A stretch of DNA of 54,541 nucleotides, filler included, from Bipalium vagum (Eukaryota): NCBI GenBank assembly GCA_037834085.1. It is 2 parts of 2 records of this genome, joined end to end, with 100 filler letters (N's around TTAATTAATTAA, not from the genome) between each part and the next. Parts side by side here need not be neighbours in the genome. Positions count along the whole stretch, not along the records: positions 1 to 24,456 come from JBBMKC010201052.1; 1 more part is not named here. One strand, given 5' to 3'. The position numbers and the translations under genes were made by a program. Under the pieces are notes generated by a model that saw only the letters and a program-made list of their open reading frames with translations, had not been told where the DNA came from and ran no database searches. This document shows, piece after piece, positions 1-54,541 of the stretch (positions are counted from its first letter, which is position 1; each line of letters opens with the position of its first letter).

Positions 1-166
1 ATTGGTAGAGAAAGCACTGTCACATGATCTGACCGTTGAAAAGCTTGAGGCACTGTTCTTGGTACAATGCATTGGAGCGAGGAGGTCGCACGAGAGGTTA
101 GAATGCGAAGGCTGGAGAAAGAAAACGAAATTAAAGATTTGTTGACCGACATCAAAGAAAAAGTCG

Positions 167-658
167 GTGAATGCAGTAAGGAGTGACAGAGATGCTTTTA
201 AAAGGAAGGTAACACAAAACCATGACACCAGAATACCATCATTTAAAGGAAGACAAATAGCAAGAGAAAATATTAAATTTTATGGATGTAATAAGGAGGG
301 TCATTTAAGTCGTAATTGTACGGCAAGAAGACAAATAGAATGCTGGACCTGTTCGAGTCAGGATCACATTAGCAGGGATTGTCCAAAAAAGAAATCTCAA
401 GTATGCTTCGGATGTCAGACAGATGGTCATATTAGGAGAAATTATCCAAATATAACCTGTAGGCGGTGCAACAGGAACGGGCATAGTGAAAGGGAATGTT
501 ATACCAACCTTCACGATGGTAGGAGTTTTCAAGCACAGAGGACCAGAGGTCCAGAGAAAGTTTATAGAAGGGATAATTTAAATGCTTTAGAAGAGGAAGT
601 TGACGGTGATAGACTGGTCGAATACGAAGTCAGTACCCGAAAGACAGGGCTCCGCTAG
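167..658 (+). pseudogene. gag: Gag C-terminal nucleocapsid region with four CX2CX4HX4C-type zinc knuckles
   Basis: FYGCNKEGHLSRNC, CWTCSSQDHISRDC, CFGCQTDGHIRRNY, CRRCNRNGHSEREC. The first and third have each lost one Cys. Confidence 0.85.
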
Positions 659-879
659 TTTGGGAGTTAGTAGGAGCCTTATATTTAACGTCGTCAGCGA
701 TGATTCCCAAAGGGGCACCCGGTGCAAAGAAGAAGAGTGGGCAAAAGTGTGGAAATTCATGAAGAATGACTTTAGTGATGTGGAGAATGATAAAGATGTG
801 GGAGCTGTGATTGAAGGAGGAGATTTCTTTATAACAGACAAAGTTATGAACGAAGACCAAGTATAACGGTAGAGATTCA

Positions 880-3110
880 AGGATAAAGATTCGAATGCTT
901 ATTAGATACGGGAGCTGGGGTCAGTGTGATGAGTAGGAATATTTTGAATAAGTTTAAAGACGTGGAAGTAGTGAGAAGTAATGGCAGATTAATGTGTGCG
1001 AATAATAGCCAATTGAAAATAGTAGGAAAATGCTCAATTTCGGTAAGAGTAGCAAATGAGTCAAAACTGGTGAACTTTACAGTAGTAGAGGAAGTCACAC
1101 CGGATTTAATCAGCGGAATAAATCTTCAGAAGGTATTCGGATTTAGGTTGGTTAAAGAGAATGCTGGGCAGATCAAAACTGATGGAAAGAAAAGAGAAGA
1201 ATCATATATGTGTAATATTGAAGGGACGTTTGGTAATAGAGTTAAGGAAGGGGAGCGTTTTAAGAGAGCAGTAGAGCTAACAGGAGTGACAAGCAACAAT
1301 CGGCTGGTGCAGATAATAAAAGAGAACGAGGGTGTTTTTATGGCCAACAAATGGGATGTCGGCTGCACTCACCTAGCGAAACATTATATCCGGACAACAG
1401 AAGAACCGATTAATCTTAAGCCGTTTAGACAGCCAATGAACCTAGAGGAGAAGATACAAGATACAGTCAAGAACCTATACGACAATGGAATTATTAAGAA
1501 ATGCAATTCACCTTGGAATACACCGTTCATTTGCGTATTGAAGAAGAAGAAAGATATCCGCATATGTTTAGATTTTCGTCAGTTAAATGCAGTGACAGAA
1601 AGGCAGGCATTTCCGATGCCAAATGTTGATGAAATGTTGGATGCCTTGGGTGGGGCAAAGTATTTTAGCTCTATTGATTTAGGTAATGCTTATTATCAAG
1701 TGGAATTAAAGGAGGCATCAAAGATCAAGACGGCTTTTTCTACCAAGGAAGGAAAATATTGTTTTAATAGGATGCCCTTTGGAATAGCGGCAGCTCCAGG
1801 CACATTTCAGGAGAAGGTCGTCGGTGTTATAAAAGGAGCAATGGTCTATCTGGACGACATATTAGTTTTTACGGGGACTGAAAGTTGGTATTATAAGGTT
1901 CTGAACGAAGTACTGAGAAGAGTGCGCGAAGCTGGACTAAGGATAAATCCAGAAAAGTGTCATTTACTGAAAGAGGAAATAGAGTTCTTGAGTCATGTGG
2001 TGAGTAAAAAGGGGATAAAGACAGACCCTTCAAAGTTGGAGGCGAATTAAAATTTCGAAAGGTCAAAATGTTTAAAAAGATTGAAAAGTTTTTTAGGGAT
2101 CTGTAACTATTATAGAAGATTTATAAAAGAATACTCGAAAAGATCTAGGCTCTTGGAGAAAGCGTGTGGAAAGAGTGAGAAAAAAGTAATATGGACACAT
2201 GAGATGGAAGAAGCGTTCAAGGAGATGAAAAAGGCATTAACATCAAGAACCGTATTGTGTTTCCCCGATATTAAGAAGGAATTTAATCTAGACACAGATG
2301 CGAGTTTTGCTTCGATACGAGCAATTTTGTCTCAACTGGACGAAAATGGAAAGGAACGAGCGGTACCATATGGCTCTCATGCCATGAGCACCCATTAAAT
2401 TGGCTACTGTGTTACTCGAAAGGAATTGCTGTAAATTAATTTTTTTTGTAATCACTTTCAACATTATTTATATGGAAGGAGATTCAGACTGAGCACGGAT
2501 CATAAAGCAATCACCTTCATGATGAGTACGAAGAAGCCGATCACGTCGCAATTCCAAACGTGGATTAATTATTTGAACAGTCTGGACATTTGTTTGGTAG
2601 TCCCAAGACTATCAATGTGGATTGCACAAAAACATTTGAGTCAAAGAAGATGACAGAGTTCGCGAAAAGTATAAATTCGGAACTGCGGTTCTCAAGTCCA
2701 TACCACCATAACACTAATGACCAGATTGAACGACAATTTAGAACTATTATGGAGAGACTGAATGCAGCTAGAGCGGAGCAAGGAAGGAAGGATTGGGAAG
2801 AACTATTGTCAGAGGTCGAGCTCTCATTGAATGCAACAACGCAGAAGACGACAGGGAGGAGCCCCACAGAAATTATTTTTGGCAGACGCATTGACCGAGA
2901 AAGATGGTATCCATCGAGAGAGAAGGTGGATGGAACGGAAGTGGAATCGATGACGAAAAGTAATTTTGAAGTTGGTGACAAAGTCCTGGTCAAAGTGGAA
3001 ACGAGGAACTAAGGTCCATATCGAATCCAAAGAAAAATACATGGAAGACGGTATTTGATAGAACACGCAGATGGAAGAATTCTGGAGAGGAACGTTGAGA
3101 AGTTAAAAAA
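880..3110 (+). pseudogene. pol: Disrupted pol (protease, RT, RNase H, truncated integrase)
   Basis: Motifs as above, split over several frames. The RNase H end (WINYLNSLDI, ~2561-2590) is fused directly to mid-integrase. Confidence 0.93.
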
Positions 3111-3116
3111 ATTCTT

Positions 3117-3127
3117 GAGAGGGGGGA
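3117..3127 (+). other. Polypurine tract of the Gypsy element
   Basis: GAGAGGGGGGA directly after the integrase end and before the putative LTR. Confidence 0.8.
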
Positions 3128-3577
3128 TATAAGGAGTGATTCGAAGAATTAGTTTTTTGAATTTTTTTAAATAAGGACCTCACAGCTAGATTAACAAATA
3201 ATAAATTTTTTAAAGTTTTTAAAAAGTATAATGTTATGTTTTTTAAATTTTTAAATAAATAAATAAAAATAAATTTAAATTTAATGTTCGACTTTTGTTA
3301 CATCAGCTGATAGTCAGAGTAAGATTTAAACTTGCACTTAAAAGTTTAAGTAGTAAAAGTAATAATAATAAACCAATAATATTAACATTAAGAATAATGT
3401 TTATTAAATTTTAGGCAGATTAACTACGTTTACAAATTAAATTAATAACAGTGTGAGCTTTTTTAAAATTTAAGTAATGTCCCAGTAGGATTTGATATTT
3501 AATTCATGTCCAAGGAGATAGTACCAAGATGCAGCTCGACGATAAACCTTAAGAGACAAAGAAACATTCCTGTGACA
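3128..3577 (+). repeat. Putative 3' LTR (~450 bp)
   Basis: Starts TATAAGGAG right after the PPT (probably a mutated TG) and ends CATTCCTGTGACA, an imperfect terminal inverted repeat. Contains AATAAA. The right boundary is inferred. Confidence 0.6.
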
Positions 3578-3659
3578 AGTAGTTTTCATTGGTTTCTGTT
3601 GAAAGGGCTATTTAATTAACGTTTTTTTTTTCAAAAACAATAATTATTTAATCATCAAT

Positions 3660-4098
3660 TTTGTTGTTGTCTCCTTCAAATTAGGTCCCATCAGATATGA
3701 TGCACTTGTTCATCAATATTATTCCAGTCTTCAAAGCATTTCGGAAACGCAGACTTTGGTATTTCATATAGTTCTCTAAGCGATTTTACTTTTATTTCTT
3801 CAATTGTCTCAAAACACTTTTCTTTCATTGCTTTTGTCATCTTTATAAAGAGAAAAAAGTTGCAGGGGCCAAATCTGGTAAACGTATCAAATCTGGTGAT
3901 GTATCAATGCGGTGTTTTTTTTATATAGAAAATTCATAACAAGCCAACTATTGTGCATTATTGTGCTGGAGGTTCCATGAATTTTCTTTCCATAAATCTG
4001 GTTGTTTCTTACGACTCGATTCGCGTAATCGACACAGCACGCTCAAATAATACTCCTTATTAATTGTAACACTTTAAGGAAAAAACTCATGATGCACG
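3660..4098 (-). mobile_element. Mariner transposase 3' remnant
   Basis: Minus-strand PDLAPATFF (YSPDLAP-type), CFEDW and KCIISDGT*FEGD. Confidence 0.75.
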
Positions 4099-4103
4099 AG
4101 TAA

Positions 4104-5203
4104 TGTATAAATGGATAAAACCCCAGGACCTAGATCCTCGTTTTTTACTCGTTCAAAAACTCGGCCTATAAATCCAGAGTTTTTTTATTTATTACTATTA
4201 TACTTAAAGAAAGTAACCTCAAAAATCAACAACTCATCACTATCAGATGTATTCGTTTTACTATTGTAGCGGTACAAATTTACACTCTAAGTGAATCAAA
4301 ACTCCCACAATAATACTTATTCGCACCCTAAAATTGAATCAAAATGATCACGATATATCTTTATTGAATACTGCAAAACAATCGTTACACTCGTCGTAAA
4401 ATCACAATCAAAATCGTCAAAGATCTAAAAATCAATAATCGAAATTATCCAAATGTCTCAAAATTAAAACCGTTCAATAATCTGAAAATCAAACAAAAAC
4501 AAACACAAATAATCCAAAATCACAAATTCAAGATGATATGAATAAAATGAAATTAATATTAATAATAAAAATAAAGAAAATAAAACAAAATTGTAAATAC
4601 TCTCATCAGGAGAGATAAGGGGTCCCCGGGTTGTCCTCTAGGTCCTTTTCAGGTCACCTAGGGATTCCCAAACTCATTGGGCGCTTTTGTGAAATCCATT
4701 TGCATAATCATAGCGAGTAAATCAAAAAAAGAATTACTAAGCCTGAAAAATTCCTCTTCTGAATCTGATCCGTGCTGTAGCTCTTGAAACCTTCTGAATA
4801 ATTCTCTTCGTTAAAATTATATTCCACTTCTGAATCTGATGAATAACTGACTGATATCCTTCTTCTGACGATAATCACTGATTTTTGGTCGACGGCTATT
4901 ACTCCTTTTTTATTTTTCTGGGAATTGTCGTCTCTTAATATAGTCGTAGAGATTTGTCTACTATCCCCAATCCCTACGACTCGAGAAGACTATTTCCATC
5001 AATAAACATTTATCGACGTGGAGACAAAGTTAGACAAAGGAGAAAAGCGATCACTCCGACGACTCAGCTCATTCATCATGATCCTCATCAAATTACGTCA
5101 ACGCCCCTAATCTCCAATTCAGTACATCAAAGTGTTAATGCCGAGACTTTGATGTATCACTCATGAAAATTTGATCACCAAAAATTTTCAAGATTAATTA
5201 CTA
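4104..5203 (-). repeat. Interspersed non-coding repeat, possible solo LTR, copy 1
   Basis: Reverse complement of 51406-52095 over ~4187-4670 and ~5015-5200. A diverged piece is at ~40480-40550. Abuts (ATT)n. Confidence 0.75.
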
Positions 5204-5206
5204 TCA

Positions 5207-5207
5207 C

Positions 5208-5274
<67 letters not shown>
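5207..5274. repeat. (ATT)n microsatellite
   Basis: Direct tandem repeat. Confidence 0.97.
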
Positions 5275-5275
<1 letters not shown>

Positions 5276-5420
5276 CTTTTATTATTAATTTTAATAATTA
5301 CCACTATCGAGTTATGTGCCTTTGGCCAACCCAAATGTATGTATTTTCAAAAATCAAATCAAAAAGAAAAAATCGTTAAAAAAGTAATTAACAAGAAAAT
5401 CATTTATTGGTTTGATGTAT

Positions 5421-6650
5421 TCACAAAATAAGTTGCAGTTTTTCCACAATTCTCTTGCAACCCTACGTTGCCAAATGGAGCCCATCAACAGAGTTGAAAT
5501 TCAACGTTTCAATAACCTTATCAATCAGCTCCTGATCATCGTCAAGCATATTTTCTCAAAAAAGATTCTTGATGTACAGCACAACATGTTTCCTTTTCAA
5601 TGACAAAAATGGAACAAAGACCGTAATCAAATTGTGGGAAATCAATTTGCTCTTTCTCAGTCCATCGTCTGAAAATAGACATACAATTGATTAATCGATT
5701 ATATTTGTTTTAAAAGCTAATCACGTTACTTGTCATTTTGTAAAGGTTTTGAGCCAATACGTCCTCCATTTCTTTAAGATTGATGGACTCTCGAGCGGTG
5801 CCACTTTTGTACGCCTGGACCAACTGGGAATTAATGTCTTTAACCTCCAGAATTGCTAAGTCTAAATCTAGACTGTTTATTCATTAATCATACCTGAACC
5901 GAAGAAAAATCGCTTTTCGATAATCAACACCATCAATGCTTTCGTAATTGTCCACAAATTGTTTGAGAGCGTCCAATAAATTTCTAGGCATGTCTTGGAC
6001 TTTATCAAATATGAACAGGGTGTGACGACACGATCGCATGGCTTTTGTAATTTTATTTCGAAGATCAATCTTGATAAAAATGATGCAATTTTAATATAAA
6101 TGTTCCATTTTTTAAAAATGTTATATAATCGTGTTATGCTTACTTTAAAATCCTCGACTTTACTCACCAGAGGAAAATGAACTGAACTTATGAATGTGTA
6201 CGTATTTGCTTTCCATTCAATTGTGGAACAGACTGTTGGCAATCATTGAAGATACAAAATTCTTACCGGTACCTGGCATACCATTAAACGAAAGAATGAG
6301 AACTCTGTTTGGATTTCCAGAAAATACGTGAGACTTCAAAATTTATTAATGTTTAAAATAATAAACTAATAATTTGATTTTTTACTTTTACATGTCTGAG
6401 CAGAACTGATTTCACTAGATTCTGACCGTATAAACATTCATTTAAATACTATTCCAACTCTTTAATAACATGAAAAATATTTATTATTGTCATAGCTTCT
6501 TACTTGTAATATTCATTGGTAACCATTTTGACTTTGTATCACAACATTCAGAAAGATAACAGACAATTCTCCGTTGATTTACTAGAAAAGAGCTTATGCC
6601 AAATATCGCCGCACCAGTTTTTCAAATTGTAAATGGAACTAAAGTAATTA
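5421..6650 (-). pseudogene. Torsin (ER AAA+ ATPase) unprocessed pseudogene, at least 6 exons
   Basis: Exons ~6650-6504 (CYLSECC), 6459-6386 (LNECLYGQNLV), 6333-6144 (LILSFNGMPGTGKNFVS, Walker A), 6069-5894 (LFIFDKVQDM, DGVDYRKAIF), 5855-5730 (SNSGG, RESINLKEME), 5668-5421 (VFVPFLSL, GCKRI). GT-AG introns of 38-74 bp. In-frame TAG/TGA codons and frameshifts. Confidence 0.9.
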
Positions 6651-8744
6651 CAATATTATTAAAATGATAAATTAAAACAATTGTATGAGCTACGACCTTT
6701 CAATCAAATTTCAACCGAAAATTTTGTTTGGTCATTTTAGCACGACTAATTATAAAATTTTAATTTATTTAAAAAATAAAACTTTTTTTCAAATTATGAT
6801 GTAACAAACTTTTAAATCCCTCTAAAAAAGACTAATGAAATAGTTTTTAAAATATAGTCTAACAAATCATTTAAAATCAAAAAATAATTTTAAAATATTA
6901 AATAATCAATATGAAATACCTGAAATATTTAAATATCAATTTTTTATGGAGAATTTATCAAACAAACAGCTTTATTATCACATTTAAGATCTAAATAAGA
7001 TAAAGATGCAAAGATATGATTTGCTTAATGGATTAAAAAATAATAAGTAAAATTTAAATTAATGAAAAAATAATATTTTCATATTATTATTTTGTAATAG
7101 ACTTAAAATTTAATTTTTAAAATTTGACAGAATATGAAAATTTAACACGATATCCTCTCTGAAAATCGTTGCACAATTTAAAAAGAAATATTCACATTGA
7201 AGATATTCCATAAAGATTCCAAAAGTTCAGCCAAAAAACGAATTATTCAAGATATATTTCACTTAAGAGCTGTAATGCTACCTGATTTACATTTATAATT
7301 TACGTTCATTAAGATGATACATAAATCTCTAAAGCCAAGTAAAGATCCAAAGTAGCGGATTCATCTTTTGTTTCGTTTATGTTATGAGGCTTCTTTTGTC
7401 ATAATAAAATAGTTTTTGTGTCGTCTTAAAGAACTTTAAAATAACTTTACTTTTAATTTGAGCGAACATTGTTTTTTTCACATACAGATTTTGTGGAGAC
7501 AAATTTAGACTGCGATTGCCGATTATAAAAGTAAACCCTGACATGACCTGTTAATAGTTGAAAGATGAAAGAGATCAATCTGATCGTTTGAAGCTTTTAA
7601 GCATTTACAACAATATCTTTAATTAAAGAACATTAGCACAAATAACATTTATTGATAATCAATGAGATCTAAGAACAGCTAAGGAGTCTACATGGTTTTT
7701 TTTTGAGTGATAATTCGAGTTTGGTAAGTTATGGTGAAGGTAGCAAACTGTATTTTAGTTGCTTCCGCTGATGGTTATTTTGGATGAAGCCATAACTTCA
7801 GTGACCCTCAAATAAGCCAAAAAATATTTTGCTTTTTACTGGTGAGGCTCTTTTACAATTGCTGATATGTTGCATGATGGGTATCAACTAATTTTTTGGA
7901 AAATGTTTTAATTAGGAATAATATTATAAGATTTTAAACCCTAACCCTAACCTTAAAATAACACTAATCCGAACCAGATTGACCATTAATTTAATTTTCA
8001 TTTTTATTGCCTCTATTTATTGGCGAACCAATCAAAAAACAGGTGTTTCTATACCATAGCCTCATCTACAATTAATAAATAAAATTTTTTGTTAATATCA
8101 TCTACGTAAATTATTTCTTATCGTATTTCTTTCATAATATTATAAAATATGTATTTTGAATTGATTAAATTAATTAACTAAAACAAATTGGTATCCATGG
8201 TAACGAAATAAAAATTTTCAAAATAACCAAATTAATAACAATGAATGTCAAACGAGTTTTCCGAATCGTTAATTACCAAACATAACTTAGATGAACATTA
8301 CTTTCGTGGTAAGATAAATTTTATTTATGAAATAACATTCACAATTAACATTGGAGATCATAAATGTGCTAAAATGACAAAATTAAACCGTTCCTACTTA
8401 CAAGTATTCTCTCTCAAAAAGTTGGAAAAAGAAAAAAAAAGAAATTGGAAAAAAAAACTGTCAAAGAAAACTATCACCAAGCCAATCTATTTGCTGTCAT
8501 TCTTTTAATGAGCTTATGATCTTAGATATCGAAACGTAGAACTTCAAGTGTTCCAAATTTTTTATAAAAAATGATCCATATAAAGAAGTCCATATGCAAA
8601 TTCTTTTTTCAAAATTCTATTATAAATATTGATTATGAATGGACCTCTGAAACTCCTATTGAAAGGGTAGCTCAAGAATATAAGGTTCCACCGTCCACCA
8701 AATGCACTTGATAAGTCAAATGAAAAAATTTTTCCTCATTATTC

Positions 8745-8910
8745 TACACGAAGGAAAGCAACGAAAAAATTGGTGGTACTAAAGTTATTGTAGAAATTGA
8801 TGAATCCGTCATAGTTCGCAACAAATATGGAAGGGGAAGATCATTGCAAGGTCAACAAGGGACTGTTAAGAGTATTGAACAGCATAATCAAAAACGATTC
8901 TTTATTCAAC
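8745..8910 (+). mobile_element. Merlin (IS1595/ISXO2-like) transposase fragment
   Basis: KIGGTKVIVEIDESVIVRNKYGRGR matches the VEIDES...KYxRGR signature. Confidence 0.8.
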
Positions 8911-9109
8911 ATAAATATAATACATAATGTAACTGAACGATAAATTGTGTTCTTTTCCTAAAAATATCTTTTATTTCTACTTTAATGTAAAAGTTAATGT
9001 GACCAAACTACTTAAACAAATGATATTCTAAGTTGGAATACATCCGTTACAAATTTAATAATATAATTATCAACTAAACATTAATACTAATTATAATTAA
9101 TTTGGAGCA

Positions 9110-9265
9110 AAAGGTTGTCAAATGTTCAGTTTTAGTAATGGCACTTTGGAGTGATGGGTGTTTTATGGTCTACAGGTGTGTTTTCTCGTAAAAACCAACC
9201 TGTTGACCCCTCCACAACGTGATGCATATCACGTAAAGATATGTCAGCGTTTGAATGTCTTTCTT
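9110..9265 (-). pseudogene. 3' fragment (B') of a paralog of the gene at 19870-20788
   Basis: Reads DIQTLTYLYVICITL(frameshift)GSTGWFLREN...PITPKCHY* against DVQTLANLFGICITLRQGSTDWFIREN...SITPKCRY* in B. Both share TACTAAAACTGA across the stop. Confidence 0.85.
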
Positions 9266-10110
9266 CTTGTATCCGTCTCTTTTCTAAATAAACGGGTCTT
9301 TGACCTCTTTTTCTATTTCTCTTCTTTGATAATAACATCGGGAAATGACAGCTTGTCACCTTTCCTATCTCCGTTGTGAATTTGATATTTTCTCGAAGAA
9401 TTTCCATGAATGTAAGACAGCATCGATGTCTTTTTTACTCTCCAATATTAAGAAGACGTTCTCAACATATCTTTCCTAGCCCAGTGACTTACTTCCTTGA
9501 TGTTTTCCAAATTTCATTTCCAAGTAATCCATGAATACTGATGACTGTGTTGGTCCCAGTTAAGATATATATAACATTTACACAAGATAAAATGTAACAG
9601 TTTAAGACCCAGGCATCTCACTTGTGACATATCTTTGACGCTCCTTCAAAAAAACCGACAAGAACGTAATTTTATCCTCCATAGTCAAAAGAGGGTGGTC
9701 TCTTATTCTGCAGAGAAATAAATAAAGATGGCCGTCTCTCAAGATTGCAGGGATCTGAGTAAAGTGAATAAATAATTTATGGAAGTCTGATTCATTAATA
9801 AGTTGAGAAGGGAAACCATAAAAAATTTCCATAAAGATTTGGATCTAACAGACTCAAATATGGTTCTGATTGATGGGCAGTTGGTTTGATGGGTAAATAT
9901 TTCTTAGCTTCAGCTCCTTTTTAAGGATACTGAATGCCATCATAAGCATTTCAACTACCAAAGTGACGATGCAATATTTCCATTAAAACCTCTGCCTCTA
10001 ATTTCTGAATCAGCCAAAATGATGACATTCAAAGAGACCTTGTACTATTTTAGTTCAGTTGTCCGTGAGATCTACATGGTGCTTCTTAAAATATCAATAG
10101 TGATCCTTTA
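9266..10110 (-). mobile_element. Penelope-like retroelement RT remnant
   Basis: Minus-strand LGPTQSSVFMDYLE, KRYVENVF (decayed RYVDD) and ENIKFTTE...KLSFPDV (IKFTxE...LPFLD type). Confidence 0.65.
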
Positions 10111-10257
10111 AGCAAAGGAATAATACAAGTTCTAAATAATAATAATAACAATGAAAACAGTCTTATTAAGAATCAAATATTAAGGACAAAACTTGACGTT
10201 TAAAAAGTAATTTTCTCCTGCTAATGTCTCACAGGGTCCAGCGTTCATTCATCCACT

Positions 10258-11116
10258 TTAGGTTTTTATGTCGTCACATTCTCCTTCTGCTAAGTCAATG
10301 TTGACAGACGTTTTCGATGATGTTATACTAATTCCAAAGAGATTTGCCAAATTTCGAGTTCCGGACTGTCCTCCTTTGACATTAAACCCTCCATGCAATA
10401 CGAAATGCCAGTCGTTTCTTTCCACATGTCTCTGAAGATCTCCAAAATTTAAAGAAAACTCACCTTTAATCTTAAAAACTTTATTTTTCTCGCCATCGTG
10501 CGACTTAAATTCAGTAACGATATACATACAGTCATTTGTGTTCTTGCAAGCTCCGTTTGTCAGTATTTCAACAAAAATGTCCATCAAATTCTTCTTAGGC
10601 TCCGGTAAAGAGACAGCAATCATTCTACTCTTTCGGTACGAACCGAAAAGAAGTATACTCACATTGATTTTGTTTTTCAAAATTACAGTTGCTTTCACTG
10701 CGTCTGCAACACTAAACACTGTTGACATTGCAGAACTTTTCAAGCTGGGAACAGTTTTCAGCACTTTACAGCGTATGACATCAACATCAGAAGGTGACTG
10801 GAAAAAAAGGATTTAAAAGCGTAATGTGTAAAGAAGTTCTTACAACTTTGACGGGTCTCCTTCTGACAAAAATCTTTTCAGTGACACACAAAAACTTAGA
10901 TTGATCACTCTCCTGAGATGGATAAAACAGTCACAAAGACTTGTTCTCATCAAATCGGAATGCTTTGCAATCGGCCAAGTCGCATTTGAGAGAACACTCA
11001 ACTGCAGAACGAAGTGTCAGATTGAGGACGGGCTTGGCGACACAGGATTGAATGGCTCCGAAAGTATTGTTCGCCTCAACATTGATCACGGAAACGAAAA
11101 TTAACGTGAGAAACAT
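10258..11116 (-). pseudogene. Secreted PAN/apple-like domain protein, copy A' (exons 11116-10844 and 10797-10258), with an in-frame TGA at 10931-10933
   Basis: Signal peptide MFLTLIFVSVINVEA, then SAVECSLKCDLADCKAFRF. 46-bp phase-0 GT-AG intron. Exon 2 is fully open. The TGA aligns with TGC (Cys) in copy A. Confidence 0.75.
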
Positions 11117-11283
11117 TTGAAAAGTGTTTCCAAACTATAAATGACTTTCATATTTATCAGTGAAATTAGTCGTGCTAAACTTTCATTGGTCCACAAGATT
11201 GGATAGCGAAAATAATGTGTGCATCCATTCGGGTTGGAAGAGACACGTGGAATAGTCTCAGCATCAGACAAGGCTACCAGAAA
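10766..11283. repeat. Left arm of ~0.5 kb inverted repeat (partner 15106-15622)
   Basis: Near-identical reverse complement covering promoter, exon 1, intron and the first codons of exon 2. Confidence 0.95.
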
Positions 11284-11325
11284 TAAAGATTAATGTGAAA
11301 AGAATAATATATGACAAAATATGAA

Positions 11326-11362
<37 letters not shown>
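11326..11362. repeat. (AAT)n microsatellite
   Basis: Direct tandem repeat. Confidence 0.9.
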
Positions 11363-11364
<2 letters not shown>

Positions 11365-11499
11365 CTGAGAATTATCAGTTTTTTAATATTAACAATTCCC
11401 AGAAGCCACTTTCAAAAGACGAAAAGAGAAATAATTTATGATGCATTTTTATGTGATAAACCAATTGATCTTTGAGCAACAGATCATAAAAAAGATATT

Positions 11500-12480
11500 T
11501 GCAAAAATATAATTTTAATTTTTTTTGAAGTGGTCCCTTTTGGTTTGATTCACAGTTTCAAGCGTTTCTTGAAATTCTCAGCTATGGGAAGTATCATTTC
11601 CGGCTATATAGTGTACAATTCTTGGCATAAGTATTGTTTCAGTGACTAAGCTGTTGTGACGTTTACTACAGACTCTAGCTTCCAAAATTAACCATACTCT
11701 ATACTCCATTGAATTGAGATCCGGTGAGTACGGCGATCTTTTTTGAAACGTGATAAATTCCGAAAAATTGGCTTTGCATAACTCTTCCAAAGTGTTTACT
11801 TTGTGGGGCGGATCTCAGATGTTTATTGATGATTGCCGAAGTGTTTTTGAGATCAGAGAAGTGCTTCGACATCAAGGATCAGGCGTGTGTATATTTCTTG
11901 ATTGATTTTGACGCCTTCATCAATGAAGTTGATTTTGCTGATTGCACAGATTTCACCCCATACCACAAGGGAAAGCGGGTTTTGACAGCCTGCTCAACGG
12001 TGAATTTCCCCTCGTCTGTGAAGAGTATTTGTTCCTATTTGCTTTTGGAGCTCCAGTTTATGACATCCATTAATTCTTAGGAACTTATTTCTCTCCGTGA
12101 AGAAACTGAACTATTTAGATCTTGTAAGACTTGTACTGAATCTCATTTTTAGCAATTAGTCGAGCTGATTGACGCTTAAGTTCTGTTTTACGAGCTGTCT
12201 TCCGCATTGAAGTCTTTGAATTACGTTGAAGAAACTTATAGATGATTTTTCAATTTGGATTAGTTCGATTTTAACTGTTCTCGTTCTGCCACTTTCTGGA
12301 CGTTTTCCAATTTTTCCAAGATTTTCACATCGTTTTATCGATCCCCTAACGTTAGGAAAAGCAATTGTGAGTGTTTTAGCAATATCAATATTGCGAAATC
12401 TTTGTTCGTGCAAGACAACAATATTTTCTTGGTGAGCGCTCATTGATAACGGGTGATCGTTTTAATGTGAAAACTATTTA
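11500..12480 (-). mobile_element. Degenerate Tc1/maT-like transposon, near full length
   Basis: N-terminal HTH MSAHQENIVVLHEQ...SGRTRTV (12156-12443) and C-terminal SPYSPDLNSMEYRVWLILE (11578-11790). Confidence 0.85.
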
Positions 12481-12681
12481 CACATTCATCATCCATTTAA
12501 TAAACACATTTCAAATTTTACCTAGAAAAAAACTAAAATCAACGTATTAAAACTAAATAAAATTATTTATCACTTTGTCTTGTGATAATAATAATAAAAA
12601 TATTATTAATATTAATTAGTACTTCAAAGCATCCAAAGTTTTATAATAACAAATCTATTTAAAGAAAAAGTTGTGGAGCCT

Positions 12682-12893
12682 ATTTATTGTTTTTGCTTAA
12701 AGAGAAAATTGGATTCGAGAAGGAACCCGGGGCCTTTGTCTTTTACACTAACGACAATAAATGCTTTGCAAAACGCTGAGGCTCTGTTTCCCATTGCTTT
12801 CAAGCAAAATAAAGCATTGTTTCTCTAAATGAGAGTGTGAGACAAAACTTTTTCAAAGGTTTCCTTGGTTCTATTGAACAGTTTTCTGTCACT
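12682..12893 (+). repeat. ~200 bp direct repeat (partner 14322-14517)
   Basis: Both copies share TTTGCTTAAAGAGAAAATT...GAGGCTCTGTTTCC...CTATTGAACAGTT. Confidence 0.85.
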
Positions 12894-13459
12894 GTAATAT
12901 CGATCTGCTGAAATGATGTCATAGAAAGGGAAGTTGAAAGAAACATTAGACCCCAAAGAGACCTAATTATAACACTGGAAATTGGAAAAAGGAGAACAGA
13001 GAGAGCATTCAAAATAAAAACTTTCATTTAGAAAGTTAAAAGTCAAAGCAGAATGAAACATGAACGATACGAGTGAGAATAAACAAGACCAGCACTCACC
13101 TCTACGTTTAAATCTAAAAAGTGTTGTTCATCTTTTATAATGTAAAAATATTATATAAAAATATGTAAAGTTTTCAAAATAAAATTAAATTTAAACAGAA
13201 ATTCCATTTCAAAATCACCATGGCAACCAGAAATGACCAATGGCGTATTGTGCATTTTTACATATTTGTTTAAATAATATTTATCACGTCAAAAGATAAG
13301 CACAATTTCAAATATTGATTCGATTCTAAATAGTTCAAGTTGCAGGGAATTCCATTTGAAGTAATCCTCAGACGATATCAGATCTTTACGAGAAATGTCG
13401 AAAGTGAGCAAATTAAGTGGTCATTTATCGAAATGTGCACAGTTACCAAGGTAGGGCAA

Positions 13460-13760
13460 AATTCTCTATTGTGCTCATTTTCAGTAACTCGCTTTCTGGT
13501 GAAAGGCTTCTTTTGGTAATACACCATTTAATGACCATGGAACACTTTCAAATGAAAGAACGAAGATTATCAAAAAAGGAGGCTCAACAATGTAAAAATT
13601 AGGTAAATGCTGTCGCTCATGAGTCGAAATTCGCTCAGGGTTTATGTCAGACTTTTATTGCAGCAGACTCTCCATTGTTCAGATAACGGAATTAGGCCTA
13701 CAACCATTTTGAAAAAATATACAGAATTCCTTCGGGAACGACACTGCGATCGGAGTAAGT
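13460..13760 (+). mobile_element. hAT/CGGBP1-like transposase fragment (inverted partner ~14600-14830)
   Basis: FAQGLCQTFIAADSPLFR resembles the hAT LCxAFVAADIPL motif. 13519-13687 is the reverse complement of 14602-14770. Confidence 0.6.
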
Positions 13761-15105
13761 AGGAAATTTTCAATCTGCTATCGATGACTGTTGCAAAAGA
13801 GCTTAGAAGACTGATGACAAAATCTCGGGGAAGAAAAACCGACTGATGATGCCAAAGACAAATTTAAATGAAGTGCAAATGTCAAACATTTCGACGGAGA
13901 TGGTCAAAGAGTGTTTTATGAAATAGTGTTGCTATTTTTAATCTAGGGACGATGAGTGACATTAGACACGCTGCAAAAAATATTTTTCGTGGATATCGTT
14001 AGGTGAACGATCATTAACATTTTGCTGATAAATTGACAATATTTAGTTTCAATGAGCCATTTTCAAAAAGTGGTGAGAAATAATTTGTGATGAACTTCGT
14101 CCTACAGAGGTTATCCATCTGCTGCAGAAATATTATTATTATCATTTTATATAAATAAATACAGTTTCATGATGACGTGTTCCCTGACTTTATAAATAGA
14201 AAGCAGGAAAGCTCTAACTTCATAAAACAGTATTTAGAGCAATAATAATAATAATAATCTTTTGTACACTATTCAAAGCTTCTTTATAATAAACTGATTA
14301 GGAGGAAAACACTTGGTAGTGTTTATTGTTTTGCTTAAAGAGAAAATTAGATTCGAAAGGGAACCCAGGGCTTTTGTCTCTCACACTAAGGGTAATATTT
14401 GCTTTGCAAAGCGTTGAGGCTCTGTTTCCTATTACTTTCAGGCAAAATAAAACATTATTTCTCCAAGGGAGAGCGTGAAGCAAAACTTTTTCAAAAATTA
14501 CCTTCTATTGAACAGTTCCAAGATCAATATTTCCAATATGCTCCGATCTCAGTGACGTATATTCTGTATATTTCTTCAAAATGGTTGTAGACCATCATTG
14601 TGTTATCTGAAAAATGGAGAGTCTGCTGCCATAAATGTCTCACATAAGCCCTGAGCGAATTTCGACTGTTTAGCGACAGCATTTACCGAATTTATACATT
14701 GTTAAACTTCTTTTTTTGATAATCTTCGTTCTTTCATTTGTAAGTGTTCCATGGACCTTAAATGGTGTATTTTTATAAAGGATCCTTTATAAAAATCGAT
14801 TTATTGCAAATCAGTACAATAGAGAATTGCAGAGGATTGCAGATCATTTTAAGGACGGAAAACAATCATCACTATCACAGTAAAAGTTGTTTTCAGTCTC
14901 CCATCCTCTGACATTGCAGCCGAAAAGGATATTCGTGATATACTCAGAAGATTAAAAATTTTCTCTTAGCAAGGTGAGATTTTACGGTGATCAAGGGTGT
15001 TTCTCTCCCATGGGTTTCAGAAACCTTTTCATGTTTTCCATTAGAAACACAAATATTCATCTTTCTCGTTCAATTTTTTCCACCTTTAAATCTCCTCGAA
15101 CTTCC

Positions 15106-15270
15106 TTTCTGGCAGCCTTGGCTGATGCTGAGACCAGTCCACGTGTCTCTTCCATCCTAACTGGACACACATTATTTTCGCTATCCAATCTCGTGAACCA
15201 ATGAAAGTTTAGCACGACTAATTTCACTGATAAATATGAAAGTCATTTATAGTTTGGAAACACTTTTCAA
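15106..15270 (+). promoter_or_regulatory. Putative promoter/5' UTR of gene A, duplicated upstream of A'
   Basis: CACGTG at ~15140, two CCAAT boxes (~15185, ~15198) and GATAAATA at ~15229. Conserved in the inverted copy. Confidence 0.45.
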
Positions 15271-16129
15271 ATGTTTCTCACGTTAATTTTCGTTTCCGTG
15301 ATCAATGTTGAGGCGAACAATACTTTCGGAGCCATTCAATCCTGTGTCGCCAAGCCCGTCCTCAATCTGACACTTCGTTCTGCAGTTGAGTGTGCTCTCA
15401 AATGCGACTTGACCGATTGCAAAGCTTTCCGATTTGATCAGAACAAGTCTCTGTGCCGGTTTTATCCATCTCAGGAGAGTGATCAATCTAAGCTTTTGTG
15501 TGTCACTGAAAAGGTTTTTGTCAGAAGGAAACCTGTCAAAGTTGTAAGACCGTCTTCATACATTATACTTTTAAATCCTTTATTTCTAGTTGCCTTTTGA
15601 TGTTGATGTCATACGCTGTAAACTGCAGAAAAATGATAAGGGCATAAAAAGTGATTTCAAGTCGACGGTGTATGATATTTCGGACGATATGAAAGCAGCT
15701 GTCATTGTGAAAGGTAAAGACAACGCGGTCCAAATTGTCCTAGGCACATATCAAAAGAGCAAGATGTTTGCAGTTTCCTTAATCAAATCTCATAAAAAGA
15801 TGTGGAATAATTTCGTTGAAATATTGACAGATGGAGCCTGCAAAATGTATACTAAATGTGCGCATGATGTATCTGAATATAAAACCCACGATACCAAGAA
15901 GAGCAAAGTGTTTCAGGTAGATGACAAGTCGTCTTTCGATTATGAAGATCTTCGACGTTTTGTGGAGAGAAACGACTGGCACTTCATATTGTACGGTGAA
16001 TTTAAACTTAAAGGACAGGAATCTCAAACTCAAAAATTGGCAAGTCTTTACGGAGTTCGTATAACGGCAACAAGGAAGACGACCAACATAGACTTCAATC
16101 CAAGTGACTGTAAGAATAATGAATCATAA
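15271..16129 (+). CDS. Secreted PAN/apple-like domain protein, copy A (exons 15271-15543 and 15590-16129; 270 aa)
   Basis: Hydrophobic signal peptide. ECALKCDLTDCKAFRF...LCRFY Cys pattern. The 46-bp GTAAG...TTCTAG intron joins the two ORFs in phase 0. Confidence 0.85.
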
Positions 16130-16799
16130 ATAGCTGATGAAAGTCATATGGACGCTGTGAGACATTGGTAATGGACTCTCTTGATCTCTAAATGTGTTAG
16201 TTGTTGTCTTAATATTTGATTATCAATAAATACTTCAGTCAAAACAGTCCTTTAAAAGTTTTACTTTCACTGATTTTGAAGAATGAAGAGTTTCCTTCAA
16301 ATTATGACATTATAAAAGTAAACCCAAATATTTCTATTTTGAATATTATGCACTCAAAATATATGTTAATTGGATTTTAGACAGAGATAAGTAAAAATTT
16401 ATGGTTCTTGGTGAAAAATTATGAAAAAATTACTCAGGGTCTTGAATGTCGCAGTAGTCTGATGTGTAGTCGGGTATCCATTCGAAGATTTACCTCTACC
16501 TCTTATGTTTTACATATATTTTGTGTGCTTTTATTAGAGGATCTAACTACCGATAGTGCCAGGTGTATTAATACTCGTCGACATCATTTTACAGGCACCG
16601 AACGTATTTCATAGTGCTCAAGTAATTTAATTAATATTACGTTTTCATTATAAGCTGTTTATGTGACAAATGGCATTCTGAATGGCACTGACCAAGCCTT
16701 CTTTAACATGTGACAATTACAAAATCCAGACACAAAACGAAACCAAAATTCTCTTTCCTTTTATAATATTTATATTTCAAAAATGTATTTTCAAGCATT

Positions 16800-17650
16800 A
16801 AAGACAATGTCTTTTTAAATTAAAAAGGAGTACGCGTGTCCAAGTTTCTTCAAAGAATTTTCAATATTTCTCCAAAGCTGATCAATTTTTTTGACATAAC
16901 AGCCTTTATCGTAAACACGACGTTTTAATACCGACCAAAATTCCTGGATCGGTCGATCAAAGCACGTTCGCTTGATTGCAATGTTTTGGCGCAAAATTGA
17001 TGTTTTTAGACTTCAGGACATCTTGCGTCTCTTTCGAGTTATAAAAAGTAAGATCTGGTGAAAACACAATTTCATTGTTTTTGTGATGCTAAGTAATATA
17101 ATTTTTGAATTTACTCATGCATTTTGTGATATCGAATTTTGTATTGATTTCCTGACCTGATGGAACAATGTCACAACGGACCTTTCCGGAGAAGACTATC
17201 CGTACCAGTAATTTTGACTTAAATTTCCAAATTCTCTTTAGTTTTATTTTGCTGGGCGTTTTTTCGATATTTGATGTATAACATCTAGAATTAGCAGCGA
17301 GATCGTTGTTTGACAAACGAAAATATGACAAATATATGATAAAAAGTGAACCAACTGGCAATATTTTGGAAGAACTACAGTTTGTTGAGTTATTGTGCTA
17401 TTTGGAACCATTTTTCTTTTCAATTATCCAATATCCGTCTTTCCTTTGGATATTTGACATTTATACTGTTGGGTAACATTACATTTTGAAGTCAGTTTTC
17501 TTTGTGAAATACCATGAGCATGATCTATCATTTTCTTCTTTGAGTACCTTTAGAATGTGCCCCTAAAGATGCTGGAAGGGAACATTTCTTCACAGAAATA
17601 TAAATATTAGGTTTTCCAAGCAAGCCAAATACCGTGTTGGGCGCTCTTAG
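16800..17650 (-). mobile_element. Tc1/maT-like transposon remnant
   Basis: Minus-strand VPSGQEINTK and FWSVLKRRVYDKG. Confidence 0.7.
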
Positions 17651-17759
17651 AATGTCATAAAACGTCGAATTTAACTTGTTTCTCTAAGCACTTTGGATAT
17701 ATTCCATAAGAAACAAATGGTAAGAAGAATTGTGATGAAACAGTTTCAAAATTGATTGC

Positions 17760-18660
17760 AAAACTGAATCATTTTTATTTCCTTCTCTTTTACAATAATA
17801 ATAAATAATAATATTATGGCTCCATGTCAGGTGAGTAAGTCGCTGATGTGTGATGCTGATTATTAATTCCAGCACCATTAAATGGTGTACTTTTCTCAAT
17901 CGCCTTTTTTACATGACTCTTTTGAATTTGTACGTCTCTCTTGTGATTATTTCTCATGGTTTTATGAACTCGTAGTTCATTACTTCTAGGTAGTACCGAA
18001 TGTACAGTAAAAAGTTGGTTCAGTGGATATTGCGCTTCATAATCGACGAAGATGGTTGACCTGGATAGACTCAAGATTTCCCTCGATTAATGTTTTCGCA
18101 ATAGATGAGTTTCTCATCCCCTGTAACAATCTTGAGCATTATATTTTTCTAAAATCTTGTTTGGAGAGATAGCGAAGATTCATATCATCTATTCTTGTTC
18201 CCAGGAGAAAGGTTATATGGAAGCCACGTGTAAGCTTTCATAGTCGAGAAAAAAATTGCTTGTTTAAGAACTCCAAGCTGCATTGCAATTTCTGCTTGCG
18301 TCTGTCATGGGTCTTTATCTTGCAAAATTCTCAAGGTCTTCATCTACAATGAGTTTTGATAGACCTGGCTGTTCTGCATCGTTGAGGTCTAGATTTCCAT
18401 TTCTGAAATGTCCAATTTTTTGACTACACCTTCACCCAAAGCGGAAATAATCACATTTGTGGTTTGATAAACCGCTTTCTTCAATTGGAAGGCAAATAGT
18501 AATTTGATTTATCGCTATTTATATGGAATATTAAAACAACAAATTTTTTATATGATTAAATTATTACCTTTAATAATTACCCCTAACTTAATATTTATCT
18601 TTTTAGCAAAATAAGCGATTTAATAGTGACCCTGGATCCATTTACTAAATAGGACCTAAA
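17760..18660 (-). mobile_element. Mariner remnant, part of the left inverted arm around gene B
   Basis: IVTGDEK at ~18110-18130. Reverse-complement homology to 22021-22260. Confidence 0.8.
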
Positions 18661-19117
18661 TAAGGAGAAATCTTGATTTTCTTTTCAAACAGCATATTCG
18701 CTATTATAATAAATTCCGAATTTACTTCAATAATAAAAATATGCACCTAAAAAAATTTGCAACGACGGTACTTTATCCGAACTGTGCCCAATAATTATTC
18801 AGACGGTAGATCTCACGCAAAGAGCTCTCGTTCAGTAGTCTCACAGAATTGAGTGTCAGAGTTGAATGAGTATAAGGAATACAAATAAAATTTACTACAT
18901 AAGGCTTTTAGGTCTTTAATGATCAATTAGGAAAGCTCGAAGCTACATTGGAAAATGGAACACAAGGATTGATAAATGGATAGAATGTCAAAATCCGTCG
19001 CAATGCCGACCACATACTTCAAAAGTGACACTGCAGATATTAAAGATTTCGAATGTGACCTCCTTTCTCGTACTCCATACTCACTTTACATCGCCCCTTC
19101 AGATTATCACTTGTTTA
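18660..19117 (+). repeat. Inner left inverted arm with a mariner 3' fragment (partner 21222-21676)
   Basis: GTACTTTATCCGAACT...CTGCAGATATTAAAGATTTCGA...CCCTTCAGATTATC is mirrored at 21222-21542. Encodes a decayed PYSxxIAPSDYHL. Confidence 0.85.
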
Positions 19118-19399
19118 TGTTGTGAAAATTTGGAAATTATCAAATAAATATTTTTATGAAAAGTTTTCTTTTTTCACCTTTTTAAATATTTTATTTATAG
19201 AATTGTCACGTTTCGTCTCCAATAAATTTATTTATTTATATTTATATTTATTTTAAGGTATTAATATATATTTATTTTTTAATATTTTTACTTATATATA
19301 TATTATTCATTTTATATCTTTTATTTAATTATGTTATACTTATTTATAATTTTTTCTCTACCCATAAATTTATTGATTTGTTTTGTAAAAGGAATAGCT

Positions 19400-19680
19400 T
19401 GCGAGTAACATGAGAGCTGTGGATAGTTTACATGGTGAAGTCGATGTTGTTTCCAATTTCTACTCTTATAAACATTATATAACAATACCCTGGGCACCCC
19501 TCTGCTTCGTCATTTCAACAATAGACCGTAGAACATTTTGTAATGTCACTCATCACAGAACGACGATGAGGAATACAGGCGTTTTGCATGTTATGCTTAA
19601 AGAGTCATGGGATTTCCAAAAGAAATTGTTCGAGAAATATTTGCAACTTGGATGAGTCTTTCGTGTTCAGAAAATATATT
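19400..19680 (+). mobile_element. Possible piggyBac-like fragment
   Basis: Weak VVSNFYS (DNFY-like) and GFPKEI motifs only. Confidence 0.3.
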
Positions 19681-19869
19681 TCATCGATTACTTTTTACGA
19701 AACATCTCTGGGAAACAGGACTCCACTTGTTTATTTATATCTAAGCCAACGAAAGCATGCTGAGACTCCTTTCTATATAATTCTGTCTAATTGTGAAACC
19801 TGGAGAGTTTCTTTACTTCTCATAAATAACGACACGGCGTAATTACTTTTTATTATTATAAATCGCTCA

Positions 19870-20788
19870 ATGAACATTTTTCCTTTTCTACTGGCACTTT
19901 TAATTGTCAGTATCAAAGGCGACAGCTTCTACCTGGCAGTTCCATCCTGTGTGTACAAGGCGCAGGCCAACATCACCGTGATCTCTGCAATCAAGTGTGC
20001 AATCCAATGTGATCTGACTGAGTGCAAGGCTTTCCTATTCGATCCGGAGACCTCAAAATGTGTCCTGTACGAATTTCTCGAAATGTGCCAGTCAAACACG
20101 AATTGTGTCAATGCAACCGTATTTGTCAACAATCGATATAATGGGAAGGTGAGCGTGTTTTGATGATAACGATCATTGGTATTATTTTTTATAGTTTCAT
20201 TCTGCTGATTCCAATCCTCGATTCAAAATCTTGAAGGACATCAACGTAAGGTTAACCAGCGGCAATCCTTCGATTTTTGAGATTATAAATGGAGATCGGG
20301 CTAGTCCAATATTAACGGACAGAAAGAATAATATTATTATCGTGGAGGGATCTTATCAAAGTACGAGAATAATGATTTTCCCAAAGTGGGAATATGTCCG
20401 AAATTTCAACATCAGAAACGATACCTATGCCGTTTTGGCCAACAATGCAGTGCGATATTTGACCGGGGGAATGTGCAAGGATTATTTGCAATGTTATCAC
20501 TCAATTTTGAACTACACAAGATACGTTGAAGAGAATAATCTTGTCTTTGGTATTCTTGGAGCGGATCCAATAGACATGGATATCATGATGGAGAAAATGA
20601 GAACTCAAAATTGGCATTTTATAATTTCAGGCACTTTTGTTGGGGTCGGGGTGAAGAGGGACGTTCAAACGCTGGCAAATCTGTTCGGGATATGCATAAC
20701 TTTGAGGCAGGGATCAACCGATTGGTTTATACGAGAAAACATTTGTGTTAATGTCACCAAGTCTATCACTCCAAAATGTCGCTACTAA
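19870..20788 (+). CDS. Secreted PAN/apple-like domain protein, copy B (exons 19870-20148 and 20195-20788; 290 aa)
   Basis: Signal peptide MNIFPFLLALLIVSIKG, then SAIKCAIQCDLTECKAFLF...KCVLY. 46-bp phase-0 GTGAG...ATAG intron. Exon 2 shares G(S/T)Y, LTxGxCK, WHF and LAxL(F/Y)G with A and A'. Confidence 0.87.
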
Positions 20789-21189
20789 AACTGATCCTTT
20801 GAACAGACTTAATGTTGTTCTCATAATAATAGTAATAATGATAATAATAATAATTATTATTATTATTGCTTAACTGATAATAAAAATCATTTCTTTTCCC
20901 TTACATTTTTCTGTTTCGTTTTGTATTTTAATTATCTTTTCATTCTTAATCTAAAACCTCTTAAGCGAAGTTTGCATTGGTCTGTGAAGTTCAAATGAAA
21001 ATCAATACAATCTTTTAAAAATCGATTTTGGACAAAGGGAAAATGATAATTTAAACAAAGTAATTTCCGTAATTGTCTATGACCTTTTGTCATTTTAAAG
21101 GTAAATTTATTGTCTCATCTTCATAAAAAGCAGAGGGCTCTGGTGTAGAGAAAGTATCAGGGTCAGCTTTAATTGTGTCCCGTGTTGAA

Positions 21190-21676
21190 AATTATCCACC
21201 TTTCAGATAATTCTGAAGAGATTTAAGCAAGGGATAATCTGAAGAGGGCGTGTACAGTGAGTATGGAGCACGAGAAAGAAGATCACACTCGAAATCTTTA
21301 ATATCTGCAGGGTCACTTTTGAGGTATGGGGTGGGCATTGGGACGGATATTTGGATTTTGCAATTTAGCTTCGAGCATTCACAATTGATCACAAAAGACC
21401 TAAATACCGTATGTAGTAAATTTTAGGTATATCCCTTATTCTCGTTCACTCTGATCCTCAACTCTGTAGGACTACTGAACTAGAGCTCTTTGTGTGAGAT
21501 CTTACATCTTAAGAAGTCTTGAGTATAGTTCGGATAAAGTACTTTAGGCAGATACTTAAATTATTGAGGTAAATTCGTAATTTATTTGAATTTGCCTAAG
21601 AAAATGATCTTAAAACGAAGAAAAGGTGAATTATGGAGAATAGGCGGTTGGAAAAGAAATTCAAGATCTGTCCTTA
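21190..21676 (-). repeat. Inner right inverted arm with a mariner 3' fragment
   Basis: Reverse complement of 18660-19117. ORF 21192-21392 reads APYSLYTPSSDYPLLKSLQNYLKG. Confidence 0.85.
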
Positions 21677-22020
21677 AAGTATGATGTAATGAAAAGTATA
21701 TCCACTGCCCAGGTTAGAGTTCAAGTAAAGTGCGCGAGTCACGGGAGCAACAGATAAGCGTGACGAGTCAAAATATATTCAGAAATTAAGTAGGATGGAA
21801 AGGGTAAGGTGTCTGCTCAAGCTGAAATGTGTGAATAACAGTAGGACGACAGTTTGGGAAGATTTTACAAACAGAGCCAAAATTCAGAGAGCTCAGCAAA
21901 GTCAATAAAAGGTGAAGTAGAACACGAATCTATTCTGTGAAATTTCTAAATTTATATAAAAATCAAAATAAATATGGATTAAAAATTTGTTTTACTTTTT
22001 ATTACGTCTGCAAACTAAAA

Positions 22021-22515
22021 AGGTGTCTATTCAGAAAATGGCTCCAAGGTCAGTATTATATCGCCTTTGTGCTCAAAAGGTAATTATTAACGGTAATAAT
22101 TTATCATATTTATAAACGTTGTTGTACTTATATATTTTATATAAATATTCCATTTCTTGTGCACTTGGTGAGACTAACTGAAAGAGGCGACTGAAAAAAA
22201 CGGACCATTTAATGGTGCTGGAATGTAATTCGTCTGCATGATAATGTCATACCTCACAAGTCTAAGACAGTGCAATATCTTTAGGTTAGGATGTTTTCCC
22301 ACATGCGGCTTACGTACATAAAATGGCGCCATCAGATTGTTCTTCAACATCATCTGGCTGATTCTACGATCATAAAGATTGAAGATGTCATAAAATCGAT
22401 CTCAAATTATATTGAATTAAAATCGCCATCTTTTTTCAGGACAGATATTCGCCAGGTACATGAAAAATGGTTAAAATGCATCGACAAAAATGGAGGTTAT
22501 CTGTCCGAATAATTT
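22021..22515 (+). mobile_element. Internally deleted mariner, outer right arm
   Basis: Mirror of 17830-17910 and 18500-18660. LHDNVIPH and C-terminal EKWLKCIDKNGGY. Confidence 0.8.
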
Positions 22516-24456
22516 GTGTTACATGTAGTAGAAATATTTATTTTCTTATTTTTCGATTTTTTGATATGTAATTCTTTTTAAAATAGGCACCTTTTCAGAT
22601 TTCATACTTCCTCCTTCAAATTTTTAGAAATAATCAATGATTATTTTGTCATACTTTTCCAATTTCTTCTCATCAGTTAATATTTTATCTTCAAAAGCCT
22701 TCGTTTGAAATAGATAAGGTCAATCAATTGATAATTCAATACTGTCACAAATTTCTTTCGGTACTTCCTCTCCAGAATTAATACAAATTCTAACGGCTTC
22801 GTGAATAAATGAAGAAAGAAATAAATTTCAAGCCACGAATCCAGGTTGGTAATTAAACGAAAAGGGAAGTAGTCTTCTCGGTAAGAGCTTTCTTCAATAT
22901 TTTGACCAATAATAAACACGAAAATCGTATTTAAATTTATTTGATTAATGAAATAATTATAAAAGAATATAATCGGCATTTATCTTTGAATTTGTTTTTT
23001 TATTTAATAAAATAAATATTTGATAGAAATGATGAACAGCGTGACCGAGTTCGGAGAATGTTCGATTTGTTATGAAAGTGAAGTCAAAGGTATATACTTG
23101 GTAGGGACCCGACGGGTTGGATTTTATTTCACAGGTTTCGGGTTTGGGGGTTCTAATCAAGTTTCTTCGGATAGACTAGGTAATGGCACACAATATTGAA
23201 AATTTAATTTAATACACAATGCTATACAAGTTTCAGATAAGCGGAAGTGGATTTACGGAAACAGAACTATAATAGACGAATAGGGAGTGTGTAGAATTGT
23301 GATGTGTAAATAATTAATAATTAATTATTATTCCCCACCGTCTCTGGCAACAATGCTATCAACCATCAACACTGCCTCGAAAATCCTCCACAGCCGCATG
23401 ACTTTAAACCACATCAAACCACCGCCACCATCACTAACAGTAATAAGTACAAACGTAAAATGATGCAGAAAGCAATTTTACAGAAAACAAGTAGTGCTGT
23501 GATCCAGCCACTGCCGTCAATAAAGATTCGATAGAAGCGTATTATGGAAATTTTGCCTTAGTTACTTCTTTTAATGATAGTAATGATGGACCAATATTTC
23601 ATTCCAGAATTATTAATATAAACGATGTTTCCTCTTCATGCTCAAGTCAACTGAGAAACATATTCACGATTCAGTTTCAAGAGAATTTAAATTCTTCAAT
23701 AATGTTAATAATGGATAATTAAGTAATTAGTAATAATAATTTATATAATAATAATTGATAATAGTAATAATAATATAATAAGCGATGTAAACATAATAAT
23801 GATTCACAAAACCTAAAACTTGAAATTAAACTTTTCCATTATTGAAGAAAACATTTATTTTTAAGAGCGTTTTCATTGAGGCAACCAAAGACCAAATTGA
23901 TTATTCAGCTCAGGTGAATACGTTCGAATTGAGCTGAATACTTAAAAATTTCCGGATTTTCCATTAACTAACAGAAAAGGAGAACAGTGATTGGCTAGTG
24001 AAAAAATCCTAACCCCTATGTAATGGAGTAGTAGAATCTCCATAGTCAGTGGTGAGTCAGTCAAAATTTAGTAAACTTAGACAAAAGTGAATTAATCCGA
24101 AATAAATTAGGAATCGAAATTGTAGCGAAATTAGGGAATGTGGTGAAATTGTAAATTGAAGTAAAGATAGAATCGAATTTGAATGAAGTAAATTATTAAA
24201 AAGAAATGGCGGGATTAAAGTGGTTGAACCTTCATGTGATGATTTTTGATTAAAAAGGTCCTAATTCTATAAAGTTTAACAATATCAATGAGGATTTAGA
24301 AAATGTTGGACCGCTTCCTGAAAAAGAAAAGCAGGTAATAAATAAGAAATACATTAAATTTCTTTTTCGAATATACGCTTTTTATTAAATGAATACAAAA
24401 TTTATTCAAATATATATTTTCATGAAACATGTTTCGAACTTTTATTTTTCAGTTCT

Positions 24457-24555
24457 NNNNNNNNNNNNNNNNNNNNNNNNNNNNNNNNNNNNNNNNNNNN
24501 TTAATTAATTAANNNNNNNNNNNNNNNNNNNNNNNNNNNNNNNNNNNNNNNNNNN
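24457..24555. other. Assembly gap with artificial six-frame-stop linker
   Basis: N run, TTAATTAATTAA (24501-24512), N run. Confidence 0.97.
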
Positions 24556-25125
24556 NTATCCTAAACTCCGAAGATTTGACAAAAAGGTTATGATTTCCGT
24601 TTTTTGGAACTGTGACGGTATGTTGTTTTTTGATCTTCTCCCAGATGGTCAAAGTATAACCTCGGACACTTACTCATCACAACTGAAAAATCTTCATGAT
24701 GTATTGAAAGTTAATTATAGTTATTTAATCAACGGGAAAAGAGTTTTGCTACAAGCAGATCATGCTAAACCTCGCAAAAATCAATGGAAACCCTAAAAAA
24801 TATTGACAGAATCGAACTCTTACCGTATCCGCCTTACTCGCCAGACATTGCAGTCTCTGACTTTCATCTGTTTCGTTCCATGGCACATTTTCTCAAAGGT
24901 CGGCGATTTGAAAATAATGAAGACCTTCAGAAAAACCTCCAACTTTTCTTCGACTCCAAACCATCGGATTGGTACAAAAGTGGGATCCACAAAATTGCAG
25001 AATGTTGGGCCCTTGTTTGTGCAAATGATGGATATTATTTTAGTAACTGATATTTGTTTTGTGCAATAAAATTTTTAAAAAGAATTTTTTATTCAAAACG
25101 CTCATTTTTTATGGGACACCCTAAT
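24556..25125 (+). mobile_element. Mariner 3' half with right TIR
   Basis: KVMISVFWN, LLQADHAKP, PPYSPDIAVSDFHLFRS and WALVCANDGYYF, with a frameshift near 24780. Ends TTTTATGGGACACCCTAATA. Confidence 0.93.
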
Positions 25126-26086
25126 ATTTTTAATAAAGGTCCTTAATTATGACCTCATTTTTTATATTGACTCGGCAAGACAAAAATTATTTATATAATT
25201 TCGAAATTGATCTGTTAAGTACAAAATACTTTTTAATTCGATGTGATATGGATTTCTCTATAAAATCGATTATCATTAGAAATCATTATAATGAATATTG
25301 TTAAAGTAAAGAAATTTGAAAATGATTTTCATTTGATTACTGAGTTACTGAGTTAAATCTCTTATAATAGATTACATTTATTTATATATTATTATATATA
25401 TTAATGAAAGTTACATAACAGAATGACAAATTTAAAAAATTTGGATAACTTCAGTCTCTTAACCACATTTGTTTAAAATGATCAATTTAATCATTTGAAT
25501 ACTTTAAATTTTTAAAAATTAGAAAGATTAATTTTTATTATTTTTGAATGAAAGCTCGGTCCTCATTAGGGTCATATTTTTTTATTGTTCCTTTTATTTT
25601 AAATCATTTACTAAAAAATTTTGATAAATGAAAAGGCTAACATATTATAAATAACAAAACAAACTTCAAAATTTCCTTTTCAATATTTTATGTTAATGGA
25701 TTCGAATATTTCGTGATTCAGACTTCAATAAATGTTTTGAAAATCTTCAAATTTACTATCATTATAAATTTATTTTTAATAGAACATCTAAAGAAACCAT
25801 ATGCTATAGGATCATGACTTTATCAAAAATATCAAATGAAATAATTAAATAAAAACGTTCTTAACAATTTCTAGGGCTCATCTCCAAAGCTTTTCGATTA
25901 GTTCACTATATGGTTTCAATATGGTTTCGTTTTACAATTTTATCATCACTTATCCTTTATTAATATATTTGCATTTTATCAACCCACGACTCATTTTTAT
26001 TCTACTTCACCATTCAAATAGTTTCTATTATCATTATACAATCTCAATGACAATTTAACAATAAAGATTGTTTTCACTATCATCAG

Positions 26087-29000
26087 GTTTGATGTCATCT
26101 TCCAGCATTCTCCCGATGATTTAATAATTCCCTCCAAATTGCCATCTAATAGACCAAATTATGAAATCAGACCAAAAGGTAAATATAATTGTTTTATATG
26201 ATAATACCCGTTATTTCTTTTTTTTCATTTTAAATGAATATTAAAAGTTAAAAATATTTTTTTAGATATTTCAGGACTTAAGATGCTTAATAAAAAATTG
26301 TAAAAGAAATTCAAATTTTATTTTTACCTTTTTTCTAGTTGTTACATTTACTTCATTAAAATTAATTTATTTAAATTCAAATTAATGCCAAGTGTCCAAC
26401 TGGTAAGTTTTAAGATTTTAAATGTGAATTGATGTAACAATTTTGGATAACTTAACATAAACTGTTTGTATCAGATTGACTTATTTTACGACTGGAGTTA
26501 TCGTACATAAACCATTTCTCGTCACCAGTTATGATACGATTCAGAAAATCTTCATTTTTTGTTTAGAAATCAGCGTGTCGCAAATTGAATAACGCCTCTT
26601 TTTTTCGTGATCGGTAACTTCGTGAGGCGCCCATATTCCTGCCTTGATTGCTTTACCAAACTTCGACGAATTGTTTCCCGATTGAATCCTAATTTCGAAC
26701 TCATTTCAACGAGTGTTTAGCATGGATTATCTTCGATATATGACTTAATGCCTCCTGTGTCCACAGTAGTTGGCTTCCCTGATCTTAAAACGCCTTCTAA
26801 ATAAAAATTACCATTCCTAAATGGAGAAAATCATATCTGTTTTTTTCTGATAGAAAGAGTATCGGGATAAAATTTGTTGATTGACATAGTAGCCTCTGCT
26901 GCCGTTTTATCATGTCAAAATTCATATAGCATACAATGGCGTATATGATTTTCATTTGGTATTTCCTCTGCCATTTCTACAGATGTAATGCATATAATCA
27001 AATTATTCAAAAAATTAATTAAACATTAAACTTAGTTCGTAAATTCACCCAAAAAAATATTAATTTGATATACTTAAACAAATTACTTATTGATTGAATA
27101 TTAATTATTAAAAAACGACATTACTTATGTGTCGACCTAAGATAACATTTGAATGCAAAAGTTTAATTTTGACAAAATTTCAGTCAACATATTTACCAAA
27201 CTTGTATAAATGTCTTTTCCTGTTAATCCTTTTTGAAATAAGTAATCAATAACTGAGCGATTTTTTAATTTGCATTCTAAGTGTTTTGAAGTTAACTTGC
27301 ATTAAAACAGGTATTCAATTTATAGATTTATTTGAAATTTAACTGGTATATATATAAAATAAAAATTATATTATATTTTTGCAGATTATAATATTTATTT
27401 TTCTTTGAATTATATTTATCATTTAAATTTATATTTAAACGATTTTTTAATTTCTAAGTTCCAAAAATCATGCGATTTTATGAATGTATTTTTCTACCGG
27501 CTGGATTCTGGCCTCGCCTTATTACCAGAATAAGAGCTTTAGCTCAATTATTCGATCAATATTTCAATGTATGTAACGTAAACCTTAATTTATGGAAAAC
27601 CGGAGTGGTGATATCTTTGGAAGATGTATGTTTCAACTTTACATAAACCATTTTCATTGCTGAATGATAAATTATATTATTTTTAATTTTAGTCGATCTA
27701 TCTAATACTAGAAGGAAAGCACAAGGATAAACATGATAAAGAAATTATCGAAATTTCAGTCATAATGTCTGAATTGGGAATAAAGTAAATTTTGCATTTT
27801 TTTGATAAAATATATATTATAAATTAATGATTTTCCCGTTTTCTTTAACATTGTGTATAATAGCAAACCCAAAAGTCACAGTCTGAGAGATACACCGTTT
27901 TCACCTCTTTTTTGACATTGTAAAATTCTAAGTTTGACAAAATGTTAATTACAACAGATATATATTCATAATGTAAAAAAATCAAAAAATTTAAACAGAA
28001 ATACACTTATTCATTAATAATTTCCTTGTTCAAACATCTTGGAATTTATGAAGCCATATTGTGATAGTAACCGGGGTAATCTTCACTTGTAATAAGCATT
28101 GGCCCATTATTTATAAGTTCCATTAAAGATTCTTCATTTTCTGGTCTCTCTCGTCGTACAAATTCCTTCCATTTTGAAAATAAATTTTCAATGGGGTTTA
28201 AAAAGGTGAGTATGGAGGTAAAAAAAATAAAATAATAAATAATAAGATAAATAAATAATCAGATCATGAGGTATCGATTGGACATAAAGATGTCTGGTAT
28301 TTGTAGAATATTATGAATTTGCTTTTCAGAGATTTTCAGCACTCTATCATTTGATTTATAGTGATTTAGGATCTTTGTTGATCAGATCTCGAATAGCAGC
28401 CACATTTTTATCAGTAGTCATATCTGTTGAGCGACCAGAGCATATAAAACCATCAAAGGATGCTTTGCCCATCTGAAACATACAGAACCAATTGGTAACG
28501 TTTGAGTACGCTACACTATTAGGTCCCAAAACATCATTAATTTCATTGGCGGTGTCTATCACAGACATTTTCTTTTTAAAACAATAAGCAATAAAAACTC
28601 TGATTTCTCCAGAATTAAGCACATCTTTTTCAGTCATTCTGAATTTTAATAATTATGAATAGTAAGTAAAATATAGCATCTACACTTTTGAAATAACTTT
28701 TTTATGTTTTAATTGATTTAATTAAACAAATGTTAGTATAAGCAAATTTAAAGGCTGGATGCTGAAATGCTAAAGATTTTCAATTATACTAATATAATTA
28801 AATAAATAACTCTGGTTTATAATTATTCAATTTTTTTGCCTTTTCGGACTTAAGCCAGAAAAAATAGATTTCCAAAAATTTCATTTACCTGATTTAAAAA
28901 AATGTAGTGTCAATTTAAATTGATTCACTAGTTAAAATGTAACTATTTCTTCTGAATAATTGCTTTTTTTGTTCATATTACTGTTTTATTTTCATATCTC

Positions 29001-32000
29001 TGAAGATATTTTATATGAAAATACCTTATAAATTATAGATTTCTGATTTCGGTAATTAAATTTAAAATTGGTCGTTTTAAAAATTTGCTATTGGCAGTGT
29101 ATAATCATATTAGTTATTAACATTATTTTAAGTTTCTCAATGAATAGGTTAAGCTTAATAAATAAATATAAATTCTCATATATTACAAAACCATTAAAAA
29201 TTTTATTCCAAAAAATAACAATGGTAAATATCTAATTTTTGTAATCTTTTCCGAAGTAATCATTACCAAAAAACTTTATAATACGAGTTCCCTGTTCATC
29301 CCATGAGTTATATTCTAAAAATCAATAAAATGAAAGATACTCTACTTTAATGAGTTGTTTGTTAAATGGATATCCACAAAATCCAGAATAAAATTAGATG
29401 TTTTATTTGTAAAAATATTTTATCAGGTGTTATTAACAAGTACCTTATAATGTGATATTGGGTTGTTCGAAAAGTCACTTCGCATTTTTTTGTAAAAAGT
29501 AAAACCAGTAGTTTTATTATTCAATATTTTAATCAATATTGTATTGTCCTTGTTGTTCCAAAACCTTCTACCAGCTACCAAGAAATTTTAATATCCCGAC
29601 TTAAGTGTTTTAAATTAAGATTTAAAGATAGGTAAAAAAAGCGAAGTGGCTTTCCAAAAAACCCAATACTAATTATTTTCTTATATTCTCATCATTATCT
29701 CAAACCGTACTTTACTGAATAAAACCGATCGAATCAAAAATTGTCCACTTGTTTCTGTGGTCATCAGTCATAACATTGAGATCATCAGATCAGTAACCCT
29801 AATTCAAATTTATTTATTAATTTTAAAATGAATAATAAGTTCTGAATTTTTAATCTTTCCTATTTATCTTTTTCTTATTGAACTTTTTTTTACATTTTTC
29901 CTTAAGTTTCGATAAACTTCTTTGTTTAACTTAATTTAATATTTTATTATTATTATTTTTAGAATATTTTTTAATTAACTTAATCTCAATAATTTAACTT
30001 GAATATAAAAGTTTTAATAATGTATAGAAGTTTATGAATTGATAATTAATACGGTTCTATTTTACTTTAACAACTCTGTGTTATAAGCAGACCAATCATA
30101 ATACAGGGTTATTTTTAGATTTTTAAAAATTAAACTTCTTTAACTTCTTATAAGATTGATCTATAATAATTTTTACCTGTTAAATACATTAAAAATCATA
30201 TAATTTTAATAAAAAATTGTTAAAAAACGTGAAATAAAATAAAATCTAAAAATAACCCTGTGTTATGATTGGTCTGTTTATAACACATGTTTGTTAAAGT
30301 AAAATAGTAACATTAATACTTATGATTTTGATGATATAACTCATATTATAACAAAGTAAGACTAACTATCTTTAGAATATTTGTACAAATAATTGAATGC
30401 ATTGAGGTCCTCATAGAAGAATGGTATCCAGGATTGGCTGATTTAGACATACATGGCAATCAGATTATAACAAGATATGCCTATTGTCCTTACTGTGATA
30501 GTCATATCCCTGTGATGGACATTGTTCAGCAATCTTATGAATCTGATAAAATGATATGTAAAGATTGTACTAAGATCTTTGGAAATACTAATCAGTATCA
30601 AATTCGAATAATTGCACCGGATATTATTCTCGGAGATCTACCAACTGATCTTATGATCAACAAAGATTTATTGCAGGTTTTATTATTATTAAGATTATTT
30701 ATTTTCCATATTACTTTTTATTTCAATTTCCTTGACAAAATCATCTGTTATCATCAATGTACAGCGTTTGAAATTTTGCTATTTTTAACACTTCCATTAT
30801 CGGATTGAAGCTCTTGGCGACTTTATGTATAAATAACTTTAAAATCTGGCCATTTCTAAATAGGAATGACCAGCTTTCAAAGCAGCTATGACAGTATGTC
30901 GCTTCATTTTTTTGAGTGATTTGGTTTTCGCTAAAAATTTCATATGGAAATATTTTTAGAAATCATAAAAATTAACGTTAAACTTATATCCTCAAATACC
31001 TTACACACCCTGTATCTATGTATATGATCGAATATTGTATGATACGTAAAACATTAAAGCAAGGTTCATAAAGATCTTTTTTGGTTATATAATAGGTCAG
31101 GAAAAGTGCCGAGAATTTAATTGGATCTGGTGGTATTGGTTCAGTTTTTAAAGGAACTTATATGGGAAAAGATTGTGCCGTTAAATACATAACTAGTTTG
31201 GAAAACTCATGTGAGCCTCCATCCTATAGACTGCTCCGCCAGGAAATAGATATATTAAGAAGAATTCGACACCCATCATTGATCAATATGTTGGCAGTTG
31301 ATAGAGAAAAAATCGTTCTTGAACTGGCTCCATTAGGAGATTTAAGATTCATTTTGTCCAATCACATTCTTCCAAAAAAAATGTTACAGCGAATAGCATA
31401 TCAAGTAATCAGTGGAATAGAATATCTCCATACCAACAACATTATTTATCGCGATCTGAAAATCCAAAATGTTCTTGTATTCAGCTACGAATTCTCAGTT
31501 CATGTAAGTCTTTTTATTACTGTATCATTGATATCACTGAGATACTGAACATATTCTGGAATCAAAATTAAATCAATCTTGCTTTAATAAAAAGTAATAC
31601 TATTAAAAATTATTTATTATTTTTACTATTATCAATAATATTTTTGTTGTAAGTAATGCCACAGTATCCGTGTTGTCTGAATTCATTAAGTCAAAATTGA
31701 ACGACATTTATTGTATGAAAATAATAAAAGTAGTTGAAAAGTGATTTCGCTTTATTTTATTTTATTTAAATTTATTAATTTTTCTTAATTTTATTTTAAT
31801 TGAGATAATTATTTATTTTAAAAATTATTTTTAAATTTAATGTTTTTTTACCTTATTACTTAATTCCTTACTTTAAAATTTGGTTTTTTACATTACGTAA
31901 TTTTTAAAATAATTATTTTATAAATCATCTAATTCCACACAAGGACTTCCAAATAGATGTATATTAATTAGAATAAAAAGGTCAATAGAGCCCAGCTTTA

Positions 32001-35000
32001 TTTCTACTCATGTCAGTTAGTTAAGTTTATAAATATAATTTTAAAAGTGATTTAATAATTAATTTAAATATTCGTGATTTTGTAGATTAATGTTAAACTT
32101 GCTGATTACGGTATCGCTAGATTATTAGCGCCCTTCAGTTTTGTAAACCCTCAAGGTACACATGGCTACCAAGCTCCGGAGGTCATTAAGCGATCAGCCT
32201 CGTATGAATTATCTGCCGATATTTTTTCTTTTGGAGTTGTATTATTTAATATCGCCACTCGCGGTCATCATCCAGCAGATTTTAGAACTCAATGGCGACC
32301 TGGTATGTATTCAGAATTAATTCCCAAACAATTTGACAATTGGACAAGAATGCAGGTATCTCTAAACAAATAAACTATGGTTATTATGATGCTTTCATAA
32401 TAAACTTAGGAATGCATTAATAGCTGCACAAAACTTAATCCTGAAGAAAGGCCTAACGCCAAACAGATATGCAAATTCATCAGCAATTCAAGTTTCATAG
32501 GAATAAAAAATGTTTGGCCTTTAACGAAGCAGACTAGGATAGAGTGTATGATAACTCTGGTATTCATTAATGATTAAGAAAGTGATTCTTATTAACATTT
32601 TTATAAAATTAGACCACTGAAGAAAACTCTTTAAATGTCATTTTGGCTAACGGAAATCAATTTAAGCAAGAGATTCGATGTCTTGATATTAACTCTGGTC
32701 AATCGAAAGTTCATTTCATTTTTGCACTAAAATCTCAATGTTTACAAATATTCCACGTTATAATATCATGATAATAATTTAAAAATTATGAATGTTTCAT
32801 AAGAGTATAAATGTAAATATTTAAGCTAAATGAAAAAAACTGATGAATTTTTGTGAGTGAAGTAAAGTTTAGTAATCCAATTCCCGCATTTTTTGAGCAG
32901 TTAATCTTGCAAAGTAAGGAAGAGCGTTATCGAGCAAAAATAAAGAATTGCTTCAGTCAATAGGATATCGCAGTGGTAGTTTCTCCATATCATAATGAGT
33001 ATTACCGCTCATGGACCATCAAACGGTCATCATTTCCTGCCTCATGGTAGTCTTTCGCTTTGCAACTATGGTATCTTTAACTATCCAATCGTTTGAACAG
33101 CTTGTGTTTTTGAAATATCAATTTCTCGTCACAAGTAGGTGAGCAAATAGATAAACGCTGATTTTTGCAATTTTTACTTAATTGCTTTGGGATCCACTTT
33201 TGAAGCTTCTTGAATTCTTCAATTTGTGAAAATGGGGACGAGCTGTGATATTGTTAAATCCAAATACCTCTAAAAGTGCATTAGTTGATTGTTGATGAGT
33301 GAAATGACTGTTATCAATTACTGATGGTTGCCCTGAACGAAACTCGTCTTGAATAGACATGTCTCCCGGATGGAATCTTTGTTAATTGAATCGATGTCCC
33401 ACGCATGGCAAATAATACGTGTAGTCTTGACACATTTCTCTTTAATTTAAATTCATAATAAAATATAACATAAACATATAATAGTTTAAGCCATGGTCAT
33501 TGTCTCTTATACCTAATTTTATATTATTCAAACAAACCTAAAAAAATAAAACAAGTATTTATTTCAATAAAGGATTAACTATTCTGATATTATAAATCAT
33601 TAATTTAAAAAAGTATAATTTCAAATATAGCTAAGGAAGAATAAATTTAATTAAAAACAAAATAATTGATCATATATTTATGTTGGTAGATTAAGTGACC
33701 TCATTCTTTCACAAGATTTTTATTTTACCAAGTATAACATTTAAGTCAATCATATATTCCACAATTATTATTAACTAAAGTCGTAATAGTAATATGAGAT
33801 TGATTTAGAGACAATAAATAATTGGATCTTTTCTTTGATATCATTCCCCAAAAAAAGTGTGCAAAAATCTATAGATGTGAAACACTATCTGGTCTTTATG
33901 GCTGGTGGACCATTACTTCTTGTACTGAATCTTTAATTTTCTTAGATATGATTCTCGAAACATGTGGCTTGTTATTGTCTTGTTGAAAAATCAAAAATCT
34001 CTGCTGACTAAAGCTGATCACTTTTAAAACATGGTTCTCATGTAATTTGTTCATATTTTCACAGTATTTGTTTGAATCAATTATCTCTTCTGAACAGTTC
34101 CCTGTAAATTATATCTAGACAATCCCACAAAATAACTTCCTTAAAAAAAATTCTGGATTTTATGTTGACGTCATCTGACTTCCCAATTGTATACAAGTAA
34201 TTGTTTACATTGATATTACTGCAGTCAAGTATTTGCCATCTTTAGAATATTTAGTCATGGATCAATTTTTACTATTTATTGCAATATGTGTAGTCAATCA
34301 ATGTTGGACGTCCACTTTTTTCATGATCCCTTTATGACAAACCGTTCATGTGATAAGTGAATATAAATGGGTTTTATGCAAGTTAATATCGTGTATAAAT
34401 TCCAATGTCATGAATGTGGTCATCTATACATAGGGGAAACACAACGTCACCTAAAGACACGAATTGGTGAGCATTCACAAAAAAGTAGAACAAGTAAAGT
34501 GTTGGATCATACTTTTAGTTGCAAAGAAAGATAGGGAAATAAATATGCCAATGAAAATGAGCTTAGTGTAGTAATGAATAACTTTGATAACGATGAAGTA
34601 AGAAAAATATGCGAATCATTAGTAATTAAAAAACTGAAACCAGAAATTAATTCACAAAATGGAGAAAGCAGGAATCAATGAATGATTAATGTTTTCCTTA
34701 ATTATTATTTTTTTTAAATTTAAAATATTAAAAAATTGTATTTTTAAAGTTTTTAGAATTAAAAAGGTTTTTTTATTATTGTCCAATAATAATGTAAATA
34801 GTTTTATTGAAATCATCCTAGTAATATCATTTGAACATAGACACCGAAGAAGAATAAAATTGACTGAAGAAGTTCTGAAAGAAGAGATCGAAACATATTT
34901 CAAGATAGTAGTATAAATAACATTTTGCGTGTTCAAAAATGTTTTTTTAAAGCGTATGACTAACCAATTAAACATGAATGAAAATGGTTAGTTATTATTA

Positions 35001-38000
35001 TTCCATATTTCAGGGAAAACCTCTACTTCATACTCATCAAAAATCAAATAAAATTCTCTGTATGACTTTATTTATGGATAATATTCTCTTCGGCACAGAA
35101 GACGGAGGATTACATGTTTATGATTATTTGAATAATGCAATAACTCCCGTGTCAATATCTTTTGAAGACTCTATTCTTAGTTTAATTTTGACAAGGTAAA
35201 ATTTATTTATTATATTAATATTTCATCAAATTGTGACTTAGTGTTAGTACTGCTTCAAAAATATTATTGTTGGGACTAGCTAACGGAAACATATATTTCA
35301 ATACAGAATTCACAGCTATATCGGTAAGATTCGGTAATATTCGGTGAAAAGTATAAAGAATTTTAAAATATGCGCATAAAAAACATAAATATCGAAGATT
35401 TTAATTCTTTATTTTCAAGTTGACAGACTTGTAGACAAATGTAATTTCTTGATTTTTTTTCTCAAATCACAAAAGAATTATTTATTAAAATACAATTTCC
35501 GCAATATTCAGTCAAAAAATCTTCTAAGTAGTGTAATCAGACTGTATGAGAATCCAGAAAAAATCTGTGGTAAATTGTTCCATATAGTCGTGTAACAATT
35601 ATTTTTCAGATCATTATTTTTCCATTGAAACTTTTCTTTATTTCTTAATAGTTGAATAATATGGTTGTAACTGTTATTAATTCTCTTATTATTTTAAAAA
35701 AGAAACTCTAATGCGTAACTACTTCTTACGAAAATATTATTTTATTTATTTATATATGATGATGATTTCCAACTATAATTTTAAATTGTAGTCTCTTAAA
35801 TACAGAGTGTGTACGATAAAATGGCAAAAAATTTTATATTTTTTAAGAAAATAAAAATATTATTAAATCAAACAAAAAATATATTTAAAGTAAAAAATAA
35901 ATAAAGACAATCATTAATGATCGATTGTTCAAAAAAGTATCCTTTAGCAGCAATAATGCTTCAACTCGACCTCGATATCTGGAGAAAGCTTTAACTAGGT
36001 TAACCTTATCCAGTAATACAAATACTTTACTAATCTTTACTTTTAAAGGGCAAATAGTCGAATGAGGTGCATTATTAACATCTCTTTCGCAAACGCTCCA
36101 TACATAATAATCTAAAGGATTAATGTTCGGTGGGCTAAGAGGCCACATATATGTTGGCCAGAACTCACTAACATTAGTCCGGAGAAAATCCTGGGTCTTC
36201 TTGGCGTTACATTTAAATAAGGATAAAAGATATTTCTTATAAATATTCTGTTTAAAATATTATATTAATAATAATTAATTTTTTTTATATTTTTTCATTT
36301 AAATTTATTTATATATTGTTAACAAAATCGTTACACGCTTAAAAATAATAAAAATTAATTTTAATAAAAATACTATTTCATTTTAAAATTAATTAAAACT
36401 TTTGCTTAAGGATTTAGCTGATATTTCGAATTTTAATAAGATTGAAATTCCTGATGGGCCCATTCTTAATTTACGTTTGATAAATAATACAATTTTTGCG
36501 ACTTCTGGATCACAAGTTTACAAAATGATATTCAATGTCAACAAAGAATTTGAATATTTTACCATTTTGGATCCTTGTGCAAAGTAATTTGAAAGTCGTG
36601 TTTTTTAATTTTATAAAATGTTTTTAGTCCACAGGAAAAATTGATTAAATGTTTCTTTCCAGTTGTCGAAGAAATGAATGATGTTCCTGTTTCTTTTTAC
36701 TTTACATTAAGAAATGAAACTATAATCTATAGCTATGATGAAGAAGGAAATGAGCTGAGACCGAAAATTGATTGTCAGGATTTGATGAAGTAAACAAAAT
36801 TTTATATATTTTTATAAATATTATAAACAATCAATTTATATATTTACCAAGTTAATTTATTTCTGGCTTGTAACTAATAATAACCTTGATTTAACATATT
36901 CTTGTAATCGTCGTAAAATTAAGTTTACAAAAATAAATTAAAACATCTTTTTTGTAATTAAATCAAAAGATTTCATAAAACCGATTTTTAAATTTTTTTT
37001 GTGCTAATTTGCTTTAAAATACCAATTTAAAATTTTTTTTCCCTTTGACAAACCAAATACAAATGCATATTTCGGTTTAATTTTTTATTTTATTAAACTT
37101 TGTTCTACTGTTCCCATCTAGCTACGTCCCAATCTTTTTTATCCATTGCCCAAGGAAAGTCTTGTTAATCTTTGCTTTCTGGTTAAAAGACTCTCCTTGG
37201 CAGCATCATGGGTTTTGAAACCGTATTTATTCAAAATTTTTTGTATTGTTCTGCAGTATAAGCTTCACATTATTTGATTATTATAAATAAAGGTAACATC
37301 TACAACCGAAAGATATCTATTTGACTGGAAAATACGAAGATTAACTGTCTTATCACGAGGAGTAAGAGTAATTGGCTTACCAATGCGAGGCTTATCCAGG
37401 ACACTTCCAATTTTTTGTATCCTTCTTTTAGTGATAGTTACCTTGTATCGGTCTTTCGTGATTTTCATAATATATGACCAATGATGACCTTCTTTTAGAG
37501 AAAAAATGCGTACTCGATCATTTTCAGAAATACGTGAATACATCTAAAATCAAATTAATTGTCTAATTTAAATTAATTACTTTATATTATATCATTGTAA
37601 TTTATTTGATATACATAAACAAAAATCCTTACATTATTTATAAATTAAATTTTATCTTTTAATGGCATAATTCAAAAAAATTAGAGTGGTGAACTGACTT
37701 AATTGGCCTATTGTATATATAAGTTGTATAAATATATTTCCTTCATTTCTGAATTATGTATCACTTTGGAATAAAGAAACTATCTATATTTTCTTTTATC
37801 TGAGATATAACTTCAGTGTTGTCTATTTTTGTTAATTTAAAATATATATTTTAAATGACAATATTTCTACCTGAAAAACATTATATGTTATAATCATTAC
37901 TTGTCATGTTCAATTTGAAGAAAGACCTATTGATATAAATAAATTATTTTTTGAGGCAACCACACTTTAGTAGAAAGAACTTCTTACAATAGTTTCAAAA

Positions 38001-39670
38001 ATTCAAAACTGAGGATTTGCGATTAGCAAAAGTATGTAAATCAATCAAAAGTATTTAAAGATGATAAACTAAAAATGTTATTAAACAAAAATCATTGGCA
38101 AATAGAAGATATCAAAACGGACTGCCTGATTGGATTTTTTTTGGATCAAATAATTTTTTATGATGATAGTTATAAATTGTTAAAAATGTAAAAAATATTG
38201 TTATTAATGACGGAAATTACTTGTAATCAATATTTACTTCTAATTTTCTCAATGACATTGGATTTTGAAACCACTAAAAGATATTATTATTTGTACACCC
38301 AATGAAACAGATAAATAAAATATTTATTTTAAAGAAAATTTTAAAATGTATATTGTCCATTAATATTTTTTATTAATTCAGATCAAATAAAAATGATGGA
38401 ATAGAAAGATTTAAGAATAGAATAATGTGCTTAACTGTCTGGTTTGGTAATCGTTATCTTGCAGTTGGAATTGGAAGTGGCCATGTAATTGTTATTGATC
38501 AGAAATCTGATTACTTCACAGTGCTCGACCTTTTTGAAAATCCCGTTCTGTTCATACAACATATTAGATTTCCTGTTTATAAGGGTAGGTAAATAACATA
38601 TTATAATTTATCATATCTACTGAATTTTAAAAATAATCTCTTTCTAAAATATATTTTAAAAACCAAAAATAATAACCATAATGTTGACATTATTAAAAAC
38701 GTAAGACCAAAAAAAGATATTTGCACTCAAAAATCAGAAAATTAAGAAATAATAATATTGTGTACGAGAAACTTGTGTATACGAAAACTTTAAAATCAAA
38801 AGAATGCGAATATTGCAAAACATCAAAAAATTCAGTTTCATATCCGTTCAGTTCAATCTATTAATCTTCTTTATATGAAATGTCCAACCCAGATATGTGA
38901 AAGTAGAGCTGCATTATGAATAGACAACAAACATTTATTCAATGAAATAGTCACCGGTTACAATCAGATATTTTCTGACAGCCATTAGAAAGCTAAAAAT
39001 CTCGTTTTTGAAAAACTATATTTTTACTGTATAATCTACGATTTGAATATTTAATTTATTTTTACTTTAACTCATTAAATGAGACATTTATTAGCAAAAT
39101 CAGAATACGAAAATGATGACAGAACTTCAGCAGAAAATCTCGTGCAAAATCCACTGAAAGAATCGGATAACTCGTTAAAAATATCCAGGATAAAGTCTGG
39201 GCTTTTAATTGTCGGTAATCGATATAAATCAATTGGTCTGGAAAGTAAGCTTTCGATAATTATTTTTCTCTAATAATTGATTATTTTTTACCTACCAATT
39301 TCAAATCATGGTCTTCTTTTCTGGTATTTAAAACTGAAAAAAATTACCATTTTAATTAATTGAGGTTAGAAAATAATTTTTATAATAGTTGAAGAATAAA
39401 ATAACCAATGAATTTATTTTATTTAATCTTGAATTTAAGAGGTCGTTAAATAGGGTTCAGATGTACAGTTAAACATAAAGTACTTAAATTGTAGAACCAA
39501 AGACATATCAATTATATGTATTATTTATATATATAAATATGTTCAATTATTAACTTGTTGGGTAGGTTAGAAAAATGTAATATAACATAGTGAATATGAG
39601 AAAATATGGAGAACTTTATCAAATTTTAGGTTTTAATCAGTTCAAGAATAACAAAAATAGTCCTCTGTGA
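26087..39670 (+). CDS. LRRK/Roco family kinase, 3' part (COR-kinase-WD40-like); 5' exons not seen
   Basis: Phase-consistent GT-AG exons: 26087-26178, 27459-27625 (LPAGFWPRLITR, WKTG), 27693-27784, 30376-30676 (LIEEWYPGL), 31096-31503 (GSGGIGSV, AVK, IIYRDLK), 32086-32355 (KLADYGIA, APEV), 32410-32559, 32613-32708, 35014-35195, 35242-35323, 36411-36583, 36628-36789, 38382-38584, 39095-39244. The last exon 39630-39670 is uncertain; an alternative stop is at 39273. DYG in place of DFG is typical of LRRK. Confidence 0.92.
26395..27141 (-). mobile_element. Mariner 5' portion in an LRRK intron
   Basis: MAEEIPNENHIRHCMLYEF and IVS*LVT/TGDEKWFMYDN region, plus a TIR-like TTAGGTCGACACATAAGTAATG. Confidence 0.85.
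28000..28225 (-). mobile_element. Tc1/IS630-type C-terminal fragment
   Basis: LPPYSP(F)LNPIENLFSKWK. Confidence 0.75.
28260..28640 (-). mobile_element. Mariner N-terminal HTH fragment
   Basis: ORF 28356-28637: IRVFIAYCF...VTNWFCMF...SGRS. Confidence 0.8.
29456..29668. mobile_element. Mariner-derived MITE
   Basis: TA-TTGGGTTGTTCGAAAAGTCACTTCGC...GCGAAGTGGCTTTCCAAAAAACCCAA-TA, i.e. TIRs with TA flanks. Confidence 0.85.
30057..30307. mobile_element. Foldback MITE with ~65 bp inverted termini
   Basis: CTATTTTACTTTAACAA...CAGACCAATCATAATACAGGGTTATTTTTAGATTTT is mirrored at 30240-30307. Confidence 0.85.
32870..33490 (-). mobile_element. Mariner remnant
   Basis: MSIQDEFRSGQPSVID linker motif and TCDEK near 33130. 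Confidence 0.7.
34355..34685 (+). mobile_element. Penelope-like GIY-YIG endonuclease fragment
   Basis: LYIGETQRHLKTRIGEH and RKICESLVIKKLKPEIN. Confidence 0.8.
35800..36210 (-). mobile_element. Tc1/maT 3' fragment with TIR
   Basis: WPLSPPNINPLDYYVW, and terminus TACAGAGTG at 35801. Confidence 0.8.
37100..37715 (-). mobile_element. Tc1 5' fragment (paired-like HTH)
   Basis: MYSRISENDRVRI...GSVLDKPRIGKPITLTPRD. Confidence 0.75.
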
Positions 39671-40895
39671 ATGATATCTTATGCTTTTACGAGTTGAAAA
39701 ATAAACTTTGTTGTGTGTAAATATATTAGTCGTTATTTTATTTTTCACGGACTTATTGAACCACCCTCGTATGTATGATAATCATTTAATGAATTGACAT
39801 TTTCAAGACTTATCAGTCTTAAAGCAACTTCAACTCAAAGCCAACCAACATTTTGGCATCCATACTCCAAATTAATTAGTTGGTTAAATAATTAATTCAA
39901 AATATTAAAATTAAATTTCTAGACTCACAATTCCAAAATCATTGATTTATTCAGTTTTATTTACCATTTATACGAAGATCAAAAAAGAAAATAAATTTAA
40001 TATGTTTTAGATGTATCACTTTATTCTTTAAATTACTTAGTTCATTAATTAATTAGATTACTTTAAAAGGATTTTTTAAAAAATTTAAAGTCATTAGCTC
40101 TTTAGACTCATCTTTCCTTCTTGGTACTACTTCTGAATAGGTCGATTAATAATAAAATTGCTAAATATTAATATTGCTAAAATAGTATCTAATAATCTTA
40201 TAAAACAAAAATTTTCTGAATTTCTGTCATTATTCTGTAAAATATATTTTCTTTTTTTGTTTTTGCTTTTATATGCATATTACTACTATACTTTGACGCA
40301 GTAACGTGTGCTCATGTAATCGTAACTCCTTATTTTTAGAAAATGTTGTGTTCGTTTCCTCTCAAATCTTATCTGAATAAAACACCCCCCAATGATACTG
40401 TATCCGCAATCTGACAACAATGCTCCTAAACGTAGTTTCTCTAAAAATTTCTTTTTAAATTTTTGAGCATTTATGGGAATAGTCGTCTCCTTTTATAGTG
40501 GCAGAGATTGATCTACGATCACCAATCCCTACGCTTAGAAATGGCTTTTTTTCCCTAGTAGCCGTCAACTCTATCTTCACGCCGAGATAGAGTCAGATCA
40601 ATGATAATGGAAACCTGCTGTCCACTCGAGAACGACTGTCAGAGAATCCATTAGCCTAAGGCTCTTAAAAAAATTTTTTTTTAAATATTTATTATTATTA
40701 ATTAATAATAATAATAACTATTATTATTATTATTTCAAAAACCAAACATGTATATAAAACAAAGTCTAACTTTAATATTTTAGCTTAGATCTTATATTTA
40801 TTAACATTTATTATTTATTTTACAATTATTTATATTTACACAACATAATAGGAAAATCAATTTTTACTTCATCAACCTAAAATTCTTATTTAAAC

Positions 40896-42178
40896 TACAC
40901 AGTCTTATATAAGTAACCGAACTTTTGATTTAAGTCATATACTAAAAGTTTCATTTGTTTAAACTAATCTTTCATTTAAAATTACATCATTCATCTATGA
41001 AATGATCAAAATTTATTTTATTCGGATATCAGGTTTGAATTCTATTTGCATTTAAATAAAGGTATATATCAGTAGATTTACAATAGAACAAAGAGAAAAT
41101 ATTAAACTTTCTTTAAAAATCGGAAAAAAAAATACAGACTTATGATTTACTGCAAAAAGCTTATGGTGATGATTGCATATCTCGTACACAATTTGATAAA
41201 TGGTTTACACGATTTAAAAATGGTAATAATGATTTAAATGACAAGCCTAGACGTCCGGATGTTGAAAATCGTCCACATTTAGTGGAAAAAGTACGTGAAA
41301 TCATTGCTTATGGTGGTAAAATAAATGTGACAATGTTAGCAGAAAAATTAAATACAAGTGTCTTTACCATTTTGACAATTTTAACGAAAGATTTTTGTAA
41401 AAGAAAGGTTTGTGCCAAATGTGTTCTCCATGTATTAAATGAAGACTAAAAACCGCTAGTGTTGAAAATTGTAAAGATCTCCCTTAAAATCACTGCTTAA
41501 AATAATCCAGATTATATTGACTCAATAATAACTGGTGATGAAACATGGTGTTTTAAATATGATCCACAAACGAAGCGTCTAAGTAATGAATGAAATGCAG
41601 TAGACAAGCTGAAACCAAAAAAATTGTGTTTTCTAAAAATAAGACAATGCCTATTACTTTTTATGATTCAAAAGGTATAATCCATAAAGAATTTGTTCCG
41701 AAATATCAAACTGTTAAAGGTGAATATTATTTAAATGTTTTACATCGTTTGGATCAAGAATCTTTTGAGTTAGACAGGAATATCATGTAGGAAAATAGTT
41801 GTTTTTATTGCACAATAATGCCCCATCTCACATGATCACAAAAGTTTGAATTTTTTGACCAAAATAATTTGTGTCATATGACATCCATCATATTCGCCTG
41901 ATCTATCACCATGCGACTATTTTCTATTCCCAAAACTAAAATTGACATTGAAAGGTGTTTTATGATGATTTTCAAGTTATTCAAGAAGCCTGACACGAGT
42001 GCTCAAGAAAATTCCTTTTAATGACTTTTAAAAATCTGTGTGCACTAATTGACTGTACTAGATGTGGTATCGAATCCCATGGAACATATTTTGAATAATT
42101 ATAATCTTTTATGGATAATATAATGTTTATTTTACTGTGTATCAATAAAGTTAGGTTATTTATATAACATGGTGTGTA
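40896..42178 (+). mobile_element. Full-length (~1.28 kb) degenerate mariner with both TIRs
   Basis: Left end TACACAGTCTTATATAAGTAACCGAACTT and right end AAGTTAGGTTATTTATATAACATGGTGTGTA. IITGDETW, LHNNAPSH and HPSYSPDLSPCDYFLF motifs, with many frameshifts. Confidence 0.93.
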
Positions 42179-43459
42179 ATTAACTTATTATAATAGAATT
42201 TTCGAGATTTAGTTTTCAAAATTGATGGTATTAATAATTATTATAATAATAAGAATTATAATAATAAGAGTAAGAAGAATAAATATTTTTAAAATAATAT
42301 CGTAATTATTAATTTGCAAATTTCAAAATCGATTATTTTTACCCGTAGGAGTTTGAGCTGTGATTTTAACCTATTAAGGGTTTTTTAATCATCTAAATGA
42401 GTTGAGGGGTCTGTGTTAAAGAGATTATATAATCTTTTCTCTGACAGAGTGGCAGAAAACGAAAATATTCTTGTCCTAGATGGGCTAGACAAATCAATTC
42501 TCATTTCTGCTAACTGTTGACTTCAGTAACCAGAACAAATTATATGAACAACTCGTAGGACTTGAGAGAGGCGATTGAAATCGCAATAAAAAGTTATATT
42601 TGAACAGAAGCATTATTATAAAAAATTAATTGTTAAATTAAACCGAATTCAACAATAACACTGAATAGTAACTCACACAATAATAAAATAAGCTTTAGTA
42701 CTTCTCAAAGTCAAAATAACTTTACACGATAAATATCAATAAGATTTTCAATGACCATGTAATCAATCAGATAAAACAAAATAAAAAGCTCAAATTTCAA
42801 ATTTCTGGCAATTATTAATTGAAAACCCTAGCCGGGAATAATAGAAAACAATTGAGCACTATTAACTAAAAAATATTATTATTTCATTTTTATCACTATT
42901 AATTTAATTTATAGTCTTGGAACTCAATTTTAAAATATAACATTATTTTACTTGCATTAAAATTTTATGATTTTTAAAAATGTGGTATCAGAAAAGGTGT
43001 TAAAATATAAAAAAAATAAATTGAAATTTTTTCAATAGACGACTTAATAATTTTCAAACATAGTATGTGAATTGCTGTTTGTTTCTTAAGAAATTTAGAA
43101 TTATTTTCTCGGATCTTATTATTCTAATTATAAAGTAGTAAATAAATCTTAAATAAAAAACAAAAATTGTCATTTTATATTGAAAACCTAGATTTTGATG
43201 GAGCCTCCTTAATTTTACTGAATGATGATATATCAAACATATCTCGCCAATTAGAAAATCATATTGAATGGAGAAATAACTTTATGTGATCTATTGATTT
43301 TAATTGTAATAAATTTTTCGTAAAAATATTTTGATTTTTCAATTGTAAGAGATTAAATAAACCACAGTTTCTAAAACGTTTGTTTTAATAATGAATAGAT
43401 TGTTCGACTTTTGATTTAAAGTATGTTGTTTTTTAAATTTTATTTATGACGTAATCAGC

Positions 43460-43975
43460 ATGGGATTTGAAAGCAGAGTTGGTAGAGGTCGAATAAATCG
43501 TGTAGGTTGTAGAGGATCTAATCGAGGAGCAATTAAAGGTGGTAGAGGATTGTTTGGACATAAACTAGAAGATTATGAAACTGGAGATCATGTTGAAGAA
43601 ATAACAAGATATTCTCAGGTTCATGAAGAAGGTTCTGTGTGCATAAGTAATCATGTAAAAATACCTTACTTTAATAATCATACTTATTTGGAATGCAAAG
43701 TTGCTGGAAAAGTCGATCAAGTCTTTTGTCAATTAGGCGATTCTCACTTTCATTTGAAGCTTTCTGAATCGTTTAAAGAAAATTCTGAATTCTATATTTT
43801 ACCTTTTAATTTATTAAGCAAAAATCATCTAATTTCACAATCGATTTCTGGTGGGGGATCTAATAGAGATTCAAGGTTCAATTGTGGGATTATGACCGAT
43901 GGAATAGAATTTTCTAGTACTAGAAAACGTTCTATTGTTGCAAATAATGATGCAGCCAAGCGTTTTAAAGATTAA
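43460..43975 (+). CDS. GAR1: Divergent GAR1-like H/ACA snoRNP subunit, intronless
   Basis: Gly/Arg-rich N-terminus. Core KIPYFNNHTYLE...GKVDQVF...FHLKLSE...FYILPFNLL parallels GAR1 KVPYFNAPVYLE...GKVDEIF...FSVKLSE...FYIDPYKLL. Confidence 0.8.
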   Translation: MGFESRVGRGRINRVGCRGSNRGAIKGGRGLFGHKLEDYETGDHVEEITRYSQVHEEGSVCISNHVKIPYFNNHTYLECKVAGKVDQVFCQLGDSHFHLKLSESFKENSEFYILPFNLLSKNHLISQSISGGGSNRDSRFNCGIMTDGIEFSSTRKRSIVANNDAAKRFKD

Positions 43976-45460
43976 AATTTTCAGTGTTATAATAAAAGAA
44001 CATTCAAACTTCATTTTGAGTTATCTTTACATAATAAACATGTTTCTGAATTTATATTAGATTTATATTATGCTTTATTAATAGAAAGATAATTAATTCG
44101 AAAGAATTTTATTTTTACCAAAATGTTATTAGAAATTTTGAATAAGAAATTTTCATGTTGTGCTCTATCTCTTTAAAACAAATAGTAAAAAAATTTTAAT
44201 TAAATGCTACATAAAGTTTCTATTTCTATCTGCTTGTCTATAGTCTTCTGTTTTAAATATTATATGTCAATTGTGTTTTATTAGTTTACTGGTATTTAAT
44301 ACTTATAAAATATATGCTAATATCTGTGTTTTTTTAAAATATCTTGAAATATTCTGTTCCATTTCAATATAATTTAACATTAGATGAGTAAAATATTCTT
44401 AGTTCTATAAGATATGACTGAATATTATTCAGGAATCGCATTTAAGAAAATATTGAAAAAAATAAAAGATACAACTAACTGATAAGTTGTTCATGTTTGT
44501 AAAAGTACAGAAATACTAGCTTAAAAAATAAACAAAAAAGACATTGTTAATAATATGGAACAGTTTTTAACTAATCTTGCCAGTAATATTATCAGTAAAT
44601 CGTTAACTTCATTTCCTGTCCTTGGATAGATTTCTTGTAACATATTAAAGGATTTCAAAATATATTGATAAAAACTGATTCATTTAGAGAAATTATTTTA
44701 ATTTAAAAAATTAATACTAATAAAAGTTATTAATGAAACAATGTAGTATGTCTCATTCTAATTTTTTTTTACTTTTCTAGTTTTAGGAACAAAATATCAT
44801 GTTGAAATTTATTTTCTGTTAAAACTAGAATTGGACCAACAATTAGCAAAGGTAACACAATACAAAGTAAAGGTCTTTTAATTAGTTTCCGTTGGTTTTC
44901 ATTTTTAGGGTCAACTTACGCGGAAATTGCAAAATTTATATTTTAACATTTTCTCAACCTAATATTGAAATATACAAAACTTTGTAAATAACATGAATTT
45001 ATATCATTAAAAAGATTAGTTACAATTGGATCACATATTATTCGCATTAAAAATGCAAGTCTGAATTGATTCAGAAAATAAAATTAAATAATAATTATAA
45101 CGTTTATTTTTATTTTATCCCAATATGCAGTATAAAATATGTTAAATGTAAAAACTGTTTGTAATTAGAATGCTGTCTTTTTAAAAAATGTGACGAAATT
45201 AATCATGATCAATTTGAAAAGCAATTGAAAAGAGGCCAAGTGAAAATGTAGTCGTCGTTGGGACGATTTAGTTTTTAAATTAGTAAAAATTATTCTCTAC
45301 TGTTTTTGTTAAGAAATATTTTTCTATCCCATCTCATTTTTGATTGGCTTTCATTTGGACGGTTTATTGATTTATTAAATAATTTTGTATAATTATTTAT
45401 TTTTGTCAGAATGGAGTTATACTCAGCTTCATTTTTTGTTTGGGTAAATTGTTTGGAATT

Positions 45461-47380
45461 ATGATTAAGTACAACGGTCACCAGAAAATGAATAATAATA
45501 ATACTAGCAATAGTAATAATAATAAAAAGCAAGTTTCAATGAATCCGAAGCCTCCAGTTTCCGATTATTTGATTGTCATGTGCAAGAGGATGATGACGGT
45601 TCTCATTGGATTTTCTCGACAAAGTACGATCCACAGCTTAAGTCACCTTTCACAAGCTCGGAATATCAAACAGAGAATGTTTTGGATGACAATTGCCTTT
45701 TCGGCATCGATTGGGTTTTTGATAAATTTAGTCAATATAGTTGAAAAATATTACGAACGACCAGTATTAACTAATGTTTTCCATGATTTGAGAGCATTTG
45801 TTTTCCCTGACATCACTTTCTGCTTGGTGAATCCTATCCACTTTCCACCTATTGGCACTTCCCAATACAATGAACTAGAACGCCAGTTCGGTTTGTATTA
45901 TAAATTTCGTAATTCGACCCATTTGAAAGCGAGACAAGAAGCTTTGTCTTTTATGGCATATAAGAATTATTCTCTGGACATTGACTTGTCGGATTTTTTG
46001 TTCATTCAACGCGATGTCCATTACAGTCATCCGGCATGGAGCGCAATATTTCTCTGCAAATATATGCAGAGCACTTGCAGATGGAATCATTTTGAAGTGC
46101 GACATGTCTGGCCATATGGGAACTGTTTTACATTTAACGCTACGAAAATCTCCCCGGATTCCAGGAGAGACGTTTCCAATATGATTAAAAACGCTTGGCG
46201 TCCTGATTTTAAGATCATTGTCAACAAAGGATTAATTCCTACCACCAAGTTTAGCTTGGATCCATTTAATAGCTTGAATACTCCCAGTGGCGTCCTGGTA
46301 ATGGTCCACGAAGCTGACACATATCCTTATCCAGACGAAGGGTTTATTGTTGATTCTTACACTCAAATTGATCTGAAAATCACAACCAAGATCCATTTGA
46401 ACGTCAACAACAAGTGTGATATGAATCGATTGACTTATGAGTATTACGATTTTCAAACGCAAACCACATCACAATTCGCCGGTCGACAACCGGACTGTGT
46501 TTTCGACATAATACAAACGGCAATTGCCGACAGATGTTCTTGTTTACTGCAGAATATGCCCGTTTTCAAAAAATTCAAACATCTTCCATTTTGTTTGGCA
46601 TTGGAGGTCAATGAAACCTCAACCTATGGTAATAATGACTTGAATAATTGCATTAGAAATACTTTCAAATCCATTGATCAAGGTGCTATTAACAAAAAAT
46701 GTCATAGAGATTTGTGTTCCCACCCGTCTTTTACTACTGTTGTGTCTCACAGCAAGTACCCAGCGGTCAAAGAGCGTCAAACTCAATTTTTGTGGTTGGA
46801 AGAGTTGGGTGGCTTAGAGAATCTCCAGTTGCAAATGTACAATAAGACAGATTTGTATTTGAAAGCGCTGAAACCAAAACTAGTCAAAGAATATAACATT
46901 TCTTCAATAAAACAAGCCATAAATATACAGAGGCAGAATCACAATATTCACTTTTTGGAGGAGAGTTTTGTTGATAGAAATTTCATGCAAATCCGCCTGG
47001 TTCCCTCATCATTATTCATGGATCACATAGAAGAGACATTGGAATATACTCTTAGTCGATTGCTTAGTGACATTGGAGGCTGCATTGGATTATGGATAGG
47101 TGCTAGTTTGATTACTGTGTTTGAGTTTGTTGATTTGATCTTTCGACTTGGAGACTTGATGTCATCCTATCGATATCGACCAGCAGTCAATAAATTTGAA
47201 AACAATCAAAAGGACTCCACAAACAGAGTTGATAAGTTTATGAATAAATTCCAATTATTGAATGAAAACGAAACCGAGGACTTGGAAAATGAGATCAATC
47301 TCACTCTTTTGCAACCAATATCAATCATTAAAGGTAGCCGATCTTACTTCTACAAACACATGAGGTTACAAGATTTCTAA
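45461..47380 (+). CDS. DEG/ENaC (amiloride-sensitive) channel subunit, single exon
   Basis: TM1, FPDITFC, YGNCFTFN, GVLVMVH, a Cys-rich thumb, and TM2 LLSDIGGCIGLWIGASLITVFE. The first in-frame ATG is 45461; the true start is uncertain. Confidence 0.96.
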   Translation: MIKYNGHQKMNNNNTSNSNNNKKQVSMNPKPPVSDYLIVMCKRMMTVLIGFSRQSTIHSLSHLSQARNIKQRMFWMTIAFSASIGFLINLVNIVEKYYERPVLTNVFHDLRAFVFPDITFCLVNPIHFPPIGTSQYNELERQFGLYYKFRNSTHLKARQEALSFMAYKNYSLDIDLSDFLFIQRDVHYSHPAWSAIFLCKYMQSTCRWNHFEVRHVWPYGNCFTFNATKISPDSRRDVSNMIKNAWRPDFKIIVNKGLIPTTKFSLDPFNSLNTPSGVLVMVHEADTYPYPDEGFIVDSYTQIDLKITTKIHLNVNNKCDMNRLTYEYYDFQTQTTSQFAGRQPDCVFDIIQTAIADRCSCLLQNMPVFKKFKHLPFCLALEVNETSTYGNNDLNNCIRNTFKSIDQGAINKKCHRDLCSHPSFTTVVSHSKYPAVKERQTQFLWLEELGGLENLQLQMYNKTDLYLKALKPKLVKEYNISSIKQAINIQRQNHNIHFLEESFVDRNFMQIRLVPSSLFMDHIEETLEYTLSRLLSDIGGCIGLWIGASLITVFEFVDLIFRLGDLMSSYRYRPAVNKFENNQKDSTNRVDKFMNKFQLLNENETEDLENEINLTLLQPISIIKGSRSYFYKHMRLQDF

Positions 47381-48369
47381 ATTAATCATGTTAACATGAA
47401 TTTATGTTATTTTTATAAAAAATATATTTCTATTATACTTTTATATTAGGTTTGAAAAATTGTCTGAAATTTTTATATATTTATTGATTATGAAATCGCT
47501 TTTCTGTTGACGAGGTTTTGTTTAACTAAAATTTCCTTTATTTTTTTATTCTGCCTAAATGAAATACGAGATAAATACATTGAGTTAATTTACACTTAAT
47601 TTTTTGATTTAATTCTTAAATATAATGTTCACCAGAATATATGAGAATCTCACCAATGCCTCATTAAAAATAATACTAAATTATAAAAACTGTAGTCCTT
47701 CGTTAAGTTAGTTTTTGGTCGTTTCGTGTTCTTTAAATCGATGTTGTAGAGATTTAATGAATTTCTTGATTGTAAAAATTTCTGCTTTATCTTTTTATCA
47801 TGAAATATAAAGCTGATATTACATTCGTTGAAAATATCACTGTTTCGTGGCAAAGTTTTTTAAAAGATGAACTGTGGTTATAATAATTACCAAAATTATT
47901 ATATTATTTTACTTTATTTGAAAATTGCATTTCACGCATTTTGAGAGAAGAAATTTATTAAATCCTATTATTTTGTTTTATATATAAATTTTCTTAAGAG
48001 AACTTTTGCAATTTAGAAAAAATTATATTTAGATTTTTTCGAAAAAATTCAAAAAGTGCTACTAAGGATAAAATTTTATTTTATCAGTTAAAGAACTACT
48101 CCAATGTCCTTATCTTATACAAAAATACATTAAAATTGAAAATATCAAAAAATAAACCAATGATAAAATAAGATAAATTTTGATGATAAGAAATTAAAAA
48201 ATCTAAGCTTAATGTAAAATTTATTCCAATAGAAAATAGTTCAAAATTGAATTAAAAAAGAAATAGAATTTAGATTTAACAAAACCTAAGAGTGAAGCAA
48301 AAATGATTAAATGTATTAAATTGATTGGGATAATAGTTTATAAATTAATTTATAAAAACTAAAATTGAA

Positions 48370-48720
48370 TAGACAAGTAAAAATGTAACCATATACGAAG
48401 CTTTTAAATCGACATTTTTAAAAATATTTTTCAGAGTCATTATTTTGTCAGTGAAAGATTTCCACGATTTTTCGTGAGAATTTTACCATATTTTCTTCAT
48501 ATTCCTGCACAGAACGAAAATTTACCACCATTTTGAGTTCATTACAGATCTAAACAAATCATAATCTGGCGTTGCTAATTAAATGATAAACTAAGAGGTC
48601 AGCTTACTGTGAAAGAATATCGGCTCCAGTTTTTGGAAAGATATATTCGAAGTGCGGTAGAATTGGTAATACCTGGATTGTCTTGCTCATGCATAGCTCT
48701 TATTCAAGGTAAGTTGCCTG
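48370..48720 (-). mobile_element. Highly decayed mariner 3' fragment
   Basis: QDNP and LATPDYDLFRS. Confidence 0.55.
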
Positions 48721-50043
48721 ATGCACTAGCATTAGAGGATGTTGAATTTTAATAAATAATTGTTATCGAAAATTTATTATTATTTTTAATGAAATTTAAT
48801 CAAAGATTTATCATCTTTATTTATAAAATTATGTTTGTTTTAATTTCCTTTTTATTTTCATTTATTATCAATTACTTTTTTACTATTATCAATTAGTTTT
48901 TTACTATTATCAATTAGTATGGAAAATGGTATAGATTCAAGATCTACATTGGAAGCATCATTAATTCCCATTCAAACTTATTCAACTTTTTCCGGGACTT
49001 CAAATGTGATCTGGTATTACTGTGCTGGACACAATGGTTTTCCCTTTTATTAAATTGGTTCTGATTTTTTCAATCGATTCCTTTAATCTTTTCAATTGAT
49101 CCCAAAATCAAATCAGAATCAATTGTTTAATTGTACGAAAGTAATTCATAATTATTCATTAATATTTAATTAAATGTAAAGTAATTTTGAAGTTTTCTTG
49201 CGTAAGTGCTAAATTTTAAATCCAAATTTTATTATAGCAATTATTACTTGCTAGTTGACAAGCTGGACGCAAAACAATATTTATAATGAGTATGATTTGT
49301 GCAAGAAACGATGTTACATAATCAATAGTTTGCAAAATTTTTTACTTTATTTAAAATGGACGTAAACTGCAACATTACCAATTATAATACTCCATTCAAT
49401 GTTTTTATAAAACAAAAAAACGTCACCTCAGCCCAGCATAAATTAAAATATATGATACGATTAATTGAATTTTGCAATGCGTTAGTCATTTTTCAACTTT
49501 AGTATAATTGATAACTAAAATTACACTAATTATAATTATTAAAATAATAACTTAAATTACTGTAAAACTAATATCAACAATAATATTTTATCAGTCTTCA
49601 GAAATTCAGGATAATAAAATTGACGGTATTACTAAAAATTATTTTCAAGACACTAAATGTAATCTAAATTTTAAGACTATTATAATTAAATTTGAAATTT
49701 CACTTAATTCTACTGATCGGATTATTGAACAAAAACTATTTTAAAATTAAAATCCATAGAGATAATTACCTCACAAACGAACAATTAATTAATTTATAAA
49801 ATATTTTTATTAAACTTAATATTATATCAGGGAGTCATAACAGTTTCAAAATCAAAAAACCTGAAAATCACAAAAACAATTGTATTCAAGAAAATAATAA
49901 ATATTATTAATTAATATACTGAAAAATAGAATATATTTCACAAAATCTTAAAAATGAGACAATTTCCAAATTAAAATATTTAATTTCGAAAAATGTGATA
50001 ATAGTAATTTATAAAAGCAAAAGCCAATTTGGTACGGCTTTCC

Positions 50044-50622
50044 TCAGAGCAATTTTTCAACAGTTTTTACTATTTCAAGAACAGTAGATTGTCCCTCGTC
50101 AGGATTGTTGTTAGGACATTCGAGATCCCAATCACTCCATTTATCTAAACCGAGCTCCGTCTCACAATCATCAATGCCTTCGGTATATGTCCAACCCCGA
50201 TGACGACGTACGTCGTCTAAAGCGAATATTCTTAAAATTATAACTTTACCTCTTCCATAATTGTTGATAAAATAATCAATATCAGTAAGTCTTCTTGCAG
50301 CTATAACTACTACAACTTTCATATTCTTTTTCGGATCTAAAGTTGAAATAGCATATCTGCAAAATATACCGGGGTCTTTCTTTCGTTGTTCTTCTCCCCA
50401 CTTAACCATTTCAGCTCGATAGATTTCCTTGTAAGGTCCTGAAGATATAAGATCTTCATATTTTAAATTATTTTTTTGGGCATAAACCTCTTTAATATAT
50501 GAACTTAAATGAATAGTGGCTGTGCCGATATTTTTATCATTCAAATGCTTCTCCAATTCACAAGCAATAAAATCTTTTCCCGATTTTCGCTTACCGGTTA
50601 GGAGAATGTACAATGTTGACAT
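50044..50622 (-). CDS. PMVK: Phosphomevalonate kinase (animal type), single exon
   Basis: TGKRKSGKDF P-loop, GPYKEIYRAEMVKWGEEQRKKDPGIFCR and RGW...GIDDCETELGLD; 192 aa. Confidence 0.96.
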   Translation of the reverse strand: MSTLYILLTGKRKSGKDFIACELEKHLNDKNIGTATIHLSSYIKEVYAQKNNLKYEDLISSGPYKEIYRAEMVKWGEEQRKKDPGIFCRYAISTLDPKKNMKVVVVIAARRLTDIDYFINNYGRGKVIILRIFALDDVRRHRGWTYTEGIDDCETELGLDKWSDWDLECPNNNPDEGQSTVLEIVKTVEKLL

Positions 50623-51371
50623 GAAATAAAATTAAATCATTTAACAATATCTTTTAAATAAGATATGAAAATTAATAAAACAAACTAATATTGTTTATTA
50701 AAAAGAATCATTAAGTACTTTATGTTATTAATATCGATAGATTATTCTTAGAAAATAGTCCTTATTAATTTAAAATAAATTTAAAAACCCTTTTTAAATA
50801 AAATTTCATTTTTATTTTAAATAATTTTTCTAGTAAATATTAAAGATTTTTTAAATATTGAAAAAATTTAGAAAATAATTTTTTTAAAGTATACTTGTGT
50901 TTTGGTTCTAGAAAAATGCTGTTATGCAAATCTAGAATGCAAAGTTAGAAATGTATATAAAATTCGTCTTTTCGTTCCAAAATGATAGAAGTATCGTAGT
51001 AAAATTTATTATTTATATTAAACAATAGACAAGAAATATATTTACTGACAAGAATGTTTATTGATAAAACTTTAACAACATAAATATATATTAATCAGTC
51101 ATTCATCATGATCACAGTAAACATTGTTATATATATTTGACTCTTTTTCAAGATGGGCTTTTCGACACAAAAGGATTTAGGCGTATATCTTGATTAAACC
51201 ATTAAAAATTCTATAATCAGCAATTGTCTAATTTTAGCTTCTAATCCTTTATATATTTCGCAATAGTGGACCAAAATATTTTCTAATTATCTCTTGAACT
51301 TTAAACATATTTCCATTATTGAATCACTTTCTATAAATAAATGACCAAAGGCACATAAACCGATAGTGGCA

Positions 51372-51404
51372 ATTAATAAAATAATAATAATAATAATAAT
51401 AATA
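51372..51404. repeat. (AAT)n microsatellite
   Basis: Direct tandem repeat. Confidence 0.9.
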
Positions 51405-51405
51405 G

Positions 51406-52095
51406 TGTAACAATTAATCTTGAAAATTTTTGGTGATCAAATTTTAACGAGTGATGAATCGAAGTCGCGGCGCTGAGACTTTGATGTATTCAATTGATGT
51501 AGGGGCATTGAAGTAATTTGATGAGGATCATGACGAATAAGCTCCGTCTCCGGAGTGATCGCTTTGCTCCTTTGTCTAACTTTGTCTCGGCGTAGAGGGA
51601 ACCCAGAAAGCTTGGGAGTCCCTAGGTGACCTGAAAATGACTTAGAGGACGACCCGGGAACCCCTTGTCGCTCCTGGTGAGAGCATCTTTAATTTTGTTT
51701 AATTTTATTTATTTTTATGATTAACAAAAACTTCATTTTACTCATCTTGAATTTGTGATTTTGGATTATTTGTGTTTGTTTTTCTTTGATTTTAAGATAA
51801 TTGAACGGTTTTGATTTTGAGACATAAGGACTATTATTGATTATTAATTTTTAGATCTTTGACGATTTTGATTGTGAATTTACGACGAGTGTATTGTTTT
51901 GCAGTATTCAATAAAGTTTTATCGTGATCGTTTTGATTCAATTTTAGCGTGCGAATAAGGTATTATTGTGGGAGTTTTGATTCACTTAGAGTGTAAATTT
52001 GTATCGCTACAATAGTAAAACGTGCACAATATTGCATAGTCAGAGTTGTTGATTTGCGTGCGAAGGTTACTTTGTTTATGTATAATAGTAACAAA
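51406..52095 (+). repeat. Interspersed repeat / possible solo LTR, copy 2, internally shorter
   Basis: Begins TGTAACAATTAATC right after (AAT)n. Reverse complement of 4187-5200, lacking ~4675-5015. Confidence 0.8.
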
Positions 52096-52099
52096 TGTA

Positions 52100-53400
52100 T
52101 TAATTCATCAGCCAATCCTAAGTCATCTTTTATTGTTTTTAAGTGAAACATGTAGCTGCGTCGCTGGAACCACTTTATGAATCATTAATCACGATCGATT
52201 TTCCAAAATTTCGACTAATTCTTCTTCGTTCAATGGACGATCTTATAATATTTCTTCGATATCTTAAATATCAAAATCATCGAGTATTCCGCACCAATTC
52301 CACGAAAAATGTTAATTGTCTTTTTGTATTCGTCTTCTATTGGTGATACAAATTTTCTCCAGAGACTATCTCTGACCACAGATTTTTCCAATAAGCATTT
52401 AAAATTAATTTTTTATTTCTATAATAGATGCAGAAACCATATCGATGCAATTTCAAATATCTTTTTTTTCCAAGTTTTTGAAACTGTTAAATTCTCACTC
52501 TTATTGATATCAATTAATATTCTTTCAACTGTTCGACGAATATAATACACTATAAATGTTGAAAATATTCATTGGTCCTAAGGCTGCATTATAGGCGTAG
52601 TTTTTGGTGGTAAAAATAATATTTCCACATTGGATTTTCTAAATCGAGTGAATGTCTTGATGCGTTGTTCAGTATCAGCAGAATTTTGAAATCAAGATTT
52701 TTCTTCCTCATACAGGCTTTTGCATCATGTATAAAATATTTGTAAAATCAATCTTTAAAAACAATGGATGGCCTTTGTCTTGCATTCCAATAAACAGATA
52801 AATTTGTTTTGTCAAATCCTTTCAGTGCTCAAGGGCATAAAGACCGATTAATAAACAAAGGCTTCATCATCAGATCTCCAAAGTATTAGAAAATAAGAGT
52901 ATAGATATTCTTTCTTTCGTCATCTAAATTCCTTTGTATGTTTTTAATTTTTTAATATATAAGTTGGATGTGGCATCTTTTTCCAACATAATTCAGTTTC
53001 ATCCACATTGCATACCTGGTGTGTAGCCCTTATTTTGCATAATTTCAACAAAATCTGAAGTAAATCTTTGGACAGACTCGTTATCAGCCGAGACAATTTC
53101 AACCCAAATTTTCATGTTATGCAATGAAAATCTTTTTAAAAATTTTTTTAATCACCTATTTGCTAACAGCGAAATCTTAAGGTCATTGTTGATCTTCTGA
53201 TAATTGTTCAAGTCTCTTTAAATTATCATATATCATCAGTGCTCTATTTTGAACAATGTTATTTACTTTTAATATTTATTTATTTAATTTAAAATCTGCC
53301 AATCTTCTCGAAAATTAAAACAACTTCAATTATGGTTAATTAAGTATAAACAATTATTTTTTAATTTTTTATTATCTCATAACATAGTTTCATGTCTTTT
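52100..53400 (-). mobile_element. pogo/Tigger-like transposase remnant
   Basis: Minus-strand GYTP...NVDETELCWKKMP and a decayed QPxDQ motif near 52580. Confidence 0.7.
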
Positions 53401-54466
53401 TTTTCAAAAAACAGCAATTACTGTCTTGCCAATCAAATGTTCATCATGAACACTTTTCCAAAAATAAATTTCTTCATTAACGAATCAAGCCCCATGTGAT
53501 TGATATCTGGGCGGCTCGTTCCTGAAAGGCCAAGACTAGTCTTCGCTTATATTTAAGAATTATAGCACAAAAATGTCATTAGTACTTTTTATTTTATATG
53601 TATTAAGCACCAAATTATTTCTAGAAATCATATATTTCTTTCTTTGGGTGTCTTATTCTTTCAGAATCGTGCTAATTATACTTTTATAAAAATATTCATA
53701 GTCGTACATTGGTTAAAAACACAATAATTAAATAAAATTATTAAAAACTCATTACAATCGATTTTTATAATTCAATCAAAATCCTATGAATGTGTATTGA
53801 ATTGCTGCTCACCGGTTGTTTTGCTTATCCTCATATCTCCAAGTCTTCTTAAAGATTTGGTAGGTTTTTTTACCCGGAAATAGATTTGAAGTAATTTTTA
53901 AAATTATATAAAACAGGAAGTCATTAAACTTTATTTATAACTATTTATCAACATGTGTATGTTTGTGTAATGATAAAAATGGTTTTAACACACTTTATAT
54001 AGAAGTTTAGTTTTTGCTGAAATTTAAAAGTTATTATAATTCATTGTTAACATTCTATTTCAAAAAGGAAATACATAAAATGTTAATCTAATTTTAGAAC
54101 TCAACTGACTCTTCACTACAGTTACTCGTTGAGTTCCTTATACCCAAGATAATTCAACACAAAAATCACAATGAGTCTTATTAACTAATACAAGTTTGCC
54201 AATAAATCCAGTTATTCTCACATATTGATCAAGCAAGATCAATAATCATTATCCAATAATGTACATGTATTGACAAAAAAAATAATTAAAAAAAGCAAAC
54301 AAGAGACAGTTATTTAAAGGACAAAGAGAATGAAATATGAGATAAATAAAATGTAGGTCACTGACAGAACGAGAAACTCAAATTCATCTGTAACTCGCTA
54401 TTTTAAAATGCAAAAATTCATTAAAAATTATCCTATCCACTTATGCATTTCCGAAACAGAATGCAT

Positions 54467-54474
54467 TATTATTA

Positions 54475-54541
<67 letters not shown>
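54467..54541. repeat. (ATT)n microsatellite running to the window end
   Basis: Direct tandem repeat. Confidence 0.97.

What the first reader, a model, noticed from the sequence alone, without database searches (positions are those of the whole stretch)
9110..20788. Mirror-image cluster of an uncharacterised secreted PAN-domain gene family (B'<-A'<- | ->A ->B)
Seen: four homologous units, namely the B' fragment (9110-9265, -), A' (11116-10258, -), A (15271-16129, +) and B (19870-20788, +). A, A' and B each encode a signal peptide, a PAN/apple-like Cys domain and a ~180-200 aa second domain with shared G(S/T)Y, LTxGxCK, WHF and LAxL(F/Y)G blocks. The ORF track splits them, so the family only appears after splicing. 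Known: PAN/apple domains mediate protein or glycan binding. Inference: an A-B pair was duplicated in inverted orientation, giving a lineage-specific secreted recognition, mucus or defence family. I cannot assign it to a named family. This is the best candidate for an undescribed system in the window.
Basis: partly seen in the sequence, partly recalled or inferred. Interest (0 to 1): 0.82.

Follow-up and report, generated by a model that had tools for sequence, protein, structure and literature searches.

The report
Expanded secreted PAN plus TCAF_N-like gene family
The window holds two intact genes, one pseudogene and one relic of a very large family of small secreted proteins in an AT-rich eukaryote; each joins a PAN/apple domain to a domain that looks like the glycopeptide-binding N-terminal domain of bacterial mucinases and vertebrate TCAF proteins, and the family grows by inverted and tandem duplication with partial gene conversion.

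Summary
A (15271-16129, +) and B (19870-20788, +) are intact two-exon genes. Each has a 46-nt phase-0 GT..AG intron.

- **A'** (11116-10258, -) has the same structure but carries an in-frame TGA at a conserved PAN cysteine codon.
- **B'** is a frameshifted relic of about 210 nt (9056-9266, -) of a B-type 3' end.
- **Exon 1** encodes a signal-peptide-like N-terminus plus a PAN domain.
- **Exon 2** is not an unknown domain. It folds (pLDDT 90) like IMPa residues 77-295 (Z 12.4) and like TCAF_N (PF27016) models (TM 0.70-0.74).

The published IMPa domain carries an O-glycopeptide exosite. These genes have no peptidase domain.

The family has at least 150 scored places per query, out of 572-664 first-look candidates, in the 440-Mb genome. 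Intron position and cysteines are conserved, and dN/dS is about 0.1-0.5.

A and A' are mosaic: 90-100% identical over promoter, exon 1 and intron (dS 0.04), but 60-72% in exon 2 (dS 0.94). In exon 2, A pairs with a copy on another contig, and so does A'.

Head-to-head pairs recur on other contigs. No RNA data were available. The likely function is extracellular, non-enzymatic glycoprotein binding; this is inferred, not shown.

The parts
9056..9266 (-). B' relic: the last ~45 codons plus 3' UTR of a B-type gene. It is frameshifted near 9205-9212 and truncated upstream of 9266.
   Evidence: blastn gives 219 nt at 71.7% identity to 20653-20865, E 1.5e-21. The only other matches are B's closest paralogues L032, L033 and L036. 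tblastn gives two overlapping HSPs in different frames.
10258..10797 (-). A' exon 2: open TCAF_N-like domain of 179 aa plus a TAA stop.
   Evidence: HMM score 223 bits. 47% aa identity to A exon 2. Sister to L015/C52256.
10798..10843 (-). A' intron, 46 nt, GTAAGA...CCAG, phase 0.
10844..11116 (-). A' exon 1: signal peptide plus PAN domain, with an in-frame TGA at 10931-10933 replacing the conserved Cys62 codon (TGC in A).
   Evidence: The Logan contigs of run X1 show no other letter at that place.
11117..11288 (-). A' upstream (promoter) part of the inverted-repeat arm.
   Evidence: 86-99% identical to 15102-15270 ([I1, I5], 31, 45).
11289..15101 (.). Spacer between the two arms, about 3.8 kb. 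It is unique sequence with internal repeats: D2 12691-12866 / 14329-14504 and I2 13518-13692 / 14597-14771. It also holds short transposase-like ORF remnants.
   Evidence: and the ORF list. The transposase reading comes from motifs only; Pfam gave no hit.
15102..15270 (+). A upstream (promoter) part of the arm, with CCAAT-like and TATA-like motifs.
15271..15543 (+). A exon 1: 91 aa, hydrophobic signal-peptide-like N-terminus, PAN domain with 6 Cys.
   Evidence: PF00024 at 23.7-24.5 bits against a cut-off of 21.4. AF2 pLDDT 75, and the top folds are all PAN modules. Hydropathy.
15544..15589 (+). A intron, 46 nt, GTAAGA...TCTAG, phase 0.
   Evidence: The same intron position is found in about 30 paralogues.
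15590..16129 (+). A exon 2: TCAF_N / IMPa_N_2-like domain, 179 aa, plus TAA. AATAAA lies about 100 nt downstream.
   Evidence: AF2 pLDDT 90.3. IMPa 5kdv_A residues 77-295, Z 12.4. Foldseek E 7e-5. Atlas TM 0.70-0.74 to PF27016 clusters.
16130..19869 (.). A-B intergenic region, 3.7 kb. It contains dispersed-repeat and transposase-like debris.
   Evidence: ORF list. The 18920-19120 stretch has at least 40 scored copies genome-wide.
19870..20148 (+). B exon 1: 93 aa, signal peptide plus PAN domain with 7 Cys.
   Evidence: PF00024 at 19.8 bits, just below the cut-off. HMM of family exon 1 gives 119.6 bits.
20149..20194 (+). B intron, 46 nt, GTGAGC...TATAG, phase 0.
20195..20788 (+). B exon 2: TCAF_N-like domain, 197 aa with 5 Cys, plus TAA.
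18708..19117 (+). Left arm of a second, smaller inverted repeat that brackets gene B.
   Evidence: It matches 21224-21586 (-) at 74% over about 410 nt, 290 bits. That is better than any other genomic copy (next best 155 bits) ([I3, I4, I7], 74).
21224..21586 (-). Right arm of the inverted repeat that brackets gene B.

Best explanation
The region is one cluster of a very large, rapidly turning-over eukaryotic gene family.

Gene product. Each gene has two exons split by a ~46-nt phase-0 intron. It encodes a small (270-290 aa), cysteine-rich soluble protein. Exon 1 gives a cleavable signal peptide and a PAN/apple domain. Exon 2 gives a three-layer alpha/beta domain of the TCAF_N / IMPa_N_2 type. 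This domain type sits N-terminal to M60-like or M88 mucin-type O-glycoproteases and in vertebrate TCAF proteins. Here there is no peptidase domain.

State of the four units. A and B are intact. A' is inactivated by a nonsense codon. B' is a decayed 3' relic.

History (inferred). An A-B pair was duplicated in inverted orientation long ago; exon-2 dS between A and A' is about 0.9. B' then decayed. Both arms seeded further copies elsewhere (C117883 from A, C52256 from A'). The inner parts of the arms (promoter, exon 1, intron and the first ~35 nt of exon 2) were recently homogenised by gene conversion or recombination (dS 0.04).

Function (inferred). The proteins are secreted, non-enzymatic binders of extracellular glycoproteins or glycans, with two binding modules. 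PAN is a known protein/carbohydrate-binding fold. The second domain is homologous to one that holds an O-glycopeptide exosite in IMPa. They may act in mucus or matrix organisation, or in recognition or defence. The size, clustering, pseudogene content and moderate dN/dS of the family fit a birth-and-death repertoire.

What is shown: gene structure, domain folds, family size, mosaic identity, purifying selection.
What is inferred: secretion, ligand class, biological role, order of events.
For: Gene models and conserved intron:
- GT..AG introns of 35-87 nt (mostly 40-51) lie at the same phase-0 position between the two domains in about 30 paralogues.

PAN domain:
- PF00024 is over the cut-off for A, and 18 of 25 paralogues match.
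- The PDB profile hits HGF N domain and plasminogen.
- The fold hits are all PAN modules.
- Cys25/41/45/50/62 are invariant.

Second domain:
- AF2 model with pLDDT 90.3 and pTM 0.88.
- IMPa residues 77-295, Z 12.4, with the next hit at Z 3.7; Foldseek E 7e-5 to IMPa only.
- TM 0.70-0.74 to five different PF27016/PF18650 clusters.
- 4 of 28 paralogues weakly hit PF18650.
- The profile hits fish TCAF-like repeat proteins at summed E 1.3e-15; hhalign gives 88.6%.
- The IMPa PF18650 domain binds a glycopeptide at an exosite (PMC9915616).

Secretion:
- All 25 exon-1 sequences start with a strongly hydrophobic stretch.
- Exon 2 has no TM-like segment in nearly all members and ends in a hydrophilic tail.
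- Total Cys counts are even (A 6+4, B 7+5), and N-glycosylation sequons are conserved.

Family size and selection:
- 150 places scored of 572 candidates with A, and 150 of 664 with B, all at E<1e-14.
- dN/dS is 0.11-0.69 in 13 close pairs.

Mosaic identity and phylogeny.

B' lineage.

Recurrent head-to-head pairs:
- C170006: arms 94% in the 5' part against 82% in exon 2; dS 0.14 against 0.37.
- C263916: an old pair.
- Both.
Against: - No transcript evidence. The only public run holding the sequence is a DNA run kept as contigs, so splicing and expression are inferred from conservation only.
- The signal peptide was judged by hydropathy, not by a trained predictor.
- The sequence link to TCAF is weak per repeat (15-19 bits, only profile positions ~4-80) and is significant only when summed.
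- PF18650 is below its cut-off, and PF27016 is missing from the local Pfam copy, so formal family membership is untested.
- The ligand-binding inference rests on one exosite in a bacterial homologue at ~11% identity. Conservation of that site here was not examined.
- The joined two-domain proteins were not searched or folded, so inter-domain packing is unknown.
- The inverted arrangement rests on a single assembly. The Logan contigs break inside the shared 5' tract and do not bridge the arms.
Confidence: 0.65

Rival explanations
1. The exon-2 domain is an enzyme rather than a binding module. It would be a class-I-glutamine-amidotransferase-like or ThuA-like hydrolase using the invariant Cys84 and the WHF histidine, and the family would be a secreted hydrolase repertoire.
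For: - The fold class is alpha/beta/alpha.
- A fish TCAF-like relative also hits LBP_M and DUF7408, which are GATase-like families.
- Cys84 is invariant, and His131 is present in most members.
Against: - No conserved Cys-His-Glu triad. The invariant columns are only G52, C84, C90, W130 and G155.
- His131 is replaced by N, Q or R in several intact paralogues.
- Cys84 always comes with Cys90 five residues on, in a cysteine-rich protein that looks secreted, which fits a disulfide.
- In the model, Cys84 lies in a loop after a helix, not in a strand-turn-helix nucleophile elbow.
- No enzyme other than IMPa scores above Z 3.7.
Confidence: 0.1
2. The copies are passengers or relics spread by transposable elements. 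Most would be non-functional repeats, and the mirror cluster would be TE debris rather than a host gene cluster.
For: - Hundreds of places in the genome.
- The window is rich in TE remnants: an LTR retroelement at 1-3100, and dispersed repeats and an inverted repeat bracketing B.
- Two of the four local units are dead.
- Pseudogenes occur elsewhere too: L002, L013, L015.
Against: - Copies are deeply diverged (30-55% aa), yet most keep open frames, the intron position, all core cysteines and the signal peptide.
- dN/dS is well below 1 in both exons for nearly all close pairs.
- No shared flanking termini exist beyond the immediate promoter and 3' UTR.
- Relatives with the same structure exist in another species.
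Confidence: 0.07
3. The mirror arrangement, or the mosaic identity, is an assembly artefact: a chimeric contig, or collapse or mis-join within the near-identical 5' tracts.
For: - The assembly is very fragmented: 272,664 contigs with a mean length of about 1.6 kb.
- The 5' tract exists in at least three near-identical copies (A, A', L015).
- The independent k-mer contigs break exactly there and do not bridge the arms.
Against: - The arms are not identical (79% overall), and a 3.8-kb unique spacer separates them, unlike fold-back artefacts.
- Both exon-2 versions and the spacer are present with 0 differences in the run's contigs. One 1,674-nt contig runs from the spacer into A's arm (13553-15226).
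- The same head-to-head layout with a more similar 5' part occurs on another contig, C170006.
Confidence: 0.08
4. The proteins act like vertebrate TCAF1/2, as intracellular partners that regulate a TRP-type ion channel.
For: The exon-2 fold matches TCAF_N models, and the profile matches fish proteins annotated as TCAF-like.
Against: - The hydrophobic signal-peptide-like N-terminus, the PAN domain, 10-12 cysteines and the N-glycosylation sequons all point to the secretory pathway.
- The M60-like part of TCAFs is absent.
- A family of hundreds of members is not expected for a channel chaperone.
Confidence: 0.03

Closest known systems
IMPa (PA0572) N-terminal domain, Pfam PF18650 IMPa_N_2; PDB 5KDV/5KDX/7JTV
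   Same: Best and only strong structural match. 171 of 179 residues of A exon 2 superpose on IMPa 77-295 (Z 12.4, rmsd 3.4; Foldseek E 7e-5). 4 of 28 paralogues give weak PF18650 hits. This IMPa domain is non-catalytic and binds an O-glycopeptide at an exosite (PMC9915616).
   Different: About 11% identity. PF18650 scores are below its cut-off. IMPa is a ~900-aa bacterial metalloprotease with helical and catalytic domains, whereas these genes stop right after the domain and carry a PAN domain in front. Conservation of the exosite was not tested.
TCAF_N (Pfam PF27016) of vertebrate TRPM8 channel-associated factors TCAF1/TCAF2 and of bacterial/archaeal M60-like peptidases
   Same: TM 0.70-0.74 to five ESM-Atlas clusters in which 89-100% of members carry PF27016. 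One is a stand-alone 211-aa 'TCAF2-like' chordate cluster. The family profile hits polypterid fish TCAF-like proteins (summed E 1.3e-15).
   Different: No M60-like_N or Peptidase_M60 domain. A signal peptide and a PAN domain are present instead. Each fish repeat matches only the first ~80 profile positions at 15-19 bits. PF27016 itself could not be run because it is not in the local Pfam copy.
PAN/apple-domain binding proteins (HGF N domain, plasminogen PAp, factor XI/prekallikrein apple domains, apicomplexan microneme lectins such as Sarcocystis SML-2 and Toxoplasma MIC4)
   Same: Exon 1 matches PF00024 and folds as a PAN module with the core cysteines. Like the microneme lectins, these are small secreted proteins in which PAN is a binding module.
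   Different: There is a single PAN module rather than arrays, and it is fused to a TCAF_N-like domain. I found no named protein with this pairing. The only full-length relative outside the metagenome contigs is an unnamed UniParc entry (P0019).
Palindromic or inverted multigene clusters kept similar by arm-to-arm gene conversion (general phenomenon, from established knowledge of palindromes in sex chromosomes and multigene families)
   Same: Head-to-head arms in which the inner part (promoter plus exon 1) is near-identical while the outer part is old. The pattern is repeated on C170006.
   Different: The arms are short (about 1.1 kb) and the conversion tract is only about 0.5 kb. One arm is already a pseudogene, so conversion is not preserving function here.

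Membership tests
PAN/apple domain (Pfam PF00024 PAN_1) | Match to the family HMM at or above the gathering score (21.4 bits) | tested here: met
   A exon 1 scores 23.7-24.5 bits. B scores 19.8 bits, just below. A' scores 13.5 bits because it is cut by the stop. 18 of 25 paralogue exon-1 sequences match at E<=0.01.
PAN/apple domain (Pfam PF00024 PAN_1) | Conserved core cysteines forming the hairpin-loop disulfides | tested here: met
   C25, C41, C45, C50 and C62 are invariant, and C77 is present in at least 90% of 25 paralogues. The disulfide connectivity itself was not tested.
PAN/apple domain (Pfam PF00024 PAN_1) | PAN fold (helix packed on an antiparallel sheet) | tested here: met
   AF2 pLDDT 75. 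All top Foldseek hits are PAN modules (HGF N, plasminogen, SML-2, Eimeria PAN, FXI), with probability 1.00, E about 0.009 and TM about 0.5. The PDB profile hits HGF at E 6e-4.
TCAF_N (PF27016) / IMPa_N_2 (PF18650) domain | Match to the PF27016 HMM at its gathering score | not testable with these tools
   The local Pfam-A copy does not report PF27016 even for fish TCAF-like P0025. The family is known here only through the ESM-Atlas annotation.
TCAF_N (PF27016) / IMPa_N_2 (PF18650) domain | Match to the PF18650 HMM at its gathering score (25 bits) | tested here: not met
   Only 4 of 28 paralogues match, with best E 0.0015. A, A' and B give no hit.
TCAF_N (PF27016) / IMPa_N_2 (PF18650) domain | Same three-dimensional fold over the whole domain | tested here: met
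   Z 12.4 over 171 residues to IMPa 77-295, with the next hit at Z 3.7. Foldseek E 7e-5. TM 0.70-0.74 to PF27016/PF18650 clusters.
TCAF_N (PF27016) / IMPa_N_2 (PF18650) domain | Significant sequence-profile similarity to annotated members | tested here: inconclusive
   Whole-protein E is 1.3e-15 to P0025 in a 1.84e9-protein library, but it is built from four repeats of 15-19 bits each covering profile positions ~4-80. hhalign probability is 88.6%, E 2.6e-6.
TCAF1/TCAF2 and M60-like / M88 O-glycoproteases (whole proteins) | Peptidase_M60 (or M88) catalytic domain with an HEXXH zinc site in the same polypeptide | tested here: not met
   No peptidase hit in any exon. A and B end with TAA directly after the domain, followed by AATAAA. 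The genome's own M60-like ORFs (~740 aa) show no similarity to the exon-2 profile.
Class I glutamine amidotransferase-like enzymes | Conserved catalytic Cys-His-Glu triad | tested here: not met
   The invariant columns are G52, C84, C90, W130 and G155 only. His131 is variable, and no invariant acidic partner exists.

The most novel reading that the evidence does not exclude
The family is a diversified extracellular recognition repertoire of several hundred secreted proteins. Each would pair a PAN module with a mucinase-type O-glycopeptide-binding (TCAF_N / IMPa exosite-like) module and no protease. The host would use them to bind or cross-link mucin-type glycoproteins, its own or those of microbes, prey or parasites. 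New specificities would arise by inverted or tandem duplication plus recombination that swaps the PAN-exon module and the TCAF_N-exon module between neighbouring paralogues. This would be the first functional context for the TCAF_N domain outside proteases and channel partners.
Probability: 0.25. Interest if true: 0.7.

Novelty: new variant of a known kind. Interest (0 to 1): 0.5.

Why it matters
TCAF_N / IMPa_N_2 is a recently defined domain. Its only experimental clue is a glycopeptide exosite in one bacterial mucinase, and its role in vertebrate TCAF proteins is unknown. This genome uses the domain on its own, without a protease, fused to a PAN module behind a signal peptide, and has multiplied that architecture to hundreds of copies under purifying selection. 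That provides:

- a natural panel of small, easily expressed two-domain proteins for testing what the domain binds;
- a candidate major secreted family (mucus, adhesion, defence) in an under-studied eukaryote;
- a clean example of family growth by inverted duplication with partial gene conversion.

It is not a new kind of system. Both domains and the mode of evolution are known kinds.

Tried and rejected
- Word-index protein search with A exon 2: no hit. With P0019: only itself.
- ESM-Atlas feature search with A exon 2: no usable hit. With P0019: only weak PAN clusters at 0.88-0.89, leads only.
- PDB sequence-profile search with the exon-2 alignment: nothing below E 1.
- Pfam on single exon-2 sequences: nothing credible (PH_2 at E 0.03, rejected).
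Laying it confirmed the letters but did not bridge the repeat.
- Origin from the genome's own M60-like peptidases: their N-terminal 300 aa show no similarity to the exon-2 profile (hhalign probability 0.05%).
- Code reassignment of TGA to Cys as an explanation of the A' stop: rejected. Other in-frame stops in paralogues (L013) fall at non-Cys columns and include TAG.
- Taxon: an Rfam SL1 search was empty, but the control was also empty, so it is uninformative. The ~46-nt introns with TTTCAG-like acceptors, 33% GC and relatives seen only in environmental metagenomes suggest a small invertebrate; this is not shown.
- Pfam on the short transposase-like ORFs around the genes: no hits, so calling them Tc1/mariner-like rests on motif recall only.
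- All searches were made exon by exon, by reference.

Full report
**1. What is there**

The window is AT-rich eukaryotic DNA (about 26-41% GC per kb, mostly about 33%). It comes from a 440-Mb assembly of 272,664 contigs, and the window is contig C201052.

Reading the sequence together with tblastn of the exons against 50 paralogous loci gives clean two-exon models:

| Gene | Exon 1 | Intron | Exon 2 | Product |
|---|---|---|---|---|
| A (+) | 15271-15543 | 15544-15589 (46 nt) | 15590-16129 | 270 aa |
| B (+) | 19870-20148 | 20149-20194 (46 nt) | 20195-20788 | 290 aa |
| A' (-) | 11116-10844 | 10843-10798 (46 nt) | 10797-10258 | broken |

- All three introns are GT..AG and phase 0, and sit exactly between the two domains.
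- The same intron position, with lengths of 35-87 nt (mostly 40-51), is found in about 30 paralogues on other contigs. In the absence of RNA data, this is the main support for the splicing.
- A' carries TGA where A and every paralogue have the Cys62 codon (10931-10933). The only public run that holds the region shows no other letter there.
- B' is a relic at 9056-9266 on the minus strand. It matches the last ~45 codons and the 3' UTR of B (219 nt, 72%, E 1.5e-21). It has a frameshift (two overlapping tblastn HSPs).
- An HMM scan of all six frames finds no other piece of B', and in particular no PAN exon.

Only A and B can be functional.

**2. The two domains**

*Exon 1.*
- It begins with a strongly hydrophobic stretch in all 25 paralogues examined.
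- It continues as a PAN/apple domain. PF00024 is above its cut-off for A, and 18 of 25 paralogues match.
- Five cysteines are invariant and a sixth nearly so.
- A PDB profile search hits the HGF N domain and plasminogen.
- An AlphaFold model (pLDDT 75) finds only PAN modules at the top of Foldseek.

*Exon 2.*
It gave nothing in Pfam for A, A' or B, and nothing in a PDB sequence search.
- With 28 paralogues as the alignment, it folds with pLDDT 90.3 and pTM 0.88.
- The model has one clear structural relative among 48,161 PDB representatives: residues 77-295 of the Pseudomonas O-glycoprotease IMPa (Z 12.4, 171 residues, next hit Z 3.7). Foldseek gives E 7e-5.
- In the ESM Atlas it matches, at TM 0.70-0.74, five clusters in which 89-100% of members carry PF27016 (TCAF_N) or PF18650 (IMPa_N_2). 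These include vertebrate TCAF homologues, bacterial and archaeal M60-like peptidases, and a stand-alone 211-aa chordate 'TCAF2-like' cluster.

*Sequence-level support is weaker but points the same way.*
- 4 of 28 paralogues hit PF18650 below its cut-off.
- An exhaustive profile search of 1.84 billion representatives returns a polypterid-fish TCAF-like protein at E 1.3e-15. That score is the sum of four tandem repeats of 15-19 bits, each matching only the first ~80 profile positions.
- hhalign gives 88.6% probability.
- PF27016 itself is not in the local Pfam copy.

I therefore call the domain TCAF_N / IMPa_N_2-like. The fold match is strong, and formal HMM membership is untested or not met. 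There is no peptidase domain: the genes end with TAA and a nearby AATAAA.

**3. Family size, selection and distribution**

- Each of A exon 2 and B exon 2 finds 150 scored places (the scoring cap) out of 572 and 664 first-look candidates in the genome. All are at E<1e-14, and most have open frames of 190-200 aa. These are lower bounds, and they may include uncollapsed haplotypes.
- Copies are 30-55% identical in protein, yet keep the signal peptide, cysteines, motifs and intron.
- In 13 close paralogue pairs, dN/dS is 0.11-0.69 for exon 2 and 0.21-0.54 for exon 1. This is purifying but fairly relaxed selection.
- Pseudogenes occur elsewhere too: L002, L013 and L015, besides A'.
- Outside this genome the profile finds only 37 other representatives. 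They are unnamed short contigs from ENA, JGI and Logan assemblies, plus one unnamed 291-aa UniParc protein with the full signal peptide-PAN-domain layout.
- One Logan contig is only ~70% identical in DNA to anything in this genome and has an in-frame 48-nt intron at the same place. The family therefore exists in at least one other species.

**4. The mirror arrangement**

The inverted repeat is solid (930 nt ungapped, 79%), but it is a mosaic.

| Stretch (A coordinates) | A vs A' identity | dS |
|---|---|---|
| ~15102-15625: ~170 nt of promoter, exon 1, intron, first ~35 nt of exon 2 | about 86-100% (99-100% over 15194-15391); exon 1 | 0.037 |
| ~15625 onward: rest of exon 2 and 3' flank | 60-72% | 0.94 |

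- In the exon-2 tree, A is sister to a copy on C117883 (83% aa, itself 5'-truncated with a TGA). A' is sister to a copy on C52256 (a frameshifted pseudogene).
- Forcing A and A' together is rejected (p-AU 8e-65). A clade of all four is not rejected (p 0.14).
- C52256 shares the near-identical 5' tract with both A and A'.
- B' matches only B and B's three closest paralogues. That is what an old inverted duplication of an A-B pair predicts.

The reading that fits all of this has four steps:
1. An old inverted duplication occurred.
2. B' decayed.
3. Each arm was copied elsewhere.
4. The inner 0.5 kb of the arms was recently homogenised by gene conversion. Equivalently, one copy had its 3' half replaced.

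The order of these events is inferred, not shown.

The layout is not unique:
- By coordinates, at least four other contigs hold head-to-head pairs, two hold tandem pairs and two hold convergent pairs.
- On C170006 the head-to-head arms are 93-94% identical over upstream sequence plus exon 1, but 82% over exon 2 (dS 0.14 against 0.37).
- On C263916 the pair is uniformly old.
- Inverted duplication with preferential homogenisation of the inner, 5' part therefore looks like a recurrent mode of growth in this family.

An assembly artefact is unlikely:
- The arms differ, and the spacer is 3.8 kb of unique sequence.
- Both exon-2 versions are present in the run's contigs.
- However, those contigs break in the shared tract and do not bridge it.

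**5. How it most likely works**

*Shown:* a small two-domain protein with a hydrophobic N-terminus, 10 cysteines in A (6+4) and 12 in B (7+5), conserved N-glycosylation sequons, no TM-like segment in nearly all members, and a hydrophilic C-terminus.

*Inferred:*
- It is secreted and disulfide-bonded. The odd-plus-odd cysteine count of B-type members suggests an inter-domain disulfide.
- PAN modules are binding modules for proteins or carbohydrates (established knowledge; HGF-heparin and microneme lectin structures are among the fold hits).
- The IMPa domain homologous to exon 2 is non-catalytic, and in one crystal structure it holds an O-glycopeptide at an exosite (PMC9915616).
- The family alignment has no conserved catalytic triad. 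The invariant Cys84 always comes with Cys90.

I therefore favour a non-enzymatic, two-module binder of extracellular glycoproteins or glycans (mucus or matrix organisation, or recognition or defence). My confidence in that functional statement is about 40-50%. My confidence in the structural and evolutionary description is about 85%.

Rivals (enzyme, TE passenger, assembly artefact, TCAF-like channel partner) are listed with their evidence in the Rival explanations section.

**6. Comparison with what is known, and novelty**

- Both domains are known kinds.
- The combination of signal peptide, PAN and TCAF_N-like domain without a protease has no named counterpart in anything I could search.
- Its expansion to hundreds of copies is notable.
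- The genome also has at least 19 M60-like peptidase ORFs of ~740 aa, but their N-terminal parts are unrelated to this domain.

I rate this a new variant of a known kind, of moderate interest. It is most useful as a handle on the unknown function of TCAF_N.

**7. Limits**

- No RNA data were available.
- No trained signal-peptide predictor was available.
- PF27016 was not available locally.
- The joined spliced proteins were not searched or folded. All work was exon by exon, by reference.
- The degenerate LTR retroelement at 1-3100 was only observed.

Noticed in passing
window 1-3100 (+): A degenerate Ty3/gypsy-type LTR retroelement coding region, split over several ORFs. The pieces are gag zinc knuckles (167-658), reverse transcriptase (926-2050), RNase H (2081-2398) and an integrase fragment (2590-3012). 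GC is higher (about 40%) with strong GC skew. It was observed only.
   Followed up: partly
window 18708-19117 (+) and 21224-21586 (-): Gene B is itself bracketed by an inverted repeat of about 360-410 nt (74-87% identity). Its arms are each other's best match in the genome. About 200 nt of each arm (18920-19120) belongs to a dispersed repeat with at least 40 scored copies. The short ORFs in it look mariner-like by motif, but Pfam gave no hit.
   Followed up: partly
window 11289-15101: The spacer between A' and A holds its own repeats: a direct pair at 12691-12866 / 14329-14504 (84%) and an inverted pair at 13518-13692 / 14597-14771 (89%). It also holds short Tc1-like ORF remnants at 11578-11790 and 12156-12443, identified by motif recall only.
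   Followed up: no
G000 contigs C250379, C21457, C234219 and 16 others (L055-L057): The genome has at least 19 M60-like peptidase genes. Several are uninterrupted ORFs of 727-758 aa (M60-like_N plus Peptidase_M60). Their N-terminal ~300 aa have no Pfam hit and no similarity to the exon-2 domain of this family.
   Followed up: partly
L059 (G000:C170006:3000-12999), arms 1162-2387 and 8377-9604: A second head-to-head pair of family members has a ~6-kb spacer. It shows the same pattern as A'/A: upstream sequence plus exon 1 is 93-94% identical, and exon 2 is 82% (dS 0.14 against 0.37).
   Followed up: yes
L012:1165-2022 (+) and P0002 (L051:165-1100): In some members the short intron is in frame and free of stops. 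Intron retention would therefore give a continuous 286-311 aa protein, and gene callers have predicted exactly that read-through product.
   Followed up: no
window 10130-10170, 11321-11370, 20808-20870: (AAT)n/(ATT)n microsatellites lie just outside the 3' ends of A' and B and just upstream of the A' arm.
   Followed up: no
P0025, P0039 (polypterid fish proteins, 916-937 aa): These proteins, annotated as 'TCAF homolog' or 'uncharacterized', consist of four tandem TCAF_N-like repeats about 200 aa apart. No M60 domain was detected by the local Pfam. They also hit LBP_M, DUF7408 and IMPa_N_2.
   Followed up: partly

What the first reader, a model, noticed from the sequence alone, without database searches (positions are those of the whole stretch)
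10258..16230. Constant 5' module and variable 3' module in head-to-head paralogs A and A'
Seen: promoter, exon 1, intron and the first ~10 codons of exon 2 form a ~517 bp inverted repeat (10766-11283 vs 15106-15622), with a ~190 bp stretch that looks identical by eye. Identity drops abruptly after DVDVIRCK, and the exon-2 proteins are only roughly half identical although colinear. The 3' UTRs still share GGACxCTGTGAGACATT and CTTAATATTTGATT. Inference: gene conversion between the inverted arms homogenises the PAN exon and promoter while exon 2 diversifies. Crossover within the arms would invert the ~3.8 kb spacer and swap exon 1 and promoter between the two exon-2 variants, in a shufflon-like way.
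Basis: partly seen in the sequence, partly recalled or inferred. Interest (0 to 1): 0.76.

Follow-up and report, generated by a model that had tools for sequence, protein, structure and literature searches.

The report
Partial gene conversion between inverted paralogs
Two neighbouring, oppositely oriented copies of a secreted-protein gene have had their front ends copied onto each other by ordinary DNA repair while their back ends stayed old and different, and one of the two copies carries a premature stop.

Summary
The arms 10765-11283 (-) and 15106-15622 (+) are 93% identical and contain a perfect 197-bp run (10994-11190 = 15197-15393). Identity falls to 63% from 15623 onward. Synonymous divergence is 0.05 in exon 1 and 1.12 in exon 2; the 46-nt intron is 83% identical and the 3'UTR 65%. 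This is ectopic gene conversion between head-to-head paralogs left by an old inverted duplication. There were at least two events: an older one of about 520 bp, and a recent one of at least 197 bp.

Copy A has an in-frame TGA at codon 62 of exon 1, replacing a PAN cysteine, so it is probably a pseudogene. The same 5' module also sits on a third copy on another contig (C52256, 92%). Another pair in the family shows the reverse mosaic, with exon 2 more alike than exon 1. Exon 2 has dN/dS 0.36, so diversifying selection is not shown.

The shufflon-like inversion has no support. There is no recombinase, each exon 2 has its own 5' module, and the only public run (short contigs) cannot test orientation.

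This is a known kind of event in an uncharacterised family with at least 150 matches per exon in this genome. The scan had already noted this same stretch as s1-739611.

The parts
10258..10797 (-). Gene A, exon 2 (179 codons plus stop at 10260-10258); C-terminal domain of unknown family
   Evidence: The open frame and the AG acceptor at 10798-10799 were read. It shares 82 of 179 aa with A' exon 2. No Pfam family matched.
10798..10843 (-). Gene A, intron (46 nt, GT..AG)
   Evidence: Read. It is 38 of 46 identical to the A' intron.
10844..11116 (-). Gene A, exon 1 (hydrophobic N-terminus plus PAN); in-frame TGA at 10933-10931, codon 62, in place of Cys
   Evidence: The translation shows the stop. 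The mismatch A/C at 10931 / 15456 appears.
10765..11283 (-). Left arm of the homogenised 5' module (upstream 167 bp, exon 1, intron, first 11 codons of exon 2)
   Evidence: 93% identical to 15106-15622.
10994..11190 (-). Perfect 197-bp tract, left copy (74 bp upstream of the ATG plus the first 41 codons)
   Evidence: No difference in the tract. Permutation gave 0 of 100,000.
11322..11364 (.). (ATT)n microsatellite about 40 bp outside the left arm; also present upstream of copy A2 on contig C52256
   Evidence: Seen.
11284..15105 (.). 3.8-kb spacer made of decayed dispersed repeats, with an internal inverted repeat at 13460-13770 / 14526-14828; no intact gene found
   Evidence: The own-genome DNA search found 52 matches at E <= 1e-20 out of 162 candidates. 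The only Pfam match is a sub-threshold DDE_3, E 0.052.
15106..15622 (+). Right arm of the homogenised 5' module
15197..15393 (+). Perfect 197-bp tract, right copy
   Evidence: Copy A2 differs from it at 8 of 197 positions.
15271..15543 (+). Gene A', exon 1 (91 codons, intact), PAN domain
   Evidence: PAN_1 E 2.5e-5, 24.5 bits against a cut-off of 21.4.
15544..15589 (+). Gene A', intron (46 nt, GT..AG, phase 0)
   Evidence: Read. The frames of ORFs 15271.. and 15590.. join across it.
15590..16129 (+). Gene A', exon 2 (179 codons plus stop), intact
16150..16221 (+). A' 3'UTR with the two shared islands (16150-16166 and 16208-16221) and AATAAA at 16225-16230; the counterparts in A are 10239-10223 and 10184-10171
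9056..9266 (-). B' remnant: mirror copy of the 3' end of gene B (context for the old inverted duplication)
   Evidence: blastn 72% over 219 nt to B; tblastn 57-58% over 21 and 26 residues.
19870..20788 (+). Gene B (exon 1 19870-20163, exon 2 20231-20788), a distant member of the same family downstream of A'
   Evidence: PAN_1 scores 19.8 bits, below the cut-off.

Best explanation
A and A' are the two halves of an old inverted duplication of a two-gene block (B'<-A<- | ->A'->B). The family encodes small secreted proteins with two exons: a hydrophobic N-terminus plus PAN domain in exon 1, and an uncharacterised domain of about 175 aa in exon 2.

Long after the duplication, homologous repair between the head-to-head copies (ectopic gene conversion) overwrote about 520 bp in one copy with the other's sequence. 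That stretch covers the proximal promoter, exon 1, the intron and 11 codons of exon 2. The same module is on copy A2 on another contig. A, A' and A2 are about equally far from each other in the module, so this first event came before or around the time A2 arose.

A second, very recent conversion of at least 197 bp made A and A' identical from 74 bp upstream of the ATG to codon 41. The tracts stop where sequence identity is too low to carry a heteroduplex: exon 2 at 63% on one side, and unrelated sequence with an (ATT)n run on the other.

Shown: the block structure, the contrast in silent-site divergence, the perfect run and the third copy. Inferred: the order of events and the mechanism.

A then acquired, or kept, a nonsense codon 63 nt beyond the recent tract, and it is probably a pseudogene. 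No programmed switching is involved.
For: Breakpoints fall at 15106 and 15623, with identities 45 / 93 / 63%.

dS is 0.051 in exon 1 (3 synonymous and 7 nonsynonymous differences) against 1.12 in exon 2 after codon 11. The intron is 38 of 46 identical. The 3'UTR is 65 of 100 identical.

The perfect run is 197 bp: 0 of 100,000 permutations within the module and 0 of 20,000 over the whole gene reach it. A2 has 8 differences in those same 197 bp, so the tract is not frozen by constraint; Poisson P(0 | 8) = 3e-4.

In the exon-1 tree, A', A and A2 form one clade (100/99). In the exon-2 tree, (A, A2) at 100/100 and (A', A'2) at 100/99 are far apart, with a path length of 1.26 against 0.085 in exon 1.

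The excess of exon-1 over exon-2 identity is +0.46 for A'/A and +0.47 for A'/A2. In 88 other ingroup pairs the mean is +0.18, sd 0.09, maximum 0.35.

Only 4 places in the 440-Mb assembly carry the module at 86% or more. The other 20 matches are 74-80%.

Shared 3'UTR islands (found in 0 of 13 other tails) and the B' remnant show that whole genes were duplicated in mirror image.
Against: The exon-2 data do not reject a tree in which A, A2, A' and A'2 form one clade (AU p = 0.177). The discordance is therefore one of distances, not a proven conflict of topology.

Exon 1 is more conserved than exon 2 across the family as a whole (mean +0.18), so part of the contrast is ordinary constraint.

The direction of transfer is not resolved. 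Polarised by A2, there are 14 A-specific and 12 A'-specific differences. There is no clear GC rise in the module: 0.40 against 0.375.

The assembly is very fragmented (272,664 contigs). The only read set is probably the sample the assembly came from, and it is kept as short contigs, so the arms have no independent confirmation.
Confidence: 0.85

Rival explanations
1. One-step chimeric or partial duplication. A copy of the 5' module was pasted in front of a pre-existing, diverged exon 2, for example by template switching or unequal exchange. There was no repeated conversion between resident paralogs.
For: The older 520-bp block has sharp ends. The module is equally distant among A, A' and A2, which a single event before the A/A2 split would produce.
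Against: It does not explain the nested perfect 197 bp inside a block that is otherwise about 89% identical (36 differences in the other 327 columns). A' shares its upstream flank with A'2, and A shares its flank with A2, right up to the module, as expected for replacement in place. The outcome is hard to tell apart from a conversion.
Confidence: 0.07
2. Assembly artefact. In a short-read assembly of a family with hundreds of copies, reads of several paralogs were merged, so the arms look more alike than they are, or the spacer orientation is arbitrary.
For: The assembly has 272,664 contigs for 440 Mb. Logan contigs break at the repeat. Depth in the bin 15258-15457 is the sum over many paralog contigs. 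No independent run exists.
Against: The arms keep 36 private differences and distinct flanks. One Logan contig of 1,674 nt runs from the unique spacer (13553) 30 nt into the perfect tract (15226) with 0 differences. That is what a k-mer graph gives at a true repeat. A2 on another contig carries the same module at 92% with its own differences, and these are seen again in a separate Logan contig.
Confidence: 0.05
3. Selection alone. The promoter and the exon for signal peptide plus PAN are held by strong purifying selection while exon 2 evolves fast, without any recombination.
For: Exon 1 is on average 18 points more conserved than exon 2 in the subfamily. DV..IRCK at the start of exon 2 is conserved family-wide.
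Against: Silent sites differ 22-fold (dS 0.051 against 1.12), and the intron is 83% identical. Exon-1 dN/dS between A and A' is 0.67 and includes a stop codon, which is not the mark of strong constraint. Other paralogs are only 74-80% identical in exon 1 DNA.
Confidence: 0.02
4. Programmed or frequent inversion of the spacer (shufflon-like) that swaps promoter and exon 1 between two exon-2 variants.
For: Recombination between inverted paralogs does give inversions (PMC3449122, passage read). 197 bp of perfect identity is enough substrate for homologous recombination. Read laying reported one 'opposite strands' joint, 10391 to 16032.
Against: That joint comes from 1 contig with 35 letters on its shorter side. 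It joins points about 36 nt out of register in exon 2, outside the arms, so it looks like a paralog contig that matches A in one part and A' in the next. No recombinase is present: the spacer ORFs gave only DDE_3 at E 0.052, below the cut-off. Both exon 2s already own a complete 5' module, so an inversion would exchange near-identical sequence. No alternative junction contig exists in the assembly: the module is found at only 4 places, each in its one context.
Confidence: 0.01

Closest known systems
Ectopic (interlocus) gene conversion limited to part of a gene in a multigene family, e.g. zebrafish NLR-B30.2 genes (PMC4852459, abstract and passages read)
   Same: Different parts of the same genes give very different synonymous divergence. 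One domain is kept alike among copies while another is not. Tracts are shorter than the gene.
   Different: Here it concerns one pair plus a third copy, not whole groups. The homogenised part also includes the promoter and the intron. No positive selection is shown on the non-converted exon (dN/dS 0.36). One partner is broken.
Arm-to-arm conversion and inversion between inverted paralogs (non-allelic homologous recombination; review PMC3449122, passages read)
   Same: The copies are head-to-head a few kb apart, the arms are near-identical, and there is the potential for inversion of the spacer.
   Different: Only the inner 520 bp of the arms is homogenised; the outer parts (exon 2, 3'UTR) are at 63-65%. 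Inversion is not observed here.
Bacterial shufflons and invertible switches (recalled from general knowledge, no call)
   Same: Inverted repeats flank a DNA segment, and the variable part of the protein is C-terminal.
   Different: No site-specific recombinase is present. There is no single constant segment serving several promoterless cassettes. The organism is a eukaryote with spliced genes. See the membership test.
PAN/apple domain proteins (Pfam PF00024)
   Same: Exon 1 of A' scores above the Pfam cut-off (24.5 against 21.4 bits).
   Different: The attached C-terminal domain has no Pfam, PDB or Atlas match. A profile search of 1.84 billion proteins found only 37 relatives. In the 6 clusters looked up, the only names were TCAF or 'uncharacterised' for P0029's cluster, and P0028 has only a UniParc accession.

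Membership tests
Ectopic gene conversion tract | Abrupt change of identity at tract ends within otherwise homologous genes | tested here: met
   Likelihood breaks fall at 15106 and 15623, with identities 45 / 93 / 63%.
Ectopic gene conversion tract | Silent and non-coding sites are homogenised as much as coding sites | tested here: met
   dS is 0.051 against 1.12. The intron is 38 of 46 identical. The 74 bp next to the ATG are 100% identical; further upstream the arm falls to about 87%.
Ectopic gene conversion tract | The longest identical fragment exceeds the permutation expectation (GENECONV-type test) | tested here: met
   The run is 197 bp. It was reached in 0 of 100,000 permutations within the module and 0 of 20,000 over the whole gene.
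Ectopic gene conversion tract | Tree of the tract conflicts with the tree of the flanks | tested here: inconclusive
   In exon 1 the clade (A', A, A2) has support 100/99. In exon 2, A' groups weakly (84/85) with 6 other paralogs. The AU test does not reject {A, A2, A', A'2} as one clade, p = 0.177.
Ectopic gene conversion tract | Donor and recipient identified | tested here: inconclusive
   Polarised by A2, there are 14 A-specific and 12 A'-specific differences. At the 5' edge (15106-15134) A matches A' and A'2 at 89-93% in the 4-way alignment, but by eye A2 seems only to lack about 20 nt there.
Shufflon / invertible DNA switch | Site-specific recombinase encoded at or near the locus | tested here: not met
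   The spacer ORFs gave no family at E <= 0.01. The best match is DDE_3 at E 0.052, below the cut-off. The only integrase-like ORF (rve, E 0.0019, below the cut-off) belongs to a retroelement at 2590-3009.
Shufflon / invertible DNA switch | One constant promoter-bearing segment and several promoterless variable cassettes | tested here: not met
   Each exon 2 has its own upstream region, exon 1 and intron.
Shufflon / invertible DNA switch | Both orientations present in DNA of one population | not testable with these tools
   The one run is kept as contigs that end at the repeats. No piece spans an arm together with both of its flanks.
PAN/apple domain (PF00024) | Score above the Pfam gathering threshold | tested here: met
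   A' exon 1 scores 24.5 bits against 21.4. B exon 1 scores 19.8 bits, below the cut-off. In A the codon for one of the domain's cysteines is TGA.
Repeated N-terminal domain of TCAF / M60-like proteins, for exon 2 | Significant profile match over the whole domain | tested here: inconclusive
   The HMM profile hits a fish TCAF homologue at E 2.3e-9 in 4 stretches. hhalign gives a probability of only 58.6% over 77 of 187 columns.
Selenoprotein (TGA = Sec at a Cys position) | SECIS element in the 3'UTR | tested here: not met
   No SECIS match at E <= 5 anywhere in 9900-16500. The 3'UTR folds no better than shuffled sequence, z -0.34.

The most novel reading that the evidence does not exclude
Exchange of whole exon-sized modules is a recurrent, family-wide habit of this very large lineage-restricted secreted family, in either direction: 5' alike in A/A'/A2, 3' alike in C222330/C230950. 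The short conserved intron and the DV..IRCK junction would act as the usual switch point. On this reading new PAN-plus-domain combinations are made by germline recombination. At this locus a spacer inversion polymorphism could move the nonsense allele from one exon-2 variant to the other.
Probability: 0.07. Interest if true: 0.5.

Novelty: new member of a known kind. Interest (0 to 1): 0.25.

Why it matters
The case itself is a clean textbook example of partial gene conversion between inverted paralogs, with nested tracts of two ages. It has practical value for anyone annotating or dating this gene family. Exon 1 and exon 2 give different ages, so trees must be built per exon. Near-identical 5' ends can also mislead short-read assembly and expression counts.

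The family may be of more interest than the conversion. It has two exons (PAN plus an unknown domain), at least 150 scored matches per exon out of 572 and 680 candidates, and almost no relatives in public protein sets.

Tried and rejected
Identifying the exon-2 domain led nowhere firm.
- Pfam on single exons and on 18 paralogs gave nothing above threshold.
- The protein Atlas gave no usable hit.
- The word-index protein search gave 0 hits with A' exon 2. With a 25-row profile it returned only 2 sequences that were already in the profile.
- The PDB sequence profile gave nothing below E 0.3.
- The full HMM search found 37 proteins. In the 6 clusters looked up, the only names were TCAF or 'uncharacterised' for P0029's cluster. 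One fish TCAF homologue is a weak lead, with hhalign probability 58.6%.

Other negative or inconclusive checks:
- Topological conflict between exons was tested and not shown (AU p = 0.177).
- A signal of biased gene conversion was looked for and is not clear.
- The selenocysteine reading of A's TGA was tested and rejected.
- Expression could not be tested because no RNA run holds the stretch.
- Orientation and collapse could not be tested. The one run is short contigs, and its depth is summed over paralogs.
- The literature search for this PAN family returned 2 papers (nematode ZP modules, fungal genomes), listing only. Neither title nor abstract start concerns this family. I therefore claim only that this search found no description of it.
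- The organism was not identified. My guess that it is a nematode rests on the short 46-nt introns, the TTTCAG-type acceptors and a TGATAA motif. This is recalled knowledge and was not tested.
- The spliced exon 1 plus exon 2 protein was never joined for a search.
- I could not see the supplement of PMC4852459. Its dS and dN/dS figures (S4) would bear on how close that precedent is.

Full report
WHAT IS THERE

The window is contig C201052 of a 440.8-Mb assembly in 272,664 contigs. It is AT-rich, 26-41% G+C, and its genes have short spliced introns.

Two genes lie head to head. Gene A' is on the + strand:
- exon 1 at 15271-15543, 91 codons
- a 46-nt GT..AG intron at 15544-15589
- exon 2 at 15590-16129, 179 codons plus stop

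Gene A is on the - strand:
- exon 1 at 11116-10844
- an intron at 10843-10798
- exon 2 at 10797-10258

Exon 1 of A' has a hydrophobic N-terminus, which I read by eye as a signal peptide. It also has a PAN domain: PF00024, 24.5 bits against a cut-off of 21.4. Exon 2 has no Pfam family. All protein searches were made exon by exon, and the joined protein was not searched.

CHECK OF THE OBSERVATION

- A likelihood fit with two breakpoints puts the limits of the similar block at A' 15106 and 15623. Identities are 45% upstream, 93% inside and 63% downstream.
- The own-genome DNA search gives 10765-11283 at 93% to 15106-15622.
- Inside the block, 197 bp are identical without exception: 11190-10994 = 15197-15393, that is 74 bp upstream of the ATG plus 41 codons.
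- With 36 differences in 524 columns, 0 of 100,000 permutations reach such a run.
- The exon-2 proteins are colinear, with no gap, and share 82 of 179 residues.
- The two 3'UTR islands are present in both genes at nearly the same distance from the stop. They are absent from the 13 other tails I checked.

1. Exon 1 of A has an in-frame TGA at codon 62 (10933-10931), where A' has TGC for one of the PAN cysteines. No SECIS element or any other Rfam match supports a selenocysteine reading, and the 3'UTR does not fold better than shuffled sequence. A is most simply a pseudogene.

2. Two more copies lie on other contigs.
   - A2 (C52256) is 85% identical to A over 1,272 nt including the UTRs. It has a one-base insertion in exon 1 and a one-base deletion in exon 2.
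   - A'2 (C117883) is 85% identical to A' over 750 nt. It lacks the counterpart of 15135-15484 (promoter and most of exon 1) and 10 nt at the start of exon 2.
   - Of the four copies, only A' is intact.
   - C117883 also carries a B-like exon 1 downstream of A'2, so a larger block was copied.

3. The family is very large. At least 150 scored matches were found for each exon, out of 572 and 680 first-look candidates.

IS IT GENE CONVERSION?

Synonymous divergence between A and A' is 0.051 in exon 1 (3 synonymous and 7 nonsynonymous differences, plus the stop). In exon 2 after codon 11 it is 1.12. The intron is 38 of 46 identical, while the 3'UTR is 65 of 100. A 22-fold contrast at silent sites within 1 kb, shared by intron and promoter, cannot come from selection on the protein or from fast evolution of exon 2. 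It needs a transfer of sequence.

Exon 1 is generally the more conserved exon in this subfamily. The excess of exon-1 over exon-2 amino-acid identity has mean +0.18, sd 0.09 and maximum 0.35 in 88 other pairs. A'/A (+0.46) and A'/A2 (+0.47) lie well outside that range. Other paralogs are only 74-80% identical to the module in DNA.

In trees, exon 1 joins A', A and A2 (100/99). Exon 2 separates (A, A2; 100/100) from (A', A'2; 100/99), with a path of 1.26 against 0.085.

A result that limits the claim: the exon-2 data do not reject a tree with all four together (AU p = 0.177). A-type and A'-type may therefore well be sisters. The private 3'UTR islands and the mirror-image remnant of gene B (9056-9266, 72% to the 3' end of B) suggest the same. 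The conflict is one of age, not of proven topology.

HISTORY, INFERRED

1. An old inverted duplication of an A-B block, with dS about 1.
2. Homogenisation of about 520 bp at the 5' ends.
3. Origin of A2 and A'2. In the module's flanks A, A' and A2 are about equidistant: 84-91% in 15485-22 for all four copies, and 14 A-specific against 12 A'-specific differences when polarised by A2. Event 2 therefore came before or around event 3.
4. A recent conversion of at least 197 bp between A and A'. A2 differs at 8 of those 197 positions, so the identity is not due to constraint; Poisson P = 3e-4.

The nonsense codon lies 63 nt beyond the recent tract. Direction is unresolved. There is no clear GC excess in the module, 0.40 against 0.375.

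IS 'CONSTANT 5', VARIABLE 3'' A DESIGN?

Probably not.
- dN/dS in exon 2 is 0.36 for A/A', 0.62 for A/A2 and 0.24 for A'/A'2. This is purifying or relaxed selection, not diversifying selection.
- Two of 2 other head-to-head pairs that I looked at (contigs C263916 and C26662) have coding arms of uniform 73-77%. One of them has a 78-nt upstream stretch at 86%. Neither has a block of 90% or more.
- The pair C222330 / C230950 shows the reverse. Exon 2 is about 90% identical in DNA (85% aa) and exon 1 about 78% (73% aa), and the change falls near the intron.

Patchy exchange in either direction fits this better than a rule.

THE SHUFFLON IDEA

A crossover within the arms would indeed invert the spacer, as is general for inverted paralogs (PMC3449122, passage read). 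But several points stand against a switch:
- The spacer is made of decayed dispersed repeats: 52 matches at E <= 1e-20 elsewhere in the genome. Only a sub-threshold DDE_3 match was found, E 0.052.
- No recombinase is present.
- Each exon 2 already has its own complete 5' module, so nothing would be switched except 36 point differences, among them the stop.

The single public run is kept as short contigs that end at the repeats. A 1,674-nt contig runs from the unique spacer 30 nt into the perfect tract with no difference. This supports the right-hand junction of the assembly.

One 'opposite strands' joint (10391 to 16032; 1 contig, 35 letters on the shorter side) lies in exon 2, about 36 nt out of register. 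I read it as a paralog contig that matches A in one part and A' in the next, not as an inversion. Orientation, assembly collapse and expression remain untested.

COMPARISON WITH WHAT IS KNOWN

Domain-limited gene conversion in multigene families is well described. In zebrafish NLR-B30.2 genes, for example, NACHT and B30.2 show different synonymous divergence (PMC4852459, abstract and passages read).

This case is a new instance of that kind, with nested tracts and a broken partner. The family itself is close to unknown. The word-index searches found nothing new. The full HMM search of 1.84 billion representatives found 37 proteins. Of the 6 clusters looked up, four are unnamed singletons from ENA or Logan. 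One is a 291-aa UniParc entry.

VERDICT

The gene-conversion inference is supported, with confidence 0.85. Diversification of exon 2 is not shown. The shufflon reading is not supported.

This is an ordinary mechanism, and the interest is 0.25. The scan had noted this same stretch before (s1-739611, mirror-image cluster) and the family elsewhere in the genome (s1-735078).

Noticed in passing
window 10931-10933 (-): In-frame TGA in exon 1 of A at a position where A', A2 and the family have Cys (TGC). No SECIS element was found, so A is probably a pseudogene.
   Followed up: yes
L015 (C52256:1-1300) and L002/L043 (C117883:3821-4788): There are further copies A2 and A'2, each about 85% identical to A and A'. 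Both are broken: A2 by two frameshifts, A'2 by a 350-bp deletion of promoter and exon 1 plus a 10-nt deletion. C117883 also has a B-like exon 1 downstream of A'2. It is open whether these are a duplicated block or a very divergent haplotype.
   Followed up: partly
L005 (C222330:108-974) and L009 (C230950:1231-2086): A reverse mosaic: exon 2 is about 90% identical in DNA (85% aa) but exon 1 only about 78% (73% aa), and the change falls near the intron.
   Followed up: partly
window 11400-12600; also 12600-13120, and 13460-13770 / 14526-14828: The spacer consists of decayed dispersed repeats with many copies in the genome. One ORF (11581-11790, -) has a sub-threshold DDE_3 match (E 0.052). The pair 13460-13770 / 14526-14828 is an internal inverted repeat at 82-89%.
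   Followed up: partly
window 167-3012 (+): ORFs of an LTR-type retroelement: zinc-knuckle gag (zf-CCHC, E 1.5e-12), reverse transcriptase (RVT_1, E 3e-27), and an integrase remnant (rve, E 0.0019, below the cut-off).
   Followed up: no
window 11322-11364, and the start of C52256: An (ATT)n microsatellite sits about 40 bp outside the 5' limit of the module in both A and A2. A similar run lies at 5200-5290. It may mark where heteroduplex extension stopped.
   Followed up: no
window 15140-15260 and 11135-11250: The shared upstream region holds CCACGTG (an E-box-like motif), CCAAT, and CACTGATAA (a GATA-type motif) about 45 bp before the ATG. The motif names are recalled and were not tested.
   Followed up: no
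exon-2 domain, alignment A2; P0029: The N-terminal half of the unknown domain weakly resembles a repeated domain of fish TCAF (TRPM8 channel-associated factor) homologues: HMM E 2.3e-9, hhalign probability 58.6%.
   Followed up: partly
window 9056-9407 (-): B' is a remnant of a mirror copy of the 3' end of gene B (72% over 219 nt). It shows that the old inverted duplication covered at least two genes.
   Followed up: partly
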